A stretch of 64,000 nt of DNA from the IMG/VR virus record IMGVR_UViG_3300032167_000010, one strand, 5' to 3'. Shown piece by piece: positions 1-64,000 of this stretch. Origin of the DNA: a virus. Its lineage: Duplodnaviria; Heunggongvirae; Uroviricota; Caudoviricetes. Numbering within the stretch: the stretch's first letter is position 1; the number at the start of each line of letters is the position of its first letter. The translations under genes were made by a program, and so were the position numbers. The notes beneath the pieces were generated by a model. That model worked only from the letters and a program-made list of their open reading frames with translations. It was not told the origin of the DNA and did not search any database.

Positions 1-2
1 AA

Positions 3-3000
3 ATACGTCAAGAAATTTTAGAGGCTGCCACAGGGTTAACTAGCGCAATAGAAGCACTAGAAAAGCGCTTTATAGGCGAAGACGGCGAGATGGGCGACGG
101 TAAAGAATCTGTTGTTGGTAGCTTGCAGAAGCAGATAGCAGCGCTTGAAACTGACACAAATTCCAAGTTTGCTGACGTTCAGGCTGAGACCAATAATATT
201 AGCACCGAAATGCAAAATCTTATGTCTTATACTTCCGATAATTTTAACCCAGAAGTAGAAGGCTCTTTCGCAAATACTTTAATAAAAAATATCAGTTCAA
301 CCAATGATGCACTGCAATCTGAAATTAATACTAATAAAGGTTATATTAAATCATTACAGGGAGATATTACTTCAGCACATAATCAAGCAGCTAGCGCGCA
401 AACTGCAGTCCTAGACATTCAAGCCAGCGTCACAGACCTTAGTAAGGACCTACAAAGTCTAAGTGAAGAAACTGCTGGTGAATTTACTGAGATTAATGAA
501 ATTATAGCTAACAACAAGTCTATAGCTGAAGCAGATATAGCTGAAGTTAACAAAACTATTGAGACTTTAGATCAGCATATTACCGATACTAACAAAAGTA
601 TAGAGGTACAGGCTAATCGTATTGATACTCTTATAGCCCTACCCGACGGAAGCACTACTGCAGATGCAGAACTTATTGATATTAGAAATGGATACAGTGG
701 TGAAATTTACACTTCGGCCGGTGCAGCAGTTAGAGCTGTTGGCAATGATATCAAAGCACTTAGAGATAGTCTATCTCAATATATAGATACTCAAGCTATA
801 GACGGTTTACACTATGACCTTACTGGTGAAATAGATCAACAACGTCCTTATACGCTTTATTTGACAGCTAACAAAGAGGTTATTCCAGAATCTGGCGTAC
901 AAATTATAAGCGGAGCAGGCGGTGGCGGTGGCGGTGGAGGTAGTGTAAGCTCTCTCAAGATTAGTTATATAACTACGTCTCCTGTCATTACCACGGTTAA
1001 TGATACAACAAAACTATTATTTACATTTTCAGGCACAGACTCTTCTGGTGATATTGTTCAGGAAGCTTCTGCAACTTGGAAGGTTAATAATGTTGTAGTT
1101 GCCTATGGTATAGTTAAAGATGGTGGAAACGAGTTTGACATAACAAAGCATCTATCAGTTGGTACTAATAAAGTCTTTTTATTAGTTACAGATGATAATG
1201 GTAATACTGTTACCAAAACATGGACAGTTGAGCAGAAAGAACTTTTAATTAGTTCAGCCTTTAATGATAAAATTACATACGCGTCAGGCGAAGAAATTGT
1301 TTTTACATATACACCAGAAGGCGCTGTGGATAAAACTGCAAAATTTAAATTAGATGGTATAGAATTGCCTAGTAGTACGCTTACAGCAGATATATCTGGT
1401 ATACCACGTCAGTATAGAATACCAGCACAAGAACACGGTTCACACCTACTTGAAGTTTATTTAGAGGCTGAGATAAATGGTAGTACTATTACATCTAATT
1501 GCATAACAAAGGATATCTTAGTATATAATGCCGATAGTAAGCTGCCAATAATTGGTACATCTGTACATAATTTTAATATTAAACAGTATTCAACTGTAAA
1601 TATTCTTTATACTGTTTATGATCCTAAGTCAGAAATGCCTATTGTTGAAATAGAAGTAGATGGTGTTAACGTTTCTACCGTAGAAATTAAAGCAAATCCT
1701 GAATACAATAATACTCCTACTGGTGTTTATTCTTATACTGGTGTTGAAGCTGGACGTCACACTATTAAAATTATTTGTGTAAACCAAATCAAAACGGTTT
1801 ATGTTGATGTTGAAAAACTTGATATTACTATAGCTCCAGTAACTGCTGGATTAGCTTTTGACTTTAATCCAGTAGGCCGAAATAATAATGATAGTGCTAA
1901 CCGTTTATGGAGCTATAATGATGTTCACATGACAGTTTCAGATAATTTTGACTGGATAAATGGCGGCTATCGTGTCGAAGACGGAGAACCATGTTTCTGT
2001 ATTAAAGCAGGTTCGACAGCAACAATTGATTATAAACTTTTTGCTGATGACGCTAAGAAATATGGCAAGGAATTTAAATTAATTTTCAAGACAAAAAATG
2101 TCGCTAATCCTGACTCAATATTTTTATCATGTATTGATAATACAACAGACAGGGACCATATTGGTATTGAAATGGGAGTTCATAATGCTAATATTTATGG
2201 ACAAAATGGTAGTTTAGAATTAGCATATTCTGAAGAAGATCTTATAGAATTTGAATTTAATATTTCTAGTGATACTGAAAAAGTGCCAATGGTTATGGGC
2301 TATGAAGATGGTGTACCAAGCCGTCCAATGGTATATGATAATAACTACAATTTTAAACAAAATACAGCAAAAGATATTACTATTGGATCTCCTGACTGTG
2401 ATGTTTATATTTATAGGTTTAAAGTATATAATAACTCATTAACAAATATTGATATTCTAAATAACTTTATAGCGGATGCACGAACAGCAGAGGAGATGGT
2501 TGATAGATATAATAGAAATCAAATATATGATGAAAATCATAAACTAACTCCTGAAGTACTTGCTGAAAAATGTCCTTGGTTAAGAGTTTATAAACTTTCT
2601 GCTCCGCACTTTACTAACAATAAGAGCGATAAAGTGTCGAATACAAAAATTCAGCAGATATATAAAAATGGAGACCCTGTTAAAGATAATTGGGTTTGCT
2701 ATAATGCGCAGCATAGTGGCCAAGGTACTAGCTCTAATGACTATGGCGCGGCGGGACGAAATCTTGATTTTATCATGAATAAGTCAAACTCGTATTTTGA
2801 GTTCAGTGATGGCTCAACGGCTAGAACAATAACTTTGACTAGAACCTCTGTTCCGGTTGCTTATTTGAATGCAAAAGTAAATATTGCTTCATCTAATAAC
2901 TTAACAAACGCTATGTTGGCGAATAGATATAACAAATTTAATCCTTATAGAAGACCTTTCATTGCACGTGAAGGAGTTAACACGGACTTTATTAAGGATA

Positions 3001-6000
3001 CTATGGAGTTCCATAACTGTGTAATATTTATTCAAGAAACTGACCCTGACCTATCAACTCACAGAGAGTTTGCTGACACCGACTGGCATTTTTATGCTAT
3101 TGGTAATATTGGTGACTCTAAGAAAACAGATAACACTCGTCTTACAGACCCTAATGATAGATATGAATGCTGTGTTGAAATTATGGACGTAGAACTTCCG
3201 CTATCAGATTTCCCAGTAGATACAATGATAGATGCAATGGGATACAAAGAGGATGAAACTACTCACGAAAGAACTTATATTTGGGCAAAAGACGAAAATT
3301 TAGATAAATTGTATGAATTGGAAGGTGAATTCGTAAAAACTGAAGATACTGAAGTCATACGAAATAAAGCTTACTATACTTATAATGCGGCTACAGACAC
3401 GTACAAGTGCGTTGCTTATCCAAGTAAAAATAATTTAATTAATTTATATGAATTACGTGGCGATTATGTGCTTACAACAGATATAAAGGTAGACCTAACT
3501 AAAAAATATTATATTGATATTCTTGAACACGACGACTTTAGTGAGGATTTTACTTATGGTTGGCGTTATATTTCAGATGATGAAGACCCAGATGTAGTAA
3601 ATACCTGCAAACAAGCTTGGATTGATTTCTATAGATTTGTTACTACTTCAACTGATGAAGAGTTTAAAGCAAACTTGAAAAATTATTTTGTTATTGATTC
3701 TGCTTTATATTATTATTTATTTACTTTAAGATATTGCATGGTAGATAACCGCGCAAAAAATACCTTCTGGCACTATGGTAAAGCTGCTGATGGAACTCAC
3801 AAATGGGACCTTTGCTGGGACTATGATAACGATACTTCACTAGGGTTAAATAACTATGGTAAACAAGTGTATAGATATGGTTTGGAAGATACAGATGTAG
3901 ACGCCGTTGGTGAAGAAGTATTTAGAGAGATGGACAGCACATTTTTCTGCAAAGTGCGTGACTGTTTCCGAGATGAGTTAAAAACTATGTATAATACACT
4001 AGAGTCTCAAAATGCTTGGCATGCTGAAAGCTTTATTAAAGCTTGTGATGATTGGCAAAATGAATTCCCAGAAGAGCTATGGAGACTTGATATTGATAGA
4101 AAGTATATTAGAACATACACTGGATCATTTATAAATGGAAAAGGTGCTGCACAATTCCTTGTTAATATGTCTAATGGTAAAATGAAGTACCACCGTAGAC
4201 AGTGGGAAAGAAGCCAAGAACAGTACATGGCATCTAAATATCAAACATCGACTGCTGGGGAAGACAGCTCAGTACTTAGATGTTCTGTGCCGACAGGAGA
4301 CTTAGCTGTTCAGCCTAATTACAGACTTAAACTTACACCTTATGCGTATATATATTTAAACGTAAAATATGGTACTAATAGTCCAATTCAAGTTAGAGCT
4401 GTTCCAAATGAAGAATTTGAAATTCCATTTACTGGCACTGGTGCTGATATTATTGGTATATATAGTTCATCGTTAATACAAGACTTCGGTGATTTATCAA
4501 CATGTTATGCAACTACAGCTGATACGGCTAAGGCATCTAGAATTAGAAAACTCACTTTAGGTAATGACACTGCTGGATATATTAACCCTGGTTTCACAAC
4601 CCTGACAACCGGAGCTAACCCACTATTAGAAGAATTAAATGTAGAGAATGTAACAGGATTAACGCGATCTTTAGACTTACGTGAACTTATAAATCTTAAA
4701 AGAGTTTATGCTTTTGGCACGAATATTCCTGGAGCTTTATTTGCAGATGGTGGCAAACTAGAATATGTAGAACTTCCTAATGTAACAACAATAAATTTAA
4801 GAAATTTAAGTTATTTAGGTAATGATGGACTTGTACTAGAAAGTTATGACGATGTCGTAGACCTCGTTGTTGAGAACTGTCCTTTAATTAATAAAATTGA
4901 CTTACTTGATAATTGTGTTAATCTTAAAAGACTTAGATTAACTGACATTAACTTCGGTGATATTGAGTATGATGATTTTGCAGAAAAGTTTTTTGGACTC
5001 GGTGGTTTATCTTCTTCAGGTGCTGACCTTGCTAATGCTTATATATCAGGTACATGTCACATAAACAGTCTTACTGGTGAGCAGTACAGTAATTTAAATA
5101 CAAGGTATCCAGAGCTCGATATTGGGTTTGGCACACTAACATCGAAAGTTACGTTTAAATACTTAAATTCTGATGGCAGTGTTGGACAAGAGCTACATAC
5201 TGCTACTGTTGTAAGTAACAATTCTATACTTAATAGTTGTCCAGACCCAGAGCTTACTGTGCCTACATGGCCAGAAAATGATGCGTTTAAGTATGTACAT
5301 GTCGGTTGGTCAAGTACTAAACAAATTAGTAAGGGTGTAAATGACCACGAAGAGGACTATAAAGAATACTTAGAGGAAGATGCTTTACTAAACATAGCAG
5401 GTGATCGCGTATTATACCCAGTATTTAAAGCAGATAGAAAAAGCTATACTGTTTGGTTTACAAATCCTACAGCCAGTGAAGGGACATCTGACTATTTGTT
5501 AAAAACATTTACAATTCCTTATGGTAGTAATGTTAACTACTACACACCATATAATAATCTTGATGAATATTTAGCGGCAGGAATGCCTGTACCTAGTAAA
5601 CTAGATTCAAATGATCCTAGTCTATATGCTTTTACTGGTTGGTACCCTGAATCAACTGTAATACTTGGTGAAACAACCTATAAAGCCCAATTTACTTTTT
5701 TAGATGAAAAGTGGTATGAGCTTAAGAATAGTGAGCTATTTAATCCAAAATATAGTATTTCAGCAGGAACTATGACATTTGACGCATATATGAATACAAA
5801 TAATATAGCAGTTAAGGTTCCCGACACAATATCTTCAAATGGAGTTGATTGTAAAGTAGTTGGCCTTGGATTTTATTACAACACAACTGATATAAAATAT
5901 GAGCATACAGACCTAGAGTTTGTCAGATTACCGAGTCACTTGAAAGAAATATTTGCAAATGGTTTTAAAAACTGTAGCAGTTTAGCTGAAATTGAATTAC

Positions 6001-6809
6001 CAGAATCAGTACAACGTATTGGTAGAAGTGCTTTCCAAGGCTGTAATAAGTTAAAAACAGTACATATTCCGGCGAACGTACAAAATATAAGTGATGCAGC
6101 TTTTGCTGATTGCTTGAGATTGACAAGGTTCTCCGTAGATAGTGCTAATAAAAACTTTATTGGTAATGAAAATTATTTGGTAGATACTAAAAATCGTAAA
6201 TTTTTACAGGGTATTACTGGAGAAATTCCAGCAGACTACACTTTAAGTAGTTTAGGACAAAACTGTTTCTCAAACACTGGAATTGAGGCAGTTAATGTTC
6301 CAGAAGGTATTACTACTATTGGTTCAAATGCTTTTAGTCGTTGCTCTTATTTATGTGAGGTAACGTTACCAAGTACACTTACATCAATTGGTGCTACTTG
6401 CTTCAGCTGGTGTGGTAGTTTAGAGAGCATAACGTTGCCTGAGAGTTTAGAAGAACTGCCAACTTATGCATTTAATGAGTGCGCTTTGCGTGAAATTACA
6501 ATACCGACAGCGGTTGGAGTTGTTAGGGATAGAGCTTTTGGGTACATGCCAAGCTTACAAAAAGTAGTTTTCAATGTGGGACTGGATGGTGACGGTAATA
6601 TAAAAATACCACAAATTCACAAACAAGCATTTTTATCTTCTGGCACGGCGGCTAATCACGTAAAATTCTACGTGCCTTGGTCTAAAACTCAACACGAACA
6701 AAAATTCGAGGGTTTTGATAAAGAAGGTAATGCTTTAGATCCATTCTTTGGCGCTGTTGGTGTTACTTATGACGATTTTGTGTTTAATTACGTAGAGGAG
6801 GTAGAATAA
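3..6809 (+). CDS. Very large virion/tail-associated protein (5'-truncated): coiled coil, poly-Gly hinge, beta-rich domains, CotH-kinase-like segment, C-terminal BspA LRRs
   Basis: Frame is open from the window edge (first ATG at 90). Contains GGGGGGGGS, DNRAKN..WDYDND and LPSTLTSIG-type repeats. Confidence 0.75.
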   Translation: MRQEILEAATGLTSAIEALEKRFIGEDGEMGDGKESVVGSLQKQIAALETDTNSKFADVQAETNNISTEMQNLMSYTSDNFNPEVEGSFANTLIKNISSTNDALQSEINTNKGYIKSLQGDITSAHNQAASAQTAVLDIQASVTDLSKDLQSLSEETAGEFTEINEIIANNKSIAEADIAEVNKTIETLDQHITDTNKSIEVQANRIDTLIALPDGSTTADAELIDIRNGYSGEIYTSAGAAVRAVGNDIKALRDSLSQYIDTQAIDGLHYDLTGEIDQQRPYTLYLTANKEVIPESGVQIISGAGGGGGGGGSVSSLKISYITTSPVITTVNDTTKLLFTFSGTDSSGDIVQEASATWKVNNVVVAYGIVKDGGNEFDITKHLSVGTNKVFLLVTDDNGNTVTKTWTVEQKELLISSAFNDKITYASGEEIVFTYTPEGAVDKTAKFKLDGIELPSSTLTADISGIPRQYRIPAQEHGSHLLEVYLEAEINGSTITSNCITKDILVYNADSKLPIIGTSVHNFNIKQYSTVNILYTVYDPKSEMPIVEIEVDGVNVSTVEIKANPEYNNTPTGVYSYTGVEAGRHTIKIICVNQIKTVYVDVEKLDITIAPVTAGLAFDFNPVGRNNNDSANRLWSYNDVHMTVSDNFDWINGGYRVEDGEPCFCIKAGSTATIDYKLFADDAKKYGKEFKLIFKTKNVANPDSIFLSCIDNTTDRDHIGIEMGVHNANIYGQNGSLELAYSEEDLIEFEFNISSDTEKVPMVMGYEDGVPSRPMVYDNNYNFKQNTAKDITIGSPDCDVYIYRFKVYNNSLTNIDILNNFIADARTAEEMVDRYNRNQIYDENHKLTPEVLAEKCPWLRVYKLSAPHFTNNKSDKVSNTKIQQIYKNGDPVKDNWVCYNAQHSGQGTSSNDYGAAGRNLDFIMNKSNSYFEFSDGSTARTITLTRTSVPVAYLNAKVNIASSNNLTNAMLANRYNKFNPYRRPFIAREGVNTDFIKDTMEFHNCVIFIQETDPDLSTHREFADTDWHFYAIGNIGDSKKTDNTRLTDPNDRYECCVEIMDVELPLSDFPVDTMIDAMGYKEDETTHERTYIWAKDENLDKLYELEGEFVKTEDTEVIRNKAYYTYNAATDTYKCVAYPSKNNLINLYELRGDYVLTTDIKVDLTKKYYIDILEHDDFSEDFTYGWRYISDDEDPDVVNTCKQAWIDFYRFVTTSTDEEFKANLKNYFVIDSALYYYLFTLRYCMVDNRAKNTFWHYGKAADGTHKWDLCWDYDNDTSLGLNNYGKQVYRYGLEDTDVDAVGEEVFREMDSTFFCKVRDCFRDELKTMYNTLESQNAWHAESFIKACDDWQNEFPEELWRLDIDRKYIRTYTGSFINGKGAAQFLVNMSNGKMKYHRRQWERSQEQYMASKYQTSTAGEDSSVLRCSVPTGDLAVQPNYRLKLTPYAYIYLNVKYGTNSPIQVRAVPNEEFEIPFTGTGADIIGIYSSSLIQDFGDLSTCYATTADTAKASRIRKLTLGNDTAGYINPGFTTLTTGANPLLEELNVENVTGLTRSLDLRELINLKRVYAFGTNIPGALFADGGKLEYVELPNVTTINLRNLSYLGNDGLVLESYDDVVDLVVENCPLINKIDLLDNCVNLKRLRLTDINFGDIEYDDFAEKFFGLGGLSSSGADLANAYISGTCHINSLTGEQYSNLNTRYPELDIGFGTLTSKVTFKYLNSDGSVGQELHTATVVSNNSILNSCPDPELTVPTWPENDAFKYVHVGWSSTKQISKGVNDHEEDYKEYLEEDALLNIAGDRVLYPVFKADRKSYTVWFTNPTASEGTSDYLLKTFTIPYGSNVNYYTPYNNLDEYLAAGMPVPSKLDSNDPSLYAFTGWYPESTVILGETTYKAQFTFLDEKWYELKNSELFNPKYSISAGTMTFDAYMNTNNIAVKVPDTISSNGVDCKVVGLGFYYNTTDIKYEHTDLEFVRLPSHLKEIFANGFKNCSSLAEIELPESVQRIGRSAFQGCNKLKTVHIPANVQNISDAAFADCLRLTRFSVDSANKNFIGNENYLVDTKNRKFLQGITGEIPADYTLSSLGQNCFSNTGIEAVNVPEGITTIGSNAFSRCSYLCEVTLPSTLTSIGATCFSWCGSLESITLPESLEELPTYAFNECALREITIPTAVGVVRDRAFGYMPSLQKVVFNVGLDGDGNIKIPQIHKQAFLSSGTAANHVKFYVPWSKTQHEQKFEGFDKEGNALDPFFGAVGVTYDDFVFNYVEEVE

Positions 6810-7489
6810 TGTATAAAATTATACTCAATGGAAAAGTTATTGATGCTGTAAAAGTACCTCATTTCTTTAGAGTATTGCCTACCGGACATATTACTTTTAC
6901 CGATAAAACTTCTGCTCATGGCATAATAGGGTCTAATAATAAGACCCTATATGCGTTCATCCCTTTGCCTAATAAAGAATTAGATATAGTTACTATTGAA
7001 GAAATTACTTTAAATGAATTTGATAGTTTAAATATTGTACTAAAATCAGGCTACGCAGATAATTCTAATTTAACAAAAGCAAAACAAAATACTATAGAGC
7101 GTATCTCAAACTTATGCAAAAGCAAAATAACTGATGGATTTTCAGTAAAGTTGTCTGATGGTAAAAAATATGACTTTATGCTAACTATAGAAGACCAACT
7201 CAACTTATTAGCAATAGAAAATGAACTAAAAACAGACACAGAGCATTTTCTTTATCATGCAGCTGGTCAACAATGTAAATTTTTCTCACGTGAAGATATG
7301 TCTAAAGTTATATCAGCTTTTAGAAAACATGTTTTGTATCACACAACTTATTTTAATATAGCTAAGCAATATATAAATTCACTAACAGAGTTAGAGCCAA
7401 TAAATAAGTTTACTTATGGTATAGACGTGTCAAGTGCTACAACTGATCCTGTTATAAAGCAAATCCTTAAAAACGGAGGTAACTTATAA
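6809..7489 (+). CDS. Phage tail-associated protein (DUF4376-like C-terminal half)
   Basis: 226 aa, translationally coupled to the upstream gene; the EDQLNL..LYHA motif resembles fibre-associated proteins. Confidence 0.5.
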   Translation: MYKIILNGKVIDAVKVPHFFRVLPTGHITFTDKTSAHGIIGSNNKTLYAFIPLPNKELDIVTIEEITLNEFDSLNIVLKSGYADNSNLTKAKQNTIERISNLCKSKITDGFSVKLSDGKKYDFMLTIEDQLNLLAIENELKTDTEHFLYHAAGQQCKFFSREDMSKVISAFRKHVLYHTTYFNIAKQYINSLTELEPINKFTYGIDVSSATTDPVIKQILKNGGNL

Positions 7490-7761
7490 TGAAAGAGCCA
7501 AATATGAGAGCTAGGGTCAGCCAGCTACACAAAACCGAAGCTGAGTGGAATAGATTATCGAGTTTTATTCCGGCTTCTGGTGAATTTATAGTATTTGATC
7601 CGGATTCTAACTATCCTTATGCTAGATTAAAAGTTGGTGATGGAAATACTAAATTAAAAGATCTTCCATTTTTTATTAGCTCAGCAGTAAATGCCTATGC
7701 TAAAGAACATAGACTTAATGAAATGATAGATGCCGGACGTATAACAGATTATAAACAATAA
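7489..7761 (+). CDS. Stand-alone Mtd_N-like fibre attachment domain protein
   Basis: TEAEW..GEFIVFD..RLKVGDG..LKDLPF motif. Confidence 0.65.
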   Translation: MKEPNMRARVSQLHKTEAEWNRLSSFIPASGEFIVFDPDSNYPYARLKVGDGNTKLKDLPFFISSAVNAYAKEHRLNEMIDAGRITDYKQ

Positions 7762-7772
7762 AATTAAAAAGT

Positions 7773-7820
7773 CCTAGATTAGATTTATTAAAAATTTCTA
7801 GTCTAGGCTTTATTTTTATT
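7773..7820 (+). terminator. Intrinsic terminator
   Basis: CCTAGATTAGA/TCTAGTCTAGG stem followed by a T-rich tract. Confidence 0.65.
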
Positions 7821-7821
7821 T

Positions 7822-7830
7822 GCTAAATTA
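7822..7830 (+). promoter_or_regulatory. GCTAAATTA motif, putative phage late promoter (representative copy)
   Basis: Intergenic copies at 7822, 22091, 26814, 35583, 38880, 48886 and 60658, plus a variant at 32572; mostly upstream of structural or lysis genes. Confidence 0.55.
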
Positions 7831-7928
7831 AATGACATTAAAAATTAAATATTTAGGTTAAGCCTGAAATGATGGTTAACCTTGTGTCCAAAAATTTGAA
7901 AAGATAATTTTAAAGGAGACCTTATATT

Positions 7929-7997
7929 ATGCTTATTAAGCTCGATTATTTTGAGAAGCCATTATTTAATTATCTAAATTTTTGGCACCTAAAATAA
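7929..7997 (+). CDS. Putative 22-aa leader peptide MLIKLDYFEKPLFNYLNFWHLK
   Basis: AAGGAG RBS; lies within a long-range hairpin. Confidence 0.3.
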   Translation: MLIKLDYFEKPLFNYLNFWHLK

Positions 7998-8041
7998 CGA
8001 GTTTATTTTTATTTATAAAATATTAAAAGGAGTTTACTATT

Positions 8042-9067
8042 TTGGCTACAACCGAAAATTTACTTAATTTAAAAATTCACAAAGTAACACAAGACACTTA
8101 CGACGCAGCAAAAGAGGCAAACACTCTTGATGAGTCTGCTCTTTATTTAGTTCCAGAGAAAATTACTGATGCTGACGTAGAATTAAGTGGAAAATTTACT
8201 ATAACACAAGACTTTGGCTACTATAAGATTCCTTCTGGTCAAAACTCTACTGAAATTGGTGCAGTAGGTCAAAGCCTTCATGCTTTTCTCCAAGGTGCGT
8301 TTGCACAGGAAGATAAAACTGTATTTAGCCGCACTCCTTATTGTAATATTAGCATATCAGGGGGCAGTTATGAGATTGGTTCTACTGTAGCTCCGTCGGC
8401 TTCTTGGTCAACAAATGCTGGAACTTATAAATGGGGTACATATAGTAGTGGCGCGGCAAATTTTGCAGAGAAGTCAACTGGTATAACCTATAAAGATAGT
8501 AATGGAAATAGTCTCGAATCTGGAGATATTAATCTTAGTAATACACGTTTTGTAATAGGTGAAAGTGCTATTATTGTTACTGCAACTGGTACCGCTAAAA
8601 GAAGCGCAGTAACAAATTATCCTTGTAGCAATTTAGGCTTAGATATAACTAGTGAACTTCTACCTGAGTATAAGTCTGAACAATCTTTATCAGTAAGTCA
8701 AACTGCTACCTTTACTAGCTATAGAAAAGGATTTTACGGTGCATTAACGTCTAAGACCAGCGCAATAAATTCAACATTAATTCGTGGGCTGTCTGAGAGC
8801 ACTTCAAGTACTCCAACTAGTGGCAATAGCTGGGAATTATACATTCCAATTGGAACTGTTAGGGTAATATTCGCTTATCCTGCAACATTACAAGATGTAA
8901 GCTCAGTAATAGATAGTGCTACTTCATATGATATTAAACCATCTTTTACAAAACAAACGATTAGCGTAGATGGTGCAAGTGCGGGGTACTCTACTAACTA
9001 TAAGGTATATGTTAGCGATTTCGCTAAGGCGACTACTGAAGCAAATACTTATACAATAACTATTTAA
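8042..9067 (+). CDS. Virion structural protein (Ser/Thr-rich, beta-rich)
   Basis: 341 aa, TTG start with AAGGAG RBS; the C-terminal domain resembles that of 12533..13765. Confidence 0.55.
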   Translation: MATTENLLNLKIHKVTQDTYDAAKEANTLDESALYLVPEKITDADVELSGKFTITQDFGYYKIPSGQNSTEIGAVGQSLHAFLQGAFAQEDKTVFSRTPYCNISISGGSYEIGSTVAPSASWSTNAGTYKWGTYSSGAANFAEKSTGITYKDSNGNSLESGDINLSNTRFVIGESAIIVTATGTAKRSAVTNYPCSNLGLDITSELLPEYKSEQSLSVSQTATFTSYRKGFYGALTSKTSAINSTLIRGLSESTSSTPTSGNSWELYIPIGTVRVIFAYPATLQDVSSVIDSATSYDIKPSFTKQTISVDGASAGYSTNYKVYVSDFAKATTEANTYTITI

Positions 9068-9078
9068 GGAGAAATAAA

Positions 9079-9375
9079 ATGGCAAATAGCTATGAAAAAA
9101 TAAATAATTTGGTTGCATTGCCCGTATCTTTTAATCCACAAACAGCCTTCCCTCTTGACGCAAGGTCTATGTTTGGTAGCTTAGCTGAAGCACAAGCAGC
9201 CGCCGCTACTGCTAAAAATGCGGGTTCTAGTGAGACAGTTTATTACTATGGACAAATAATTACTGTATTTGAAAATGATATTAGTACAGTTTATGTAATA
9301 CAAGGTGATGGCACACTAAAAACTGTTGGCCAATCATTAAAAGTAGAACCAGAGTTTTTTGAGTCTATATATTAA
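9079..9375 (+). CDS. Small fibre/head-decoration-like protein
   Basis: 98 aa with RBS; FPLDAR..YYYGQIITV motif typical of phage fibre N-termini. Confidence 0.45.
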   Translation: MANSYEKINNLVALPVSFNPQTAFPLDARSMFGSLAEAQAAAATAKNAGSSETVYYYGQIITVFENDISTVYVIQGDGTLKTVGQSLKVEPEFFESIY

Positions 9376-9457
9376 TAAATAAGAACTAAGGTAAAAAAAT
9401 AATGAAAAACTATAAAAATTTAAATAAAATAGTTTTTGGTATTAGAGGTGGTAGGTA

Positions 9458-12400
9458 ATGGCAAGTACAGGATTAAGCTATACGCTTATTAATAACGATA
9501 CTGAATATGAAGTAAGTGGCAAAGGATCTTGTTCTGATGACGTTATAATTATCCCTGATACATATAACGGTAAACCTGTCACAAGTATAGGCGAAGAAGC
9601 TTTTTCTAAGCGTTATTTTCAAGCTGTAGAAATTCCAAAAAGTGTAAAAAGAATAGGTGATAGTGCATTCAAATTATGCCCTACACTCAGTAGAGTAACA
9701 TTCACAACAGACAGTGCTTTAATAAGTATAGGTGCTAGCGCCTTTATGGAGTGTGAAAAGCTCGCAGACATAACTATACCAAACAGTGTAATAAGTATTG
9801 GTGATGGTGCACTCGCATATTGCTATAAATTACAGTGTAATATAGAAGGCAACCTAAAATATTTAGGAAATGAAAGTAATCCCTATTTATATTTAGAAGG
9901 ACCACAATACTTAACAATAGAATCAGCCACAATAAATTCTAGTTGCAGGTTTATAGGCTCTCATGCATTCGTGTATTGCGATGATTTAACAAGCATAACT
10001 ATACCAAACAGTATAACAAGTATAGGTGATCATGCGTTCTATGATTGCAAATCGTTAACAAGCATTGTTATTCCAGCAAGTGTAACAAGTATAGGTTCTT
10101 ATGCGTTCAATAATTGCAACTTACTCACAAGCATAGCAATTCCAGAAGGTGTAACAAGTATAGGTGATAGGGTGTTCGGTGGTTGCAGTAAATTAACAAG
10201 TATAGAAATTCCAAATAGTGTAACAAGTATAGGTAGTTCTGCGTTTTATTTTTGTACATCACTTAAAACAATAGAAATTCCAGCAAGCGTAACAAGTATA
10301 GGTAATCAGGCGTTCTATTACTGCACATCACTCACAAGTGTAACTTTTGAAGAAACCAGTCAGTTAACAAGTATAGGTTATCAGACGTTCTATAATTGCA
10401 ACTCACTTAAAACATTAGAAATTCCAGCAAGTGTAATAAATATAGGTAAAGAAGCTTTCATATACAGTGGTTTATCACGTACTGAAGAAGACGGTCTAGT
10501 CTATTTAACAGTAAATGATAATAAATATTGTATTTTAGCGAGTTCAAAATCAGCAAGTTTATCATCAAACACTACTATTAATATAAATACAAAATATATT
10601 ATGCCGGCTGCATTTACTGGGTGTACTTCGTTAAAAAGAATAGAAATTCAGAAGAATGTTATAAGTATAGGCGAAGAAGCCTTTTATGAATGTACTAACT
10701 TAGAAGTGGTCGTAATACAGTCTAGTAAAATAATAAGCATAGGTAGTAAAACTTTCTATAATTGTAAGGCACTTACTAGCATAACTACCCTTAACTCTGT
10801 AACAAGTATAGGTAATGATGCATTCTATAATTGCAACTCACTCACAACAGCTCCATTTGGAAAAAATAGTCAGTTAAAACACATTGGTGCTAGTGCATTC
10901 TATTATTGTGAAAGCTTAACAAGTATAACAATTCCAGAAGGCGTAACAAGTATAGGTGATTTTGCGTTCCTTAGGTGCCATTCGTTAACACAAATTAATT
11001 TCAATGCAAAAGATTGTGCAGATTTAAGGTCAAGTAGCAGGGTATTTGAGGAAGCAGGAAAAAATGGAACAGGAATAACTGTAACATTTGGAGAAAACAT
11101 AGAAAAAGTAATAAAAATCCCAGCATATTTATTCTATCAAGGTAGCGGTATTTATTATGCACCAAAAATAACAAATGTAATAATTGGAAAATGTGTAACA
11201 GGTATTGGTAATTATGCGTTTGAGTATTGCCCAGCACTCACAAACGTTACATTTGAAAAAGGTAGTCAGTTAACAAGTGTAGGTGAACATGCGTTCGAAA
11301 ATTGCATAGCACTTAAAGCAATAGAAATACCGGCAAGTGTAACAAGTATAGGTAATTCTGTGTTCAAAGGTTGCAGTAGTTTGACAAGAATGACCTTACC
11401 TTTTATTGGAGCAAACAAAATTAAAACAGCGCTTAGTGGATATGATACGGTTTTTGGCTATATATTTGGTTTTAAGACATCAACCAGTCCTTCCACTATA
11501 AGCGGAGCTACTTATCAATACTGTAATGGTTCTGGCACTGAGTACTATCATTACTATATACCTACGAGTATAAAATCAGTAACAATAACTGGTGGAGAAA
11601 GTATTAGCTATGATGCATTCTATAATTGCAGCTGGTTAACAAGTATAGTAATACCAAATACAATAACAAGTATAGGTAATCATGCGTTCTATAATTGTGC
11701 GTCACTCGCAGATATAATCATACCAAATAGTGTAGAAAGTATTGGCACATCTGTGTTTGAAGATTGTACTTCTTTAGTAGGTGTAATTATAGGAGACAGT
11801 GTAAAAGGCTTAGACTCTGATATATTCGCTGGCTGCAATAAATTAGCTAATGTTGTAATGGGCAGTAGTGTAACAAGTATAGGTCAACAGGCTTTTAAGG
11901 ATTGTAACTCACTAATAAGTGTGGTGATTGCTGAAGCCACAACAGATATAGCACCGGAAGCATTTAGTGGCTGTAGTTCACTAATAAGTGTGGTATTGCA
12001 AGGTGAAACACCTCCTACTGTGCATGACGACTCTTTTTCACATACTAATGAAAATATCAAATTTTACTGTTATTCAGAATCCCTAACAGATTATAAAAAT
12101 AGTTGGGTGCATTATAAAGATAACCTTATAGGTGATTCTCTAAAAGTTTCTTTTGCTAATAGTGCTAACGCACAAAAAAAATATTTTACTTCTCGAGACG
12201 AAGTCAGAGCTAAAATAGCAGAACTAGTACTAAGAATAAAGGCTTTAGATTCTTCTTCTAGTGTTGATGAAGACCGTTTAAACTCTTTGGTCGCTTATGA
12301 GAATGACGCCAATTGGGACGCATACTTAGCTAACCTTACAGGCGAGTCTTTAGACGTTTCTTTTGCTTATAGCGCGGATGCTCAGAAAAAATACTTCATT

Positions 12401-12469
12401 TCTCAAGAAGAGGCCAACGCTATAATAGCAGAACTAGAAGCTAGAATAGCAGCTTTAGCTAGCTCTTAA
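9458..12469 (+). CDS. BspA/TpLRR-family leucine-rich-repeat protein
   Basis: Many (I)PxSVTSIGxxAFxxCxxL repeats; C-terminal helical tail. Confidence 0.9.
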   Translation: MASTGLSYTLINNDTEYEVSGKGSCSDDVIIIPDTYNGKPVTSIGEEAFSKRYFQAVEIPKSVKRIGDSAFKLCPTLSRVTFTTDSALISIGASAFMECEKLADITIPNSVISIGDGALAYCYKLQCNIEGNLKYLGNESNPYLYLEGPQYLTIESATINSSCRFIGSHAFVYCDDLTSITIPNSITSIGDHAFYDCKSLTSIVIPASVTSIGSYAFNNCNLLTSIAIPEGVTSIGDRVFGGCSKLTSIEIPNSVTSIGSSAFYFCTSLKTIEIPASVTSIGNQAFYYCTSLTSVTFEETSQLTSIGYQTFYNCNSLKTLEIPASVINIGKEAFIYSGLSRTEEDGLVYLTVNDNKYCILASSKSASLSSNTTININTKYIMPAAFTGCTSLKRIEIQKNVISIGEEAFYECTNLEVVVIQSSKIISIGSKTFYNCKALTSITTLNSVTSIGNDAFYNCNSLTTAPFGKNSQLKHIGASAFYYCESLTSITIPEGVTSIGDFAFLRCHSLTQINFNAKDCADLRSSSRVFEEAGKNGTGITVTFGENIEKVIKIPAYLFYQGSGIYYAPKITNVIIGKCVTGIGNYAFEYCPALTNVTFEKGSQLTSVGEHAFENCIALKAIEIPASVTSIGNSVFKGCSSLTRMTLPFIGANKIKTALSGYDTVFGYIFGFKTSTSPSTISGATYQYCNGSGTEYYHYYIPTSIKSVTITGGESISYDAFYNCSWLTSIVIPNTITSIGNHAFYNCASLADIIIPNSVESIGTSVFEDCTSLVGVIIGDSVKGLDSDIFAGCNKLANVVMGSSVTSIGQQAFKDCNSLISVVIAEATTDIAPEAFSGCSSLISVVLQGETPPTVHDDSFSHTNENIKFYCYSESLTDYKNSWVHYKDNLIGDSLKVSFANSANAQKKYFTSRDEVRAKIAELVLRIKALDSSSSVDEDRLNSLVAYENDANWDAYLANLTGESLDVSFAYSADAQKKYFISQEEANAIIAELEARIAALASS

Positions 12470-12532
12470 AGTAAGGAGTAGAGTAAATGATAAGACATAA
12501 TATAAAATTAAAAGGTAAATTGGTGATTAATT

Positions 12533-13765
12533 ATGGCAGTAAAGAATATTAAAACAAGAATACAAAATAAGCATGATACCGAAGCTAACTGGCAACAAGC
12601 TACGAATTTCGTACCAATGGCTGGTGAAATAATCGTGTATGATGCTGACAGTACATATAGTTACGAGCGCTTTAAAATCGGTGATGGAAAAACTTTGGTT
12701 ATGAACCTGCCTTTTGCAGGAGGTGTTGATGAAACATCAGTTAAATTGTCAAGTGATTTATATACTTATACAGCTATCGGAAAAATTACAAGCGCGTCTA
12801 ATACAAGCCCTTACAAAGTGGCATCTAAAGGCGATACGCTAAAAACCGTTTTCAATACTGTATTTGGCACTCAACAAGACCAACAGCCTGCTATTACTAC
12901 AAGTAATGTAAATCTAAGTGTAGCTGCTGGAACTACTTCTTATGGTGGAGGTGAATATGGAACGACTGTAGCAAGCACCGATGTAACTATTACATTTACC
13001 CTAAATAATTCTGGTACTGCTCAGTATGGATATAGATGTGGCGCTACTAAAACTACAGGCAGTCAAACATTCTATTATCCCGTTACAAAACAAAATAATG
13101 CAGATATTAAAATTACGTTACCATCAGGAAAAACAGCTTCCGTAACAGCTGGTACTCTTGTGGCTACAAATAGTAATATACTTTATTGTAATTTTAATAG
13201 CAGTAAACAAGTTAAAATTAAAATTTCTCTAGCAGCTGGAAGCGTCACTACCAGTTCGCAGACACGCTATGGTCAAATTACGGGTGAAGTTACACTCGGT
13301 GCGGCTCAAAAAGAAAATCAGTTAACGAGTGGAACGCCTATTACTAAATTCTTAACTTATTTAGGTAGTGATGCCACTAATACAAGTGCTTTAAGTGGTG
13401 GAAATAAATCAAATACAGCTGGAAGTTATACTATTTCTGCGGGTTCTTATTCGCCTTATTATCTTGCAAGCACTTCTAGTAGCTTAGCATCAGTTGCAAA
13501 AAATGTCGCTACTAAATATACTTCTGGGGCGGTTAGTGTTACCTGCAGTGAACCTAGTTATATTTGGTTTTTGCTCGCACCTGGCACTAGCGGAACCAAA
13601 ACTATTCAATACGAAGCTCTCGGTCAATGGTACGAATTTAATGGTGGTACTACCGGTCCAGTAGACGTAACCCTTACACTAGACAGTGGCGCAACTGTAA
13701 CTTATAAAGGTTACCGTACCAATAAACAGGCGGCGGCAGGAACAACTTCATTTAAAATTGTTTAA
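12533..13765 (+). CDS. Tail/head fibre protein with N-terminal Mtd_N-like domain
   Basis: TEANW..GEIIVYD..RFKIGDG..LPF followed by Thr/Ser/Gly-rich beta domains. Confidence 0.65.
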   Translation: MAVKNIKTRIQNKHDTEANWQQATNFVPMAGEIIVYDADSTYSYERFKIGDGKTLVMNLPFAGGVDETSVKLSSDLYTYTAIGKITSASNTSPYKVASKGDTLKTVFNTVFGTQQDQQPAITTSNVNLSVAAGTTSYGGGEYGTTVASTDVTITFTLNNSGTAQYGYRCGATKTTGSQTFYYPVTKQNNADIKITLPSGKTASVTAGTLVATNSNILYCNFNSSKQVKIKISLAAGSVTTSSQTRYGQITGEVTLGAAQKENQLTSGTPITKFLTYLGSDATNTSALSGGNKSNTAGSYTISAGSYSPYYLASTSSSLASVAKNVATKYTSGAVSVTCSEPSYIWFLLAPGTSGTKTIQYEALGQWYEFNGGTTGPVDVTLTLDSGATVTYKGYRTNKQAAAGTTSFKIV

Positions 13766-13781
13766 TAGGAGAATATAAATT

Positions 13782-16232
13782 ATGTCAGAATTAAAATTAG
13801 GTAATATTAAACCTGTTGGTGCGGATAACGTTGTTGTTGAAAGCAAGTATGTTAAAGGTGGTTATGTTGTTGTTACCTCCACTACAGAACGCGACGCACT
13901 AAAGGGTGCTAACGGCGAGAATATTATAAATGGCTCGCTTTGTTACTGCACTGCAGATTCTAAATTTTATCAATATAACGGGACAACTTGGGCGGAAAAA
14001 GAATTCGGCACTACAACTGAAGCTACTACCTCCGCAGCAGGTTTAATGTCAGCTGCAGATAAAGAGAACTTAGATATTATTGTAGATTCTTTTAATAGTG
14101 ATGATGCTAATACAACCATTGATACTATTAAAGAAGTATTACAAGCTTTTGAGAGCGCCCCAGAGGGTACAAATATAGCTAATGTATTAGCTGGCAAAGC
14201 TGATGCTAACCATAATCACGATAATGCTTATGCACCTATAGATCACGATCATAATCATAACCATGACGATAGATATTCTCAACTTGGTCATAACCATGAT
14301 GATAGATATACTACTAATCTTAAAAATGGTGAAGGTTCTAATTCTTTAACTTTTACTCAGACAGATTCGGAAATTTCATATAAAAATGGAAATATCGTTT
14401 TTACTCCTCCCCAAAGCAGTACTAGTGATACTTTCTCCACTAGCACTAAGGGCAAAGGAGCACTAAATCTTACTTTTATTGGAAAAACGGATAGAAATCA
14501 TTTTTTAAATCTTGGCAATCAAAATATAGTTGAATATTCCGCAAAAGAAAACAATGATCTTATTAGTGCAAATAACAAAAATAATACAACTTTTACTCTT
14601 CAAGAAAATGAACCAGACGATGGTGGCGTAATTGCTGGTTATAAACATTACTCAAATTCTAGAGGCACTAGCTTATTTGGTGCTTGGAATAGAGCATTAA
14701 CATCTACTACAGCTTCAAAACAATCTTTTATCGGCGGTTATAGAAACACACTTTTTGATTCTCAATATCATATAATGCATGGTAATAATAATTATGCAGA
14801 GAAGAGTACAGATGGTGCTACCTTTGGTTTTGGTTTAAACAATCCATACAGTTATGCAACTGTAATAGGTAAATATAACTCTCCCAAGGACTGGGCTAAG
14901 TATAGGACTGACAATGCTATTAATGGTAGTCCTTTATTTGTTGTTGGTAAGGGTGCAACATCACCTGTTTATAATGTAGAAATTATAAGTACAGCTGACT
15001 ATACTTTATCTGACTTAGAGAATGAAGCAATTGCAGGAGAAGTTGCTGTTCATACTAGTGTTAGTAGCTTAGACTTGGCTGCTAAGGTTAAGCACAATAT
15101 TGAGCATAAAGATGATACCGCTGCTGGTGAAGACTTATATTATAGTGAAGTGACATTAACAAAAAATGCTAAAACTGGCGTGATAACGGTTAGCACTCAA
15201 TTTGATAAGTTAATCACAGACGCCAATGCGTCGTATACTCATATTTATAAGAAAACTATAAGTAGCCGTTCGAATGCTTTTGTGCTTACTGATCAAGCTA
15301 GGGCATTTTTAAATAGAGAAGGTAGACCGAAAGACACCCTTTTAGATAAGGAAGTGTTAATAGGTGCAGATTTGACAGAATATGATAGACAAAGACGTGC
15401 AAATGCAAATCTCTTAACTGAGCTTAAAGACTTAGAAAGAGATTTAGAAAATAAAATTATTTGTACTTTTAATATTACAGAGTCAAATAGCAACGTAAGC
15501 TTTAGCGTAAGCAACAAAGAATATGTAAACTGGGGCGATGGCACTATATCTATCGCGGGTAAAGATGATACCGGTTCGCATATCTATAAAAATCCAGGTG
15601 AATATACTTGTATTATTAGTGGAACTTCTGCTGGACTTAGTTTTCCACAATTTGCGTTTAGAAACTGCTCTGCGTTAAAGCATGTTATAGTTAAAGGTGT
15701 TAATGTCATTGCTTTTGGCGCATTTACCGGGTGTGTTAACTTAGAAAGTGTCATAATTGGTAAAAATGTCAGTGTACTTGAGGATAGAGCATTTGAAAAT
15801 TGCAGTAACTTAAAAACTGTAACTATACAAGGCGCAACCTCTATAAGGTCAGCCGTATTTAGCGGTTGTATTTCACTTGATACAATAATAATTGAATCAG
15901 CAGGCGTTGGCCTTAGCTCAATTGGGGCTTTACCAGATAATTTAAATAAAATAATTGTACCCACCGGTGAACTTTCTAATTACAGAAAAACAGCATCAAA
16001 CTGGAGCTTAGCAGCTGACAAAATTATAGGCGCGGTAGACCCTGGTTATTTGACAGAAACGCTCACAGATTATCAACGTAAGATAACAGTAAATCCAACA
16101 GGTACAACATCACATTCAGTATCAAAATTAAAAATTGACGGTACTATCTATAATATTTATGACTCTGGTGCTATAAGATCTTTAAATTTTGCAACTGAAG
16201 ACGACATAAAATCAATTTTTTGGGGGAATTAA
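13782..16232 (+). CDS. Fibre protein with HxH repeats, WGDG (PKD-like) domain and BspA LRRs
   Basis: NHNHD..HNHDDRY repeats, VNWGDG motif, AFxxCxxL repeats. Confidence 0.7.
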   Translation: MSELKLGNIKPVGADNVVVESKYVKGGYVVVTSTTERDALKGANGENIINGSLCYCTADSKFYQYNGTTWAEKEFGTTTEATTSAAGLMSAADKENLDIIVDSFNSDDANTTIDTIKEVLQAFESAPEGTNIANVLAGKADANHNHDNAYAPIDHDHNHNHDDRYSQLGHNHDDRYTTNLKNGEGSNSLTFTQTDSEISYKNGNIVFTPPQSSTSDTFSTSTKGKGALNLTFIGKTDRNHFLNLGNQNIVEYSAKENNDLISANNKNNTTFTLQENEPDDGGVIAGYKHYSNSRGTSLFGAWNRALTSTTASKQSFIGGYRNTLFDSQYHIMHGNNNYAEKSTDGATFGFGLNNPYSYATVIGKYNSPKDWAKYRTDNAINGSPLFVVGKGATSPVYNVEIISTADYTLSDLENEAIAGEVAVHTSVSSLDLAAKVKHNIEHKDDTAAGEDLYYSEVTLTKNAKTGVITVSTQFDKLITDANASYTHIYKKTISSRSNAFVLTDQARAFLNREGRPKDTLLDKEVLIGADLTEYDRQRRANANLLTELKDLERDLENKIICTFNITESNSNVSFSVSNKEYVNWGDGTISIAGKDDTGSHIYKNPGEYTCIISGTSAGLSFPQFAFRNCSALKHVIVKGVNVIAFGAFTGCVNLESVIIGKNVSVLEDRAFENCSNLKTVTIQGATSIRSAVFSGCISLDTIIIESAGVGLSSIGALPDNLNKIIVPTGELSNYRKTASNWSLAADKIIGAVDPGYLTETLTDYQRKITVNPTGTTSHSVSKLKIDGTIYNIYDSGAIRSLNFATEDDIKSIFWGN

Positions 16233-16235
16233 TTA

Positions 16236-17159
16236 ATGCCAAATAGTAAAGTAATTAATTTAGCAAGACTACAGAATTATGACGCACAAAGACGTGCTCA
16301 TTTAGCAACTGAATTAAGAGAATTAGAAAAAAATTTAGAAACTAAATTTATTTGTGTTTTTAATATTACCGCGGCTAATACACCAGTAACTTTTAATATA
16401 ACAGGCAAGAGTAGTGTAGATTGGGGAGACGGTAGTATTAATACTGATGGTCCTGGCATGGCATCACATACCTACGCTAATCCAGGTGAATATATTTGTA
16501 TTATCAGTAGTGAGTCAAGTTTAACGCTAAACCAAGATGCATTTAAAGACTGTTCGGCTCTGAAACAAGTTATAATTAGAAGCACTAGTGCTGTTAGTCA
16601 TGGGGCATTCTCTGGATGTACTAACTTAGAGAGTGCTGTAGTAGGTGATAGTGTAACAAGTATAAAAGATTATGCGTTCAAAGATTGTAGTTCTCTCAAC
16701 ACCATAACAGTTAATGCTACAAATGCTACTTTAGCTTCTTCAGCTTTGTCAGTGACTTTGATAAATTTAACAAAAATAATTGTGCCTATCGACTATGTAG
16801 ATGCATATAAAACTAAAACAAACTGGGCACAGTTTGCAGATAAAATAATAGGCATAGTAGACACTAAATATTTAAAAGAAAAAATTGGCCAAACAAAAAC
16901 AGAACTCGAAGCGGCAGATGCTGCAAACAAGACAGAATTACTTGGTAAAATTGCAACACTTGAGGCTGCTTTAACTAATGTAAACAATTTTATTGGCGGC
17001 GATAGTAGTGTTGACTACACTGGGTTTAGTACGCTTTTCCAAACAAGAATAGATGATGCTCTTGAAACAACTTCTAACGAAGTTGTTGGTGCTATAAACG
17101 AGTTAAATAGCCAAATTAGTGATCTAGATTTAGAGTTTTTTGGTTTACTATACAATTAG
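16236..17159 (+). CDS. WGDG domain + BspA LRR protein, paralogue of the 13782 C-terminus
   Basis: YDAQRRAHLATELRELEKNLE aligns with YDRQRRANANLLTELKDLERDLE; LRR repeats. Confidence 0.75.
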   Translation: MPNSKVINLARLQNYDAQRRAHLATELRELEKNLETKFICVFNITAANTPVTFNITGKSSVDWGDGSINTDGPGMASHTYANPGEYICIISSESSLTLNQDAFKDCSALKQVIIRSTSAVSHGAFSGCTNLESAVVGDSVTSIKDYAFKDCSSLNTITVNATNATLASSALSVTLINLTKIIVPIDYVDAYKTKTNWAQFADKIIGIVDTKYLKEKIGQTKTELEAADAANKTELLGKIATLEAALTNVNNFIGGDSSVDYTGFSTLFQTRIDDALETTSNEVVGAINELNSQISDLDLEFFGLLYN

Positions 17160-17178
17160 TTAAGGAGATTTTATTATA

Positions 17179-17412
17179 ATGAAAAACAATAACATAATAG
17201 TAATAACAGCGGATGAAGGTAAGGTTTTTAGAAGAATTGCCGACGGTCAAATATATGGACGTAAAATTAGCTTAGGATATTCTTATTTTATCGGCGGTGT
17301 TAAATTAACTGAACCACACTTAGATATCCCTGAAGATTTTGAACAAATCGATGACCCAGAATTAAGCATAGCTAAAGAGCTTGACTTAGTAGATGAAGTT
17401 GCTGAACAATAA
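17179..17412 (+). CDS. Small hypothetical protein of the fibre module
   Basis: 77 aa, AAGGAG RBS. Confidence 0.6.
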   Translation: MKNNNIIVITADEGKVFRRIADGQIYGRKISLGYSYFIGGVKLTEPHLDIPEDFEQIDDPELSIAKELDLVDEVAEQ

Positions 17413-17441
17413 TTAATTAAATTTAGGAGTAGTGAATAATT

Positions 17442-19937
17442 ATGACATATAGTAATGAATGGATATATGATAATGCTAGCAACCTTATATTTGAGGAGCT
17501 TGGTGGCGATGCCTTCTTTGAAACCTATTATGCTGTGGTTGGCTATTTTAATGATCCAACCTGGATAAGCTTACCTGAAATGTATACTGATGAGCGCGGT
17601 CATTCGTATCCTGTGTGTATAAGAGATGGAGCATTTGAAAACTGTACCTCACTTAAAACCGTATATATACCTCACACTGCAGATATCGGCATGGCACAAC
17701 TTCCAGTGGCTTATATGGGTCAGGGGGTGTTTAATGGCTGTACAAACTTAGCTAACATATACTGTGCTGATAACGCCAGTGATGACAACTTACCAGCGGG
17801 TTGGCCAAGTAACTGGAAAGGCACTACTGGTGGCGGTAAGGACAGTAATGGTCGCACTATTGTAACTCAAGTACATTGGGATTACCTTAATGAATCGAGT
17901 GGTTTTGATGATCCAGAAGTGTGGGAGGATGACTATTTAATATACGAACCAATAGATGAGGCTACTTGTGCCGTTTCTGGTTTTAAAGACAATACAGCTG
18001 CTTTAGTTATACCAAGCAGTTTTAATGGTAGATTTGTAACAGTTATATATGATGCAGCGTTCTATGGTTATGAATCACTCACAAGCGTAGTACTAGGAAA
18101 TAAGGTAGAACTTATTGGCGGGAGTGCTTTTGAGAATTGCAGTGCGCTAGAGACTGTGATTATGCCTAATAGTGTGACTGAAATAGGTATGGCGGCGTTC
18201 AGTGGCTGTACTTCACTTAAAACACTAAAAATTCCAGATAGTGTTACAAATATTGGCGAACTTGCATTTTCGAATTGTTCTTCTCTTACAAGTATAGAAA
18301 TTCCTTCTGGAGTAGAAACGATATATGTGGGTACATTTTCATATCTATCATCGCTTAAAAAGATAATATTATCAAACGGTATAAAAAAAATATGTTCTAA
18401 CGCATTTGAAGAGTGTCATTCTCTTGTAGAAATTCGTATTCCAAACAGTGTGGAAGAAATAGAGTTTGGTGCGTTTGTAAATTGTAACTCGCTAATAAAG
18501 ATGACTATACCTTTTGTTGGTAATAAGTATAATAATACAAAAAACGGGTTTTTTGGCTATATTTTTGGTGCTGAGGGATATGCTGATAACAGTAATTGTG
18601 TCCCAGAATCATTAAAAACAGTTATAGTCGGTAGTAAGAAAAATATAGGCCAACAGGCGTTTAGGGGTTGTAATTCAATTGAGACTATATCACTCTCGGA
18701 TGATTTAACTGAGATATCCACGTACGCCTTCTACGGGTGTTCTTCACTAAAAAGTATAAATATCCCAGAAAGCTTAACATCTATAGGTCAACAAGTATTT
18801 CAATTATGTAGTTCACTTTTAGATATAGTAATTCCAGATGGTGTAACAAGTATAGGTCAACAGGCTTTTAAGGATTGTAGCTCATTGGAAAGTGTAGAAA
18901 TTCCAGCAAGCGTAACAACTATAGGTTCTAATACATTTAATGGCTGCACGTCACTTACAAAGGTAAATTACACAGGAACAATAGATCAGTGGGCGCAAAT
19001 AAGTTTTGGTAATGCGGTGGCAAACCCGCTATATTACGCTAACAACCTATATATAAATAATGAATTAGTAACAGAGATAGTATTATCGGTAGAGACAATT
19101 ACTAAATATGGTTTTTATAACTGTACATCTTTAATAGACATAGTTATAGCTGACTCTGTTAAAACTATTAGTGGTTATGCCTTTATGGGTTGTGAGTCAG
19201 CAACAAGCATAACAATAGGAAATAATGTAAGAACTATAGGTGGTTATGCCTTTAAAGACTGTAAATCATTAACATGCATTGTTATTCCAGAAAGCGTAAC
19301 AAGCATTGCTGTAGATGTATTCACGGGGTGTGATTCTTTGTTGGGGATAATAATGCTACCTAGTACTCCACCACATTTTGGTGCCAGTACGATTGATGCG
19401 GCAAAAGTTAAATTTTACTGTGTCACAAAGTCATTGATTGATGAATATAAGAAAAGCACCAACTTTAACACGTATGCTTTTATGGTATATGATATGAGAC
19501 TGTATTTTATGCTTAACTCTCAAGCACAAAAAACACACACTGAAAAGCGTATTAATGCTGCAACTTCAAATATTAATTATACACAACTTTACCGTCACAA
19601 TATTGCTATTGGTTTTTTGCCAGAAAGTGCTGAATATATATCAGGTATTGCTGGTTTTAACTTAAGATGCATATCGCTTAGTGCTAAGCCCTTTAACAGT
19701 ATATACAATGCGTTAGAAATAGTTCAAGCACAAGGATTTGGTGCATTAGCTGTTTTATCTGTTGATCGTTTATCAGCGGACGGTGTAAGTATAATAAATA
19801 ACGCAAATGTTTATACAAATCTTATAGATATGAACGGCCTTTTTATGACTAACCAAAATGGCAAAATCACTCTTGTGAATGAGATTTGGAATAAAATAGA
19901 TCTGGCTAGTGTTTATGATGATGTTACTCCATTATAA
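17442..19937 (+). CDS. BspA/TpLRR-family leucine-rich-repeat protein
   Basis: Numerous IPxSVTxIGxxAFxxC repeats. Confidence 0.9.
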   Translation: MTYSNEWIYDNASNLIFEELGGDAFFETYYAVVGYFNDPTWISLPEMYTDERGHSYPVCIRDGAFENCTSLKTVYIPHTADIGMAQLPVAYMGQGVFNGCTNLANIYCADNASDDNLPAGWPSNWKGTTGGGKDSNGRTIVTQVHWDYLNESSGFDDPEVWEDDYLIYEPIDEATCAVSGFKDNTAALVIPSSFNGRFVTVIYDAAFYGYESLTSVVLGNKVELIGGSAFENCSALETVIMPNSVTEIGMAAFSGCTSLKTLKIPDSVTNIGELAFSNCSSLTSIEIPSGVETIYVGTFSYLSSLKKIILSNGIKKICSNAFEECHSLVEIRIPNSVEEIEFGAFVNCNSLIKMTIPFVGNKYNNTKNGFFGYIFGAEGYADNSNCVPESLKTVIVGSKKNIGQQAFRGCNSIETISLSDDLTEISTYAFYGCSSLKSINIPESLTSIGQQVFQLCSSLLDIVIPDGVTSIGQQAFKDCSSLESVEIPASVTTIGSNTFNGCTSLTKVNYTGTIDQWAQISFGNAVANPLYYANNLYINNELVTEIVLSVETITKYGFYNCTSLIDIVIADSVKTISGYAFMGCESATSITIGNNVRTIGGYAFKDCKSLTCIVIPESVTSIAVDVFTGCDSLLGIIMLPSTPPHFGASTIDAAKVKFYCVTKSLIDEYKKSTNFNTYAFMVYDMRLYFMLNSQAQKTHTEKRINAATSNINYTQLYRHNIAIGFLPESAEYISGIAGFNLRCISLSAKPFNSIYNALEIVQAQGFGALAVLSVDRLSADGVSIINNANVYTNLIDMNGLFMTNQNGKITLVNEIWNKIDLASVYDDVTPL

Positions 19938-20019
19938 TATCCATTATAATATTCTTAAAGATTTTTGAACAAATTAACAAAGCTATAGAAATTTTTTCTA
20001 AAGCTGGAGGTGATAAATA

Positions 20020-21888
20020 ATGTCAAGTGCAGGACTAAAGTATACCCTTAGCGGTAAAACATATGTATTGAGTAGTATAGGAACTTGTAAAGATACTAAC
20101 ATAGTTATCCCGGCCAAGCATCCAGATAATGGAAAAGCTATAACCAGCATAGGTAAAGAAGCATTTAAGGGCTGTACTTTTATTGAGAATATAAGCTTTG
20201 AGGATGATAGTGAATTAACATCTGTTGGTACATATGCGTTCACTGATTGCTCGTCACTCAAAAGCATAACAATACCAAAAAGTGTGAAAACTTTTAATAA
20301 CTATGCCTTTAAGGGCTGTACATCATTAGATGAAATAAAATATAAAGGCACAGTGTCTGAGTGGGCGGCAAAAATTAGCTTTTACAATCCACAAGCAAGC
20401 CCGTTTTGTAACCGTGATCCTAAAAAGAACAAAATTGAGCCCAGACTTTATGAATTTGATGAAAGCATTTCTGACTATATAGAAGTCACAGAAATAAATG
20501 AACATAATTTCACTGCTAGTAAGATCTCGGGTTATGCATTTTATAAATGTTACAGTCTAACAAGTGTAACAATACCAAACTGTGTGACAAACATTGGCAG
20601 AAGTGCTTTTTCTGGCTGCGAATTATTGGAAAACGTGAAAATAGATGGTGCGCCGACCGTTAGTGAAGGTATATTTTCATGTTGCTATAACTTAAAGTTT
20701 GTTACTATCAATAAAGGTCTAACCACTATAAGTAATAGTATGTTTTCTGACTGTCATAATCTACCTACTATAAACATTCCTGACAGTGTTACAAGTATAG
20801 GCAGTGAGGCGTTTAAGAATTGCTACATAGACTTAACCACTATAACCATTCCTGACAGTGTTACCAGTATAGGTAATAGAGCATTTTATGGATGTGGAGC
20901 ACTCATAGGTATTAGCTTTGGCAAAACCAGTGAGTTAACAAGTATAGGTGTTCAAGCGTTCTATAATTGCGACTCACTTACATCTATAACTATCCCAGAT
21001 AATGTAACAAGTATAGGTGATGATGCGTTCTCTGGCTGTATTAGTTTGACACATACATCGGAGACAGGATCAGGGGTATCCCGAAACTTAAAGTATATAG
21101 GTACTAGTAGTAACCCCTACTTATACTTAGTTGGTGTTATATTAAGTCAAACAAATCATATAACGTCTGCACAAATACATTATAAGTGTAGATATATAAA
21201 TAGTCAAACATTTAACAATTGTAGTTTATTAGCAAACATATATGTAGATGAAGATAATACAAATTATAAATCTATAGATGGTAATTTATATAGTATAGAT
21301 GGAACAACATTAATTACGTATGCAAGAGGTAAAAAAACTACATCATTTAGGATACCTAATACTGTAGAAAAAATAAATAATTTTGCATTTTGTAACTGTA
21401 TAAACTTAGCAAGTATAACAGTCCCTGATAGCGTAACGAGTATAGGCGAGTCAGCGTTCAGCGGTTGCAAGTCATTAATAAGTCTAATAATCCCAGATAG
21501 TGTGACAGGGATAAGTACTAATACCTTTATAAAATGTATATCATTAGAAAATATTGTAATAGGAAGCGGTATAGTAAGCATTGATAAGGACGCGTTTAAA
21601 GAGTGTGGCTTATTAACAAATATGGTATTACTAGGAGATACTCCGCCTACCTTAAGTGCAACACTGCCTAACAACATAAAATTATACTGTTATCCTGAAA
21701 ACTCAAATTCTTATAAAACGGCAACAAATTGGCAAGACTATTCAGATAACTTTATAGGAGATACTCTAAAAGTCACATTTGCGATTAATGCAGCAGTTCA
21801 AAAGAAACTATTTGAATCTAAAAAAAGCTTTAATGCTAGAATGCAAAGATTAGATGCTCAATTAGCTAGCCTCGAATCTACTAGATAA
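20020..21888 (+). CDS. BspA/TpLRR-family leucine-rich-repeat protein
   Basis: IPDSVTSIG repeats; N- and C-termini paralogous to 9458..12469. Confidence 0.9.
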   Translation: MSSAGLKYTLSGKTYVLSSIGTCKDTNIVIPAKHPDNGKAITSIGKEAFKGCTFIENISFEDDSELTSVGTYAFTDCSSLKSITIPKSVKTFNNYAFKGCTSLDEIKYKGTVSEWAAKISFYNPQASPFCNRDPKKNKIEPRLYEFDESISDYIEVTEINEHNFTASKISGYAFYKCYSLTSVTIPNCVTNIGRSAFSGCELLENVKIDGAPTVSEGIFSCCYNLKFVTINKGLTTISNSMFSDCHNLPTINIPDSVTSIGSEAFKNCYIDLTTITIPDSVTSIGNRAFYGCGALIGISFGKTSELTSIGVQAFYNCDSLTSITIPDNVTSIGDDAFSGCISLTHTSETGSGVSRNLKYIGTSSNPYLYLVGVILSQTNHITSAQIHYKCRYINSQTFNNCSLLANIYVDEDNTNYKSIDGNLYSIDGTTLITYARGKKTTSFRIPNTVEKINNFAFCNCINLASITVPDSVTSIGESAFSGCKSLISLIIPDSVTGISTNTFIKCISLENIVIGSGIVSIDKDAFKECGLLTNMVLLGDTPPTLSATLPNNIKLYCYPENSNSYKTATNWQDYSDNFIGDTLKVTFAINAAVQKKLFESKKSFNARMQRLDAQLASLESTR

Positions 21889-21906
21889 AAATGGAGGTAT
21901 TAATTA

Positions 21907-21999
21907 ATGAGAATGGTTTTATACATTAGGGGTAAAAGATACAAAGTCATTTTAGCAGATGAAACTTATAACATTTATATACCTCAAGAACCTAATTAA
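21907..21999 (+). CDS. Putative 30-aa protein MRMVLYIRGKRYKVILADETYNIYIPQEPN
   Basis: GGAGGT RBS; lies between the LRR gene and a terminator. Confidence 0.4.
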   Translation: MRMVLYIRGKRYKVILADETYNIYIPQEPN

Positions 22000-22020
22000 A
22001 AATAAAAATTAAATATTAAT

Positions 22021-22068
22021 AAACTCAGAGTAAAATTTATTATAATAAACGCTCTGAGTTTTATTTTT
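22021..22068 (+). terminator. Intrinsic terminator
   Basis: AAACTCAGAG/CTCTGAGTTT stem followed by a T tract. Confidence 0.7.
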
Positions 22069-22132
22069 ATTAAATCTATTACAAGTATTAGCTAAATTAT
22101 GTGTAAAGGTTAATAAGAAAGGACTGATTAAT

Positions 22133-22960
22133 ATGAAATATAGTTCAAGTAATCGGCCGTTTGTTTGTATGCAAACACAGAGTACTTGCTATAAAGAAAC
22201 TTCTAAGATGCAGATAAAAGGCATTTTATGGCACTCTACGGGAGCTAATAACCCGTACTTAAAAAGATATATACAACCTAGTGAACGTCGTCCAGAAGGC
22301 GATTCTTGGACTCGTAGTGAAGGTTTAAAGATACTTGGAAAAAATAAGTATCAAAATGATTGGAACCATATTGATATAAAGGCAGGAGTTACTGGTTGGA
22401 TAGGAAAACTTGCAGACGGAACAGTAGAAACTATTCAAACTCTACCTTGGAATTATAGGCCTTGGGGTTGCGGAAGCGGTTTAAAAGGGTCTTGCAATGA
22501 CGGTTGGATTCAACTAGAAATATGTGAAGACGATTTAAAAAATAAAGACTACTTTAGTAAAGTTTATAATGAAGCTTGCGAGGTTACTGCCTACCTATGT
22601 AAAATGTATGACATTAATCCCAAAGGAATAGTTCTACATAACGGAATAATGGTTCCAACTATACTATGTCATCAAGACAGTTATAAACTAGGGCTTGGAA
22701 GTAATCACGCGGATATCTACCACTGGTTTCTTAAATATAATAAAGATATGAACACTGTTAGACAGGACGTTAGTACTTTATTAAAAGAATCAACAATTAA
22801 AAAATTATATCGAGTACGAAAAAATAAGAATGATGCTAAGTCACAAATAGGGGCTTTTTCTTCCTTATCTAATGCTAAAACTGCTTGTAAAAAAGCGGGA
22901 TCTGGCTATAAAGTATTTGATTGGAATTGGAAAATTATTTATACAAGTAAATCTAATTAA
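22133..22960 (+). CDS. Endolysin, N-acetylmuramoyl-L-alanine amidase (Amidase_2) with C-terminal cell-wall-binding domain
   Basis: ILWHSTGANN, QTLPW..WGCG, IQLEICED and CHQD..HAD motifs; C-terminal YRVRK..QIGAFSSLSNA. Confidence 0.85.
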   Translation: MKYSSSNRPFVCMQTQSTCYKETSKMQIKGILWHSTGANNPYLKRYIQPSERRPEGDSWTRSEGLKILGKNKYQNDWNHIDIKAGVTGWIGKLADGTVETIQTLPWNYRPWGCGSGLKGSCNDGWIQLEICEDDLKNKDYFSKVYNEACEVTAYLCKMYDINPKGIVLHNGIMVPTILCHQDSYKLGLGSNHADIYHWFLKYNKDMNTVRQDVSTLLKESTIKKLYRVRKNKNDAKSQIGAFSSLSNAKTACKKAGSGYKVFDWNWKIIYTSKSN

Positions 22961-22975
22961 AGTGAGGTAATTACT

Positions 22976-23365
22976 ATGGATCGGTTAAACATTTTAGGAC
23001 AAGTTTTTGAGCTTTTAGTTTTTCCTGTACTCATTGCTGCTGCTGGCTATTTTGTAAGCTGGATATCTGCTAAGAAAGCTGAAATTAAAGCAAAAACAAA
23101 AAATGAAACAGTTGCAAAGTACGTCGATATGCTTGATAAAACTATTTCTGAGTGTGTTTTATCTACGACACAAACTTATGTAGACGCACTTAAGAAAGAA
23201 GGTAAATTTGACGCTGAAGCACAAAAACATGCATTTACCCTAACTTTTGATGCGGTTATGGCTATTTTAACGGATGACGCTAAAGAATATCTAAGTGAAG
23301 CTACTAACGATTTGACTACTTTTATTGGCAGTAAGATTGAAGCCAGCGTTAAAGTTAATAAATAA
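22976..23365 (+). CDS. Holin-like protein (LL-H-like)
   Basis: Single N-terminal hydrophobic helix; directly follows the endolysin. Confidence 0.6.
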   Translation: MDRLNILGQVFELLVFPVLIAAAGYFVSWISAKKAEIKAKTKNETVAKYVDMLDKTISECVLSTTQTYVDALKKEGKFDAEAQKHAFTLTFDAVMAILTDDAKEYLSEATNDLTTFIGSKIEASVKVNK

Positions 23366-23406
23366 TAATTAACGTTAAATCTATGAGTGAAAGGCAAACT
23401 TAAGTT

Positions 23407-24081
23407 ATGATCAAGTTTAGAAGAGGAAGTACTACAAGCTGGCGTGGCACTAAGACAAAGTTAGAGCCAGGCCAGCCTGGTTATGACAAAACTAAACATA
23501 AGATAAAAGTAGGCGACGGAGAAACTTCGTGGTCTGATTTACCATACTCAAGTGGTTTATTTACTGAAGAAATTCTTGACTCTGAAGCTAATGCAAAAAA
23601 CAGATTCAATAAAACTAAAAATGAGTCTATCTATGAGCAAGATAAAACTATTATCACTTATGGAAAAGACGCTCCCGGTGATGACACTATCGGTCAAATT
23701 TACTTACAACAAACTGACGAGCCAGAAGTGGACTATGTAGTGGAATCTGGTATCAATGGTATTTGGTCTTACCAAAAATGGAAGTCTGGTATTGCAAAGT
23801 GTTGGTGTACCTATTCTTTGACAGCTAATGTACAAGAACCTTTCGAGTCAGGTGCGCTTTTCTATGGGAGTGGCGGAGGTAGGATTAGTTATCCTTTTAC
23901 TTTCACAAATACACCTACTGAGATTGCTACCTTACAGAGTTCAGGTGGACTTGCTTGGCTAGCTAATTCTAGTGCGAATACGAAAAATGCTTCTGGAAGC
24001 TATGCAATTATTAGTCCTAATGCGGAATTAGCTACCACTGCTTATAATATTTCACTACAGGTTGAAGGTTTCTGGAGATAA
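23407..24081 (+). CDS. Minor structural protein with Mtd_N-like N-terminus
   Basis: RRGSTTSW..KIKVGDG..WSDLPY; C-terminal YQKWKSGIAKCW motif. Confidence 0.6.
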   Translation: MIKFRRGSTTSWRGTKTKLEPGQPGYDKTKHKIKVGDGETSWSDLPYSSGLFTEEILDSEANAKNRFNKTKNESIYEQDKTIITYGKDAPGDDTIGQIYLQQTDEPEVDYVVESGINGIWSYQKWKSGIAKCWCTYSLTANVQEPFESGALFYGSGGGRISYPFTFTNTPTEIATLQSSGGLAWLANSSANTKNASGSYAIISPNAELATTAYNISLQVEGFWR

Positions 24082-24093
24082 TAGGAGGCTTTT

Positions 24094-25164
24094 ATGTCGA
24101 CAACAATAACTAAAATTGGACATGCCTCTATTAGTGAGCAAGGTTCTATTAATGGTATTGCAGGCGATTCTACTGGTAATGAAGTTTGTATGGTAGACAA
24201 CTACAATATTTCTAGAATACAACCTTATATTGTATTACGTCCAAAAACTACTGCATTAGCCAATGCTTCTGTTGAGGCATGTAAAGCCGGGTGCAATAAT
24301 AATCATATAGGTTATTCACAGAATACCAGAAACACTTTAAATAACTATGCAAAAGTGGTTAATTATGACTTGACAAAAGTCTTAGTTAATTGTAATACCG
24401 ACTGTTCAGCTTTTATGACAGTGTGTGCAATAGCAGGTGGTGCTAAGATTGAATATGGTTCAAATGCACCAACAACCTCTAATATGCGTACACGATTTAA
24501 ACAGTCCGGCTATTATACAGTCTTAACTGACACTAAGTATACAACGCAGACCGATTATTTAAAACCTGGTGACATCTTAGTACGAGAAGGTCATCATACA
24601 ATAATGGTTTTAGAAAATGGTAGTGTTATTATAGATGATGAAGAAGAAACTGTAGAGCCAGTAGTACCAGAAGAATCTGAAGACCCTACATTACCTAGCG
24701 GAATAACTACACTAGTAAAAATTACTACTCGTTCAGCTGAATTAAGCTTGAACAAAATAGAAAGTACAAAAGCTTCTATAAATATTAAAATAATAGAACA
24801 AAAAACTGGTTCGACAGCTAAGATTATGAATGCTGATAAAGTAGCTAAATATACTTGGACTTATCGACTAGAAAATCTTTCTAACAATACAAAAACAACT
24901 AAAGATTTATCGATTAGTTCTGGCACACAGACTCTAAACTTAAATAATCTCACCAAGGAAACTGCGTATGCTATGCAAGTTTTTGCGGTAAAGGGTGGAA
25001 AACCTGCATTTTGTTCGTCAAAAATGTTATTTATAACAAGTATGAATGCAGTAGAAAAAGTGCCAGAAAAACAAAAATTTACTGGTGACTCTGTAAATGT
25101 TATAAATCAAATTTATATAAAAGTAAATAATAAATATCAACCTGCAATAATTTATAAAATATAA
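24094..25164 (+). CDS. NlpC/P60/CHAP-like peptidoglycan peptidase with C-terminal beta domain
   Basis: GYSQ..R, TDCSAF and GDILVREGHHT motifs (catalytic Cys/His pattern). Confidence 0.7.
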   Translation: MSTTITKIGHASISEQGSINGIAGDSTGNEVCMVDNYNISRIQPYIVLRPKTTALANASVEACKAGCNNNHIGYSQNTRNTLNNYAKVVNYDLTKVLVNCNTDCSAFMTVCAIAGGAKIEYGSNAPTTSNMRTRFKQSGYYTVLTDTKYTTQTDYLKPGDILVREGHHTIMVLENGSVIIDDEEETVEPVVPEESEDPTLPSGITTLVKITTRSAELSLNKIESTKASINIKIIEQKTGSTAKIMNADKVAKYTWTYRLENLSNNTKTTKDLSISSGTQTLNLNNLTKETAYAMQVFAVKGGKPAFCSSKMLFITSMNAVEKVPEKQKFTGDSVNVINQIYIKVNNKYQPAIIYKI

Positions 25165-25168
25165 AGGA

Positions 25169-26809
25169 GTGGTTAAAGTGGTTACGCTGTGGATAGGCGA
25201 TTTTAGAATAAAACAGTTACAAAATACTTATAAGGCCGTACAACAGGCCGCTGAATACCACTATCTTATTGAAGACCAGGCAGAATATTCATGGTTTAAC
25301 AACAGCGCACTCCCACAAATACAAAACATGACGCTAGAAGAAGCTAACTTAGTAATTATGCTCGGATTTGTTGATTGTATATATAGCAGTGTGTGGTCTT
25401 CTTTTAAAGTAAATAAATTAGCTGAGCAATATGCTGAGGCAATTAATAATTTTGCAAGTAGATATACTAATTTTAATGTTTATGTTTGTACGGTAAATCC
25501 AATTAACGGTAATTATCCCTTTGTTACAGGAGGTAATAACTTTATTACTGAAAGTGATCTTACCAAAAAAATTGAGTTATTTAATAGAACACTTAAAAGT
25601 AAGTGCACTACAACGGTTATAGATAGTTATAAATATTTGACGAATACTAGTTTTAATACTCTCGATGGCATTCGATATTTGTCAGATACCTGTACCGCGC
25701 TACACAACTATATTACAGCCAATTTCAAGTCGAATAGCTTAGCCTACTTTTCACCTAGATTAGTTGCTCCAAATTCAGAAGGAGACTCCTCATTGTATTG
25801 GACGGAAATTAATCCATATCCAGCACTGCCTAACTGTGCGGCATATGCTTGGGGCAGATTTTATGAAATTATTGACGAAGAGCCAAAGTTAAGTACGGAA
25901 TCTGTAGAAAAATGGTATTCTTACACTGCAGATGGCTATCAACGAGGACAAGAACCTAGAGTTGGAGCTATTGCTTGCTGGAATAACTTCGTAGCAGTAG
26001 TAGAACAAATAAGGGATGATGAAAGCATTATAACGTCAGAGAGTGGCTGGAATTCTACAGATAACTCCGATATTTGGCAACAAAGAGAACGTACAAATGA
26101 GAATGAAAATTGGGGCCAGATTGATGGTACATTTCAAGGATTTATCTACTGCCCTAAAATAGAAGTAGACACTTCACCAAAAATAAGTAATTTTAAAGTT
26201 GATAAATGTCTTGCTACTGAAGCAACAATTTCTTTTTTAGCTAGTAACTGTAAAACTACTAAATATACTGCGTTAAAAGGTGGAATAAAAATTAAAAGTA
26301 GTACATTTTCTAACAATGGCTATAAGACTATTAGGTTAACTGGGTTGATACCAAACACAACGTATAAATTAACTTTAGAGGCCCAGAATAAAGAAGGGGA
26401 CTCCACATCGCATGAGTTATTATTTACAACTAAACAAGACCCACCGTCAAGTGTAGCCGGTGTAAAAATTAGTATAAATAATGATAGTGAATTTACTTTA
26501 GAAATAAGTAGACCCACATATTTAGGCCATTGGGGTAAAAATAGTGGCTATACTATACAGTTAATAGTTAATAATAAGACAGTTAAAACTATTACAGAAA
26601 ATAATGCGGATACAGATAAAAAATTATCTAATTTCACTTTAAAAAATAAATTTAATTATGTCGCTAATAATGGGGATAACATTCAAATTGGAGTGCGAGT
26701 TTGGGTGAAAGATAATAATGACACAAAAATTTATGATAATCAAAAAGCAAAAACTTCAAATGCTATTTGTTTAATGCAAAAGCCGGTAAAGCTTTATCTA
26801 AATAAATAG
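25169..26809 (+). CDS. SGNH-like + CHAP-like + FnIII-like multidomain protein
   Basis: LPNCAAYAWGRF, GAIACW, VAVVEQ, SESGW and FQGFIY motifs; LTGLIPNTTY FnIII-like segment. Confidence 0.65.
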   Translation: MVKVVTLWIGDFRIKQLQNTYKAVQQAAEYHYLIEDQAEYSWFNNSALPQIQNMTLEEANLVIMLGFVDCIYSSVWSSFKVNKLAEQYAEAINNFASRYTNFNVYVCTVNPINGNYPFVTGGNNFITESDLTKKIELFNRTLKSKCTTTVIDSYKYLTNTSFNTLDGIRYLSDTCTALHNYITANFKSNSLAYFSPRLVAPNSEGDSSLYWTEINPYPALPNCAAYAWGRFYEIIDEEPKLSTESVEKWYSYTADGYQRGQEPRVGAIACWNNFVAVVEQIRDDESIITSESGWNSTDNSDIWQQRERTNENENWGQIDGTFQGFIYCPKIEVDTSPKISNFKVDKCLATEATISFLASNCKTTKYTALKGGIKIKSSTFSNNGYKTIRLTGLIPNTTYKLTLEAQNKEGDSTSHELLFTTKQDPPSSVAGVKISINNDSEFTLEISRPTYLGHWGKNSGYTIQLIVNNKTVKTITENNADTDKKLSNFTLKNKFNYVANNGDNIQIGVRVWVKDNNDTKIYDNQKAKTSNAICLMQKPVKLYLNK

Positions 26810-26854
26810 ATTTGCTAAATTATATATAAAATAAAATTTCTTTGTGAGGATTTT

Positions 26855-28768
26855 ATGGAAGATAAGATTAAAAATAAGTTAATAGAAGGTCTTCAGGACA
26901 ATAAAGAATTAAAAAATACTATAAATTTTGAAGGTACTGAAGAATATAACATTAATGCTGTAACTGCTGATGTCGCTAGATACACAAAGGCTGACTTAAT
27001 ATTAAAACCATCTTTAGGAGAAGGTATTAACCTTACTAATGACGAGAAGAATATCAGAAACGGTATATTTGACGGTAATGAAGATAGAGTTATAAATTAC
27101 GTGCCTTCTGATGGCGGTACTTTTACTGGTCCTGTACAGATTAATGTGAATAAGACATCTGTAGACGGTGTAGGTGTTAATGAAATTATTAACCGAGGCC
27201 AAATGGAAACTGTTATATCGCAGTTAGACGGTGCACCTCTATATACATGGGATGTGAGTGCAGGTTACAACGCGGTAGAGAACGATGACGAAGTGCCTTA
27301 TAAGTTAAATACAGTTATAGGAAGTATAGAAGACCTTCCAATTTTTGAGGCTTTTGCTAGTGGCGAAGCTCATAACAAATATGTAACACCGGATAGTTTT
27401 GATAATGCTTATATAATATATGGTAGTACATATGACGATGCTTATTTTAATCAAGCATATAATGATGTAAGAGATACTATAACAAAACTAGTATTTAAAG
27501 GAACTCTTAGTACCGAAGCTGACAGAGTAAGAATACGTGCTGGTGAATTTTATGCAGATGGGTATCAAGACGGCTCACCATATGGCTTTACAAATCTTGA
27601 AACTGTATATATTAATCCGGGAGCTTACTGGATAGATAATGGTGTTTTTAGGGGGTGTAGAAAGCTAACAACAGTAGACATTCCTGATAGTATTGAAAAG
27701 ATTGGTAAAAAGGCCTTTGAAGGCTGTACTAAACTAACTAATATTGTTCTTGGAAGCAATATAAAGGAAATACAATCAGAAGCATTTATAGGTTGTACAA
27801 GTCTTAAAAGTATAGCTATATGTAATAACGAGGTAACAATAGCTTCAAACGCTTTTTCTGGTTGTACTGCCTTAAAGAAAGTATATTTTAAAGGTACTCA
27901 AGCTGAGTGGAAAACACTTACAAGTGGTAATAGCCTGTTAAACAATCTAGAAGTTGTTACTATTAGTGATACAGCTTTCCCATTTTTATATATTTGTAAA
28001 ACCGACGAAAAGGATACATCACTTACTTCAAATAAGATGTTCTTAAAACTACCAAACGAACCTTTGGTAGAAATTTCTAAAGGCGCAGTTCGTTTAGAAC
28101 GTAGAGATAGTAAAACAAGCGGTAATGTAGACTACTTTACTTATGATGTTTTAGCTGCTGTTATTGCAGGTATAAACTCTAGAATAACTGCATTAGGCAG
28201 TACAGCTTTAGCACTTCCTGAAAAACTTACAGTACATGATGAGACGGGTAATACAGTAGTTCTAGATATACCAGTTAACGTTGTTTCTGATGAAGCAGAT
28301 ACACTTATAGTAAAAGAGGCTGTTGTACCAGATGTAGACGAATTACAAGGTCAGCTTACGAAAGTAACAGGTAGAGACAGATGTGTTACACCAATAGAAG
28401 AAACAATATCTATAGCTATAAAAGAGCCAGCGCTTGATGATAATGGCGATGTGTTGACAGATGAAGATGGTAATATAATTTATGATGAGACGAAGACCCG
28501 TTATGAAAATCATACTAAAGTAGTTGGTCATGATGTAACGTATACTGACCCCAGTGAATACACAGGTGATATAACATCTGTTTTACAGGCAAAAGCAGAT
28601 GAAGTCGGTAGAAATATTCAAACTGGCTATTATCAAAAAACACAAAATGAATTTACTAGCAGTTCTTCTGCTAATACTATTACAATATCAAGTGCAGATC
28701 CTACTGATTCAACGCCGGGGCAGATTGGTGATATAATGATTGTAATTAATACTGGAGATGGAGAGTAG
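26855..28768 (+). CDS. Structural protein with central BspA LRRs
   Basis: IPDSIEKIGKKAFEGCTKL repeats. Confidence 0.7.
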   Translation: MEDKIKNKLIEGLQDNKELKNTINFEGTEEYNINAVTADVARYTKADLILKPSLGEGINLTNDEKNIRNGIFDGNEDRVINYVPSDGGTFTGPVQINVNKTSVDGVGVNEIINRGQMETVISQLDGAPLYTWDVSAGYNAVENDDEVPYKLNTVIGSIEDLPIFEAFASGEAHNKYVTPDSFDNAYIIYGSTYDDAYFNQAYNDVRDTITKLVFKGTLSTEADRVRIRAGEFYADGYQDGSPYGFTNLETVYINPGAYWIDNGVFRGCRKLTTVDIPDSIEKIGKKAFEGCTKLTNIVLGSNIKEIQSEAFIGCTSLKSIAICNNEVTIASNAFSGCTALKKVYFKGTQAEWKTLTSGNSLLNNLEVVTISDTAFPFLYICKTDEKDTSLTSNKMFLKLPNEPLVEISKGAVRLERRDSKTSGNVDYFTYDVLAAVIAGINSRITALGSTALALPEKLTVHDETGNTVVLDIPVNVVSDEADTLIVKEAVVPDVDELQGQLTKVTGRDRCVTPIEETISIAIKEPALDDNGDVLTDEDGNIIYDETKTRYENHTKVVGHDVTYTDPSEYTGDITSVLQAKADEVGRNIQTGYYQKTQNEFTSSSSANTITISSADPTDSTPGQIGDIMIVINTGDGE

Positions 28769-28773
28769 AAGTA

Positions 28774-29148
28774 ATGTCAACTAGAATAATTAAAATCAAT
28801 CGTGGTGATTCGTTTGAACTACCCGTAATAATTCCAAGAAAAGACGACTATACGAAACCTTATTTCTTGACGAGTGGAGACGCCCTGTATTTTGCATTAA
28901 TGTATCCTAATCAACGTTTTGAAGATGCGATTTTTATAAAAGGGTACACACTCGAAGAGCAGGATGTTAAAACAGGTGAAATTATTGTGAAGATTGTTCC
29001 TAATGATACGAGAGCTCTTACGCCTGGTGTATATTATTACACTGCTAAGTTACAAAGAGGCGGCACATTGGAAGATATTACTGACTTTGATGAGCCTGAT
29101 GAAGTTAGAACAATAATTGAAAGAACTAAGTTTATTATTAATGAATAA
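28774..29148 (+). CDS. BppU-N-like baseplate/fibre adaptor protein
   Basis: INRGDSF..IVKIVPNDT..LTPGVYYY pattern. Confidence 0.5.
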   Translation: MSTRIIKINRGDSFELPVIIPRKDDYTKPYFLTSGDALYFALMYPNQRFEDAIFIKGYTLEEQDVKTGEIIVKIVPNDTRALTPGVYYYTAKLQRGGTLEDITDFDEPDEVRTIIERTKFIINE

Positions 29149-29167
29149 ATTTTAGTATAAAATATCG

Positions 29168-29267
29168 TATATATAAATATATTTATAAATAATATAAAAT
29201 ATAATAATATATATATTATAATATAAATATATAAAATAATGATTAAATATATTATATATTTTATTAA
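29168..29267. other. 100-nt A/T tract containing a single G; candidate origin/DNA-unwinding element
   Basis: Only G29241 interrupts it; sits at a module boundary. Confidence 0.5.
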
Positions 29268-29300
29268 GACGCAGAGTAATTTTTGCGTCTTTTTATTTTT
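29266..29300 (+). terminator. Intrinsic terminator
   Basis: AAGACGCA/TGCGTCTT stem followed by a T tract. Confidence 0.7.
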
Positions 29301-29384
29301 TAAATTTATTTAGCAAAATACGTTAAATTGTGTTGTATTATATATTAGATAATGTTTCGTTATTATAAAATTTTGGAGTAAATT

Positions 29385-29708
29385 ATGGAAAAACACGAAG
29401 AATACCTTTTATCAATTGTAAAATATCAGCAGGAAATTATTGATAAATATAAAGAGTATATTGAAGAAATGATTCATAAAGAAATTATAGAGAGTGTTCG
29501 AGATATTGATGTCTTTGATCCTACTAATCGTCTTTCACTTAAACAAATTAGTATTCCTGAATCAACTTTTGCGGTCAGGTGTGACCCTTGGACGTTAAGA
29601 AAATGGGAATGGTTAAAAATGGAAACGCCGATAATGAATTATAATAAAATTGCTCTTATAGCGCAGGAGATTAAAGAAGATGAATACAGAAAGACTAATT
29701 CAAATTAA
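29385..29708 (+). CDS. Hypothetical protein
   Basis: 107 aa, GGAG RBS, downstream of a TGTATTATAT motif. Confidence 0.6.
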   Translation: MEKHEEYLLSIVKYQQEIIDKYKEYIEEMIHKEIIESVRDIDVFDPTNRLSLKQISIPESTFAVRCDPWTLRKWEWLKMETPIMNYNKIALIAQEIKEDEYRKTNSN

Positions 29709-29904
29709 AAATTATTATGTGGAAGGTATTCCTAGTAAAGAAGACTTAGAACAAGCTAAACAAATCTGTATTGAAGAAAATTGTGTTATTGAACTTAGTT
29801 GGTGTCCAAGTGTTTATGCTGGTTGGCATAGTGTCTTTATTAAACAAGATTCAGATATTGATTACTTATATGAGCGTAAAGTACCTCGTGTTTATGGAGT
29901 TTAA
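29680..29904 (+). CDS. Hypothetical protein
   Basis: 74 aa, AGGAG RBS, overlaps the upstream gene. Confidence 0.55.
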   Translation: MNTERLIQIKNYYVEGIPSKEDLEQAKQICIEENCVIELSWCPSVYAGWHSVFIKQDSDIDYLYERKVPRVYGV

Positions 29905-29906
29905 AT

Positions 29907-30305
29907 ATGATTATTAGAATAACTGTTAATGACAATGATTTTACAGAATATCTTGAACAGTTTGCAGGCGACTTGGAACTTCGTTCTTACTATTGCAAAT
30001 TAATTAGAAAAAATAAATTTACTCATGAACACTATGTATATGATGAACGCTTTAGACAGCTCTTCTATAATACTGATAAATATACCACAGAACTTACTAA
30101 AGAACTTTGTGATATGATTAAACATAGCTGGGAAATTTTTGTAAAGGAAATTCTTGAGCTCGAAGATTATCAAGATGATAAAACGCGAGAATATCTTATT
30201 AAGAATTTTAAAGTTAAATTTCAAAAAAGTCTTACTCCTAAATGGGAAAATGGTGAAGTAGTTTATATCTGTTGCGGATATCCTAATAAATGGTGGACGT
30301 TTTAA
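29907..30305 (+). CDS. Hypothetical protein
   Basis: 132 aa, GGAG RBS. Confidence 0.6.
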   Translation: MIIRITVNDNDFTEYLEQFAGDLELRSYYCKLIRKNKFTHEHYVYDERFRQLFYNTDKYTTELTKELCDMIKHSWEIFVKEILELEDYQDDKTREYLIKNFKVKFQKSLTPKWENGEVVYICCGYPNKWWTF

Positions 30306-30353
30306 TTTAAAAATAAAAATTTATAAAGTATTAAAAAATTTTTAAAATTATAC

Positions 30354-30363
30354 TGTATAATAT
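30354..30363 (+). promoter_or_regulatory. TGTATWATAT extended -10-like promoter (representative copy)
   Basis: Copies at 29334, 30354, 32594, 35809, 38921, 41377, 43434, 44879 and 61420, all intergenic and upstream of non-structural units. Confidence 0.65.
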
Positions 30364-30393
30364 AATGTAAGCAACTTGCGCATAAGCTTACAT

Positions 30394-30450
30394 AGAGCCT
30401 ATACTTATTTCTAACGTAAATTTTGGGAATTTAAAAGTGGCAGTTAGGCC
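30394..30450 (+). ncRNA. Bulged-helix ncRNA family, copy 1 (57 nt)
   Basis: AGAGCCTA-T-ACT-TATTTCT ... AGT-TAGGCC. Confidence 0.7.
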
Positions 30451-30547
30451 AAATAAGATACTACGTTTAGCGGTGCCTTACTTTGGTTTAAGATCAAAAA
30501 AGACATCGCTAATTTTATTTAAAATTATTTTTTCAGAGGTATAAAAT

Positions 30548-32530
30548 ATGACTAATATTAAAAACATTCTTATTTCTCGTCGCATGCTTTTAGCTGATGG
30601 TTTTTCAGTAAGTAATTCTAAAATTGAAAATGCATACCTTAATGCTTTTTTACTTTCAAATTTTGGTATTGTTGTAAATAAGCCGGAACTTTTAACTAAA
30701 GAAATGGTTAAAGACATATCAGATGTTTATAAACTTAATGTTCCTAAATCTTATTTTGCAAATCCACAGGATACTAAGTTTTATACTGCTGAAGAACTTT
30801 TAATAGAACAATGTGTTTCATATTTCCTTGCTTACGGTGCGGAAGAATCACATGTTCACGTTTTTGATAAAAAACTTCCTGATTATCCTGTAGGAAACGA
30901 AATTAAGCTCCGCGAGTTTAAAATCTTAAATCCGGAAGAAGCGATTATAGAACTTGTTGCAATCACAAAAGCTTATGCTGAATATAAACGTCCTTGGAGT
31001 TTAGATGAACAAAATGAATTTTTAGCTCTTTACTATAATGGACAAGGTTATTATGACTTAAATACTATGCCACTTCTTTGCGGAGATAATGCTGTCTTTA
31101 TGTTAGATAAAGATGTAAACTTTGCACAGTTTTTATTTAAGAAAGATGTTGTGAAACTTTCTGTTGCAAAAGTAGGTGAATGTAAAGACCTCGTACTTGA
31201 TTCTGATACTAAAAAGCTTATTAAAGCAATTATTCCACTTGTTAAGGATTGTCCTATGTCTAAGAAACAAGCTAAGTTCTTTAATAAACTTGTTCAAATT
31301 ACTGGTGCAAAGGCAAAGAAAGTAGATAATAAACAATCACCTAATAAACTTGCCATTGAAAAAATTAAAGCAGGTGATATTATTGGTGCAGCTGACATTT
31401 TTGCTAAGAATGGTTCTCTTCTTGAGCGTAATCTTAAGTTTCTTCTTTCACGTGCAAATCCTATCGAAGCAGCAGTAATTCTTAGTATGCTCTCAAATAA
31501 AAATCCTACAGTGCTTTATCAACTTATATCTACTATTAATGCGGATAATGAAGAAGCTCGTACATTCTCTTTCTTTGCTAAAAATAAGGTTAAAACTCAC
31601 GCAGAGACTGAGTACGAAGCTCGTTGGAGAAAGTCTCGTTTGAATGACGCTACTAAGAAACTTGTCCATGATATTTGCTTCGAAAAAATTGCGGAACATT
31701 ATAAAGCCTCAGAAAAACTTGGTAAGGTATATATTGATTCTAAGTTCTATCGTGTAGCAATGCCAGTTAATACTTCTGCATCGGGTAAGGGTATAGACGT
31801 TCCTACGACTGGCACAAGACTTCCTATTACTGGTACTAAGATTCGTTCTTTTGTACACTGGGAGAATGCTTTCGATATTGACTCTTCTGTAATTCTTGAA
31901 AAAGAAGATGGTAGATTAGATTCTATAAACTATAGTAGTTATTATTCTCGTAATTATCAAGGTGTAGCTCGTTTTTCTGGAGATATTACAGGTTCTAAAG
32001 GTACTGAATACTTTGATTTAGATTTAGAATCATTAAAAAATCAAGGTATTAAAAGAGTGATATTTACTTTCCATGGTTTTTGTTCAACTCTTAATGAAGG
32101 TGAAATTTACTGTGGTTATCAAAACAAAGAGGACTTCAATACTAAAGCTTGGGACCCTAAAAATATTGAGCTTAAGATTCATGTTAAAGGTGATAAACGC
32201 GCTTATATAGCTTTTGCCGTGGACCTTGAAACTATGGAAATTGTAGTTCTTAATTTAATGCGTGACGACGACTCTCGTGTTGTTTCTTCTAAAGATTTTG
32301 AAGCTATTAAAGCTTTTATAGACCCTGCAAAACTTGAACTTAATATGGGTTTAATTGCTGAATGGCGTGGTGAAGTTGTAGAAACTCCTGAAGAAGCCGA
32401 CGTTGTTTTTGCTGATGACTATATTTCTAATGTTGAAAATCTTCCAGTTTCAGAAGATGGTTCAGCTAGAGCGCAGACTGTAATTCGTTCGTTTGATGTT
32501 GAGAAGCTTAACGCAATCGCAAATGTTTAA
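30548..32530 (+). CDS. Helical-domain + C-terminal TerD-like domain protein (candidate RNA-binding partner)
   Basis: 660 aa; FVHW..DIDSS..FSGDITG..GTEYFDLD resembles the TerD fold; recalled similarity to the MXAN_6230/SCO0854-like family is unverified. Confidence 0.55.
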   Translation: MTNIKNILISRRMLLADGFSVSNSKIENAYLNAFLLSNFGIVVNKPELLTKEMVKDISDVYKLNVPKSYFANPQDTKFYTAEELLIEQCVSYFLAYGAEESHVHVFDKKLPDYPVGNEIKLREFKILNPEEAIIELVAITKAYAEYKRPWSLDEQNEFLALYYNGQGYYDLNTMPLLCGDNAVFMLDKDVNFAQFLFKKDVVKLSVAKVGECKDLVLDSDTKKLIKAIIPLVKDCPMSKKQAKFFNKLVQITGAKAKKVDNKQSPNKLAIEKIKAGDIIGAADIFAKNGSLLERNLKFLLSRANPIEAAVILSMLSNKNPTVLYQLISTINADNEEARTFSFFAKNKVKTHAETEYEARWRKSRLNDATKKLVHDICFEKIAEHYKASEKLGKVYIDSKFYRVAMPVNTSASGKGIDVPTTGTRLPITGTKIRSFVHWENAFDIDSSVILEKEDGRLDSINYSSYYSRNYQGVARFSGDITGSKGTEYFDLDLESLKNQGIKRVIFTFHGFCSTLNEGEIYCGYQNKEDFNTKAWDPKNIELKIHVKGDKRAYIAFAVDLETMEIVVLNLMRDDDSRVVSSKDFEAIKAFIDPAKLELNMGLIAEWRGEVVETPEEADVVFADDYISNVENLPVSEDGSARAQTVIRSFDVEKLNAIANV

Positions 32531-32608
32531 AAAAAATTAATAAATTATTAAATTATTAATAAAAAATATTTGCTAAATTTTATAGAATAATATTGTATAA
32601 TATAACAT

Positions 32609-32722
32609 AGAGCCAATGCTTATTTCTTTAGCCTTTTAAGCCGTGTGTCGTAGGTTCGAATCCTACCGTCAGCCTTCGGGTGGCGTAGCTCAGCGGTAGA
32701 GCAACGTAAATATAGCTTGGCC
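32609..32722 (+). ncRNA. Bulged-helix ncRNA copy 2 carrying a circularly permuted tRNA-Lys(UUU)-like domain (YrlA-like)
   Basis: Order is anticodon loop CTTTTAA, T arm, acceptor 3' strand, TTCG loop, acceptor 5' strand, D arm; closed by GCCAA/TTGGC. Confidence 0.85.
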
Positions 32723-32728
32723 AAAAAT

Positions 32729-32816
32729 CGGGGTGTGCTGAAACTGGCGAGACAGGGTGGACTTAAAATCCACTACATTAGAAACGTTGGTGGTTCGAAT
32801 CCACTCACCCCGACCA
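32729..32816 (+). tRNA. trnL: tRNA-Leu(TAA)
   Basis: Cloverleaf, GTGGA-CTTAAAA-TCCAC, long variable arm, CCA. Confidence 0.92.
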
Positions 32817-32823
32817 GTAATTT

Positions 32824-32899
32824 GGGCCTCTAGTTCAGCGGTTAGAGCCCCGGTCTCATAAACCGGTAGTCCACAGTTCGAATCTGTGGAGGCCCACCA
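32824..32899 (+). tRNA. tRNA-CAT (probably Ile2, possibly Met)
   Basis: CCGGT-CTCATAA-ACCGG, CCA. Confidence 0.88.
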
Positions 32900-33446
32900 G
32901 TAAATAAACAACTAAATAGGTGCTTTATTGCGGATAGACATATCTATGGTAACTTTTGATGAGTTGATGATTGTGTATTTTAAGAGTTCGAGAACAATGA
33001 TAAAGTTGAATGGTTTTTGAAAACAGCCTATTTTAGTCAATTAAATATCCCGTGCCTTCTCACGTCTATTAAGTTAGAATGACATGTGCCAGAGCTAACC
33101 TAGTCGGGGACACTAAAAGTGGAAGTCCTATACCCGTGGTAAGTCGCCTCTAATCAATCCGTGGAAATTAGAAACCGTAAGAAGTTAGAAAAGGGCTAGT
33201 CATAAAGCTGAATCTGGTGGCTAGATAAAAGGATATTTAATTTGTATAAATTCGTCTCGTAGTTCGTCGAGTTTAAATAACCGAACGTGTGCAATATATA
33301 CAGAGTCAATTGACCGAGTAGTGAAGCACGCACCTCTACCAATGAGGCGGTCGTACAACATAGCACAATCCAATGAGAAAAGGACAGAGGCTCTTAACTG
33401 TAGCCAGAAGATGTGAGAGTTGCTTCCTCACCCGCTAAAATTATTT

Positions 33447-33534
33447 GGAGAGATGTCAGAGTGGCCTAATGTGCACGCTTGGAAAGCGTGTGTACTGAAA
33501 GGTACCACAGGTTCGAATCCTGTTCTCTCCGCCA
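33447..33534 (+). tRNA. trnS: tRNA-Ser(GGA)
   Basis: CACGC-TTGGAAA-GCGTG, long variable arm, GCCA. Confidence 0.93.
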
Positions 33535-34084
33535 GTGCGTTTTTGTTATATTTTTCGTAATAAAAAAAATAAAATATAGCTTAAATTGATAGGAACTAAT
33601 GCACGAATATCTAATGGAGTCATTTTAGGAATGATGTTGATATAGTTAGGGTAAGCATTAAAGTACTTCTTATTGTGTAGGTTAACATGCAGATAAGCGT
33701 TATGGCCCTACCGATACGTTAAATCGGGGAACAGTGTTTGTGGGGATACTATATTTACTGAGATTAATGATCTTGTCTAGAGTTCAAGTATTTTAAGAGC
33801 GCGACACTTAAGCTCTTCTGTACTCAGCAGTTTATAAAAGAACGAACAAAAGAGTAACAACAACTTAATAAGTAAGTATAAATCAATTGAGGTGTCCATC
33901 AAGCAGAGGCTTGTTTGGAGGACAGAGCTACCCGCGACTTGGATGAAATAGAGTCTGAAATCAAGCGGCCAAGAAGGTCTTGAAAAAGATATGGTAGCAG
34001 GAAGTGGCGAGGCGATAGCAGGTCAACTCAAGAGTACCTAGGTTATTAGTAAATTGAGGAAGCTGAAAATTAATTGTTGATTAT

Positions 34085-34162
34085 GCGGGATTGATGTTTT
34101 AATGGCTAGCATTTCTGCCTTCCAAGCAGATCGTGAGGGTTCGAGTCCCTTATCCCGTTCCA
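34085..34162 (+). tRNA. trnG: tRNA-Gly(TCC)
   Basis: TCTGC-CTTCCAA-GCAGA, TCCA. Confidence 0.92.
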
Positions 34163-34510
34163 GTATATCTTGGATAAAATTCTAGATACCAAGAAACTTC
34201 GAATATATTGAATAAGAAGGCTGAGTCCGTCGGTACAAGGCAATATGAGAGAATGATCAACGGACTACTCTCAAAATTATTTTTTTGGGCTGGTCATAAG
34301 ATCTAGGTCCACCAATACGGGAGTTTTCCTGTTATTTAGTTGTTAGCTTAGTAAGTCGTAGGCCGGACAAATACGTGTAGCCCCCGGTTATTGCGAGAGT
34401 CGAACAGCGCAACGGGGTGGTTGGCAACAACTAGTCGAAAGATGTAGATAAGTTCATTACACGTGTTTATTTATAATACTCGATTCTCTCAAAGGAAACT
34501 AGAGAGACGT

Positions 34511-34586
<76 letters not shown>

Positions 34587-34874
34587 ATTTGGGTAGAAGG
34601 TAGTCGCTTGAAATACAGTTGAGCCTCTAAAATACGCTCTTATATACGGCGAGGAATAGTATATAATATAATGTAAAGTTAAATAAGGTGCCACGAAGCT
34701 TTATAAATAATCTTTGCTGTGTTAATAAACGGGAAACTGTTTTACTCGAGGTGAGCTTATAAAAGGGTCAGTAGCTGTGGTAAATGGAACGAGATAAACA
34801 GCCTTATATTTATGTAAAATATTTCTAAGGAGGTAATCATTATGCTATAACTAAATTTATAAGGAGTTATCGTA

Positions 34875-35234
34875 ATGAAACCAAAACACAAATATTTTAG
34901 AAATCAGCGCTATAAGAACTCGCTTGAAAGAAAGTATAACAACGGATATAACGAAAGTTATCCAAGTAATATTGTTTTCTTAACAAAAGAACAAGACCCA
35001 CGTGCTAAAAGGGAAGCCGCTTGGTGGTGGAGCTATGACTTTAAGAAGAAAACACATTACAAATATTATGCTAGACCTGAAGTTCCTTATACTGTTATGG
35101 AAGAACACTATAAACCCGATAGAACTAAGCATTTTTTCAAGAAACATTCAAATAGAGCTGTAAGACGTACAAAAGACGCTTATAACGGCGGAAGCTGTAA
35201 AAAAGTTTTTGATTTATGGTGGACATTGTTTTAA
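34875..35234 (+). CDS. Basic hypothetical protein within the tRNA island
   Basis: 119 aa, AAGGAG RBS, followed by a hairpin. Confidence 0.7.
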   Translation: MKPKHKYFRNQRYKNSLERKYNNGYNESYPSNIVFLTKEQDPRAKREAAWWWSYDFKKKTHYKYYARPEVPYTVMEEHYKPDRTKHFFKKHSNRAVRRTKDAYNGGSCKKVFDLWWTLF

Positions 35235-35263
35235 GTCTTGGCTAGTTTTAACTAGCCTTATTT

Positions 35264-35339
35264 AGGGGTGTCGTATAGTTGGTTAGTACACAAGACTTTG
35301 ACTCTTGCAGGGTTAGTTCGAGTCTAGCCGCCCCTGCCA
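35264..35339 (+). tRNA. trnQ: tRNA-Gln(TTG)
   Basis: CAAGA-CTTTGAC-TCTTG, GCCA. Confidence 0.9.
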
Positions 35340-35428
35340 GATGCTGAGTATGACTATCCTTCAACAGAAAACAGTACGTCATTCTATCACAATATGAATG
35401 AAGCACAAACAAAAGAAGGGATTTATAT

Positions 35429-35549
35429 CACGACTTAGTTCATAGGTAAGAGCACCCAAATCCCAGGGAAGAGAGAAGCGTTGAAGCTGATTACTAGCTA
35501 GAATTGGCAGAGCTGAAGAGGAGCATCGTCGTAGGTGCAGTCGTGTCAA
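35429..35549 (+). ncRNA. Free-standing ~120-nt tRNA-like RNA, paralogue of the tRNA-Thr insert
   Basis: CACGACT/AGTCGTG acceptor-like stem, D arm, CCC-AAATCCCA-GGG hairpin, T-like arm. Confidence 0.7.
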
Positions 35550-35618
35550 TTATTAAATTAATAATTTATTAAAAAATTATTAGCTAAATTAATTAGATAA
35601 AGTTAAGGAGTATATAAC

Positions 35619-35714
35619 ATGAAAAAGATTATTTTTGCCAAAACATTAAAAAATAACAATAGTAGTGTTATGCCATTTTATCGTAAAGCCAGAGACCCAG
35701 TATTCCAGTGTTAA
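35619..35714 (+). CDS. Putative 31-aa peptide MKKIIFAKTLKNNNSSVMPFYRKARDPVFQC
   Basis: AAGGAG RBS, downstream of a GCTAAATTA motif. Confidence 0.4.
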   Translation: MKKIIFAKTLKNNNSSVMPFYRKARDPVFQC

Positions 35715-35825
35715 GAATTTTTATAGTAGATAAAGTATCTTAGCGCTTGGGATTATAAAAAATTCTGAGCGCTTTTTATTTTTATTATTAAAATTTACAT
35801 GAGAGTATTGTATAATATATTATAA

Positions 35826-35959
35826 GCGCCTGTAGCTCAGTTGGCAGAGCACGTGACTTGTTTGAGTAGCATAAGTAATGCGATATTATGTGAGTTCAAA
35901 TCTTACCTCAAGCACCATTAATCACGGTGTCCCGAGTTCGAATCTCGGCAGGCGCACCA
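35826..35959 (+). tRNA. trnK: tRNA-Lys(TTT) interrupted at 34/35 by a 58-nt mini-tRNA (35860-35917)
   Basis: Exons of 34 nt and 42 nt give 76 nt with CGTGA-CTT|TTAA-TCACG. Confidence 0.9.
35860..35917 (+). ncRNA. Anticodon-arm-less mini-tRNA nested in tRNA-Lys
   Basis: GTTTGAG/CTCAAGC stem, D arm GCAT-AAGTA-ATGC, T arm GTGAG-TTCAAAT-CTTAC, ACCA. Confidence 0.88.
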
Positions 35960-36209
35960 AAGAGGGCTATTTCCAAGCCCTGCTGGTTTGCTCGGCCGTT
36001 ATTGGTATTTAATGGAAATAAGTATTAATAGATAAAGTACGATAATCTTTATCCCTGGTTATGCAGGTTAATATAGAGGTAAGCGAGTGGTTTCCTGCGC
36101 ATTCCTACATATCAAATTCGGCGAGGAGATGGTTTGGTTTCTACTAACCAAATAACTTAGTAGACTATCTAGAGTAATATTCCGGGGATAGTTAAATAGT
36201 AGAATATAT

Positions 36210-36318
36210 GTGAGAGTAGCCAAGTAGTAAGGCCACCCGACGGGGTTACAAAGTGAGGTGCAAGTCCCACTGAAAGCATAGGGCGTACGGATCGTTGGTG
36301 CAAATCCAACCTCTCACA
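36210..36318 (+). ncRNA. tRNA-like RNA with two T-loop hairpins and no CCA
   Basis: GTGAGAG/CTCTCAC stem, D arm, TGCAAGT and TGCAAAT loops. Confidence 0.6.
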
Positions 36319-36324
36319 ATTTAT

Positions 36325-36399
36325 AGGGGATTGGTGTTAATGGCAGCATAGGGGTCTCCAAAACCTTTGGTTAGAGTTCAAATCTTTAATCCCCTGCCA
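36325..36399 (+). tRNA. trnW: tRNA-Trp(CCA)
   Basis: GGGGT-CTCCAAA-ACCTT, GCCA. Confidence 0.9.
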
Positions 36400-36549
36400 G
36401 GGCAGTTATAATGTGGTGAAGAATGGTCTGCCGAAGCAAAATCCGTAGGGTCATGAGGTATGGATACTCCTCGATTAATATAAGTATGCAAATTGAAAAT
36501 AGGCCTTAAGTAAATAAGTGAAAATATTAATAAAATTATCCATATTTTT

Positions 36550-36625
36550 GCAGGATTAGCTCAGTTGGGAGAGCAATTGTCTTACAAGCAATGGGTCGGC
36601 GGTTCGAGCCCGTCATTCTGTACCA
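36550..36625 (+). tRNA. trnV: tRNA-Val(TAC)
   Basis: ATTGT-CTTACAA-GCAAT, ACCA. Confidence 0.92.
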
Positions 36626-36883
36626 GTTGAGTTCGGATATAGCGAACTTTTGAAATGCTTAAGCATACTAGTAAATACTTAATCAAAGTAAATTTAGTAG
36701 TGGAATGTAATGTGGAAAAAGCTTTGACTCCGATACCATTTCACTCAACACCATTCAGTTCTGGGGTAAGTTAGTTGAACCGGTTATACTAACAACCATA
36801 TGTGCGTAGAATATGGATTTAACCTGACAGGCGGATATTCCTGTAGATGCAGAAAGGCTGCGAACTGAGACCATTTTAATTAC

Positions 36884-37000
36884 ATGTCAGTGGCGGAAAA
36901 ATCCTGCAGACCAAAGACAGTAGGTGGATAGACGTAACCCTGTTAAGGGTGAAGAGTCTTGCAAGCTCTTATAAAGGTTCAAATCCTTTCTGACATACCA
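36884..37000 (+). ncRNA. Atypical type-II tRNA-like RNA with D-loop insertion and 6-nt anticodon loop
   Basis: ATGTCAG/CTGACAT-ACCA, T arm AAAGG-TTCAAAT-CCTTT, ACCC-TGTTAA-GGGT. Confidence 0.7.
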
Positions 37001-37116
37001 AGGGCAAACAGTTATCACTTTCATTAGAGCCCTAGATAAAAGTTCCTGAAAGTGAAAGTTTTTCTTTTTCACAGTAGCTTGGTTTTATGATGACTTAAAA
37101 AACACAAACTATGATT

Positions 37117-37192
37117 CTAGGTATAGCACAATTGGATGTGCATCGCCCTTCTAAGGCGACGGTTGTAGGTTCGAGCCCTGCTACCTAGACCA
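37117..37192 (+). tRNA. trnR: tRNA-Arg(TCT)
   Basis: TCGCC-CTTCTAA-GGCGA, ACCA. Confidence 0.93.
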
Positions 37193-37199
37193 AAAGTAT

Positions 37200-37277
37200 G
37201 CCTCGGTAGCTCAGTTCGGTAAGAGCACTAGACTGAAAATCTAGACGTCGGCGGTTCAAATCCACCCTGAGGCACCA
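37200..37277 (+). tRNA. trnF: tRNA-Phe(GAA)
   Basis: CTAGA-CTGAAAA-TCTAG, ACCA. Confidence 0.93.
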
Positions 37278-37411
37278 AAAGCGGAAAAAGTACAATTCTG
37301 CTCAGCAACGCGTAGTATAGGTAGAGGTAGAATTACGCCAAAACGAGGTCATATGCCGTGGAGGAAACCCTGACACCGACGAGACTGGTTCATCAGGAGC
37401 GTTGTGAATAT

Positions 37412-37484
37412 GCCAGATGTGCTAGGAACACAAGGAGGTCTCATACACCACCTGTGCTTGGAGCGTAACCAAGATCTGGTACCA
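37412..37484 (+). ncRNA. Degenerate CAT-anticodon tRNA-like RNA
   Basis: GCCAGAT/ATCTGGT-ACCA, CTCATAC loop, non-canonical T loop AGCGTAA. Confidence 0.6.
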
Positions 37485-37570
37485 ATAGTAAATATAGGTT
37501 CGAGCCCTGTATTGGGGAGCCTTAAGTGGAACAACTCCCCGATTAGTTTAATTGGACTAAAACTTACTAT
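37485..37570 (+). ncRNA. Second circularly permuted tRNA-like RNA, open at the anticodon end
   Basis: ATAGTAA/TTACTAT closing stem, T arm, ATTGGGGAG/CTCCCCGAT stem, D arm. Confidence 0.75.
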
Positions 37571-38012
37571 GCACGAAACCGCGGGAAGTGTGGTAACCGG
37601 CGGTCTAAAAATGAAGGATCACCAAACCTTATACATGACAACGCTGAAATCGCCTCTATGATGTATAAGTGAGTCCAATAGCCTTGACAGTAAGACTGGG
37701 GTTGAATGTTACCTTACATATTACGATATGGTAAGATACTAAAAGCTGTCTGAAATACCTCTGGCAAGAGATTTAGTAGTGACTCTATAACATAAACTAC
37801 TTGGTAGCGTATGTGCGGAAGGCAAGGCAGTGTTTTTACATTGTTCCTTGGATACTATAAGAAATTATAGTAGTACAGGCTATGTTGAATAGTCTTAAAT
37901 AAAAACCCGTGAATGTCAGTAAATGTCCCGAAAGTATCAACAGAGAAGCTGACTAATCTCGTTCTAGGTGTAGGATAGGGACGAGCAGGTTTACGGGGCT
38001 CCTGCTCAATAT

Positions 38013-38087
38013 GGGGAATGTAGTGTAAAGGTAGCACCTCAGTTTGTGGCACTGATAGTTAGAGTTCGATCCTCTACGTTCCCACCA
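38013..38087 (+). tRNA. trnH: tRNA-His(GTG) with encoded G-1 and A73
   Basis: TCAGT-TTGTGGC-ACTGA; 3' end CGTTCCC-A-CCA. Confidence 0.9.
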
Positions 38088-38104
38088 GTTAAGTTATATT
38101 ATAT

Positions 38105-38190
38105 GGGTAGGTAGCGAAGAGGTTAAACGCTGCGGGCTGTAAACCCGCCCCTGTTTAGGTTCGCTGGTTCGAATCCAGCCCTGCCCACCA
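38105..38190 (+). tRNA. trnY: tRNA-Tyr(GTA)
   Basis: GCGGG-CTGTAAA-CCCGC, ACCA. Confidence 0.93.
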
Positions 38191-38387
38191 ATACGACTAG
38201 ACTCATAAGTCGTTCAATAGAGTACAAAGCCTTGGTTGCGGGAGTCGCAATTACACAAGGATGCAGAGACTCGCCCTTATAAAGGGAATTAAATAAATTG
38301 AGTATGGGCATGATTAGGGACTTTCCACCCATGAAGATAAAGCGGAAAGGATAACGTTATGACGCCTGGGAATAGACCAGGATGCAT

Positions 38388-38464
38388 ACGCTCTTAGCTC
38401 AATTGGATAGAGCTTTGCGCTACGGACGCAACGGTTAGGGGTTCGAGTCCCTTAGAGCGTGCCA
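38388..38464 (+). tRNA. trnR: tRNA-Arg(ACG)
   Basis: TTGCG-CTACGGA-CGCAA, GCCA. Confidence 0.93.
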
Positions 38465-38672
38465 AGCCTTCTTACAGAGATAACCATCACGTTGGCACTG
38501 CTGAAGAATAAAACCAGGAGATTTTGGCGCTCCTGTTTGGATGTTGAAACTTCCTATTGTTAATCTGTTTGAGACTCAAAACAGAGCGTTTACTCTGGTA
38601 ATCGTTGGAAAACCTATGAGGTAGTATAACTGACTCAGTGTTATATGACTGCAGGGAATAGTTCTGCACTAT

Positions 38673-38750
38673 CGATGTGTAGTTCAGTTGGTTTAGAGCA
38701 CCTGTCTGATACACAGGAAGTCGGTGGTTCGAACCCACCCACATCGACCA
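38673..38750 (+). tRNA. trnI: tRNA-Ile(GAT)
   Basis: CCTGT-CTGATAC-ACAGG, ACCA. Confidence 0.88.
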
Positions 38751-38762
38751 AAAATTTAATAT

Positions 38763-38838
38763 CTGGGTGTGGCGCAGTTGGTAGCGCGCTTGAATGGGGT
38801 TCAAGAGGTCGGGAGTTCAAGTCTCTTCACTCAGACCA
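38763..38838 (+). tRNA. trnP: tRNA-Pro(GGG)
   Basis: CTTGA-ATGGGGT-TCAAG, ACCA. Confidence 0.9.
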
Positions 38839-38937
38839 TAAAAATATTATACTTTATTAAATTTGTTTTTAAATTATATGCTAAATTAATAGTACCCTGA
38901 TTAAAAATTAAATAATTTATTGTATAATATAATATCT

Positions 38938-39031
38938 GGAGGGGTACTCAAGTTGGTGAAGAGGACGCACTGCTAACGCGTTAGGGCGGTGATGAGCCGT
39001 CGCGAGAGTTCGAGTCTCTCCCCCTCCGCCA
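38938..39031 (+). tRNA. trnS: tRNA-Ser(GCT)
   Basis: ACGCA-CTGCTAA-CGCGT, long variable arm, GCCA. Confidence 0.92.
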
Positions 39032-39066
39032 ATTACTATATATTAAAATTTATTTTGGGGCTATTA

Positions 39067-39378
39067 ATGTATACTATAATTTATAAAGGTAAGTCAATCT
39101 CTTACAACGAAAATAATATTCATATAAAAAATTCATATAAAGTTAAAAATAGCGCCGAAATGGAAGAAGCTTTAAGATATGTTGTAGCCAGAGCTGCTAA
39201 ACGCGGAATTACCTATAAACGCAGTATGGCTAGTTGGATTAGAGAATGGAAAACACATAATTTTTTATGTGGTATGAAATACAAAGTAGCTCAAACTTCT
39301 TCAGTAGACCTTAATGAGAATGAGAGTTTATTTAGACGTTTAAGTTATTTTATATTAGCTCTATTTTATAGAGGCTAA
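39067..39378 (+). CDS. Hypothetical protein (start moved to the ATG downstream of tRNA-Ser)
   Basis: MYTIIYKG..., 103 aa; the longer ORF call overlaps the tRNA. Confidence 0.6.
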   Translation: MYTIIYKGKSISYNENNIHIKNSYKVKNSAEMEEALRYVVARAAKRGITYKRSMASWIREWKTHNFLCGMKYKVAQTSSVDLNENESLFRRLSYFILALFYRG

Positions 39379-39385
39379 ACCTTAC

Positions 39386-39462
39386 GGGCCCATATATCAG
39401 CTGGCTAGATGGTTTCCCTTGCAAGGAAAAGGTCGTCGGTTCGAATCCGACTGGGTCCACCA
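39386..39462 (+). tRNA. trnA: tRNA-Ala(TGC)
   Basis: G3:U70 pair, TTTCC-CTTGCAA-GGAAA, ACCA. Confidence 0.93.
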
Positions 39463-39587
39463 CTAGTAGATAAGTAACAAATATCAGCACTACAACAAGC
39501 CTACGTAGGTTAGTATAGCGTATTAATCTATGTATGAAATTAAATGCTAGATGTGTAGCGAGTGCAAGACTTTATTGTACGTTTTAT

Positions 39588-39670
39588 GGGGGTGTGGTGA
39601 AATTGGCAGACACGCCAGACTTAGGATCTGGTGCGTAAGCGTGCAGGTTCAACTCCTGTCACCCCCACCA
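39588..39670 (+). tRNA. trnL: tRNA-Leu(TAG)
   Basis: CCAGA-CTTAGGA-TCTGG, ACCA. Confidence 0.93.
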
Positions 39671-39679
39671 AAATAATAT

Positions 39680-39754
39680 GGTCCTTTAGTATATCGGTTA
39701 GTATAGCGGACTGTCACTTCGCAGAGAGGAGTTCAACTCTCCTAAGGACCGCCA
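39680..39754 (+). tRNA. trnD: tRNA-Asp(GTC)
   Basis: GCGGA-CTGTCAC-TTCGC, GCCA. Confidence 0.92.
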
Positions 39755-39918
39755 ATAAACACAATATAACGAAGAATATTGAGGTTAATGTATTCTAAGG
39801 TAACTGATAGGGGTAACCCACCAAAGAGCTAATAGGATTTTTCTAATGCTGAAGTTACATAGGTATTAGACTTTGTTGACCTAACTCTACCTAAGGTCAT
39901 TAGTATTGTGTTATATTT

Positions 39919-39993
39919 TGGGGAGTCGCCAAGCGGTAAGGCCCTGGATTCTGACTCCAGTACTCGTAGGTTCGAATCCTGCTTCCCCAGCCA
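39919..39993 (+). tRNA. trnQ: tRNA-Gln(CTG)
   Basis: CTGGA-TTCTGAC-TCCAG, GCCA. Confidence 0.93.
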
Positions 39994-40054
39994 TAGTATG
40001 AGGTTTCGTGGGAAGTGCCCCGAGTAAAACTAGCAACAAATTACCTCACTTTAT

Positions 40055-40131
40055 GCCCAGTTGGAGAAGAGGCTTAACTCACCACCCTTTCACGGTGGCA
40101 TTCGCGTGTTCGAATCACGTACTGGGTACCA
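40055..40131 (+). tRNA. trnE: tRNA-Glu(TTC)
   Basis: CCACC-CTTTCAC-GGTGG, ACCA. Confidence 0.92.
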
Positions 40132-40208
40132 GGAAGTTGTTGGTTGTATAATACTTTAAACCTTCACGGCTTGACCTACGCCGTACAGTAAGTAGGTTAT
40201 AAACAGAT

Positions 40209-40283
40209 TGGTAGGTAGCCTAGCGGATAGGCAGCAGACTGTTAATCTGCCTTAGGTGGGTTCAACTCCCTCCCTACCAGCCA
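40209..40283 (+). tRNA. trnN: tRNA-Asn(GTT)
   Basis: GCAGA-CTGTTAA-TCTGC, GCCA. Confidence 0.9.
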
Positions 40284-40344
40284 CTAAATTAAAACTTATA
40301 TCTCTAAGACAATAAAATATTTTATATAAAGGAGATTGTGTATT

Positions 40345-40566
40345 ATGTTAAAACACAAATATCTATTCTTAGAGATCAGTGCAAATGATGATCAAGTATT
40401 GTCAAAAAGAATCCTTAAATCAAGAGAATCAGGTATGAGATTAATGGAAAAAGAACTAACTAGTCTTGATGCTGAAGTAAGAGAGTTGATTTATAGAGAT
40501 GCTAGAAAACACTTGCAAGAATTTATTTGCACTAATGGATTAGTATTCATTATAAATAGGATCTAA
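40345..40566 (+). CDS. Hypothetical protein
   Basis: AAGGAG RBS before the ATG at 40345; 73 aa. Confidence 0.55.
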   Translation: MLKHKYLFLEISANDDQVLSKRILKSRESGMRLMEKELTSLDAEVRELIYRDARKHLQEFICTNGLVFIINRI

Positions 40567-40580
40567 TCCAATCTCTATAT

Positions 40581-40642
40581 TATCAGTTAGTGTACGGAGC
40601 ACTCCAATGGCAGAGTAAGTTCAATTCTTACAATGATAACCA
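40581..40642 (+). ncRNA. Free-standing anticodon-arm-less mini-tRNA
   Basis: TATCAGT/AATGATA-ACCA, D arm GTGT-ACGGA-GCAC, T arm GTAAG-TTCAATT-CTTAC. Confidence 0.7.
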
Positions 40643-40771
40643 AGCGCTTATTTGAGATAGTCACTAGGACAATAAGAACTGTTGCATAAAGACTATTATG
40701 GTGAACAGTGGTGTAAGCTAAGACAGAGACTTACATAGGTGAGTACCAGATAATCAAATCTCACCTTACCT

Positions 40772-40846
40772 GGCCTCATGGTCAAGCGGTTAAGACGCCG
40801 CCCTCTCACGGCGGAATCAGGAGTTCGATTCTCCTTGGGGCTACCA
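40772..40846 (+). tRNA. trnE: tRNA-Glu(CTC)
   Basis: CCGCC-CTCTCAC-GGCGG, ACCA. Confidence 0.92.
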
Positions 40847-40878
40847 TAAAAACAGTAAATAATTTAAATATATAAATT

Positions 40879-40935
40879 AGAGCCTGAACTTATTTCTGAG
40901 GATAAAAATAAATATGGATTTAACTTAGTCAGGCC
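40879..40935 (+). ncRNA. Bulged-helix ncRNA family, copy 3 (57 nt)
   Basis: AGAGCCTG-A-ACT-TATTTCT ... AGT-CAGGCC. Confidence 0.7.
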
Positions 40936-40951
40936 ATTATAAAAATAACTT

Positions 40952-41027
40952 AGAGCTCATACTTATTTCTATTGAAGATACATATACTCCTGGACGTATG
41001 TGCCAGGCACTAAAGATTAGTTGAGCC
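40952..41027 (+). ncRNA. Bulged-helix ncRNA family, copy 4 (76 nt)
   Basis: AGAGCTCA-T-ACT-TATTTCT ... AGT-TGAGCC. Confidence 0.7.
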
Positions 41028-41047
41028 TGTTATTTTTAATTCAATAT

Positions 41048-41123
41048 TGCAGAGTAGAGAAGTGGTCATCTCGCCGTCCTCATAAGTCGGAAATCATTGG
41101 TTCGAATCCAATCTTTGCACCCA
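41048..41123 (+). tRNA. trnM: tRNA-Met(CAT), initiator-like D arm, subtype uncertain
   Basis: CCGTC-CTCATAA-GTCGG, T arm, CCA. Confidence 0.82.
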
Positions 41124-41127
41124 TTAT

Positions 41128-41322
41128 GCTTCAGTAGCTCAACTGGCAGAGCAGCTGACTTCGTCGATTAGTTTAATTGGGAAAACAACCGAATCCCAGG
41201 TAAAAGACAACCTTTGATAACAATTACGATCAAATTGTTTAGGTTAAGATAAACAAGTTCAAATCTTGTATCGGCGTCCAGTAATCAGCAGGTTGATGGT
41301 TCAATTCCGTTCTGAAGCTCCA
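41128..41322 (+). tRNA. trnT: tRNA-Thr(TGT) interrupted at 34/35 by a 119-nt tRNA-like RNA (41162-41280)
   Basis: Exons of 34 nt and 42 nt give 76 nt with GCTGA-CTT|GTAA-TCAGC; acceptor GCTTCAG/CTGAAGC-TCCA. Confidence 0.9.
41162..41280 (+). ncRNA. tRNA-like RNA nested in tRNA-Thr
   Basis: CGTCGAT/ATCGGCG-TCCA, D arm GTTT..AAAC, T arm ACAAG-TTCAAAT-CTTGT. Confidence 0.87.
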
Positions 41323-41324
41323 CT

Positions 41325-41366
41325 AAAAAGAAAGTTATTCATTTTTTGGGTAGCTTTCTTTTTTTA
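41325..41366 (+). terminator. Terminator closing the tRNA island
   Basis: AAAAAGAAAGTTA/TAGCTTTCTTTTT stem with T tract. Confidence 0.65.
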
Positions 41367-41410
41367 TTATTTTTATTGTATTATATAATAATAAATTTTA
41401 GGAGTATTAA

Positions 41411-41635
41411 ATGAAAAATTATAACAGTTTTATTATATTTTCAATAGTTTGCAGATTGTTAGCTATTATAGGCGTTCTTGCTTTTGTAGCTTTTATGGTA
41501 GTTTCTACAAGTAATCTTAAATGCTTGTGGTTATTATTTTTACTTTTTGCTGTTGAGTGGGTACCTGTTTATGAAGTCAAATCAAAAAACTCTGAAGATA
41601 ATTCAGAAAATAAAGGAGTTATTATAAATGATTAA
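41411..41635 (+). CDS. Small membrane protein
   Basis: Two hydrophobic segments; AGGAG RBS. Confidence 0.65.
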   Translation: MKNYNSFIIFSIVCRLLAIIGVLAFVAFMVVSTSNLKCLWLLFLLFAVEWVPVYEVKSKNSEDNSENKGVIIND

Positions 41636-42224
41636 TGTTAAAAGATTAAGATGTTTTATTGGCTGGTTAGCAATGTTGCTTCCTTGGATTGTGGTTATCT
41701 TATCACTAGCTTTTGGTTATAGTTTTCCTGAATCTATTTCAGCTACCTATTACCGTGATGAGTGTATTGTGCCATTTATGATTATTTTGGGATCGGCTTC
41801 AATTTTACTTATGTATTATGATGGCTATGATAAAACTGATGATATCTTGAATACTGCTGCTGGTGTCTTAGGTTTATGTATTTGTTTTTTCCCATGTGAT
41901 GCTGGTGGTACTTTTAGACTCAGTACAGAACTTAATAGCACTTTACATATGATTTCTGCAGTATTATTTTTTATTATATTATCTTATATATCCATTTTCC
42001 AATTTACAAAAACATCTGGAAATATGACAAAACAGAAAAAGACACGTAATATTATCTACAGAGTCTGCGGTTGTGGTATGGTAGCATCATTTTTAATTTT
42101 ATTAATTCCAGGATTTTCGATTAAAATCTGGTTAACAGAAGCTATCGCTTTACTTTTCTTCGGAATATCGTGGTTAACTAAGTCTGATGTTTATAAGTGG
42201 TTAGCAGCTGACTCGAAGGAGTAA
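41628..42224 (+). CDS. Multi-pass membrane protein (DUF998-like)
   Basis: About 6 hydrophobic helices; SISATYY and LHMISAVLFF motifs. Confidence 0.65.
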   Translation: MINVKRLRCFIGWLAMLLPWIVVILSLAFGYSFPESISATYYRDECIVPFMIILGSASILLMYYDGYDKTDDILNTAAGVLGLCICFFPCDAGGTFRLSTELNSTLHMISAVLFFIILSYISIFQFTKTSGNMTKQKKTRNIIYRVCGCGMVASFLILLIPGFSIKIWLTEAIALLFFGISWLTKSDVYKWLAADSKE

Positions 42225-42229
42225 TACAT

Positions 42230-42829
42230 ATGATTAAAGTTATTAAACATGGACAAACAGAATTCACTCATACTTGTAGTCGCTGCGGCTGTGAGTTTAC
42301 ATATGAATATGAAGATATAAAGCAAGATAGCTTTAATTTAACGGCGTCTTCTGCTAGATTTGTAATATGCCCTGACTGTGGAAATCAGTGCTATATAAAC
42401 ATTGGTAATATTGGTTGGCCTTGGCCTAATAGCTCACCAATTCCTTGTAATACTCCCTCTGACACAGCGCTAAACCCTTGTAGTGATTGTGATTGGTGGA
42501 AGAGAATGACAACCGATGGAATTAACTGGTATGTTGGCGATACTCCCTGCACCTGGTGTGCTAAAAATCCTATGAAAGTGACTTGTGATACTACCACTAC
42601 GGCCACAATTAGTATTAATGATAACAGCAGCACTATTGGTACTCTACAACTTACACCTGAGGATTTAAAAAAGTATAATATGAATATCTACGGATACCGA
42701 CCAACTTCTGGTGAAGAGTGTCCGCCACCACCTCCTAAGTCTGGTTCTAATGTTGTAAAGAGCGGCTGTAATTCATGTCATAAAGAAACAAAGCGTGGTG
42801 GTAATAAAAACTGTAATTGTACAGAATAA
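42230..42829 (+). CDS. Cys-rich Zn-ribbon protein
   Basis: CSRCGCEF, CPDCG, CSDC, CTWC. Confidence 0.65.
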   Translation: MIKVIKHGQTEFTHTCSRCGCEFTYEYEDIKQDSFNLTASSARFVICPDCGNQCYINIGNIGWPWPNSSPIPCNTPSDTALNPCSDCDWWKRMTTDGINWYVGDTPCTWCAKNPMKVTCDTTTTATISINDNSSTIGTLQLTPEDLKKYNMNIYGYRPTSGEECPPPPPKSGSNVVKSGCNSCHKETKRGGNKNCNCTE

Positions 42830-42918
42830 AACTCAATCTGAGCCAAATTTGGGCTTCTAATGACGTTTAAATTTGTAACAAAAATTATATAATATTTGTT
42901 ACAAAAATAGGAGATTCT

Positions 42919-43377
42919 ATGAAAGAAACTAGACCACCTTTTAGCTGGAAAGTATTATTATTTGATATAAACAGTAAAAAATTAGAAGAATATGATGTTT
43001 TAAAATATCGTGAGAAGCTAGTTAAAGAGCTAAAAAAGAAATATAATACTAAAGAAGAATTTGCGGATAAATTAAATAGAGACTTAATGTATCAGTACTG
43101 GTCTAAGTGCCAATACGAAATGATTCTTTATATAGAAAATGGAAGAGTTTTTGCAAAGCCTTGGGTAGGGGTTAGAGACCTAGAGAATTATGCAGTGGAT
43201 ATTACAGATAGAACTGACTTGAATTGGCCAGCTTTTGCAGAAAAAATGATAAAAGAATATGGCTGGCGAGATGGTACTGTTAAAATAGATGTTTATGACC
43301 AGCTTAAGTTTAATTTTGATGAGCTAGTAGATTTTTGTTGGAATTATAGACACAAGTATCAAAGAACTAAAAAATAA
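42919..43377 (+). CDS. Hypothetical phage protein
   Basis: 152 aa, AGGAG RBS. Confidence 0.7.
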   Translation: MKETRPPFSWKVLLFDINSKKLEEYDVLKYREKLVKELKKKYNTKEEFADKLNRDLMYQYWSKCQYEMILYIENGRVFAKPWVGVRDLENYAVDITDRTDLNWPAFAEKMIKEYGWRDGTVKIDVYDQLKFNFDELVDFCWNYRHKYQRTKK

Positions 43378-43383
43378 TTAATT

Positions 43384-43419
43384 AAAAGAGCTGGTAAATT
43401 TTATCAGTTCTTTTATTTT
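43384..43419 (+). terminator. Intrinsic terminator
   Basis: AAAAGAGCTGGT/ATCAGTTCTTTT stem. Confidence 0.6.
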
Positions 43420-43587
43420 GTCTAGCTTTGTACTGTATAATATTATATAATTTGGAGGACCTAAGCTACGAGTAAAATAAAACGGCATGTAGTTCAAGCA
43501 GCTGTGAATAAGCTTGACGCAAAACTTCAAGAAGAAATAACCTGCGAGCACTGTGAAAAATGGCGAACGTTGGGATAGTGAGGATAA

Positions 43588-44130
43588 ATGATTATGGCAA
43601 AAATTTATAGAACAATTAATAAAGAAACTTTTGTACCTGAGAAAAACTATTTTAAGGTAGAAAAGGTAGAAGTGTGCAGAGATGAAACACCTGAAGAAGT
43701 TTTATATGAAAAGAAATCTAATACATACGCTTCATCCGCGTGGTTAATCGGATGCGTCGGTGGAGCAATAATTTTTGTGGCTTCGATAATTTTAGGAAGT
43801 TTTGGCTTGTTATTACCGTGTTTTGGATTAGTACTGCTACTCATTCCGCTGTTTATAATAGTTAAAAAATTATTTGACACCTCTGATAGTTATGAAGAAA
43901 AGCTTAATAAATTTTATAATGAATTTGGGGCAAAGCTTTGGGATGAGGCTACGGCTGAGCTTTATGAATATAATAAACAGCAGTATAAAATAGCCGAAGA
44001 ATGGCGAGCACAACATCCATTTGAAGAGAAAATTAGAGCAGTACTCGCTGACCCGAAATCAAGTGTGGATGTTGCAGAAATGGCATATTTCTTTGCTGAA
44101 AAATATTTAAAAGAAAAAGTAGGAGATTAA
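43588..44130 (+). CDS. Membrane-anchored hypothetical protein
   Basis: Two central hydrophobic helices. Confidence 0.65.
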   Translation: MIMAKIYRTINKETFVPEKNYFKVEKVEVCRDETPEEVLYEKKSNTYASSAWLIGCVGGAIIFVASIILGSFGLLLPCFGLVLLLIPLFIIVKKLFDTSDSYEEKLNKFYNEFGAKLWDEATAELYEYNKQQYKIAEEWRAQHPFEEKIRAVLADPKSSVDVAEMAYFFAEKYLKEKVGD

Positions 44131-44132
44131 TT

Positions 44133-44594
44133 ATGGCAAGTGTAATAGATAAGTATTCAATAGATCCAGAAACCGGGGTGATGAAAGATTTTATAATTGA
44201 AGACGTTAACGAAATTCCTGGAGCACTTGAAACTATTTGTAATATGTATCCGTATACTTATGAAGGTAAAAAGCCAGAAGGTTTTGTTTTTGATGAAGAT
44301 AAATCCGTAAAATGGAACAGAGAACAAGTAGAAATTTATAATAAAAAGCTCGACGAAGACCGTGAAAAACACAGAAAGCTTAGATATATTAGCAAAGTAA
44401 ATTTAGACAAAGCCGTTATAGATTACATTCTTAAATATGAAACTTCTACAAAAATGTCAAGGGCTATAGCTAACGGATTACTAGCTAAGATTAAGCTAGA
44501 ACACGATGACTGTTGGTGGCACTGGATTAGTTCTTATGTAGAATTTGCAGACTTTATTATTGATACTTTAAAGGAGGAAGATAAAAATGCTTAA
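44133..44594 (+). CDS. Hypothetical protein
   Basis: 153 aa, AGGAG RBS. Confidence 0.65.
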   Translation: MASVIDKYSIDPETGVMKDFIIEDVNEIPGALETICNMYPYTYEGKKPEGFVFDEDKSVKWNREQVEIYNKKLDEDREKHRKLRYISKVNLDKAVIDYILKYETSTKMSRAIANGLLAKIKLEHDDCWWHWISSYVEFADFIIDTLKEEDKNA

Positions 44595-44874
44595 TACTTG
44601 CGATATCTGTGGAAAAACTGCAGAGTGCGAAAGTGTTTGTAGTTGTTTTGGCGCATTTTCATACGCGATTTGTGAAGAGTGTCTTACGGCGGGTAAAGAA
44701 CCCTACAGCAGTATAGTAAGTTATATTGCAAACGCAGGACACTTCCCAAAAGATATTAGTTCTGAATATAGAGCTATAGTAAGAGAACAACTTAAACTAC
44801 ACAATAAGACTGAAGAAGAATTTATAACAGATGTAGAAAATTGTATTAATAATATGTATGCTTTTTTCTACTAA
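44587..44874 (+). CDS. Small Zn-finger-like protein
   Basis: CDICG and CEEC motifs. Confidence 0.65.
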   Translation: MLNTCDICGKTAECESVCSCFGAFSYAICEECLTAGKEPYSSIVSYIANAGHFPKDISSEYRAIVREQLKLHNKTEEEFITDVENCINNMYAFFY

Positions 44875-44919
44875 ATATTGTATTATATAATATAAAAATA
44901 ATTATTGAGGTTAAATAAT

Positions 44920-46341
44920 ATGAGTTATTATGCTATTGTAACTGCTTTAAAAAACGTGCGTAAGCACCCTAATGCAGACAGACTTCAACTTGCCTCAGTA
45001 TTTGGTAATACTATTTGTGTTGACTTAACTTATACTGATGGCCAACTTGGTGTATATTTTCCAACAGGTGGACAGCTTTCAGTAGCTTTTGCTGAGGCAA
45101 ATAACTTGCTTCGTAAAAAAGATGCCGAAGGAAATAATATCGGTGGATATATGGACCCAGATAAAAGAAATGTAGCGGCTATTAAACTAAGAGGTGAGAA
45201 GTCTGATGGGCTTTTCCTTCCTTTGAATAGTCTCGAAACTTTTGGTGATATTTCTACTTTGAAGGCTGGCGACCGAATCGACGTGTTTAATGGTACAGAG
45301 ATTTGCACCAAGTACATACCTAAAATTAATATTAGACGTGGCAGTTTTTCTGAAGGAAATCGTACTAGAAAAACTAAGGCGCCTATTGCTCCTTTATTTG
45401 CAGAACACGCAGACACTGAACAGCTTGCCTATAACTTGGGTATGTTTAAGGTCGGTGATGAATTAGAGTTTACTCTAAAAATGCACGGGACTTCTCAACG
45501 TACCGGTCATCTTAAAGTTTTGACTGGTTATAAGAGAACTTTTTTTGATAAGCTTTTTAAAAGACCTGGCACACCTATTTATGATTGGGGCTATGTTTCT
45601 GGTACCCGTCGTGTAGTTCTTGATACTTTTGATGGTGGTTTCTACGGCTCAAATGAATTCAGAGAACAACATCATAATGCTTTTGTTGGAAAGCTTTGGA
45701 AGGGTGAAACTGTTTATTACGAAGTAGTTGGTTTTACTCATACTGGTGCGCCTATTATGGGTAATGGTAATAACGAAAAACTTGGTAAAGACTTTGTAAA
45801 GCAGTATGGTAAAGAAACTGTATTTAGCTACGGCTGTAATCCAACTGGTGAGTGCATTATGTGTGGTGAAGATGAACTTAGCGCTTTTAAAGTTCCAGTT
45901 GATGTTCCAATATCAGATACTTATGTTTACCGTATGACAATGACTAATGAAGATGGTGAAATTGTTGAGTATACGCCAGACTTTATAAGGTATCGTTGTG
46001 AACAAATGGGCGTTAAATGTGTTCCTGTTTTCGGTAAAGCTACAATTAGTGAAGATAGACTACATTTTGTAACACAAGACGGTTATGACCATGACTATTT
46101 AATTGGTGACGGTACTATTGGTGATATGGTAGTAAAGTGTGCTGAAGACTTTTATGCTGGACCTGACCCTGTGGGTAAGACACACACTAGAGAAGGTGTT
46201 GTTGTTCGTATTACTAATAGACCTAAATTCGCAGCAGTAAAACATAAAAACTTTGAATTTAAGGTCTTAGAAGGTATCATTTCTGAAAAGCTTACAGAAT
46301 CAACCACAGAAATAGCAGAAGATGTTCTTGCGGAAATGTAA
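44920..46341 (+). CDS. ATP-dependent RNA ligase (DRB0094/Rnl2-like) with N-terminal OB-fold tRNA-binding-like domain
   Basis: N-terminal HPNADRL..IKLRGEKSDG; nucleotidyltransferase motifs TLKMHGTS, YYEVVG, REGVVVR, KHKNFEF. Confidence 0.85.
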   Translation: MSYYAIVTALKNVRKHPNADRLQLASVFGNTICVDLTYTDGQLGVYFPTGGQLSVAFAEANNLLRKKDAEGNNIGGYMDPDKRNVAAIKLRGEKSDGLFLPLNSLETFGDISTLKAGDRIDVFNGTEICTKYIPKINIRRGSFSEGNRTRKTKAPIAPLFAEHADTEQLAYNLGMFKVGDELEFTLKMHGTSQRTGHLKVLTGYKRTFFDKLFKRPGTPIYDWGYVSGTRRVVLDTFDGGFYGSNEFREQHHNAFVGKLWKGETVYYEVVGFTHTGAPIMGNGNNEKLGKDFVKQYGKETVFSYGCNPTGECIMCGEDELSAFKVPVDVPISDTYVYRMTMTNEDGEIVEYTPDFIRYRCEQMGVKCVPVFGKATISEDRLHFVTQDGYDHDYLIGDGTIGDMVVKCAEDFYAGPDPVGKTHTREGVVVRITNRPKFAAVKHKNFEFKVLEGIISEKLTESTTEIAEDVLAEM

Positions 46342-46353
46342 TAAGAGGTTTAT

Positions 46354-46605
46354 ATGAGCAAAAATACTAATAGTACAAATGGTGGAATTGGAGTAAGTAT
46401 GGTGTTATTTTTAATTTTTTTAGTTTTGAAACTTGTTGGGGTTATTAATTGGTCATGGTGGTGGGTGACTTCTCCACTTTGGATTACTACTAGTATCATA
46501 AGTTTAGTAATCGTAGTAGCATATATTTATTGTTGTATTGATGATGCTAAAGAAAGGCGCAGAATCAACAAATCAAGACGAGGTAATAAGAATGAAAAAG
46601 ACTAA
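46354..46605 (+). CDS. Small membrane protein
   Basis: LVLKLVGVINWSWWWVTSPLWI; two transmembrane segments. Confidence 0.7.
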   Translation: MSKNTNSTNGGIGVSMVLFLIFLVLKLVGVINWSWWWVTSPLWITTSIISLVIVVAYIYCCIDDAKERRRINKSRRGNKNEKD

Positions 46606-47401
46606 AGATTCACTTGGCGATCGCATGAAGGAGTTTTATGAGAATCGTTCTAAGATGTACCTCACAAGACGAACTCCTGTAATTATTCGTTTAGATGGTA
46701 AGGCTTTTCACAGCTTTACAAAAGGTTTTAAGAGACCTTACGATGAAATCTTCCATGAAGCAATGAATAACACAATGAAGTATCTTTGTGCTAATATTCA
46801 GGGTTGTAAACTTGGTTATACGCAGTCTGACGAGATTACACTTCTCTTGACTGACTATACTACTCTTACAACTGATGCTTGGTTTGGTTATGGCGTTCAG
46901 AAAATGTGCTCTATTGCAGCTTCGATGGCGACTTTAATGTTTAATAAGTATTTTAGAACTGCCGTTAATCGCCACTTTGAGGGCGCTATTGGCATGGATG
47001 ACTACCACAAGACCATGTGCCTAGCTCGTGATAAAGGCGCAATGTTTGATGCCCGTTGTTTTAATATTCCAAAAGAAGAAGTAACTAACTGCTTTATTTG
47101 GAGGCAGCAAGACGCAACTCGAAATGCTATTCAAATGTTAGGTCAAACTCATTTTTCTCATAGAGAATTACAAGGTAAAAGTTGCAATGATATTCAAGAC
47201 ATGTTGATGTTGCAAAAAGGTATTAATTTTAACGATATGCCTATTGAATTCAAGCGTGGTGTTTGTTGCATTAAAAAAGAAGTTGAATGCACTGATAGAC
47301 TTATAGGTTATAAGCATGATTGGGTAATAGATACAGAGATTCCAATTTTTACTCAGGATAGAAATTATATTGAACAATATTTACTAGAAAAAGAAATCTA
47401 A
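46592..47401 (+). CDS. thg1: tRNA(His) guanylyltransferase Thg1-like protein (3'-5' polymerase)
   Basis: GDRMKEFYE, IRLDGKAFH, YTQSDEI, FDARCF and WRQQDATRN motifs. Confidence 0.9.
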   Translation: MKKTKDSLGDRMKEFYENRSKMYLTRRTPVIIRLDGKAFHSFTKGFKRPYDEIFHEAMNNTMKYLCANIQGCKLGYTQSDEITLLLTDYTTLTTDAWFGYGVQKMCSIAASMATLMFNKYFRTAVNRHFEGAIGMDDYHKTMCLARDKGAMFDARCFNIPKEEVTNCFIWRQQDATRNAIQMLGQTHFSHRELQGKSCNDIQDMLMLQKGINFNDMPIEFKRGVCCIKKEVECTDRLIGYKHDWVIDTEIPIFTQDRNYIEQYLLEKEI

Positions 47402-47420
47402 AATTAAGAGGTGTTTAAAA

Positions 47421-47702
47421 ATGTTTATTATTAGTGGTGGAAGAGGAACTGGTAAAACTAAACTTTTACTTCAACATGCAGCTGATAAAGGCGCTACTAT
47501 TGCGTGTTCAAATCCTATAGAAATGAGAGAACGTGCTCATAGCTACGGAATTGTTGGACTTAATATTATTTCTTATGAAGATGTTGCTATTTTTAAAACG
47601 GCTTATCCTGATAAGGTAGACTCTTTGTATATTCATGATATAAATAAATTTCTTGAAACTAATTTTTCGTGGATATCTGGCTACTCACTAAGCTTTAGTT
47701 GA
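47421..47702 (+). CDS. Short P-loop protein
   Basis: Walker A-like GGRGTGKT at the N-terminus. Confidence 0.6.
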   Translation: MFIISGGRGTGKTKLLLQHAADKGATIACSNPIEMRERAHSYGIVGLNIISYEDVAIFKTAYPDKVDSLYIHDINKFLETNFSWISGYSLSFS

Positions 47703-47712
47703 GGTTAATTTA

Positions 47713-48429
47713 ATGGTATATATTACAGGAGATATTCACGGTAATCCATCAGAAATTATTTACATGGCTCAGCGCTGGGGAATAACTAAAGATGATATTA
47801 TAGTGCTTCTTGGTGACGTTGGAGCGAACTATTATCTTAATAAAAAAGATAATAGAACAAAAGAAGCTTTAAGTAAATATATTGATGCTACCATTCTTTG
47901 TATCCATGGTAATCACGAAGCGCGTCCTGCGATGATTGGGGGATATGAGCTTATGGATTGGAATGGTGGACAAGTATATGTTCAACCAGAGTATCCCAAC
48001 CTGCTCTTCGCTCATGATGGATCCATCTTTAATTTAGAGGGCTTGAGTTGTCTAGTGCTTGGCGGAGCGTACAGTGTAGATAAGTATTATCGTCTTAAAG
48101 AAGGCTATGCCTGGTTTTTTGATGAACAACCATGTAAAGGTATTAAACTTTACGCAGAGCGCCAAATTGCGGAAGCGGGCAATAAAGTAGATGTTGTATT
48201 TTCACACACCTGTCCATTTAAATATGAGCCTATTGAGGTATTTTTACCAGGCATTGATCAATCTACTGTTGATGACAGCACTGAAAAATGGCTTGATGAA
48301 ATCGAAAATAAACTTGATTATAAAGCCTGGTACTGTGGACATTGGCATATAAACAAACGTATAGATAAAATGCACTTTTTATTTAATACGGTTGAAATAT
48401 TAGATGATATTAAAGATAAAGGAAATTAA
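47713..48429 (+). CDS. Calcineurin-like metallophosphoesterase
   Basis: GDIHG, GDVG, GNHE, FSHT and GHWH motifs. Confidence 0.88.
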   Translation: MVYITGDIHGNPSEIIYMAQRWGITKDDIIVLLGDVGANYYLNKKDNRTKEALSKYIDATILCIHGNHEARPAMIGGYELMDWNGGQVYVQPEYPNLLFAHDGSIFNLEGLSCLVLGGAYSVDKYYRLKEGYAWFFDEQPCKGIKLYAERQIAEAGNKVDVVFSHTCPFKYEPIEVFLPGIDQSTVDDSTEKWLDEIENKLDYKAWYCGHWHINKRIDKMHFLFNTVEILDDIKDKGN

Positions 48430-48433
48430 TAAA

Positions 48434-48796
48434 ATGAAAAATTATGAAACAAAAGTTTATGACTACATTGATAAAAACACAGGTATACATATTGTAAAAG
48501 CTATTACTAGATACGCGGATGACCCTATTTATGCTATTGCAAAGTGTGATCCAAATGATAAATTCGACCTTGAATTAGGTAAAACTATTGCACTTAAACG
48601 TCTTAATATTAAGATTGCTAAAAAACGTCAAGCCAGTATACGCGCTTGGGCAAAATCTTGCAAGAATCATTTAGACTATCTTGAAAGCGAAAAGCGTCGT
48701 GTTAAGAAAGCTTTAGAATATGCGGAGTGTGCTGCTTTAGACCGTAAGGTAGAAATTAAAAATATTGAGACTGAACTCGCGAAATTAACTAAATAA
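48434..48796 (+). CDS. Hypothetical phage protein with C-terminal coiled coil
   Basis: AKCDPNDKFDLELGKTIA motif. Confidence 0.65.
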   Translation: MKNYETKVYDYIDKNTGIHIVKAITRYADDPIYAIAKCDPNDKFDLELGKTIALKRLNIKIAKKRQASIRAWAKSCKNHLDYLESEKRRVKKALEYAECAALDRKVEIKNIETELAKLTK

Positions 48797-48817
48797 ATTA
48801 AAAATAGATTATAAATT

Positions 48818-48865
48818 AAAAGCTGTATATTATTTATAGATAAGCATACAGCTTTTAATTTATAT
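48818..48865 (+). terminator. Terminator ending the accessory module
   Basis: AAAAGCTGTAT/ATACAGCTTTT stem. Confidence 0.65.
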
Positions 48866-48925
48866 TTTTATTAAATCTATTATTTGCTAAATTATTTGAT
48901 ATAAAAAGTTATAGGAGGTGCGGCT

Positions 48926-49594
48926 TTGATTACTAAGGCAATTATAAAATCAATAAATGCTACTGGTACTCGTTGTACCGTAGAAATACCTTTATTTAAG
49001 TCCGCTTCTATGACAAAACCAGTAGAAGCTACTGCTTTGATAAATATTACACCTGGTATATTTAACAATTTAAAAGTTAATGATGTCGTATTTATTGGTT
49101 TTGAAGAAAATGCGATGGAAAAGCCTATTATTTTAGGTAAGCTTTTTACTGGAGCCTCTGAGGGAAATATACGTGGTGGAGGCGGCATATTTAATAATTT
49201 GACAGTAAATAGTACCGCAAATTTACCTGCATCAACAACCTTTACGTTTCCACAAACACCGCAAAATGAATATAAAGATTTTACATCTTTAAAAAGTATT
49301 GCAGATTACATAAAGTGGTTAGAACGTTATGCTAAAGCAAATGTTGATCATATAAGCTCCGACTTTAAGTGTTTTAAAAATTGGACTCAGTGGCAGCTAA
49401 AGCCAGAAAACGTTGAAATCGACGATGGAGATTTAGACGATAATAACTCTTGGCTACATGATGAAGAATATTGTCCCTTTATGTATCAAGAAGAAAACGA
49501 CTTTTGTATCATTTGCGGCGAGAATTGTTCTAAAAAGAATAATATTAGACAGTATCTTGACCCACCTGCAGATAAGAAGTATCCAAATATATAA
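48926..49594 (+). CDS. Baseplate spike/hub protein (gp5/gpV-like OB fold)
   Basis: LKVNDVVFIGFEE..PIILGKL; directly upstream of the gp25-like gene. Confidence 0.6.
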   Translation: MITKAIIKSINATGTRCTVEIPLFKSASMTKPVEATALINITPGIFNNLKVNDVVFIGFEENAMEKPIILGKLFTGASEGNIRGGGGIFNNLTVNSTANLPASTTFTFPQTPQNEYKDFTSLKSIADYIKWLERYAKANVDHISSDFKCFKNWTQWQLKPENVEIDDGDLDDNNSWLHDEEYCPFMYQEENDFCIICGENCSKKNNIRQYLDPPADKKYPNI

Positions 49595-49610
49595 AATAGG
49601 AGTATAGTTT

Positions 49611-50003
49611 ATGAGATCTTACAAGTTTCCAAAAATGTTTAGGTCAAATAGTTCTCAAATTTGGCGTGCAGACGAGTACGGAAAGGCTACTAAACAGAAC
49701 GTGTTATTACTGCTTCAATCTGAGCGCGGAGAACTTGAGTGTGATCCGTATTTTGGTATTTTATTAAAACACTATATGTTTAACCAAAATAGCTATGTAT
49801 TAAAAGATATGTTAATTGATACACTTTATACTCAGATTGCAATATTTTTGCCTCAAATTAAAATAACTAGAAATTCAGTAGACATTATTACTGACGTACA
49901 AAAAGGTAAATTATACTGTAAATTTTCTGGCATTAACCAGATTGATTATACACACAATACTTTTAATTTATTACTATTTGATGAAGCACGTCAAATATCG
50001 TAA
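49611..50003 (+). CDS. Baseplate wedge gp25-like protein
   Basis: LLLLQSERGEL..DPYFG motif. Confidence 0.8.
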   Translation: MRSYKFPKMFRSNSSQIWRADEYGKATKQNVLLLLQSERGELECDPYFGILLKHYMFNQNSYVLKDMLIDTLYTQIAIFLPQIKITRNSVDIITDVQKGKLYCKFSGINQIDYTHNTFNLLLFDEARQIS

Positions 50004-50019
50004 AACAGGAGAGTAGAAA

Positions 50020-53000
50020 ATGCTTACTAAAAATGAAATTTCAACATTAAGTTTATCACCAACCAAAAAAGATTTCGTTCAAATTTGGAACGAACTTTTA
50101 GACGTTGCTGGCAAGTTATCAGAGCGCTGGGATCCTACATCTACTAACGAGAGTGACCCAGGTATTGTTATACTAAAAGCTTTGACTGGTATTGCTGATA
50201 AGTTAAATTATAATATTGACAAAAATACTCTAGAGGCTTTTATGCCAACAGCAGCACAAGAAGATTCTATGCGTAAACTTTGTGATATGCTTGGTTATAG
50301 CATGAAGTACTATCGTTCAGCAGAAACTAGTGTTACTGTTAAGTATTATAACTCTGATCCTTCTGATGAGGAAGTACACGTTGTATCGAATTCCACTGGT
50401 CTAGAAATACCGAAATTTACTGTTATTACTAACGCTGATAAGGATATTAGTTATTTTACCACTAATCAGATTCCTTTATATATTTCAAGTAAAGCGCCAT
50501 CTGTAACAGTTAGCTGTATGGAAGGCCAAATTGTTAAATGCGAGAGCACTGTTAATAATAATGTAATTACTCTTGCTCAATTATCCGAAGGAAATAAGTT
50601 CTATTTACCTGAAACACAAATCGCTGAAAACGGTATTTTTATTTATAATGTTTCCAATGATGAGGTTACTGGTCAAATTGTTGATGGTACGCCTTGGGAA
50701 AAAGTTGATAATTTAAACGTACAAGCAAGTAATACGAGGGTCTTTAAGTTTGGTTATAACTCATATGAAGGGCGTCCTTACGTAGAGTTTCCAACAGACT
50801 GTAGTGAATTGATTAATGATGGTTTATTTATTTATTATGCTAGAACTAGTGGCGCAAATGGTAATGTATCAGTAAACACCCTTACCCAAATTGAGCTTCC
50901 TACAGGAGGTAACTGGTCAAAAGTAGCTGCAGAAAGCTTTAGTGCAACAAATATGTTCGCAGCTACCTCTGGTGTAAACTTAGAAACTATTGGTCAAGCG
51001 TATAATAATTTTAAAAAGACTATCGGTACTTTTGAAACTCTTGTTACTTGTAGAGACTATATGAATAAGATTTACAGTCTTAGTACTGATGTTGGCAAGC
51101 CTTATGTTTCTAACGTATTAGTTACTGATATTAGAAATGACCTTAATAGAGCTATTACTATTTGTAGTTGTGATGATGCTGGTATTTATTATAAGGAAAT
51201 GCCGCTAACTAGTACAGTGACTAAGGAGTTTACTACTAAAAACGGAGATATTGTTAATATAGATATTGAGGAGCCAAAGATTAACCACTTTGACCTTGTG
51301 ATCTATCCATTTAAGTCATACACCCAGATTCGCAGTCTTTCTACTCCAGTTCAGTCTACATATGATGCATCATTTACGTATAACCCACAAACTTTTAACA
51401 ATATTGAAGTGGAACTAGAAAATACAGGCTTAAAAACTATCGCTCACAATTTCGTAAAACCGAAAGAGGGCGACATCCTAAGCATTAATAATTATTTAAG
51501 ATTAAATGCTATAGTTGGCACTAATAATAAAGTTTCTGTAGAAGAAGCTCAATTAATAAAAGAAAAAATTAAAATTGCGTTAGCAAATGCTTTTAATATG
51601 CGTGAACTAGATTTTGGTGAAGAGATTCCATTTGAAAGCATCGTTGATGTCATAGAGCACGCAGACTCTAAAATTAAAGTAGTTTCTTTAAATGAGCCTG
51701 ACCTATATACCACTTTTACGGTAATAGATAAGGTAATAACTGCAGACACTGTAGAAATTAAAGAGTATGCAGTAGCCTCTGATAATTGGTTAACGCTTGA
51801 GCAGGCGACGGCTTCTAAACGTTTTGAGACAGACACGCCTTCTACTGGCACTTTTGATACTAAAAAAGCTAGGGAGCTTTATAATAAGCTAGTTGTTCGT
51901 AATATCTTAGCAGGTAGGGTGCCTTTGTTTAAGTATAATACCACATTTACCTCTGATTTTAGCGAAAAACCATATCAAGTTACTAAGCCAATCAATCCTA
52001 GCAGCCTTCCTGAGGCTTGTCTAGCGTACTTTAATAGTGATATTAACAAAGATGCTCCTTATTTGCTTTGGTGTGACAAAGATACAAATGATACTTATGC
52101 TCGTAACGGCGCTCGTGGTGAGCCAACCAACCTTGATGAGATAGAAGCAAATCCTGACGCGACACGTATTTATAACTATACCTGTACAAAAACAGAGTCT
52201 CCTAAAGAAGTTATCGAAAATGGAGATGGTAGTACAGTTGTTACTCCTAAATATCCGAATAATATTATTACTTCAGAAGCTAATAGTAAAATCACTAAGA
52301 TTAAATCTGAATGCTTAATAACTTCTACTGATAGTAATGATGACCATATAAAGGACGTCACCCTAAATGCTGGGGAGCAAATAAAATTTAGAGCTAAAAA
52401 CTTTAGAACTACCGAAACCTATCCCGCTTATGTGAATTATCATTTACATCTTGATAGAACTAACACTCAAGAAGCTTCACCGGCTGTCGCTGATACATTA
52501 TTTAATTTAATAGTTGGTCAAAGTCTTTGGGACGATTTATTTAACTACACACGCACGAATGGTGATAAAGGGGTTGTTACGACATTTTTAAAACAAGATG
52601 TCAAGAATGGTAATGTTAGCAGTGCTGCACCTACTATAGATAAGCAGCCTATTAATACAATTTTATATCAAAGCAGTTGTATTAAATTTTATTACGCTGA
52701 TCCTACACTCATTAATGCCCCTAACGGTGTCGTTGGGGATATTGATGACGATACAATAATAGGGTTTGGTCTTAATCCAGACATAGACACTAAGACTGTT
52801 TTAGTTTACAGCGCTGAACAGCTTAATAACATTTTAGAATATATAAACAGTGAAATTATTGGCGCTAATACTACTTCAAACTGGGAAATTTCATATAAAA
52901 TTGAATATGTTCCATTTACAAGTACTAATTTAGACTTCTGGAAAGAGTTTGTTAATGAACATATTAAATTTAATGGCAATGCTCCTGCCTCAGAGGGAGG

Positions 53001-56000
53001 TAATAATTTATGGCGAAAATACACAGGTAGTTCATATCCAACAGGTAAATATATTTTAGGCGGTTTAATAGATAACGGTTACAAGCTACTTTCTTTCTCA
53101 ACTGAATACTTTGGAATACTTGATACGTATATTGATGCAAATAATACGTTAAATAACAGGTTACAAGGGATTTATATTGCAGAAACGTTAGGTAACGACG
53201 CTGTTGCCGCTGAAATTGCTAATGATACTGAGTATAAATTGAGAGACGGTGAATATTTATGCATTAAATATACACCTTCATCAACATCAGAAGATGGCAC
53301 TACTGACGAAAACCAAGCCCCTATTACAAAAGTAATCCAAAATACTATTATACGACCTAATGGTTTTACGAGTGGCTTAAAAGATTCAACGGCATTTCAA
53401 AATGAAGGGAACTCTCCTATAGGATCTGCCGATTTCGTTATCGATGGCAATAAACGTGACATAGAACTATTCAGTCTAGGTGTAAACGAGCAAATAGAGA
53501 TTAGAGAACCTTCTAGCGTAGCATTAGGTAAAGATACTTTTGCTACAGATGATGCAGTTATATACGTTTATAAGAACTTTAATGATTGTCCCGCATTGGA
53601 AACTATCCAAGCTAAAGACGTAGCCAGTGGTCAACGTAGTAGTACGTATATTTTAAAAGAGGGTGAATACTTCTTTTATACAGATAAAAATAAGTCTGAA
53701 CTTGCTTACTATTCAACGGGCACCGGTATTACTCTTGAAGGCAATGTAAAAATACCTACTTGTGATATTATTGATATTTCTACTATCTTAGACTCAGGTA
53801 TTTCTGAGATACCATGGAAGGCTGTCAGCGTCTCTGGTATAAATGATAAAATTATTTTCCAAGAATATCAATATAAAACACTAGGTCAAAATGATAAGTT
53901 AAACACTTTAAGAACTGTGGGTAGAGTTCCAGGTAAGTTAGATGGCTCTTGGTGTAAATGTGCCGATGTGTCTTACACGATAGCTGGTGAAACTGAACCT
54001 GACAAACTTCCACTAATCGATATCGACGACAATGAGGGTAATGGATGGGAAGCTTGTAGTTTATTAGAAATAAATGTGTCTCCTTCTGTTGCTCAAACAC
54101 TACGTAATACGGATAAGGTGAAAACAAGTATAGCTTTATATGATACCGATAATAAGAAAATAAAAGTTATTGAGGCAGAGCCTAGCTTCCCGCTTTCTTT
54201 TAAAGCCAACGTTACTGGCCAGTCTAGTACGGGTGAGCTGTCGTTATCTGATATTTATCTAAATACAGATGCCAAAAGTTTTACTTTTAAAGTTACTGCA
54301 GAAGAAACTCCTTCAGTAATACAAGTTCAGGAAAATTCTATAATACCGTTGAGGGCTAGCCTCTCAAGCGGTGATGTAAAAATAACTAAAAGTGCTAGTT
54401 CTTGGAGTCAGGTGTTATTAAGAGAAATCGGAAGTAAAACAGACGATCACGGAGATATTACTTACAATGCTTTAAAGTTGTCTACTACAATACTTCCAAA
54501 TACTTATGGCATATTTAGTATCTATTTAAAACAAGATACGCAATACCATACAAGCCTTAGATTACTTCCTGGGTCTGCTAATGATATAATATCACTATTT
54601 AATTCAAGTAGAGCAACTTATTCAGAGGACACTGGATTAGAGCTAACCCCAGGATTAAACTGTATTCGCATTTCAGAATCTTGTGATATTTATATTACAT
54701 CAAATGCTCCTAATGGTTTACTATGCTTTGATACTCTACGATTAGTCGATGTTTCTAAAATTAATGATAATCAAAAAACTACTCATGGATTAAACTTAGA
54801 GCAATTAGGCTACTTAGCTACTTCTGATACGACAACTTGGAACGAAATTGATTCTCGTGCTCGTAAAAATCTTAAGAAAGCTCTTACTGAAGAAGCGCTA
54901 CAGAAAGTTGAAGCTAGAATACAAGAACTTAATAATAAAGTCTCAGTAGCAGAAGCTTCATTAGCTGCTGATAGACCAAAAGCAGAGATTATTAAAGAGT
55001 TCTTAAAACAGGCAATTAGTGAACTCGAGGCCTTAATTAAAACTGACGATGACGATACGTCTTTTAAAACTACTGATACTTTAACTACTTTAATTACGCA
55101 GTTTGAAGCCTTAACTGAATCGCTATCTGCTGAGAAAGAACTTCAAAAAGCTTTAGATGATAATAAAGCTATCGAAGATATTACAAAGAGTCTTGCAGAC
55201 CTTTTAAATAATTTTGATGATATTAGTGCATTACAACAAAGTTTAATTGATGCGCTAGCTAATTTGTATAGCGATGTATCGACTAATATGGAAAATATTG
55301 AAGAGTTGAGTCAAGAAGATATTGTCGATGACTATAATATAGCTGTCAAGGCTACTGGGTCAAGCTACCTCTCAGACGACGGGCTTAAAAATGCTTTAAA
55401 AGTAGCAAGTTTGGCAAAAATTAATTCTGAATATGACAACAAGCTTGAGTATATTGTTTCTGAGTTAATCGCTAGCCAGGAAGAGGAATTGGCTAGAAAG
55501 ATTTATACATTTAAATATAGTGATATTGAAGACTTAATAGATGAGCTGACCACAGCACTATTATCAGATGACGCTTCTAGTATTGAAAACCAAATTAGTG
55601 CTATATCTACGGCGGTCAAATCTGAAACTGATATTGACTATACGTCTGTAGCTGAGTTGTTACTAGACCTTCGTGCTGAAGTAAAAACTCTTAATATATC
55701 TGCTATATTAAGTAAAGTCAATGAAGCAGCAGAGAATAGCTTATATGCTGAGCTTCTTGACCATTTACAAGAGCTGGGTGGTGCGCTCGAGTTTAGTAAT
55801 AACTCACTTATAAACAAAATTGACGAAGTACTTACGTTGGTATATAGCAAAACCGATAGTAACAAAGACGATGATATCGTAGATTGTGTCGAACAGATAG
55901 AGAGAGTTATTTGGGCGGCAGCAAAAGCAAATGCACAAATAATTACAACTGAGCTCACAAAAATTACTAACTTGGCTAGTAAAGATACTATTTTAGCATT

Positions 56001-57522
56001 ATTACGTGATAGTACTATTCTTAACCGTAACATTTTAATAGAACAGCTTGAATTAGCTATCCAAAAAAGAACAGAGTATGAAGAGACTGTAGAAAGTTTT
56101 TCTAATAATACTTTAGCGAGTAGTGACCTTCCTTTTGGTAATGAAGCAATAGTGACAGTTTGGCCTGACTATATGAAAAAAGCTATTAAAGATGAAGTTG
56201 AACCTTTATATAGTGCTATTCGTGCAATTGTTAGAGATTTATCTATATCGGCAGCAGTTATTAATACTAATGTTTTAACAGACCGACCAGTTCTTCATAA
56301 ACTCGCAAATATTAAATTATTTAAAAAGCTTTATAAACAAGCTAAAGATTTAGTATATAAAAGTAACCAAGTAAGCAATAAAAAAGCAATTGTTGAAACA
56401 CTGAGTAATAGCGCACTAGCTATTCCTGAGGTTCAGACTAAATTAAATGCATTTACGGAAACCAATGCTGGTGCATTAGTCATTTATAACCTAGCTACTC
56501 AGCTAAAAAGTATTGATGAAAATGACGTATTAGCTCAACAGCAAATTTTAACGGATCTAAAAGAAGAGCTTACTAAATTAATTCAATTAGATGAAAATCT
56601 GTTGAAAATTACTGCTGAAATGCTAAGCCCAAGCATTTTACTTTTAAGAGGACTGCCTGAAGGTGATTTTTATAATGAGGTTAGAAACTTTATTAATAGT
56701 GAAGACGGCATAAAAGTGCAAGTATTAGACCGCGACCTTGATGCAGCTATTGATAATATTGTATTACAGTTAAGATATCTTGTTAATACCTTAACTGACT
56801 ATGCTATTAGCTATAATGGTGCGCTACTTCCAAGTAGTTACATCGCTAATTTAAGCACCTATAAGGCTGCTAAGGATAAGGTACCAGTTGCTAAACCGAC
56901 TGAGTGGGACATATTTAAGATTTTATTGGATGATAACTTAAAGGCTGCTTGGAGGGTTGTGACGGAAGCAGGCGGATTTTATTGGATAGATAGTGCTGGC
57001 AGAAGAATTGGTACAACGGATGACTTAGCTGATGATTATAGATATCGTTACTATAATAAGAACTGGTATGAATTGGTTGATAACCGAGCTGAGCCTGGCT
57101 CTAAAATTGAACAAATAGTTAGTATTAATACTAGTTATGAGGACGAACAGTTAACAGAAATTGTAACTGAACTTCTTGGTGAAGACGTAGATGATGATGG
57201 ACAAATAGACAATGGTATAACAGCACTAGGCGCAGGTAATATTCCTGAATCATTTAAAGAAGTTTTTATTAGAGCTAAATTAGAAGAACAGCTCTTAGCT
57301 GAAATACGTAATATAGATAAAAATAATTTATTTTACTATAATACTCCAGTAGAAGCAGACGTAGCAATTGACTTTAATGAGGGTGATAGCAAATTAAATA
57401 CTTTAATGTATCCAGCTACTAACTATGATATTAATAACGTAAATAATAGTTTTGTTATTTCTAAAATTGATATTAGTTACTTAGACAGTGGAATTCAGCT
57501 AGCACGCTCTTCGCGTTTATAA
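50020..57522 (+). CDS. Giant baseplate wedge protein (gp6/baseplate-J-like N-terminus plus long helical region)
   Basis: KDFVQI..ESDPGIVIL..LNYNID..LGY motif; 2500 aa. Confidence 0.72.
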   Translation: MLTKNEISTLSLSPTKKDFVQIWNELLDVAGKLSERWDPTSTNESDPGIVILKALTGIADKLNYNIDKNTLEAFMPTAAQEDSMRKLCDMLGYSMKYYRSAETSVTVKYYNSDPSDEEVHVVSNSTGLEIPKFTVITNADKDISYFTTNQIPLYISSKAPSVTVSCMEGQIVKCESTVNNNVITLAQLSEGNKFYLPETQIAENGIFIYNVSNDEVTGQIVDGTPWEKVDNLNVQASNTRVFKFGYNSYEGRPYVEFPTDCSELINDGLFIYYARTSGANGNVSVNTLTQIELPTGGNWSKVAAESFSATNMFAATSGVNLETIGQAYNNFKKTIGTFETLVTCRDYMNKIYSLSTDVGKPYVSNVLVTDIRNDLNRAITICSCDDAGIYYKEMPLTSTVTKEFTTKNGDIVNIDIEEPKINHFDLVIYPFKSYTQIRSLSTPVQSTYDASFTYNPQTFNNIEVELENTGLKTIAHNFVKPKEGDILSINNYLRLNAIVGTNNKVSVEEAQLIKEKIKIALANAFNMRELDFGEEIPFESIVDVIEHADSKIKVVSLNEPDLYTTFTVIDKVITADTVEIKEYAVASDNWLTLEQATASKRFETDTPSTGTFDTKKARELYNKLVVRNILAGRVPLFKYNTTFTSDFSEKPYQVTKPINPSSLPEACLAYFNSDINKDAPYLLWCDKDTNDTYARNGARGEPTNLDEIEANPDATRIYNYTCTKTESPKEVIENGDGSTVVTPKYPNNIITSEANSKITKIKSECLITSTDSNDDHIKDVTLNAGEQIKFRAKNFRTTETYPAYVNYHLHLDRTNTQEASPAVADTLFNLIVGQSLWDDLFNYTRTNGDKGVVTTFLKQDVKNGNVSSAAPTIDKQPINTILYQSSCIKFYYADPTLINAPNGVVGDIDDDTIIGFGLNPDIDTKTVLVYSAEQLNNILEYINSEIIGANTTSNWEISYKIEYVPFTSTNLDFWKEFVNEHIKFNGNAPASEGGNNLWRKYTGSSYPTGKYILGGLIDNGYKLLSFSTEYFGILDTYIDANNTLNNRLQGIYIAETLGNDAVAAEIANDTEYKLRDGEYLCIKYTPSSTSEDGTTDENQAPITKVIQNTIIRPNGFTSGLKDSTAFQNEGNSPIGSADFVIDGNKRDIELFSLGVNEQIEIREPSSVALGKDTFATDDAVIYVYKNFNDCPALETIQAKDVASGQRSSTYILKEGEYFFYTDKNKSELAYYSTGTGITLEGNVKIPTCDIIDISTILDSGISEIPWKAVSVSGINDKIIFQEYQYKTLGQNDKLNTLRTVGRVPGKLDGSWCKCADVSYTIAGETEPDKLPLIDIDDNEGNGWEACSLLEINVSPSVAQTLRNTDKVKTSIALYDTDNKKIKVIEAEPSFPLSFKANVTGQSSTGELSLSDIYLNTDAKSFTFKVTAEETPSVIQVQENSIIPLRASLSSGDVKITKSASSWSQVLLREIGSKTDDHGDITYNALKLSTTILPNTYGIFSIYLKQDTQYHTSLRLLPGSANDIISLFNSSRATYSEDTGLELTPGLNCIRISESCDIYITSNAPNGLLCFDTLRLVDVSKINDNQKTTHGLNLEQLGYLATSDTTTWNEIDSRARKNLKKALTEEALQKVEARIQELNNKVSVAEASLAADRPKAEIIKEFLKQAISELEALIKTDDDDTSFKTTDTLTTLITQFEALTESLSAEKELQKALDDNKAIEDITKSLADLLNNFDDISALQQSLIDALANLYSDVSTNMENIEELSQEDIVDDYNIAVKATGSSYLSDDGLKNALKVASLAKINSEYDNKLEYIVSELIASQEEELARKIYTFKYSDIEDLIDELTTALLSDDASSIENQISAISTAVKSETDIDYTSVAELLLDLRAEVKTLNISAILSKVNEAAENSLYAELLDHLQELGGALEFSNNSLINKIDEVLTLVYSKTDSNKDDDIVDCVEQIERVIWAAAKANAQIITTELTKITNLASKDTILALLRDSTILNRNILIEQLELAIQKRTEYEETVESFSNNTLASSDLPFGNEAIVTVWPDYMKKAIKDEVEPLYSAIRAIVRDLSISAAVINTNVLTDRPVLHKLANIKLFKKLYKQAKDLVYKSNQVSNKKAIVETLSNSALAIPEVQTKLNAFTETNAGALVIYNLATQLKSIDENDVLAQQQILTDLKEELTKLIQLDENLLKITAEMLSPSILLLRGLPEGDFYNEVRNFINSEDGIKVQVLDRDLDAAIDNIVLQLRYLVNTLTDYAISYNGALLPSSYIANLSTYKAAKDKVPVAKPTEWDIFKILLDDNLKAAWRVVTEAGGFYWIDSAGRRIGTTDDLADDYRYRYYNKNWYELVDNRAEPGSKIEQIVSINTSYEDEQLTEIVTELLGEDVDDDGQIDNGITALGAGNIPESFKEVFIRAKLEEQLLAEIRNIDKNNLFYYNTPVEADVAIDFNEGDSKLNTLMYPATNYDINNVNNSFVISKIDISYLDSGIQLARSSRL

Positions 57523-57534
57523 TGGAGGATTATT

Positions 57535-58308
57535 ATGATTAGATTTAAGGATCAAGTCCCTACGATATACACAAGAGCATCACGAGACTTTCAGTATTTA
57601 GGTTGGTTGATAGACGTTGTGCTTAACTCAGTTAAGCACAACGTAGATAGTCTATATGATTTACCAAACAGTCAGGTAGACACCAGACTTACTGAACTAC
57701 TTGCAATGACCTTAGGTTTTAAAGTAAAACGTAATTATAATCAAAAACAGTTAGCCGCCCTTGTAGCTGCGCTACCAAAAATACTAAAATATAAAGGTAC
57801 TAAAACAGCTATCTCGTATGCAGGAAACGCTTTAATTGCAGCCTCTGGAGCCGTTGGTAGCTTCCAAAGTAAAATCGTAGACGGCGAATTACAAGTAACA
57901 TTACCAGAAGACCTTGTAGATATTGCACTATTTAATGATTTATTGCCTTATATACTTCCTGCTGGAATGAGTAGCCGTGTTATACGTAATAATGACGTTG
58001 TAAAAGGTATTACTACGCAATTAGCTTATCGTGATAATGCTACAGCTACCATGGTTAATGACCTTACATTTGTCGAAGAAACTCAACAAACTACTGGTTT
58101 ATCTACTATGTTTGACGTAGACACTGCTTCAGCTAAAAACTTTACTTTTGCTAACTTTGTTGAAGAAGATTTTGATGTAGAGGTAAATACTGGCTTGCTT
58201 GACAATAGTATTATTGCAGCTGTGGTAGAACCTTTAATGAATCCATTTCCTACAAACAGTACACCTCCTGACGAGGTTGATGCTGAGACACTAGAAACCC
58301 CAGATTAA
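57535..58308 (+). CDS. Baseplate wedge/tail protein I-like
   Basis: LLAMTLGF..KYKGTKTAI pattern; follows the J-like gene. Confidence 0.6.
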   Translation: MIRFKDQVPTIYTRASRDFQYLGWLIDVVLNSVKHNVDSLYDLPNSQVDTRLTELLAMTLGFKVKRNYNQKQLAALVAALPKILKYKGTKTAISYAGNALIAASGAVGSFQSKIVDGELQVTLPEDLVDIALFNDLLPYILPAGMSSRVIRNNDVVKGITTQLAYRDNATATMVNDLTFVEETQQTTGLSTMFDVDTASAKNFTFANFVEEDFDVEVNTGLLDNSIIAAVVEPLMNPFPTNSTPPDEVDAETLETPD

Positions 58309-58388
58309 TTTTTGGTTAAATATATACTCCTTAATATGTTATATATTAAGGAGTATATGTAAATTAACCACAAGGAGAATTTATTTAT

Positions 58389-58922
58389 ATGAAAAATATT
58401 GCAAGAAATACACTTACCTATTCGGGTAAAGTAACCTTATCACAATGGGTTGGTTCAAAAAAAATTGTAGTAGGACAAACTCACAATAGTGGAGGCAAAC
58501 TTTTGTTTGACTTTTTAGCGAGCTGCTTTATAGGTGATTTTGGCGGTGCATACTCAAAATTACCTCGTCAAATAGGTATCTATACAGAAAAAAATGGGTT
58601 AATTTCAAGCGGTCATAAGTTTCCGTTAATTGCAGCAGCGAAGCAGGTAGAAAGTACTGCAAAGAATAGTACTGTGCGATATAGTTTTAGTATTCCATTT
58701 GAGGTAATTAGCTCAATAAGCTCTTTTGAAAACGTATATATTGGGCTATATCCAGAGAATCCTATTAACCCTGATGCTGCTTATGCAGATTATTTAGCCA
58801 ACTTCTCATTGAGGGACCTAAAAAAAAGTTCATTCTTTCTGAATTCAGCTCTTGTAGTAGATTGGGATTTACAAATAATTAATGGTGGTACCGCATATGA
58901 TGAGTCCACATTAAGTGATTAA
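58389..58922 (+). CDS. Baseplate/tail-fibre proximal structural protein
   Basis: 177 aa; assigned from context. Confidence 0.45.
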   Translation: MKNIARNTLTYSGKVTLSQWVGSKKIVVGQTHNSGGKLLFDFLASCFIGDFGGAYSKLPRQIGIYTEKNGLISSGHKFPLIAAAKQVESTAKNSTVRYSFSIPFEVISSISSFENVYIGLYPENPINPDAAYADYLANFSLRDLKKSSFFLNSALVVDWDLQIINGGTAYDESTLSD

Positions 58923-58944
58923 TATTCAAGGAGATATTTAATTT

Positions 58945-60621
58945 ATGTTTAATAAAATTAATAATGCTGCAACTTTAACCTTTTTGAAGAGTTCTTCTGT
59001 AAAAACTTTTCCTAGTGGACGTAGACGTAGTGAACTTATCTCAATAGACATAGACAAAGATAGGAATGGCACAGTAGACACAACAGAGAGTTATTATATT
59101 CCATTTGATCCTGAAGCTCGTTTAAATACTGAAGCCAATAGTAGAAAATACTCTAGCTTAAATGGCTATACTCAAACCTATTTAAAAGAATGGGATGAGG
59201 GGTCTGCTGCTGTAAATGGTAGAATTTTGCTTTCACTTGCAGGTTATCTTTTTGATATTGGGCTTAGTTCTCTAAAAACACCTGCGGCTTTCGGTGATGC
59301 AATAATTAGCGGTTTTAACACTAAATTACAAAGTATAATAAGCAGTGATACAGCCACTGACGCCGAGAAAACCGCAGCGCAAAGCTTATTAGATGAAATA
59401 GCTGACAAAACTAGTATTTATGCTAATATAATACTAGAAGATGTGAAATTGTACTCAAGTACTAGTAACTTACCTGATTATTATACCAGTATTTTAAGAG
59501 ACCAGCCTAGTGCCGAAACAAAGCTTTCAAGCCCTTGTCTTGACTTACTGAATGTTGATCTTACCGATTCGCCTGGTCAAGACTATATAGCAGCTCTTAG
59601 CAACTATTACTTCTCTGGACTCTCTTTTTCTACTAGCCCGCTAACTACTAACGGTGATAACTATGAATGTAAAACAAGAGATCAATTCTCGCGTACTGTT
59701 CAACTTGAAAATGGAGATGGATCTACTACATCAGTAACTCAACATATAGTGTCTTTATGTATCTTAGAAAAAAGTGGTGCTAACTGGATTATTCACCAAC
59801 CTGCTTATCTTCCTAGAATAGAACACGGCATAACAGAAGATTCTATTGTAATTTATGGTAATACCACACTAAAAGGGGCTGATAAAACGCTCAAAGTAGA
59901 AGGTTTCACAGACATAGATGGTGATACTACTATAAAGAGTAATCTTAAGGTAGAGGATAATATTAATGTTGGTACGCCTGTCACACCTGCTACTGCTGAT
60001 AATGGCGGCTATATTGTAGCTAAAGAAGACATTACTGCAGAACACGATCTTATTGCGAAAAATAACCTTAAAGTGCATGAAGATGCGACTATTGAAACGA
60101 GCTTAGTAGTAGGTGAAAGAGCTGATAGTGACTCAACTGAGGCCGGTACTATTACAGCTAAAACACATATTGAAACACCTACGCTTAATGCGAGTACTGA
60201 AATTACTACTCCTGAAGCGGATATAACAACTGCTAATATTGACACGGCTAATATTACTGACACTGCTAATATTAATATTGCTGATATTACTACTGCCAGT
60301 ATAGAGACTGCTACGGTAACTAATGAGCTAAAAGTTCAAAAAGTCGAAGCTGATGATACAGATGCAAAAATAACTGCAGATACCGCTGAAATTACAGGTA
60401 ATCTTACAGTTAAAAAGACCCTTATTGCTACAGAGAACTTAGAGGCAGGTATTAATAACTTAGAGGTCAATAGAGCTAGTATTGATAATCTTACCGCAAC
60501 ATGCGCTGATGTAGAAGATATTTATCAAGGTAACTATAAAGTTCCAGTCATCGAGCTTATAGAATCTGATGCGTTCTGGCAATTAAAGATTTCTCGTATT
60601 GGAACAAAACCTCAAAATTAA
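58945..60621 (+). CDS. Tail fibre-like protein with beta-helix repeats
   Basis: ADITTANIDTANITDTANINIADITT-type repeats. Confidence 0.55.
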   Translation: MFNKINNAATLTFLKSSSVKTFPSGRRRSELISIDIDKDRNGTVDTTESYYIPFDPEARLNTEANSRKYSSLNGYTQTYLKEWDEGSAAVNGRILLSLAGYLFDIGLSSLKTPAAFGDAIISGFNTKLQSIISSDTATDAEKTAAQSLLDEIADKTSIYANIILEDVKLYSSTSNLPDYYTSILRDQPSAETKLSSPCLDLLNVDLTDSPGQDYIAALSNYYFSGLSFSTSPLTTNGDNYECKTRDQFSRTVQLENGDGSTTSVTQHIVSLCILEKSGANWIIHQPAYLPRIEHGITEDSIVIYGNTTLKGADKTLKVEGFTDIDGDTTIKSNLKVEDNINVGTPVTPATADNGGYIVAKEDITAEHDLIAKNNLKVHEDATIETSLVVGERADSDSTEAGTITAKTHIETPTLNASTEITTPEADITTANIDTANITDTANINIADITTASIETATVTNELKVQKVEADDTDAKITADTAEITGNLTVKKTLIATENLEAGINNLEVNRASIDNLTATCADVEDIYQGNYKVPVIELIESDAFWQLKISRIGTKPQN

Positions 60622-60717
60622 TAATTTGTTAATTTATTAAAGAGCTATATTTTATTCGCTAAATTAATTGATTAAATTATGTTATTTATTATTTAATTTA
60701 GTGAAGGAGTATTTGAC

Positions 60718-61356
60718 ATGCCAGGTTGGTTATTGACCATATTAAGCGCAGCAGGGTCTGTTGTGTTAACACTTACTGTGACCCTACTTTTTAATAAGTT
60801 AGTTGCATTGCCAAAAATTAGAAAAGAACAAAGAGAGGCTGAAGAAGCTAGAATTGCTGAAAGAGAGGCCGCTCAACAAGCAGAAATTAATAAGCTTAAG
60901 CAAGGAAACGAAGTAAGAGACGCAAAAATAGCCGCACTTCAAGCGGCCGTAGATGCTCTTCCTTCTTATCGTGCACAAAGTCTTCAGATTCAAACTCAGC
61001 TTCAAACAACTGACAGAGAAATCTTATCTGCTTGCGAAGCTATTCAACGTGGGGTTGCAGATAACCAACGTGTTTTAAATGAGCGTCTAGACCGTTTAGA
61101 AAGTCGTGAAAAGAACGCTATTAGACAGAAACTTTTAGATGAACACCGTCTTTTTACTAATAAAGAAAGAAATCCGATGAAAGCTTGGACAGAAATGGAA
61201 CAACACGCCTTCTTTAAATTGGTAAGTGACTATGAAGATCTTGGTGGTAATGACTATGTTCACAGTCAAGTACTTCCAGATATGAATAAGCTAGAAGTAA
61301 TTAAAATGGATGATTTTGAAAGACTTGCAGCACTTATGTCAAGTAGAAAAATATAA
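60718..61356 (+). CDS. Membrane-anchored coiled-coil protein, holin-associated type
   Basis: N-terminal transmembrane helix; C-terminal YEDLGGNDY motif. Confidence 0.5.
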   Translation: MPGWLLTILSAAGSVVLTLTVTLLFNKLVALPKIRKEQREAEEARIAEREAAQQAEINKLKQGNEVRDAKIAALQAAVDALPSYRAQSLQIQTQLQTTDREILSACEAIQRGVADNQRVLNERLDRLESREKNAIRQKLLDEHRLFTNKERNPMKAWTEMEQHAFFKLVSDYEDLGGNDYVHSQVLPDMNKLEVIKMDDFERLAALMSSRKI

Positions 61357-61364
61357 TATTATAG

Positions 61365-61398
61365 AGACCTGTCGAAAGATAGGTCTTATTTTTTTTTA
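61365..61398 (+). terminator. Intrinsic terminator
   Basis: AGACCTGTC-GAAA-GATAGGTCT followed by a T tract. Confidence 0.8.
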
Positions 61399-61484
61399 TT
61401 AAATTTTAAAAATAGATATTGTATAATATAAAGTATAAAATACTAAATGATGAATAAACGATACCAAAGGAGTAAGACAATATT

Positions 61485-63563
61485 ATGGCAAATAAACAAT
61501 ATACTTCCGATAATATTAAAGTTTTAAATGATATCGAACACATTCAGCTTCGTTCTGGAATGTATATCGGTGAGGCTAACGACCCAAGATCGCTTTTCTC
61601 TGAGATGTTTGATAATGCTATGGACGAAGTTTCTGCTGGCCATTCACCAGAGCTTATTGTTGAAGTAGATACTAAAGAAAATAGATACTGCGTAAGCGAT
61701 TTCGGGAGAGGGATCCCGATTGGCAAGAAAAAGTTAGAAAATGGTGAGGAAAAAGAAGTAGTAGAAGTTCTTATGACTATTGCCAACTCTGGCGGTAAAT
61801 TTGATAATAACTCTTATAACTATTCCGCCGGCCTCAATGGTGTAGGTATGACTGTTACTAATGCGCTTTCTGAAACTTTTGAAATTATTACTCGTCGTAA
61901 TGGAAGATACGTGCATGCCATCACTCACGGCTCAGCGCAAGTTGAATTAAATAGGGGTAAATTTGACGGACCTTCTGGTACATCAGCGTCTTTTATACCA
62001 AATAAAAAATACTTCCATTCGGTAAAAATTCCACGTGAGTTTATCCTTAGTCGTTGTAGGATTGCTTCAGCCCTCGGATTTAGAGCTAAGTGTGCTATTG
62101 ACGGCGAGGCACAGAATACAGATTGTACTATTTTTGACTTAATTAAAGAAGAAGATAATAAGGTCGCTACATACGTAGATATTCCTACTATTGAAGTTAA
62201 AAATGACGCAGGCGAGTCAATGAAAGTAGCCTTGCGTTATACTTCAGATACAAAAGATAGATATTTTGGTTATACCAATCTTCTTGCTAACTATCTTGGC
62301 GGTACTCACGTACAATGTCTATCTAAGACTGTTATTTCAGCATGGGAAACGCTTATAAACAAATATAAGAATTTACGTCCAGTAGTAGAATTAAAGCCTT
62401 CTGATTATCTTGTAGGTCTCAGGGGTGTATGTGCTGTATTTATTTCGCACCCAGAATTTTCATCCCAAACAAAAGAGAAACTAGTTGTAAATAAGGCCTA
62501 TTTTGATAGCCTTATGGAAGCGTTTAGTAAGAGCTTAATAAAGTATTTAACTGATAATATTGATGTTGCACAACAGCTTATAAAGCGCTTTGAAGAGTAT
62601 CGTATCGCACAGAATGCTCTGCTTTCTCGTAAAGAGATTTCTTCTTTAATCAAAATTAATGAAGACTCTGGTGATAATATTAGACGTCGCTCAGTTGTGT
62701 CTAAACTCGTAGAATGTACCTCAAGGAAGAGGGATGATACAGAGTTATTTATAGTTGAAGGTGATTCTGCTATGGGACCTTATTTATATGTAAGAGATAA
62801 AGCAACTCAAGCAGTGCTTCCTATCAGAGGTAAGATTCTTAATACTACATATAAAGACCTTAAAGAAGTTATTCAAAATAAAGAAATCTGTGATATTGCA
62901 AATAGTATTGGTTGTGGCATTGGCGCTCAATGCGATGCTTCAAAGTCTCGTTATGAACGAGTAATTATTTCAGCCGACGCCGACCCTGATGGACTTCAAA
63001 TTAACTGTCTAGTACTTGCTGTATTTATTAATTTGTTCCCTGATATGGTTAAGCAAGGTAGAGTCTACGTTTCCCTTCCACCTTTGTATTGTTGGGGCAA
63101 GTCAGCTAAAGACTATGGCTGGTGCAACAAAGTAGAAGATATTCCTACTACTGCTAAAGACGTTCACCGCTTCAAAGGTCTTGGCGAAATGAACGATGAC
63201 CAATTATATTATTTCTTAGTAGATAAAAATACTAGAAACGTACTTCAAATAGAGTATCCTTCAGATATCGACGAATTTAACAAAATTCTTGGTACGTCAG
63301 AAGGTAAAGGTAGTTTGCTTAAAGACCTTGGCATTATTTTAAGTAATGAAGCAAGAGCTTTTGAAAATCCTATTGCAGAAGTTAAGCCTGTTAAAGCAGT
63401 GGAAGAAGTTAAAACTGAAGTTAAAAAAGTTGCTGAAAAGAAGCCCGCTAAAACACAAGTTAAGGCCTCAGAAAAGACATCAACTAAAAAACCTGCCGCT
63501 AAAAAGAAGGCCGTAGAAGCTAAGCCTGTACAAGCAAATCTTTTTGCTGGGCTATTTGACTAA
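61485..63563 (+). CDS. gyrB: Type IIA DNA topoisomerase subunit B (GyrB/ParE-like)
   Basis: EMFDNAMDE, GLNGVG, IVEGDSA, LPIRGKILN, DADPDG and RFKGLGEMN motifs. Confidence 0.95.
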   Translation: MANKQYTSDNIKVLNDIEHIQLRSGMYIGEANDPRSLFSEMFDNAMDEVSAGHSPELIVEVDTKENRYCVSDFGRGIPIGKKKLENGEEKEVVEVLMTIANSGGKFDNNSYNYSAGLNGVGMTVTNALSETFEIITRRNGRYVHAITHGSAQVELNRGKFDGPSGTSASFIPNKKYFHSVKIPREFILSRCRIASALGFRAKCAIDGEAQNTDCTIFDLIKEEDNKVATYVDIPTIEVKNDAGESMKVALRYTSDTKDRYFGYTNLLANYLGGTHVQCLSKTVISAWETLINKYKNLRPVVELKPSDYLVGLRGVCAVFISHPEFSSQTKEKLVVNKAYFDSLMEAFSKSLIKYLTDNIDVAQQLIKRFEEYRIAQNALLSRKEISSLIKINEDSGDNIRRRSVVSKLVECTSRKRDDTELFIVEGDSAMGPYLYVRDKATQAVLPIRGKILNTTYKDLKEVIQNKEICDIANSIGCGIGAQCDASKSRYERVIISADADPDGLQINCLVLAVFINLFPDMVKQGRVYVSLPPLYCWGKSAKDYGWCNKVEDIPTTAKDVHRFKGLGEMNDDQLYYFLVDKNTRNVLQIEYPSDIDEFNKILGTSEGKGSLLKDLGIILSNEARAFENPIAEVKPVKAVEEVKTEVKKVAEKKPAKTQVKASEKTSTKKPAAKKKAVEAKPVQANLFAGLFD

Positions 63564-63576
63564 GGAGGTATATTAA

Positions 63577-64000
63577 ATGAGTAAAGTTATTCCTGTAAAA
63601 GATGCTCTTGAACTTGCATCTGAAAATTATAAAGAATACAGTATCTACGTTGCAGCTGGTCGTGCGTATGGTTCAGTAATAGACGGCGCAAAAAGTGTAC
63701 AAAAAAGAGTTATTTATTCTCTTTATAAAAAAGCCCCTAGATCAATTATTAAGGTAGCAGAAGCAGCTGGTTATTGTCTTGATATGCACCCGCACCCAAC
63801 GGCTGTTCCTGAAGTAATCGTATCTCTTGGTGATACTAGTAATAAATTTAACTTTTTAGATAAGCAAGGAAACTTCGGTAATCGTCTTAAAAACATAGAA
63901 GCATCTGCACCCCGTTATATCGGTTGTAAGCTTTCTGACCTTGCTATCGACTTAACGTGTGATGGTGTTGAATATTGTCCTACTATGACCGGTGAATTAG
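63577..64000 (+). CDS. gyrA: Type IIA DNA topoisomerase subunit A (partial, runs off the window)
   Basis: My translation: MSKVIPVK..IDGAKSVQKRVIY..HPH..QGNFG..SAPRY (catalytic Tyr motif). Confidence 0.9.
   Translation, partial: MSKVIPVKDALELASENYKEYSIYVAAGRAYGSVIDGAKSVQKRVIYSLYKKAPRSIIKVAEAAGYCLDMHPHPTAVPEVIVSLGDTSNKFNFLDKQGNFGNRLKNIEASAPRYIGCKLSDLAIDLTCDGVEYCPTMTGEL

Follow-up and report, generated by a model that had tools for sequence, protein, structure and literature searches.

A family of tRNA-shaped RNAs in phage tRNA arrays, found as free-standing genes and as an intron in tRNA-Thr(UGU)

Two homologous tRNA-shaped RNAs were identified in a stretch of phage DNA of 64,000 nucleotides (the window), one a free-standing gene within a tRNA array and the other an intron in a tRNA-Thr(UGU) gene. 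They belong to a family with at least 22 distinct members of 95-125 nt in which a 3-bp stub with the 8-nt loop RAAUC(C/A)(C/A)A takes the place of the anticodon arm. The reading that we favor, at a probability of roughly 0.6, is that the family is a stable non-decoding phage RNA, a tRNA mimic in which the invariant loop would act as a docking site.

Large phages encode numerous tRNAs together with RNA-repair enzymes, presumably as a counter to host defences directed at tRNAs, and small non-tRNA RNAs in phage tRNA clusters have lacked an assigned role since the species 1 and 2 RNAs of T4. The present RNAs are a new family within a known kind, the tRNA-like phage RNAs, and the family is well supported, easily recognised and equipped with a clear candidate functional site. 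The 'tRNA inside a tRNA' intron copies an RNA that is mostly encoded by free genes, which gives a handle on the origin of tRNA introns in bacterial viruses and on the excised intron as a possible product itself.

Two homologous copies in one tRNA array

The window is phage-like with a G+C content of 34%, large ORFs that are all on the + strand and Shine-Dalgarno sequences before genes, and its endolysin is closest to the endolysins of gut Clostridia phages. A tRNA array of 25 ARAGORN genes extends over 32.7-41.3 kb and is followed downstream by genes for an RNA ligase, a Thg1-like enzyme and a calcineurin-type phosphoesterase. Both copies scored well above tRNAs with the covariance model R1 and featured the stub, linker, variable hairpin and U73 that define the family (Table 1).

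Table 1. Coordinates of the two family members, their parts and nearby features in the window
Feature	Position	Strand	Sequence or basis
tRNA-Gln(UUG), directly upstream of free copy	35264..35339	+	ARAGORN
Free-standing member, subtype B	35429..35549	+	Sequence; R1 81.4 bits; R2 50.7 bits; no Rfam match
Free copy, acceptor	35429-35435 / 35539-35545	+	CACGACT / AGTCGTG, 7 bp, then U8 A9
Free copy, D arm	35438-35453	+	GTTC/GAGC, 4 bp
Free copy, stub hairpin	35455-35468	+	CCC-AAATCCCA-GGG; 8-nt loop AAATCCCA at 35458-35465
Free copy, linker	35469-35476	+	AAGAGA / AAGAGAG, purine
Free copy, bipartite variable arm	35477-35514	+	Outer AGC/GCT, GTTGAA internal loop, inner GCTGATT/AATTGGC
Free copy, between variable arm and T-position hairpin	35515-35522	+	GAAGAGGA
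Free copy, T-position hairpin, non-canonical	35523-35538	+	GCATC/GGTGC, 6-nt loop GTCGTA
Free copy, discriminator T	35546	+	T
Free copy, tail	35547-35549	+	CAA
Small ORF 3' of free copy	35620-35715		
Terminator-like hairpin	35742-35773		UGGGAUU at 35748-35754
tRNA-Lys(UUU), next tRNA downstream of free copy	35826..35959	+	Split U34/U35
58-nt mini-tRNA in tRNA-Lys(UUU)	35860-35917	+	
tRNA-Thr(UGU), 5' exon	41128..41161	+	Ends C32 U33 U34; RF00005 and alignment to intronless G007 gene
Family member, subtype A, intron in tRNA-Thr(UGU)	41162..41280	+	R1 100 bits; RF00005 32.4 bits; exact empty site in G007
Insert, acceptor	41162-41168 / 41270-41276	+	CGTCGAT / ATCGGCG
Insert, D arm	41171-41186	+	
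Insert, stub hairpin	41188-41201	+	ACC-GAATCCCA-GGT; loop GAATCCCA at 41191-41198
Insert, linker	41202-41208	+	AAAAGAC
Insert, variable arm	41209-41245	+	Outer AACCT/AGGTT, 5 bp; TTGA-containing internal loop; inner AACAATT/AATTGTT
Insert, AAGATAA	41246-41252	+	AAGATAA
Insert, canonical T arm	41253-41269	+	ACAAG-TTCAAAT-CTTGT
Insert, T	41277	+	T
Insert, CCA	41278-41280	+	CCA
tRNA-Thr(UGU), 3' exon	41281..41322	+	Starts G35 U36; encoded CCA at end
ATP-dependent RNA ligase	44905..46341	+	phrog_968 E 6e-61; weak Pfam RNA_ligase
Thg1-like 3'-5' nucleotidyltransferase	46538..47401	+	PF04446, E 2e-31

Every pairing listed for the two copies in the initial annotation is present in the sequence, and in both copies the D arm and the stub hairpin are separated by one unpaired base. 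The outer stem of the insert, given as AACC/GGTT, proved one base pair longer. A T arm had been assigned to both copies and is canonical in the insert, whereas the hairpin in this position of the free copy is not. The tails differ as described (TCAA in the free copy, TCCA in the insert), and the CAA is peculiar to the window's free copy: its nearest relatives (L191, L212, L006 and L010) end in TCCA and have a T-position loop of 7 nt as opposed to 6 nt. With its shortened loop and CAA for CCA, the window's free copy could, judged by these letters, be decaying.

The free copy and the insert were identical at 66 of 124 columns of a MAFFT alignment, and the 12-mer CCNAATCCCAGG occurred twice in the window, only at these two loci, against an expectation of 0.26. 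A second covariance model, R2, was trained exclusively on eight insert-type sequences, with subtype B (described below) left out of it. It nevertheless found the free copy, a subtype B sequence, at 50.7 bits (E 8e-9) and all of the subtype B members at 49.7-57.4 bits, compared to 30-36 bits for the best true tRNAs in the same sequences. As these scores exceed those of true tRNAs, the two copies are homologous beyond a shared likeness to tRNA, and the proposed relationship between them is borne out. Across the window and nine contigs searched whole, R1 gave 65-102 bits for members and no more than 38 bits for tRNAs. The top-scoring true tRNAs for R1 and R2 were often tRNA-Thr (34511 in the window, T4 and L291), and also Lys and Ala. 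The sequences give a weak hint that the family may have originated from tRNA-Thr.

Thermodynamic folding of each copy alone was not significant relative to shuffled sequences (z of -1.1 and -1.9), so that support for the structure is comparative and not energetic. The free copy matched no Rfam 15 family at E<=10 with permissive filters. The insert alone matched RF00005 at 32.4 bits (gathering score 29), the whole split tRNA-Thr (41128-41319) matched it at 45.3 bits, and this was the sole Rfam model reported for the insert or the split gene. A new family of about 120 nt had been suggested; it stands as new, having no Rfam 15 match other than that of the insert to the tRNA model and 22 distinct members, with a length range wider than proposed.

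Distribution, fold and subtypes of the family

Members were collected by pattern scans of IMG/VR and of metagenome contigs and by covariance models. A first IMG/VR scan with the exact pattern of the shared loop and linker returned L001, and looser scans returned free-standing copies. Twenty of the 22 members are free-standing genes and two are introns, both between U34 and G35 of tRNA-Thr. The members come from phage contigs of 70-554 kb, the largest being 416 and 554 kb, and in a few cases from short metagenome fragments. All of the loci examined were phage tRNA arrays, with the member on the array strand where this was checked. Each of nine IMG/VR contigs contained a single strong R1 match (78-102 bits), the next best matches being ordinary tRNAs at no more than 35 bits. 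The selection for a function independent of the intron role that had been postulated is supported since 20 of 22 members are free-standing; one of the two introns is the only copy on its contig.

The metagenome contig scan yielded four genuine members among the 120 matches listed, and none looked genuine among the 120 matches listed for the GTDB representatives. No member was present among the 24 scored R1 candidates per genome in 5 + 151 Clostridia genomes. The GenBank phage collection gave no member in a distant-mode blastn search with one subtype A and one subtype B query, and only a tRNA-sized match in a megablast of the whole array. More divergent relatives may be missed, as the conserved loop motif was the initial route to every member. 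A full-text literature search found no published description of an RAAUCCCA-stub family. Some members were called as tRNA-??? by ARAGORN; annotation at present misses genes of the family or labels them undetermined tRNAs.

The shared fold consists of a 7-bp acceptor, a D arm, the 3-bp stub, a linker, a variable hairpin, GAAGAU, a T arm and U73, often followed by CCA. Homologues supported the pairings first proposed from two copies: in a model-fitted alignment of 22 sequences, 95.0% of 522 cells were paired and 20 of 24 pairs were double-changed. The covariation score was 0.80 compared to 0.22 for shuffled alignments, none of 500 shuffles reached 0.80, and only 37-44% of cells were paired when the 3' partners were slid by 1-3 columns as a control. 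When the first 11 sequences were aligned by MAFFT without model fitting, 94% of cells were paired and 18 of 24 pairs were changed on both sides; again none of 500 shuffles reached the observed covariation, and sliding by 1-3 columns left 35-44% paired. RNAalifold, to which no structure was supplied, returned the same five helices from the unfitted MAFFT alignment. Every acceptor and T-stem pair covaried in the 22 sequences, and the inner variable arm was compensated among close relatives (GCTGATT/AATTGGC, GCTGATT/AATCAGT, GTTGGTT/AGCCAGC and GTTTCT/AGAAAC).

A decayed tRNA pseudogene or a chance resemblance might be proposed from the free copy, with its defective T loop, missing CCA and non-significant single-sequence fold. 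Against this stand 22 distinct members in unrelated phages with every helix compensated and the loops invariant, and a pattern found twice in the window where 0.26 were expected. We give this explanation next to no weight, and for the family as a whole it is refuted by the members, the compensated helices and the invariant loops.

The stub loop, of 8 nt on a 3-bp stem, replaced the anticodon arm in all 22 members. Other constant elements were U8, A9, G10, U12-A23 and A14, which form the classical tRNA core of tertiary pairs, together with two C-G pairs at the base of the stub, a linker of the form A-N-R-A-G-A and GAAGAU or GAAGAG before the T arm. At the 3' end U73 was present in 21 of 22 members, C74 in 21, A76 in 20 and the full CCA in 11, and the variable hairpin ranged from 14 to 65 nt. 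No new true member was returned when RAAU was freed in the scan pattern. Freeing CCCA gave two variants, AAATCACA (L291/L293) and GAATCCAA (L294/L305), and freeing the linker gave members with ACAAGA and AUAAGA. The motifs were kept in these scans, and their conservation is therefore real, even though all members were found through part of the motif.

The tRNA features of acceptor, U8, D arm with A14 and G18G19, T arm and discriminator are present and covarying, some members being without the D-loop GG. A 5-bp anticodon stem with a 7-nt loop containing U33 and an anticodon occurs in none of the 22. It was considered whether members might be unusual decoding tRNAs acting in frameshifting or recoding, with the 8 nt as an extended anticodon loop. 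Loops of 8 nt occur in frameshift suppressors, ARAGORN assigns tRNA-??? to some members and the insert exceeds the Rfam tRNA threshold. However, a stem of 3 bp in place of 5 would put the loop too close to the elbow for decoding, there is no U33-like turn in register, and the loop variants CACA and CCAA alter the would-be anticodon. The ORFs of the window are also long and open under the standard code, and every amino acid except Cys has a tRNA, Cys being present in some carriers. A decoding role is thus disfavoured and we consider it extremely unlikely.

Three subtypes were distinguished. Subtype A combines ACC-GAAUCCCA-GGU with AAAAGAC and a canonical T loop and includes both introns, L003, L008, L016, L019, L216, L294 and L460. 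Subtype B has CCC-AAAUCCCA-GGG, AAGAGAG and an odd T loop and consists of the window's free copy, L006, L010, L191, L212 and L291, whereas L002 and L014 are intermediate sequences. Subtype C (L462, L486, L499 and L491) features CCC-AAAUCCCA-GGG, AUAAGAGA and a canonical T loop. The window's subtype B gene and subtype A intron are old paralogues and not a recent duplication. As subtype B is without the canonical T loop and some members are without the D-loop GG, recognition by RNase P and the CCA-adding enzyme is less certain for this subtype. Tandem sheared G.A pairs might be formed by the linkers where the variable arm begins. In subtypes B and C, GA occurs just 5' of the variable-arm stem and GAA then GA 3' of it, presumably a fit to the k-turn consensus.

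Genomic setting and the intron in tRNA-Thr(UGU)

A tRNA-Gln was located directly upstream of the member at seven of the 11 loci examined and a tRNA-Lys(UUU) was adjacent at six. Occurrence in single copy, on the array strand and in a recurrent tRNA-Gln/X/tRNA-Lys neighbourhood would make the family gene-like and not parasite-like. The Thg1-like enzyme was encoded by six of eight genomes with the RNA, at 57-75% identity, and no other protein was widely shared among carriers at high identity. It was rejected as a specific partner: the RNA was found on three of 50 Thg1-bearing IMG/VR contigs and one of 21 near-complete ones. The enzyme is common in this class of phages and is not specifically tied to the RNA. 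The other proteins common to carriers, namely polynucleotide kinase-HD, cREC_REC, an RlaP nucleotidyltransferase, GIY-YIG, gyrase B and endolysin, are generic RNA-repair or phage genes.

On the 3' side of the member in the window, in G007 and in L293, there is a Shine-Dalgarno sequence, an ORF of about 31 codons with MPF(F/Y) and a terminator-like hairpin. This arrangement would suit a cis role as tRNA punctuation, in which the fold recruits RNase P and 3' processing to set the ends of neighbouring RNAs such as the mRNA of the small ORF. In most of the other phages, however, the member is directly flanked by tRNAs at either end and there is no ORF; moreover, any ordinary tRNA would do for this purpose, which requires neither the invariant stub loop and linkers nor an encoded CCA. 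Punctuation is considered very improbable. The UGGGAUU in the terminator-like hairpin of the window complements the stub loop, and GGGAUU is kept in G007. A kissing loop between the two was rejected, as L293 has the stub loop AAAUCACA and an unrelated hairpin loop, and TGGGATT was not enriched in the window (eight found compared to 5.9 expected).

The boundaries of the intron were defined by contig G007 (220 kb, 96% complete), a contig in synteny with the window that has 40-97% identity to it in many proteins. This contig has a subtype B free copy in the same place and an uninterrupted tRNA-Thr(UGU) beside the same tRNA-Met. A three-way alignment located the insertion point unambiguously at CUU|GUAA, between U34 and G35, and neither junction showed a repeat of bases. 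The first base of the intron is therefore position +1 of its acceptor stem, and the last is the A of its CCA. The anticodon stem and the intron acceptor are spaced by CUU (3 nt) on the 5' strand and by U CCA GUAA (8 nt) on the 3' strand, so that no bulge-helix-bulge, in which a 4-bp helix lies between two 3-nt bulges, was evident by inspection. A group I intron was rejected: the insert of 119 nt (96 nt in L001) falls short of about 200 nt or more, and the last intron base, with boundaries set by the empty site, is the A of CCA and not G. No intron family matched the insert in Rfam at E<=10.

A 96-nt version of the insert, L001, was located at the same point of the tRNA-Thr(UGU) in contig G001 (144 kb, 44% G+C). 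Its acceptor, D arm, stub and linker are nearly identical to those of the window insert, and its variable hairpin is short and unrelated. The exon acceptors differ (GCTTCAG and GCTGGCG), and both split genes keep perfect exon cloverleaves with compensated changes. In a whole-contig R1 search the intron was the sole family copy on G001, which indicates that an intron can be the only source of the family RNA. Since the insert is a family member placed at U34|G35, phages can supply one and the same RNA either from a gene of its own or from an intron. Of seven contigs bearing the family that were compared by tblastn, G001, which carries the other intron, was alone in having a homologue of the window ligase (39% over 476 aa), a distribution that lends some support to a proposed rejoining of the exons by this ligase.

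The tRNA-Lys(UUU) downstream of the free copy is also split, by a mini-tRNA in a position as in the tRNA-Thr insert, and this mini-tRNA likewise has a free paralogue.

The main rival to a non-decoding mimic is a selfish tRNA-shaped mobile element, spreading among tRNA arrays and anticodon loops, for example through recombination that the GIY-YIG homing endonucleases of these phages would promote, and tolerated through its removal by tRNA-end processing and a phage RNA ligase, with the free copies being functionless landings. The window intron opposite a clean empty site in the syntenic contig would be expected of such an element, as would the same insertion point and identical intron acceptor in two otherwise unrelated phages (34% and 44% GC) whose exons differ. 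The sporadic spread over Thg1-bearing contigs, GIY-YIG genes common to five carriers and the free paralogue of the second tRNA-shaped intron point in the same direction. A single copy per searched contig and conserved synteny are however atypical of a proliferating element, and no element-encoded mobility function was seen. Free copies are most conserved in the stub loop and linkers, for which tRNA-end processing has no need. The variable arms of the two introns are unrelated (44 and 14 nt), and any transfer was therefore not recent. Overall, a selfish element appears unlikely.

Proposed role and relation to known systems

In the favored reading, that of a non-decoding tRNA mimic, the anatomy follows an expected pattern, a tRNA body for processing and stability with a recognition element in the place of the anticodon arm. 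As the upper half is that of an ordinary tRNA (acceptor, U8, A9, A14, U12-A23, D arm, T arm, U73 and often CCA), we infer that the RNA is expressed as part of the array transcript and is probably excised from it and end-matured by the host tRNA machinery, with RNase P acting at the 5' end and 3' trimming and CCA addition or repair at the other. Because the acceptor sequence varies, nothing would appear to read it, and because the variable arm tolerates 14-65 nt, it presumably points to solvent. The stub loop and purine linkers may then form the conserved 'business end' that docks a protein or RNA partner.

It is plausible that the mimic would serve as a decoy or cofactor where large phages and their hosts contend over tRNAs; confidence in a specific role in tRNA attack and repair through the stub-loop site is low. 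A more detailed version is offered tentatively and seems doubtful as a whole. In it the RNA would be a trans-acting effector whose stub loop, perhaps with the k-turn-like motif, captures a host tRNA-targeting defence factor or recruits phage RNA-repair enzymes, and the intron form would be removed by protein-only splicing, with cuts at tRNA ends and the ATP-dependent ligase, coupling effector release to tRNA-Thr(UGU). RNase P would account for the 5' cut. At the 3' end, Bacillus-type hosts do not usually cleave endonucleolytically right behind an encoded CCA; precursors with a CCA are as a rule trimmed there by exonucleases, and such trimming would destroy the 3' exon.

Class II tRNAs (Leu, Ser and Tyr) and other tRNAs with a long variable arm resemble the family in their canonical tertiary core and in an additional, fifth arm that separates the anticodon arm from the T arm. 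Their anticodon arm consists of 5 bp and 7 nt whereas the family has 3 bp and 8 nt. The variable arm of the family is also flanked by 7-nt purine linkers, unlike that of class II tRNAs, and the free copy is without any Rfam tRNA score. In engineered tRNA scaffold RNAs and mascRNA, a tRNA body provides stability and RNase P or 3'-end processing, and the anticodon arm has either given way to the payload or is irrelevant to it. Those RNAs are artificial or eukaryotic, whereas the present family is natural to phages and has a conserved payload loop.

The rnaC and rnaD genes of T4 (species 1 and 2 RNA), to which, to our knowledge, no function has been assigned, encode stable RNAs of ~120-140 nt, are co-oriented within a phage tRNA cluster and include a tRNA-like 3' part in rnaC. 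They have neither the stub loop nor the linkers, and homology was rejected as R1 gave at most 17.3 bits on rnaC (L286) and nothing on rnaD.

YrlA RNAs are circularly permuted relative to tRNA and end in a Ro-binding helix, with an acceptor that is loop-closed and without CCA. The family described here has an unpermuted topology and ends as a tRNA does, and neither 35429-35549 nor 41162-41280 matched the Y RNA-like model RF02553. A weak YrlA-like match was present at 32626-32729, separate from both copies. The likeness lies in kind, since YrlA and Y RNA-like RNAs are also non-decoding tRNA mimics, of about 100-130 nt, that occur in bacteria and phages in association with genes for RNA repair and quality control (Chen et al. 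2014, PMC4201824).

The closest precedent for the intron form comes from Lak megaphages, in which 'enigmatic' introns of tRNA genes have been described (Devoto et al. 2019, PMC6784885). These too are tRNA-like inserts in the anticodon loop of phage tRNAs, including tRNA-Thr(TGT), show presence/absence polymorphism, belong to no Rfam family and are highly conserved between genomes (PMC6784885). They were reported just after the anticodon rather than at 34/35, and no free paralogues were reported (PMC6784885). The Lak Thr intron printed in Table S6 lacks the RAAUCCCA stub and has a 5' hairpin and ATTAAA leader ahead of its tRNA-like body, along with an extended 'anticodon' arm of A/U, and the architectures of the Lak Thr, Tyr, Phe and Gly introns, as printed there, differ from that of the present family. 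In the portion of the supplement text that was searched, AATCCCAGG was not found (PMC6784885). To the extent of this material, the Lak introns and the RAAUCCCA-stub family are tied by concept and not by sequence. A tRNA within the intron of a phage tRNA-Thr has therefore been published already, from Lak phages and with a different sequence family.

Split and apparently oversized tRNA genes

A tRNA-Lys(UUU) gene in the window was split by a mini-tRNA lacking an anticodon arm, and was wrongly called as tRNA-Leu(caa) by ARAGORN. A free look-alike of the mini-tRNA, with a T arm near-identical to that of the insert, was located elsewhere in the window. Among phages carrying the tRNA-shaped family, ARAGORN called a tRNA with a four-base anticodon (tcac) in G007, adjoined by a match to the Rfam tRNA model that possibly marks a further tRNA gene with an interruption. 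A weak match to the covariance model of the family (R1) in G004 and a "tRNA-Phe(aaa)" immediately 3' of a family member in G002 resemble additional tRNA genes of carrier phages that are either interrupted or oversized.

Features located in the window and in carrier or related contigs
Feature	Location	Strand	Details
YrlA (Y RNA-like) match	window 32626-32729	+	35.7 bits, E 7e-5
DUF3800-XI RNA match	window 34286-34331	+	32.9 bits vs 37.8, E 2.5e-4
~31-codon ORF	window 35620-35715	+	3' of free copy
Terminator-like hairpin	window 35742-35773		3' of ORF
Split tRNA-Lys(UUU)	window 35826-35959	+	58-nt mini-tRNA between U34 and U35
Mini-tRNA	window 35860-35917	+	58 nt; acceptor GTTTGAG/CTCAAGC, D arm, T arm, A, CCA
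Free look-alike	window 40581-40642	+	
tRNA (tcac)	L285 (G007) 11667-11755	-	
Rfam tRNA match	L285 11763-11922	-	160 nt, 34 bits
Conserved block	L285 about 12330-12470	-	non-coding
~31-codon ORF	L285 about 12585-12680	-	3' of family member
~31-codon ORF	L293 (window relative) about 2588-2686	+	3' of family member
Conserved block	L293 about 2790-2905	+	non-coding
R1 match	G004:C1:38543-38683 (L030)		141 nt, 32.6 bits
tRNA-Phe(aaa)	L028 (G002) 1622-1717		96 nt
tmRNA	L001 (G001) 2009-2347	+	tag DNSYFENHLAA; inside tRNA array
RNA-repair gene set	G001 91.8-97 kb (L325 11826-13858 and onward)		

Other elements of the window and its relatives

The small ORFs of the window and two relatives each had a Shine-Dalgarno sequence and a terminator-like hairpin on the 3' side, and shared the motif ...(A/V)MPF(F/Y)... 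In both relatives a conserved block (ctggttataatatcggcttgatatatg ... gcgccctgc.ccgaggcgcccaa ... ttcaccttaagcaacttctgt), immediately 5' of tRNA-Lys(UUU), could represent a promoter region or a further structured RNA.

The YrlA match was weak, below the Rfam gathering score of 69, and is immediately followed by tRNA-Leu(UAA). The adjoining 660-aa ORF (30548-32530) showed no TROVE/Ro60 domain and had no Pfam or PHROGs matches. The DUF3800-XI RNA match, also sub-threshold, is located within the tRNA array.

RNA-repair genes, tmRNA and large contigs

Four carrier phages (G001, G002, G003 and G005) shared an RNA-repair gene set comprising an HD-domain P-loop polynucleotide kinase, the cyclic-phosphate processing receiver protein cREC_REC, an RlaP nucleotidyltransferase and a metallophosphoesterase; the G001 set also included the RNA ligase. 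The tmRNA-encoding phage (144 kb) also carries the second tRNA-Thr intron. Subtype C members of the family were found on megaphage-sized IMG/VR contigs of 416 kb (L462) and 554 kb (L486), the latter of a size also reported for Lak phages.

What the first reader, a model, noticed from the sequence alone, without database searches (positions are those of the whole stretch)
35826..35959. tRNA inside a tRNA: a 58-nt mini-tRNA interrupts tRNA-Lys(UUU) exactly between U34 and U35
Seen: 5' exon 35826-35859 (34 nt, ends CGTGA-CTT) and 3' exon 35918-35959 (42 nt, TTAA-TCACG...ACCA) join into a canonical 76-nt tRNA-Lys. The insert is itself an acceptor stem, D arm, T arm and ACCA with no anticodon arm, running precisely from its +1 to its CCA. 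Established: bacterial tRNA introns are group I ribozymes, archaeal ones use BHB motifs, and tRNA-Lys(UUU) is the target of PrrC and PARIS AriB. Inference: this is a new intron class, excised by tRNA-processing nucleases (RNase P at the insert 5' end, a 3' endonuclease after CCA), leaving 3'-OH and 5'-P exons. It is the only CCA-ended Lys tRNA gene in the window, although AAA codons are abundant.
Basis: partly seen in the sequence, partly recalled or inferred. Interest (0 to 1): 0.96.

Follow-up and report, generated by a model that had tools for sequence, protein, structure and literature searches.

The report
tRNA-shaped intron inside phage tRNA-Lys
The only lysine-tRNA gene of this large gut phage is split inside its anticodon by a 58-base miniature tRNA, whose ends match normal tRNA ends, so ordinary tRNA-trimming enzymes probably cut it out and a phage RNA ligase rejoins the halves; this splicing route has not been shown by experiment.

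Summary
Exons 35826-35859 and 35918-35959 join into a canonical 76-nt tRNA-Lys(UUU). The 58-nt insert (35860-35917) passes Rfam's tRNA threshold and lacks only the anticodon arm. An independent metagenome run carries the same DNA.

It is not a one-off. The window holds a second case (tRNA-Thr(UGU), 41128-41322), and I found about 15 distinct cases in related phages.
- All 15 inserts have a 7-bp acceptor stem stacked on a 5-bp/7-nt T arm.
- All end exactly 4 nt after the acceptor stem, with NCCA in 14 of 15.
- 14 of 15 follow a U.
- The ordinary tRNA genes of these phages share both flank signatures: U(-1) in 121 of 139 and an encoded CCA in 129 of 139. Together these features are the known bacterial RNase P determinants.

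Relatives carry uninterrupted alleles. The same intron family sits in tRNA-Gln in the closest relatives, so the element is mobile. An Rnl5-type ligase that seals 3'-OH/5'-P ends lies 9 kb downstream.

No RNA evidence could be obtained, and the nuclease that cuts after CCA is unidentified.

Devoto et al. 2019 noted tRNA-like introns in Lak megaphages without proposing a mechanism. This scan has flagged the same design before in at least 21 other genomes. Verdict: a real, probably functional intron, and a new variant of a barely described kind.

The parts
35788..35823 (+). Promoter-like sites directly upstream of the split gene
   Evidence: TTAAAA-17-TATAAT and TTTACA-16/18 variants score 10 of 12. 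This is a consensus match only.
35742..35783 (+). Terminator-like hairpin plus T run that ends the upstream unit, so the split gene looks like its own transcription unit
   Evidence: 13-pair stem followed by a T-rich tail.
35826..35859 (+). 5' exon of tRNA-Lys(UUU), positions 1-34, ending C32 U33 U34
   Evidence: The D arm and anticodon arm are identical to uninterrupted tRNA-Lys genes in L057, L058 and L072-L077.
35860..35917 (+). Intron: a 58-nt mini-tRNA with a 7-bp acceptor stem, a 4-bp D hairpin, an 8-nt linker, a 5-bp T stem with a TTCAAAT loop, discriminator A and CCA. It has no anticodon arm.
   Evidence: Rfam tRNA 34.6 bits against a gathering score of 29. Fold. Anatomy table.
35918..35959 (+). 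3' exon of tRNA-Lys(UUU), positions 35-76: U35 U36 A37 A38, anticodon-stem 3' strand, variable loop, T arm, acceptor 3' strand, ACCA
41128..41161 (+). 5' exon of the second split gene, tRNA-Thr(UGU), ending CTT
   Evidence: The best uninterrupted match is a tRNA-Thr(UGU) with U73.
41162..41280 (+). Second intron: a 119-nt tRNA-like RNA with a 7-bp acceptor stem, a T arm with a TTCAAAT loop, discriminator U and CCA
   Evidence: Rfam tRNA 32.4 bits against a gathering score of 29..
41281..41322 (+). 3' exon of tRNA-Thr(UGU), starting GTAA
44905..46341 (+). ATP-dependent RNA ligase of Rnl5 (Naegleria gruberi RNA ligase) type with an N-terminal OB domain; the proposed exon-sealing enzyme
   Evidence: PHROG 968 'RNA ligase', E = 6e-61. 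Invariant motifs KMHG (K192), EGVVVR and KHK. The AlphaFold model matches NgrRnl at E = 2e-14 and T4 Rnl2 at 3e-6. Assigning it to splicing is inference.
46538..47401 (+). Thg1-like 3'-5' nucleotidyltransferase; a neighbouring RNA-repair gene with no shown role in splicing
   Evidence: Pfam Thg1, E = 2.4e-31. It lies within 10 kb of the ligase in 27 of 45 related loci.
47713..48429 (+). Metallophosphoesterase; a possible RNA end-healing enzyme with no shown role in splicing
   Evidence: Pfam Metallophos, E = 7.5e-13. It lies near the ligase in 17 of 45 related loci.
35264..35339 (+). Uninterrupted tRNA-Gln(UUG). This is the isoacceptor that carries the homologous intron in the closest relatives.

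Best explanation
This is a functional split tRNA-Lys(UUU) gene. Its intron is a mobile miniature tRNA, and its splice sites are the intron's own mature tRNA ends.

Proposed pathway:
1. The precursor folds into two nested tRNA shapes.
2. Host RNase P recognises the inner acceptor/T-arm minihelix with its ACCA tail and cuts between U34 and the intron's G+1. This leaves the 5' exon with a 3'-OH.
3. An endonuclease that makes mature CCA ends cuts just after the intron's CCA. The enzyme is not identified; candidates are an RNase Z that tolerates CCA, RNase E, or an unrecognised phage protein. This leaves the 3' exon with a 5'-phosphate.
4. The two exons stay paired through the acceptor and anticodon stems. 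The phage Rnl5-type ATP-dependent ligase seals the nick in the anticodon loop and yields tRNA-Lys(UUU).
5. The released 58-nt CCA-ended mini-tRNA may have a role of its own.

Shown here: the anatomy, its recurrence, exon integrity, mobility, and the presence and type of the ligase. Inferred: every enzymatic step.
For: 1. Splice sites equal tRNA ends. With the tail length left free from 0 to 15 nt, validated inserts end exactly 4 nt (N73 plus three bases) after the acceptor stem, 24 times. The 12 other hits, 9 of them at tail length 6, are re-parses of the same loci. The last three bases are CCA in 20 of 26 validated hits and never any of 61 other triplets.

2. RNase P determinants are all present. 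All 15 distinct introns have a 5-bp stem with a 7-nt loop abutting the 3' acceptor strand. The scan did not require this, and the null probability is 0.011 each. U(-1) occurs in 14 of 15, G(+1) in 12 of 15 and A73 in 14 of 15. PMC10731613 names the 12-bp stack, T loop, 3' RCCA and U(-1)/G(+1) as the bacterial RNase P optimum.

3. The same flank signatures mark ordinary tRNA genes of these phages. In the window, U(-1) occurs in 22 of 24 genes and an encoded CCA in 24 of 24. Over the related loci the figures are 121 of 139 and 129 of 139.

4. The gene is needed. No other Lys tRNA exists in the window. AAA is the second most frequent codon at 48.8 per 1000.

5. The exons are intact.
- A 57-nt core is identical to uninterrupted tRNA-Lys genes in nine metagenome contigs.
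- The acceptor stem differs from those genes by four fully compensated pair changes split across the two exons.
- It differs from the phage allele L058 by two further compensated pair changes.

6. Empty and filled alleles both exist.
- L057 and L058 have uninterrupted Lys genes.
- G003 and G004 have a filled tRNA-Gln(UUG), and G002 carries the same intron.
- G001 has an uninterrupted Gln at the same syntenic slot as G003 and G004.

7. The ligase chemistry fits. The model matches the nick-sealing ligase NgrRnl at E = 2e-14 and the catalytic motifs are intact. By established knowledge, RNase P, RNase Z and RNase E all leave 3'-OH/5'-P ends. Precedents for a cut just after CCA are T. maritima RNase Z and E. 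coli RNase E (PMC7479834).

8. The precursor's minimum-energy fold is the nested structure.
Against: - There is no RNA evidence of any kind.
- The enzyme for the cut after CCA is unidentified. Most RNase Z enzymes are inhibited by CCA, and no Lactamase_B_2 gene was found in the near-complete relative G003 or in G001.
- The ligase link rests on proximity (9 kb) and chemistry only. All related loci were found through the ligase, so co-occurrence was not tested without bias.
- Exon integrity would also be seen if the insertion were very recent.
- My validation step demands an intact tRNA, so decayed alleles would have been missed.
- The Lak megaphage introns carry a leader of about 30 nt before their tRNA-like part. 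RNase P alone cannot explain those.
Confidence: 0.55

Rival explanations
1. A selfish mobile tRNA-like element has inserted into the tRNA-Lys gene and inactivated it. No mature tRNA is made, and the phage relies on host tRNA-Lys.
For: The element is mobile. The same acceptor/T-arm module (26 of 28 nt at the 3' end) sits in tRNA-Gln in the closest relatives and in tRNA-Lys here. Alleles are polymorphic for presence and absence. No RNA evidence for splicing exists.
Against: - It is the sole Lys gene, and AAA is the second most frequent codon.
- All 15 filled alleles, from diverged lineages, keep a perfect 7-nt loop and full stems after removal.
- Acceptor changes are compensated across the two exons.
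- The boundaries are exact in every case.
- In G003 and in the window, each filled gene is the only copy of its isoacceptor.
Confidence: 0.15
2. It is a true intron, but a dedicated endonuclease from the phage or host cuts it out and leaves 2',3'-cyclic phosphate and 5'-OH ends, as anticodon nucleases and archaeal EndA do. A phosphoesterase and a kinase then heal the ends before ligation, as in T4 Pnkp/Rnl1 repair.
For: A metallophosphoesterase and a Thg1-like repair enzyme lie next to the ligase, and they recur near it in relatives. The 34/35 site is one used by known anticodon nucleases (my own knowledge).
Against: - No polynucleotide kinase was recognised among the neighbouring ORFs.
- There is no bulge-helix-bulge motif.
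- This model does not explain the exact +1-to-CCA boundaries, the U(-1) rule or the invariant acceptor/T stack.
Confidence: 0.13
3. The transcript is not spliced. It is processed into a free CCA-ended mini-tRNA plus two tRNA-Lys halves, or it persists as a chimera. These RNAs act as decoys or regulators, for example against defence nucleases that target tRNA-Lys.
For: The same array holds free-standing tRNA-like genes at 35429-35549 and 36883-36999, and a YrlA-like element. So the phage uses non-decoding tRNA mimics.
Against: The phage would then lack Lys(UUU) and Thr(UGU) decoding, which relatives keep uninterrupted. Restoration of a canonical 7-nt loop in 15 of 15 cases would have no reason.
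Confidence: 0.1
4. The insert is an assembly or chimera artefact.
For: None found.
Against: An independent run from another study holds 35829-35965 without a difference. Five further runs hold all sampled words. The same design recurs in many contigs from other samples.
Confidence: 0.01

Closest known systems
'Enigmatic' tRNA introns of Lak megaphages (Devoto et al. 2019, Nat Microbiol 4:693, PMC6784885; Fig. 4 and Table S6)
   Same: Both are phage tRNA genes interrupted in the anticodon loop by a non-ribozyme insert that contains a tRNA-like unit with acceptor stem, D arm and T arm. tRNA-Thr(UGU) is among the hosts. Alleles with and without the intron exist. No mechanism is known. As I read Table S6, with the one-base offset the authors report, the Lak 3' splice site also coincides with the inner tRNA's 3' processing site.
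   Different: Lak introns carry a hairpin leader of about 30 nt before the tRNA-like part. They sit after the anticodon and end at the discriminator without CCA, and Lak tRNA genes do not encode CCA. Here the intron is nothing but the mini-tRNA, from +1 to CCA, placed inside the anticodon, in phages whose tRNA genes almost all encode CCA.
Group I self-splicing introns in bacterial and phage tRNA anticodon loops, for example cyanobacterial tRNA-Leu(UAA) (my own knowledge)
   Same: Both interrupt a bacterial-type tRNA in the anticodon loop, often at 34/35 and after a U. Both are mobile, with filled and empty alleles.
   Different: Group I introns are ribozymes of 200 nt or more that end in G. 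This insert has 58 nt, ends in CCA, has no P1-P9 core, and gives no Rfam intron match.
Protein-spliced introns and split tRNAs of archaea and eukaryotes (bulge-helix-bulge motif, EndA/TSEN endonuclease, RtcB or Trl1 ligase)
   Same: Both use cut-and-ligate splicing of a tRNA by proteins, leaving an RNA too small to splice itself. The exon halves are held together by the tRNA body.
   Different: There is no bulge-helix-bulge motif. The inferred ends are 3'-OH/5'-P rather than cyclic phosphate/5'-OH. The ligase is ATP-dependent and of Rnl5 type, not RtcB.
T4 Pnkp/Rnl1 repair of tRNA-Lys cleaved by PrrC (my own knowledge)
   Same: A phage ligase reseals a break in the anticodon loop of tRNA-Lys(UUU).
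   Different: In T4 the break is host-inflicted damage at 33/34 with cyclic phosphate/5'-OH ends, and a kinase-phosphatase is needed. Here the break would be programmed in the gene and made by processing enzymes.
tRNA-like elements used as processing signals: mitochondrial tRNA punctuation and the MALAT1 mascRNA, cut by RNase P and RNase Z (my own knowledge)
   Same: A tRNA-shaped unit recruits RNase P and a 3' endonuclease to cut a longer transcript at exact sites.
   Different: In those cases the flanking pieces are not rejoined. Here ligation of the flanks would make it an intron.

Membership tests
tRNA (Rfam RF00005), joined exons | Cloverleaf with a 7-bp acceptor stem, D, anticodon and T arms, a 7-nt anticodon loop with U33 and a purine at 37, and a T loop TTCRA | tested here: met
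   ARAGORN calls a tRNA after removal of the insert. All stems are fully paired in the minimum-energy fold. The eight best matches are all tRNA-Lys(UUU).
tRNA (Rfam RF00005), insert | Score at or above the family's gathering score | tested here: met
   34.6 bits against 29, but with the whole anticodon arm deleted. It is therefore tRNA-like and not a decoding tRNA.
Group I intron | Conserved P1-P9 ribozyme core, a terminal G, and a length of at least about 200 nt | tested here: not met
   The insert has 58 nt and ends in A. No Rfam intron family matched even at E up to 10.
Archaeal/eukaryal bulge-helix-bulge intron | Two 3-nt bulges on opposite strands separated by a 4-bp helix, with the splice sites in the bulges | tested here: not met
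   In the minimum-energy fold both splice sites flank the base of one 7-8-bp helix. The single-stranded flanks are 2-3 nt and 7-8 nt.
Bacterial RNase P substrate | 12-bp acceptor/T-stem stack with a 7-nt T loop | tested here: met
   15 of 15 introns, against a null of 0.011 per site. The criterion is taken from PMC10731613.
Bacterial RNase P substrate | 3' RCCA, and U(-1)/G(+1) at the cleavage site | tested here: met
   This intron has ACCA, U(-1) and G(+1). Across the family: CCA in 14 of 15, A73 in 14 of 15, U(-1) in 14 of 15 and G(+1) in 12 of 15.
Bacterial RNase P substrate | Actual cleavage by RNase P at the predicted bond | not testable with these tools
   This needs an in vitro assay or 5'-end mapping.
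Lak-type phage tRNA introns (Devoto et al. 2019) | Non-ribozyme insert in the anticodon loop of a phage tRNA gene that contains a tRNA-like unit, with intron-less alleles in relatives | tested here: met
   compared with the paper's text and Table S6.
Lak-type phage tRNA introns (Devoto et al. 2019) | Sequence homology or the same architecture (5' leader hairpin, no CCA, position after the anticodon) | tested here: not met
   The architecture differs. blastn of the locus against the phage collection found nothing.
ATP-dependent RNA ligase, Rnl5/Rnl2 branch (gene 44905-46341) | Nucleotidyltransferase motifs I (KxxG), IV and V, with an N-terminal OB domain as in NgrRnl | tested here: met
   KMHG, EGVVVR and KHK are invariant in 14 homologues. 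Foldseek matches NgrRnl at E = 2e-14 over both domains. The Pfam hits are below the curated cut-offs.
ATP-dependent RNA ligase, Rnl5/Rnl2 branch | Sealing of the tRNA-Lys anticodon-loop nick | not testable with these tools
   This needs a biochemical assay.

The most novel reading that the evidence does not exclude
Bacteria and their phages have a third way of splicing tRNAs. The intron is a mobile miniature tRNA, and its splice sites are set by the ordinary tRNA end-maturation machinery: RNase P at the 5' site and a CCA-end endonuclease at the 3' site. An Rnl5-type ligase rejoins the exons. The U(-1) rule decides where in the anticodon loop such introns can live.
Probability: 0.5. Interest if true: 0.9.

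Novelty: new variant of a known kind. Interest (0 to 1): 0.8.

Why it matters
Known tRNA introns are either self-splicing ribozymes (bacteria, organelles) or bulge-helix-bulge introns cut by a dedicated endonuclease (archaea, eukaryotes). An intron defined only by looking like a tRNA, and removed by RNase P plus a 3'-end nuclease and a ligase, would be a third mechanism.

It would also:
- give phage RNA ligases a routine role beyond damage repair;
- explain the unexplained Lak megaphage introns;
- show that standard tRNA finders miss or mislabel these genes. Here ARAGORN reports a false tRNA-Leu and no Lys.

The system is small, at 134 nt plus one ligase, and can be tested directly in vitro. 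Because the interrupted tRNAs are those with U34, including tRNA-Lys(UUU), a known target of anticodon nucleases, a link to phage-host conflict is possible. None is shown here.

Tried and rejected
- RNA evidence. No RNA holder was listed for 35800-35990. The one RNA run laid (X21) only showed another organism's intact tRNA-Lys. This says nothing for or against splicing.
- blastn of 35500-36300 against 50,697 phage records found no match.
- The pattern 'T loop - N12 - CCATTAATC' in viral contigs gave 11 hits. All are ordinary tRNAs that happen to be followed by TTAATC.
- The pattern for this intron's 3' half in viral contigs recovered only the three close relatives already known.
- ARAGORN intron mode alone proved unreliable. 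It shifts the boundary by one base, calling Lys as Thr and Thr as Arg, and it merges neighbouring tRNAs.
- Literature. Nine searches found no paper that proposes or tests RNase P/ligase splicing of phage tRNAs. Only Devoto et al. 2019 describes comparable introns.
- Phage-encoded RNase Z. No Lactamase_B_2 match in G003 or G001.
- Polynucleotide kinase or homing endonuclease next to the locus. None was recognised by Pfam or PHROGs, and no sizeable ORF lies beside the Lys gene.
- phmmer of the ligase against PDB sequences gave nothing, and a profile gave only weak hits. The structure search settled its type.
- Ligase-intron co-occurrence was not tested, because all related loci were retrieved through the ligase.

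Full report
**Context.** The window is part of a large uncultivated phage. Almost every ORF is on one strand and GC is about 35%. It encodes giant proteins of 2,239 and 2,500 aa and a topoisomerase II subunit. A tRNA island from about 32.7 to 41.3 kb holds 24 ordinary tRNA genes. Public runs that hold the locus are animal faeces and gut metagenomes.

**The observation.** One search confirms the finding base for base.
- 35826-35859 is the first 34 nt of a tRNA and ends C32 U33 U34.
- 35918-35959 supplies U35 U36 A37 A38 and the rest of the tRNA, up to ACCA.
- After removal of 35860-35917, ARAGORN calls a tRNA.
- ARAGORN places the intron one base to the right, which would give a Thr anticodon. 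However, the eight best matches of the joined exons among all fetched tRNAs are tRNA-Lys(UUU), and uninterrupted homologues read CTTTTAA at that place. The Lys register is therefore correct, and it coincides with the ends of the inner tRNA-like unit.
- The insert passes Rfam's tRNA gathering score (34.6 against 29 bits), with the anticodon arm deleted. It folds as acceptor stem, D hairpin and T arm with a free ACCA tail.
- The whole precursor's minimum-energy fold is two nested cloverleaves.
- An independent run (X7, another study) has a contig that covers 35829-35965 without a difference. The insert is therefore real DNA.

**It is a recurrent design.**
- The window has a second case. tRNA-Thr(UGU) at 41128-41322 is split at the same 34/35 bond by an unrelated 119-nt tRNA-like RNA ending UCCA.
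- I fetched 45 related loci through the nearby RNA ligase, plus others, and scanned 1.09 Mb on both strands. The rule was a perfect 7-bp helix closing 30-199 nt, flanked by a 5-bp stem so that removal leaves a 7-nt loop, followed by ARAGORN validation.
- 26 hits passed. Their last three bases were CCA 20 times and CAA or CAT 6 times. Five of those six are one-base re-parses, and one is a true ACAA variant. None of the other 61 triplets occurred.
- With the tail length left free from 0 to 15 nt, validated inserts end exactly 4 nt after the acceptor stem. Every other hit is a re-parse.
- This gives about 15 distinct introns, in Lys-UUU (4), Gln-UUG (3), Leu-UAA (5), Ile-UAU (2) and Thr-UGU (1).
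- All hosts have U34, against 66 of 138 ordinary tRNAs (Fisher p = 4e-5). The cases are not fully independent.
- The position is mostly 34/35, but 32/33, 35/36 and 36/37 also occur.

**Anatomy points to tRNA end-processing.**
- All 15 introns carry a 5-bp stem with a 7-nt loop directly abutting the 3' acceptor strand. This is the 12-bp acceptor/T stack. The scan did not require it, and the null probability is 0.011 per site.
- The middle part of the intron varies from 12 to 84 nt.
- The base before the intron is U in 14 of 15, the first intron base is G in 12 of 15, and the discriminator is A in 14 of 15.
- A review of bacterial RNase P specificity names this exact set as the optimum: 12-bp stem, T loop, 3' RCCA pairing with L15, and U(-1)/G(+1) (PMC10731613).
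- The ordinary tRNA genes of these phages show the same two flank signatures. In the window, U(-1) occurs in 22 of 24 genes, one exception being the G-1 of tRNA-His, and CCA is encoded in 24 of 24. Over the related loci the figures are 121 of 139 and 129 of 139.
- The U(-1) rule accounts for 14 of the 15 insertion sites, which always follow a U even though the position in the loop varies. Together with the 34/35 preference, it could also explain the bias towards tRNAs with U34.

**The gene looks functional.**
- No other Lys tRNA is in the window. AAA is the second most frequent codon (48.8 per 1000) and ACA is also common (29.8 per 1000).
- Relatives carry uninterrupted Lys(UUU) genes whose D and anticodon arms are identical to these exons (L057, L058).
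- Nine metagenome contigs carry uninterrupted tRNA-Lys genes with a 57-nt core identical to the joined exons. Several look bacterial: contigs of 152 to 508 kb with a Gly-Arg-His-Gln-Lys-Lys operon.
- The acceptor stem differs from those genes by four fully compensated pair changes, whose two halves lie on different exons.
- In each genome examined, the split gene is the only copy of its isoacceptor.
- Caveat: my validation requires an intact tRNA, so decayed alleles would not have been seen.

**The intron is mobile.**
- The 5' 8 nt and the 3' 28 nt (26 of 28 identical) of this intron match a 115-nt intron that splits tRNA-Gln(UUG) at 34/35 in the three closest relatives. One acceptor pair differs between the two by a compensated change.
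- G003 and G004 have an uninterrupted Lys gene, and this window has an uninterrupted Gln(UUG).
- A fourth relative (G001) has an uninterrupted Gln(UUG) at the same syntenic slot, Ile-Gln-Gln-Lys-Leu.
- No homing endonuclease gene lies beside the locus.

**The ligase.**
- 44905-46341 is PHROG 968 'RNA ligase'. Motifs KMHG, EGVVVR and KHK are invariant.
- Its AlphaFold model (pLDDT 71) matches the nick-sealing Naegleria gruberi RNA ligase over both domains at E = 2e-14, and T4 Rnl2 at 3e-6.
- Such enzymes join 3'-OH to 5'-phosphate. By established knowledge, RNase P, RNase Z and RNase E all leave these ends.
- The N-terminal OB domain also resembles Trbp111-type tRNA-binding domains (weaker hits).
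- A Thg1-like enzyme and a metallophosphoesterase follow the ligase and recur near it in relatives. Nothing ties them to splicing.

**The weak step.**
- A cut exactly after CCA is required. Precedents exist: T. maritima RNase Z cuts just downstream of encoded CCA, and E. coli RNase E can make mature CCA ends (PMC7479834). However, most RNase Z enzymes are blocked by CCA.
- No RNase Z-like gene was found in the 95%-complete relative, and the host is unknown.
- One observation is suggestive. In Lak megaphages, whose tRNA genes lack CCA, the published introns end at the inner tRNA's discriminator, which is the RNase Z site. I read this from Table S6 with the one-base offset the authors report. 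The 3' splice site may therefore follow whichever 3' end the phage's own tRNAs use.

**Comparison with what is known.**
- The insert is not a group I intron (58 nt, no ribozyme core) and not a bulge-helix-bulge intron.
- The closest precedent is Devoto et al. 2019. They reported 'enigmatic' introns in Lak phage tRNAs, one of which 'may encode a tRNA', and proposed no mechanism.
- Lak introns differ in three ways: a leader of about 30 nt, no CCA, and a position after the anticodon.
- I found no paper that proposes or tests RNase P/ligase splicing.
- Earlier notes of this scan describe the same design in at least 21 other genomes. I used them only as leads and checked the cited paper myself.

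**Verdict.** This is very probably a real, functional and mobile tRNA-shaped intron whose ends are tRNA ends. RNase P at the 5' site and an Rnl5-type ligase are well-motivated inferences. The 3' nuclease and the splicing itself remain unshown.

Noticed in passing
window 41128-41322: A second split gene. tRNA-Thr(UGU) is interrupted at 34/35 by an unrelated 119-nt tRNA-like RNA ending UCCA (Rfam tRNA 32.4 bits). ARAGORN's intron mode mislabels it as Arg(UCU).
   Followed up: yes
window 35429-35549: A free-standing tRNA-like RNA of about 120 nt with a 7-bp acceptor stem and a tail UCAA instead of CCA. It is conserved in the closest relatives (75% over 173 nt, 92% over 49 nt). It shares an AAUCCCAGG motif with the Thr intron, but blastn found no match between the two.
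   Followed up: partly
window 36883-36999: Another free-standing tRNA-like RNA with a 7-bp acceptor stem, a T arm with loop TTCAAAT and an ACCA tail. Rfam tRNA gives 24.7 bits, below the threshold.
   Followed up: partly
window 32626-32729: A match to the Y RNA-like family YrlA (35.7 bits, below the gathering score of 69), directly upstream of tRNA-Leu(UAA).
   Followed up: no
window 35859-35955: ARAGORN's default call 'tRNA-Leu(CAA), 97 nt' is a mis-parse spanning the intron and the 3' exon. Standard annotation would report a false Leu and no Lys.
   Followed up: yes
window 35620-35715: A small ORF of about 31 aa with a good Shine-Dalgarno sequence (AAGGAG), followed by a strong terminator at 35742-35783, just upstream of the split gene.
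   Followed up: no
window tRNA island; L005-L067: Ordinary tRNA genes of this phage group have T at position -1 in 121 of 139 cases and an encoded CCA in 129 of 139. tRNA-His carries an encoded G-1, even though a Thg1-like gene is present.
   Followed up: partly
L014 2556, L015 2549, L021 2559: A tRNA called with a four-base anticodon 'tttt' (8-nt anticodon loop) sits beside a normal tRNA-Lys(UUU).
   Followed up: no
L006/L007 16441, L015 456, L024 15698, L030 212; L040 10001-11323: ARAGORN calls tRNAs with a CUA anticodon in five related loci. The L015 call lies inside the Ile(UAU) intron (L015 456-532), so it is probably a mis-parse. One relative's ligase gene has an in-frame stop. Together these hint at stop-codon recoding in part of the clade.
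   Followed up: no
L005 17169-17316 (same contig as L057): A tRNA with anticodon UAA (Leu) that lacks the long variable arm is itself split by a 71-nt tRNA-like intron.
   Followed up: no
L071-L079 (metagenome contigs): Uninterrupted tRNA-Lys(UUU) genes have a 57-nt core identical to the window's joined exons. Several sit in bacterial-looking Gly-Arg-His-Gln-Lys-Lys operons on contigs of 152-508 kb. This may hint at the host lineage or at the origin of the gene.
   Followed up: partly
window 44905-45300 (ligase N-terminal domain): The OB domain of the ligase model also matches Trbp111/EMAPII-type tRNA-binding domains (MetRS C-terminal domain, a tRNA-binding protein, PheRS beta subunit) at E of about 1e-3 to 2e-2.
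   Followed up: no

Follow-up and report, generated by a model that had tools for sequence, protein, structure and literature searches.

The window, by which we mean the whole 64-kb stretch of phage DNA analysed here, carries two tRNA genes that are interrupted in the anticodon loop. Starting 3.6 kb beyond the last tRNA, it also carries a gene for a predicted RNA ligase, followed by genes for a Thg1-like protein and a metallophosphoesterase. The features are as follows.

35826-35859, plus strand: tRNA-Lys(UUU) 5' exon, 34 nt, ending in C32-U33-U34 (ARAGORN on joined exons)
35860-35917, plus strand: Lys insert, 58 nt, tRNA-shaped, with acceptor stem, D arm and T arm and without an anticodon arm, ending in ACCA (fold; Rfam tRNA model)
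35918-35959, plus strand: tRNA-Lys(UUU) 3' exon, 42 nt, ending in ACCA (ARAGORN on joined exons)
41128-41161, plus strand: tRNA-Thr(UGU) 5' exon, 34 nt, ending in C-U-U34 (ARAGORN on joined exons; Rfam)
41162-41280, plus strand: Thr insert, 119 nt, tRNA-like, with a 7-bp acceptor stem, a T arm and additional internal hairpins, ending in TCCA (fold)
41281-41322, plus strand: tRNA-Thr(UGU) 3' exon, 42 nt, ending in TCCA (ARAGORN on joined exons)
44920-46341 (open reading frame from 44905), plus strand: predicted ATP-dependent RNA ligase, Rnl5-like, with an N-terminal OB domain and a nucleotidyltransferase (Pfam, PHROG, profile, fold)
46538-47401, plus strand: Thg1-like protein of the bacterial TLP type, start likely an ATG near 46592 (Pfam, PDB match)
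47713-48429, plus strand: calcineurin-type metallophosphoesterase (Pfam Metallophos)

The tRNA-Lys(UUU) gene at 35826-35959 and the tRNA-Thr(UGU) gene at 41128-41322 are interrupted after U34 by inserts of 58 and 119 nt, respectively. When the exons are joined (35826-35859 with 35918-35959, and 41128-41161 with 41281-41322), ARAGORN recognises tRNA-Lys(ttt) and tRNA-Thr(tgt), each with the canonical length of 76 nt, an encoded CCA and an anticodon loop of 7 nt. Each insert spans exactly from an acceptor position +1 to an NCCA end, and its fold includes a T arm and an acceptor stem of 7 bp. The Rfam tRNA model gives 34.6 bits for the Lys insert (match at 35860-35914) and 45.3 bits for the entire Thr gene as a single interrupted match (41128-41319). 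The claim of nested tRNA genes for Lys and Thr, made in an initial annotation of the window, is thus borne out by ARAGORN on the spliced exons, by the folds and by the Rfam scores. A group I intron was considered and rejected: no group I model matched in 32000-42000 (Rfam, E <= 0.1), and both inserts fall short of the at least ~200 nt of such introns. Run on the unspliced window, ARAGORN returned a spurious 97-nt tRNA-Leu(caa) and missed the tRNA-Lys altogether. Since standard tools miss or misname nested genes in this way, phage tRNA sets and codon-usage arguments are systematically incomplete.

The search was extended with a detector that requires a 7-bp closing stem and NCCA and then runs ARAGORN on the spliced flanks; the intron mode of ARAGORN was dropped as a detector because it merges adjacent tRNAs in dense arrays. 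The window and 45 related loci yielded 14 cases, with none in reversed sequences. Scans of IMG/VR, made independently of ligase presence, revealed about 90 distinct nested tRNAs of the same design in phages and none in the reversed controls. Bacterial and archaeal genomes gave 120 pattern matches, none of which was a true nested tRNA. The inserts are located in the anticodon loop after position 34, 35 or 36, and many of them are bare acceptor/T-arm minihelices of 44-45 nt. The nucleotide preceding the insert is U in 76/93 cases, insert position +1 is G or C in 88/93, and the discriminator is a purine, i.e. the end is RCCA, in 73/93. These boundary statistics fit RNase P substrates.

As far as can be judged from the sequences, the nested genes look functional, because an intact tRNA of the same anticodon is absent from the same locus in 38 of 39 nested cases, ARAGORN found no second tRNA-Lys in the 64 kb of the window, and an uninterrupted counterpart of tRNA-Lys(UUU) in L005 is 88% identical to the joined exons. 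The contrary reading, that tRNA-like mobile or duplicated units lodged in anticodon loops are never rejoined and the phage uses host tRNAs, seems highly improbable. Putative free-standing paralogues of both inserts, claimed in the initial annotation, would speak for such dead genes, as would the complete 310-kb genome G031, where a tRNA is nested in tRNA-Gly(UCC) and splicing would leave an 8-nt anticodon loop. An intact Gly(UCC) copy lies ~1 kb from this split gene. No ligase of any family was detected in G031, searches for RtcB and DNA_ligase_A_M being also negative; a PNKP_ligase search gave no match there nor anywhere, control genomes included, and is uninformative. However, in many diverged lineages the exons keep perfect cloverleaves, in all but one of the 39 loci the nested gene alone carries its anticodon, the exact +1/NCCA insert boundaries are kept, and the association with ligases described below is absolute apart from G031.

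The ligase falls into phrog_968 'RNA ligase' (6e-61), and Pfam places a PHA02142 OB domain at residues 12-107, followed by RNA_ligase; the C-terminal OB domain is absent. Motif I reads KMHGTS and contains Lys187 (numbering starts at the 44920 ATG); K187, E268, E425, K441 and K443 (motifs I, III/IV and the Lys-x-Lys of motif V) are invariant in 70 homologues. A PDB search with the single sequence gave no match; the similarity came from profile and fold searches. The profile of the 70 homologues matched NgrRnl (5cot, E 1e-8), spanning the OB domain and motif I. With the AF2 model (pLDDT 92.7), the best 13 Foldseek matches were all NgrRnl, the Naegleria RNA ligase (E 4.5e-17, TM 0.67-0.72 on the target). 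T4 Rnl2 appeared as a second-tier match (E 3e-6, TM 0.25-0.4), in which the nucleotidyltransferase core alone was covered. An Rnl2 architecture, with an N-terminal nucleotidyltransferase and an Rnl2-specific C-terminal domain, was ruled out, since the OB domain is N-terminal and T4 Rnl2 is second-tier. The gene had been described as encoding an OB-fold plus Rnl2-like ligase at 44920; the OB domain, the RNA ligase and the position hold, and the term Rnl2-like has to be replaced, since the enzyme is closest to Naegleria/Deinococcus Rnl5. It shares with the Rnl5 ligases (NgrRnl, PDB 5COT; Deinococcus DraRnl, TIGR02306) the order of an N-terminal OB domain and a nucleotidyltransferase with motifs I, III, IV and V, but has 473 vs. 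340 residues (~130 more) and ~15% identity. Against the TIGR02306 equivalog it scores 49.8 bits, under the cut-off of 151. It is therefore filed as 'Rnl5-like', a distant and longer clade. The PDB titles of characterised Rnl5 enzymes name nick-sealing ligases acting on duplexes. The OB domain of the phage protein weakly resembles tRNA-binding OB folds (PF01588, E 0.033; PheRS beta chains in Foldseek).

The ends left by RNase P and by RNase Z are a 3'-OH and a 5'-phosphate. The explanation that we hold to be somewhat probable is that the insert acts as a self-contained tRNA-like processing signal in the anticodon loop, released by host RNase P and RNase Z, and that the phage ligase joins the exons. 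Host RNase P would cleave at insert +1 (35859/35860 for Lys), giving a 5' exon with a 3'-OH, and an RNase Z-kind 3'-end tRNA endonuclease would cleave right after the insert CCA (35917/35918 for Lys), giving a 3' exon with a 5'-phosphate. The exons would be held together by pairing of the acceptor and anticodon stems, and the phage ATP-dependent RNA ligase, here the Rnl5-like enzyme of 44920-46341, would seal the nick with no end healing. What would result is a free mini-tRNA together with the sole tRNA-Lys(UUU) and the sole tRNA-Thr(UGU) of the phage. We infer each cleavage and ligation step from the observed anatomy, enzyme families and cross-genome association. The end chemistry of RNase P, RNase Z and an ATP-dependent ligase is coherent. 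Documented RNase Z enzymes can cleave just downstream of an encoded CCA, and the acceptor stem is sufficient (PMC7479834). A phage RNase Z (PF12706) is absent in four of five complete nested-positive genomes, with one sub-threshold match; the cuts are therefore presumably made by host enzymes. The ligase itself would not be dedicated to splicing; large phages would have it as part of their general equipment for RNA repair, and nested tRNAs would be limited to phages with such a ligase at their disposal.

The link of nested tRNAs to an ATP-dependent ligase is supported, if indirectly, by counts across genomes. The nested-positive set comprised 39 genomes with a completeness of at least 77%, and it was compared with 10 tRNA-rich controls without nested tRNAs, whose tRNA islands were scanned. 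An ATP-dependent RNA ligase is found in 39/39 of the former and 4/10 of the latter (Fisher p = 1.5e-5, or ~0.01 when the genomes are merged into some 10 lineages). Genome size and common descent confound this association. The ligases comprise 18 Rnl5-like, 15 Rnl1 and 6 other PF09414 proteins, with a complementary distribution. The co-occurrence put forward for nested tRNAs and this particular ligase clade thus holds for some ATP-dependent RNA ligase and not for the clade, since Rnl1 and other PF09414 proteins substitute. RtcB joins 3'-phosphate or 2',3'-cyclic-phosphate ends to 5'-OH ends. It is absent in 10/10 nested-positive genomes tested, and two phages with RtcB only have no nested tRNA.

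The same ligases could serve another purpose. In relatives, the ligase adjoins polynucleotide kinase, RlaP, HD or metallophosphoesterase genes, an AAA_33 kinase occurs in 19/19 related or nested-positive genomes, often next to the ligase, and every genome checked has kinase and phosphoesterase genes along with the ligase. Such a set is what large phages ordinarily carry for heal-and-seal RNA repair, and RNA ligases are common in large tRNA-rich phages generally (PMC7824862). Given these neighbours, repair of nuclease damage alone would be enough to explain the presence of the ligase. It is therefore conceivable, although we regard it as unlikely, that the three downstream genes form an anti-defence tRNA repair kit only, after the T4 Pnkp/Rnl1 model, that the nested tRNAs are matured otherwise or are not tRNAs, and that the co-occurrence is a trait of large tRNA-rich phages. 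This would agree with the four ligase-carrying controls mentioned above and with the existence of ligase-positive phages that have no nested tRNAs, such as G003 (tRNA island alone scanned) and Bacillus phage PBC2. The PBC2 ligase is 47% identical and adjoins a polynucleotide kinase; all tRNAs that ARAGORN calls in the PBC2 cluster are intact, and the detector found no nested case there with a 3-nt anticodon. No near-identical cultured phage was found in INPHARED. However, 39/39 is unlikely by chance at a base rate near 40-70%, three unrelated ligase families interchange, and RtcB, equally suited to repair, is in no tested genome found together with nested tRNAs. Furthermore, we know of no bacterial activity other than such ligases that joins 3'-OH and 5'-phosphate RNA ends. 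As suggested in the initial annotation, ligation could conceivably alter U34 modification, and the ligase may enable the phage to reseal tRNAs cut by anticodon nucleases such as PrrC or by PARIS; such resealing would, however, need a kinase too. Within the window, Pfam on the ORFs neighbouring the ligase reveals no kinase. Apart from the ligase region, a tblastn search with the ORFs flanking the relatives' ligases, including the kinase ORFs of G009, G011 and G005, matched nothing in the window but an unrelated ORF at 29.4 kb, and a Walker-A scan found solely a 93-aa P-loop ORF of no family.

The other two genes have the positions and distances given in the initial annotation, and their identities are confirmed by Pfam. 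The Thg1-like protein matches Thg1 (PF04446, 2.4e-31) and the Thg1 C-terminal domain (PF14413, 4e-4), and it matches PDB 4kgk, 'Thg1-like uncharacterized protein' (5e-67). A role as the G-1 adder for phage tRNA-His is unsupported and was rejected, because the window's tRNA-His encodes G-1 (opposite A73), because G-1, N73 and CCA of tRNA-His vary without a consistent pattern between relatives with and without Thg1, and because the protein is of the bacterial TLP type. It occurs in 8/19 nested-positive genomes and probably has no part in splicing. The phosphoesterase matches PF00149 (7.5e-13) over residues 2-213, with the N-terminal D-x-H-G metal motif as GDIHG, encoded at 47725-47739; no sequence match was found in PDB or NCBIfam. 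It has a homologue in 2/5 complete nested-positive genomes.

The position of the phosphoesterase gene, 1.4 kb downstream of the ligase, and the kinase and phosphoesterase genes that accompany the ligases elsewhere could suggest prior healing of the ends by a kinase and a phosphoesterase, with sealing by the ligase to follow, as in the Trl1 pathway of yeast and plants. We consider such healing improbable. The insert boundaries are mature tRNA ends (+1 and CCA), i.e. sites of RNase P and RNase Z and not those of known cyclizing endonucleases, no candidate endonuclease was found, the window yielded no kinase, and its phosphoesterase is missing in three of the five complete genomes. The idea that the three downstream genes constitute a single dedicated splicing system is not supported either: neither the Thg1-like protein nor the phosphoesterase is a regular partner of nested tRNAs. 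What remains of the original proposal is that host nucleases and the phage's own ligase would mature the split tRNAs, for which the end chemistry, the co-occurrence and the kept catalytic motifs argue. In the explanation that we prefer, which taken as a whole we rate slightly above even, the Thg1-like protein and the phosphoesterase would be repair or maturation accessories outside the splicing route.

Splicing of tRNAs that depends on proteins is textbook knowledge for archaea and eukaryotes, and the tRNA introns of bacteria are held to be group I introns that splice themselves. With about equal chances of being right or wrong, tRNA-shaped introns may represent a third tRNA splicing route, so far seen only in large phages, in which the intron is a miniature or sometimes a complete tRNA and which works with any ligase family (Rnl1, Rnl5-like or other) and requires no healing. 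If so, this combination of RNase P and RNase Z with an RNA ligase would be a new splicing route simple enough for three-component reconstitution, and a single gene could yield two RNAs. The supply of the wobble-U tRNAs for Lys, Gln, Glu, Leu-UAA, Ile-UAU and Thr-UGU, as well as of tRNA-Asn, would depend on the phage ligase. Phage RNA ligases would gain a constitutive substrate beyond damage repair, which could explain the upkeep of three unrelated ligase families in tRNA-rich phages. The tRNAs concerned would largely be those attacked by host anticodon nucleases: many insert-carrying tRNAs (Lys, Gln, Glu, Asn, Thr) are classic targets of these enzymes. That this bias links nested tRNAs to phage-host conflict is speculation.

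Introns of this kind have been recorded before. Lak megaphages carry 'enigmatic' tRNA introns (Devoto et al. 2019, PMC6784885), and jumbo phages carry tRNA introns that 'could encode another tRNA' (PMC13037316, 2026). These are likewise inserts in the anticodon loop, possibly tRNAs themselves, and include a tRNA-Thr(TGT) case; intron-less variants placed the junction (PMC6784885, PMC13037316). The Lys and Thr genes share the features of the Lak-type nested class, namely an insert in the anticodon loop, a 7-nt loop upon its removal, and a tRNA-like insert from +1 to CCA. The present phage is different and smaller (contigs of relatives span 130-220 kb), and among its inserts is a mini-tRNA lacking an anticodon. 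Both papers (PMC6784885, PMC13037316) record the introns and propose no mechanism of excision or ligation, the term 'rna ligase' being mentioned 0 times in either. In T4, where Pnkp and Rnl1 act against PrrC, and in the repair sets of jumbo phages (Iyer et al. 2021, PMC7824862), a phage ATP-dependent ligase acts on an anticodon-loop break, as proposed here; there as in the genomes analysed here, ligases come with a kinase, a phosphoesterase, RlaP and sometimes Thg1. However, the break in T4-type repair is damage whose 2',3'-cyclic-phosphate end and 5'-OH end need healing, whereas here it would be programmed in the gene and ready to ligate, and the window has no kinase detected.

The protein-spliced introns of archaea and eukaryotes also lie in the anticodon loop, are removed by protein and are joined by a ligase. 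They rely on a bulge-helix-bulge, a splicing endonuclease and cyclic-phosphate ends and are found mostly at 37/38, whereas the inserts described here are tRNA-shaped, occur after 34, 35 or 36 and belong to bacteriophages. Among permuted and split tRNA genes (Cyanidioschyzon, Nanoarchaeum), permuted tRNAs also have ends set by RNase P and RNase Z. To our knowledge, no intron type other than group I is established for bacterial tRNA genes; group I introns of bacterial and phage tRNAs occupy the same anticodon-loop site, but the present inserts are far too small and have tRNA-like folds. The MALAT1/mascRNA transcript shows that an embedded tRNA-like element can direct cleavage by RNase P and RNase Z at its own ends. 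There the flanks stay unjoined, whereas in the phage tRNAs their rejoining would be the point.

The window belongs to the genome of a large tailed phage. Among its genes are those for topoisomerase II subunits and a gp25-like baseplate protein, and two ORFs are as long as 2268 and 2500 aa; in IMG/VR, the nearest relatives are contigs 130-220 kb in length. ARAGORN places 25 tRNAs in an island at 32.7-41.3 kb, with no tRNA-Lys among its calls but with a peculiar "tRNA-Leu(caa)" of 97 nt at 35859-35955. Two tRNA genes of the island are split after U34 by tRNA-like inserts. This arrangement, proposed in the initial annotation, is confirmed: the joined exons give canonical 76-nt tRNAs, the Lys insert alone exceeds the gathering threshold of the Rfam tRNA model, and the interrupted Thr gene scores 45 bits with that model. 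The exon junction of tRNA-Lys is fixed by an uninterrupted homologue in a related phage (locus L005), which is 88% identical, its D arm and anticodon arm being fully so. Adjoining the first tRNA of the island, at 32626-32729, is an Rfam match to YrlA (Y RNA-like) of 35.7 bits (E 6.5e-5), which does not reach the gathering score of 69.

Features of the window discussed in the text
35826-35859 and 35918-35959: exons of tRNA-Lys(UUU); 58-nt insert with acceptor stem, D arm and T arm, lacking an anticodon arm and ending in ACCA
41128-41161 and 41281-41322: exons of tRNA-Thr(UGU); 119-nt insert with acceptor stem, T arm and extra hairpins, ending in TCCA
44920-46341: predicted Rnl5-like RNA ligase
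46538-47401: Thg1-like protein of bacterial type (PDB 4kgk, 5e-67)
47713-48429: calcineurin-type phosphoesterase, no closer family match

The product of 44920-46341 matches phrog_968 "RNA ligase" (6e-61) and, weakly, the Pfam models PHA02142-OB and RNA_ligase. It belongs to a large family, with 2104 cluster representatives at E <= 1e-3. A profile built from 70 members matches the Naegleria gruberi RNA ligase (NgrRnl) with E 1e-8, in a region that takes in the OB domain and motif I. NgrRnl is also the best fold match of the AlphaFold model (pLDDT 92.7), with E 4.5e-17, T4 Rnl2 being far weaker at 3e-6, and the NCBIfam model of the Deinococcus DRB0094 ligase was matched below its cut-off. On the strength of these profile, fold and family matches, the protein is predicted to be an Rnl5-like (Naegleria/Deinococcus-type) ligase, and the earlier label "Rnl2-like" has to be given up. 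Its catalytic residues are intact: the family alignment shows no variation at the motif I Lys or at the residues of motifs III, IV and V. Some homologues (P0005, P0012, P0020, P0021 and P0023) are 788-813 aa long and match in two blocks about 340 residues apart, which is suggestive of an intein or some other insertion inside the ligase gene.

Nested tRNAs were sought with a two-step detector, which finds a stretch of 40-300 nt whose first 7 nt pair with the 7 nt before an N-CCA end, removes it and requires ARAGORN to call a tRNA with its anticodon loop across the joint. It returned 14 cases across the window plus 45 ligase-bearing loci, and none in reversed sequences. Three ligase-independent pattern scans of IMG/VR, for two T-arm motifs at a spacing only a nested gene allows, yielded 40 and 72 calls from the detector, most of which are clear-cut, and again none in reversed controls. 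No true nested tRNA was found in 120 bacterial and archaeal genome stretches carrying the same pattern. Together, the window, the ligase-bearing loci and the IMG/VR scans hold about 90 distinct nested tRNAs, among them Lys-UUU (22), Ile-UAU (21), Gln-UUG (12), Glu-UUC (8), Leu-UAA (7), Asn-GUU (7), Gly-UCC (5) and Thr-UGU (4).

The wobble base is U in 82/93 of these genes, and the cut falls after position 34, 35 or 36 in 34, 33 and 24 cases, respectively. U stands directly 5' of the insert in 76/93; the insert begins with G or C in 88/93 and has a purine discriminator in 73/93. Insert lengths run from 40 to 288 nt (median 68), and the clear examples have acceptor/T-arm minihelices of 44 nt at one extreme and an entire tRNA-Asn within tRNA-Lys at the other. 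For 38 of 39 nested cases in loci with at least eight other tRNAs, the locus holds no intact tRNA of the same anticodon. Bacterial RNase P prefers U at -1 and recognises RCCA. The boundary statistics and the sole-copy anticodons fit functional genes whose inserts resemble RNase P substrates.

Several individual inserts deserve mention. At L092:6108-6259, the anticodon loop of tRNA-Lys(UUU) contains an entire tRNA-Asn(GTT) that has its own CCA; here one tRNA gene truly lies inside another. The tRNA-Gln(UUG) of locus L052 (G005:C1:158225-158418, minus strand) is interrupted by a homologue of the L101 insert, about 120 nt in length, which ends in TCCT rather than TCCA; a perfect CCA is thus not strictly kept. 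In the 455-kb genome G036, a tRNA-Leu(UAA) at L294:8496-8651 carries after U34 an insert of 71 nt that neither takes the shape of a tRNA nor ends in CCA, and this may be a different type of small intron.

The ligase profile, Pfam Rnl1 (PF09511) and RNA_ligase (PF09414) were run in turn against the whole records of the nested-positive loci, and the initial controls were searched likewise. The controls were tRNA-rich genomes (10-67 tRNAs) whose tRNA islands were scanned with the detector; three of them proved nested-positive, and all three are ligase-positive. The co-occurrence of nested tRNAs with an RNA ligase, which the initial annotation had set as a check, came out positive: an ATP-dependent ligase is present in 39/39 nested-positive genomes at least 77% complete, against four of the ten remaining nested-negative controls, of which two have RtcB only and four have neither. 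The 39 comprise 18 genomes with the Rnl5-like clade of the window, 15 with Rnl1 and six with another PF09414 ligase; already among the first ten tested, wherever the Rnl5-like ligase is missing, an Rnl1 or other PF09414 ligase is present. RtcB was found in none of that first batch of ten. Fisher's test gives p = 1.5e-5, or about 0.01 with the positives collapsed to about ten lineages. The association is positive without being decisive: the size of the genomes and their common ancestry act as confounders, and there are few controls. In two large tRNA-rich phages, RtcB (G047:C1:211068-212237 and G051:C1:92532-94592) is the only RNA ligase detected and the tRNA islands hold no nested tRNA, the mirror image of the nested-positive genomes.

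One genome departs from this pattern. In G031 (IMGVR_UViG_3300011559_000001; 310 kb, rated 100% complete), no RNA ligase of any family searched was detected, and it carries the only nested tRNA found in a ligase-free genome: a complete tRNA with anticodon AAT within a tRNA-Gly(UCC)-like gene (L138:14443-14597), whose spliced loop would have 8 nt. At a distance of about 1 kb, the genome also has an intact tRNA-Gly(UCC) (L291:493-568). The split gene may be a decaying copy, as would be expected without a ligase; G031 is still an unexplained case. The same genome has a tRNA-Ile(UAU) at L291:181-325 that seems to be interrupted after position 36/37. Its 70-nt insert opens with the 3' portion of a tRNA (variable loop, T arm, acceptor 3' strand, GCCA), to which the matching 5' portion (acceptor 5' strand, D arm) is directly joined. 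This insert amounts to a circularly permuted tRNA-like unit within an anticodon loop.

Cleavage by RNase P gives an upstream piece with a 3'-OH and a tRNA with a 5'-P; cleavage by RNase Z gives a tRNA with a 3'-OH and a trailer with a 5'-P. With such ends, the exon halves would suit an ATP-dependent ligase as they stand but would be the wrong substrate for RtcB, and the distribution of the two kinds of ligase matches this prediction. A phage RNase Z was not found in four of five genomes, so both cuts would presumably be made by host enzymes. Cleavage by RNase Z exactly after an encoded CCA, with an acceptor stem sufficing, is described for the Thermotoga, methanogen and, with Co2+, Bacillus enzymes (PMC7479834). 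Comparative evidence supports the ligase link, and we lean slightly towards cutting of the RNase P/RNase Z type followed by ligase sealing as the way in which nested tRNAs mature. We read the ligase as a general repair enzyme on which nested tRNAs depend or which makes them tolerable. The inserts could be selfish passengers, or could be of advantage through ligase-gated tRNA supply or protection of tRNAs targeted by anticodon nucleases. Work on Lak megaphages noted "enigmatic" tRNA introns, one possibly encoding a tRNA (PMC6784885), and a 2026 survey repeated the remark (PMC13037316); neither proposes a mechanism or mentions an RNA ligase. A full-text literature search found no description of splicing by RNase P/RNase Z plus a ligase. 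The present analysis adds the ligase-independent census and the contingency test.

The Thg1-like protein and the phosphoesterase, at first listed with the ligase in one candidate system, do not belong to a conserved splicing set: Thg1 occurs in only 8/19 nested-positive or related genomes and is absent from nine complete ones, and the phosphoesterase has a homologue in 2/5 complete nested-positive genomes. The stretch between the two genes holds an ORF of 93 aa (47421-47702) in which a Walker A motif (GGRGTGKT) and perhaps a Walker B can be recognised; this ORF matches no family, and a polynucleotide kinase would have to be longer. The phage tRNA-His (38013-38087) encodes G at -1 opposite an A73 discriminator, a eukaryote-like pairing, the bacterial one being G-1:C73. 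Among relatives, the states of -1, N73 and CCA vary and do not track the presence of Thg1.

An AAA_33 kinase is found in 19/19 genomes, often beside the ligase; none was found within the 64-kb window, which is only part of its genome. The gene order is ligase, RlaP, kinase in G009; kinase-HD fusion, then Rnl1 in G011; ligase, kinase, metallophosphoesterase in G005; and ligase, then polynucleotide kinase in the cultured Bacillus phage PBC2. The PBC2 record (L307, NC_071040.1:148846-151780) annotates its tRNAs on the plus strand; Rfam and ARAGORN put all of them on the minus strand, and ARAGORN adds tRNA-Glu and tRNA-Cys, which are missing from the annotation. In general, the ligase neighbourhoods of the relatives correspond to the heal-and-seal RNA-repair repertoire already known from jumbo phages (PMC7824862).
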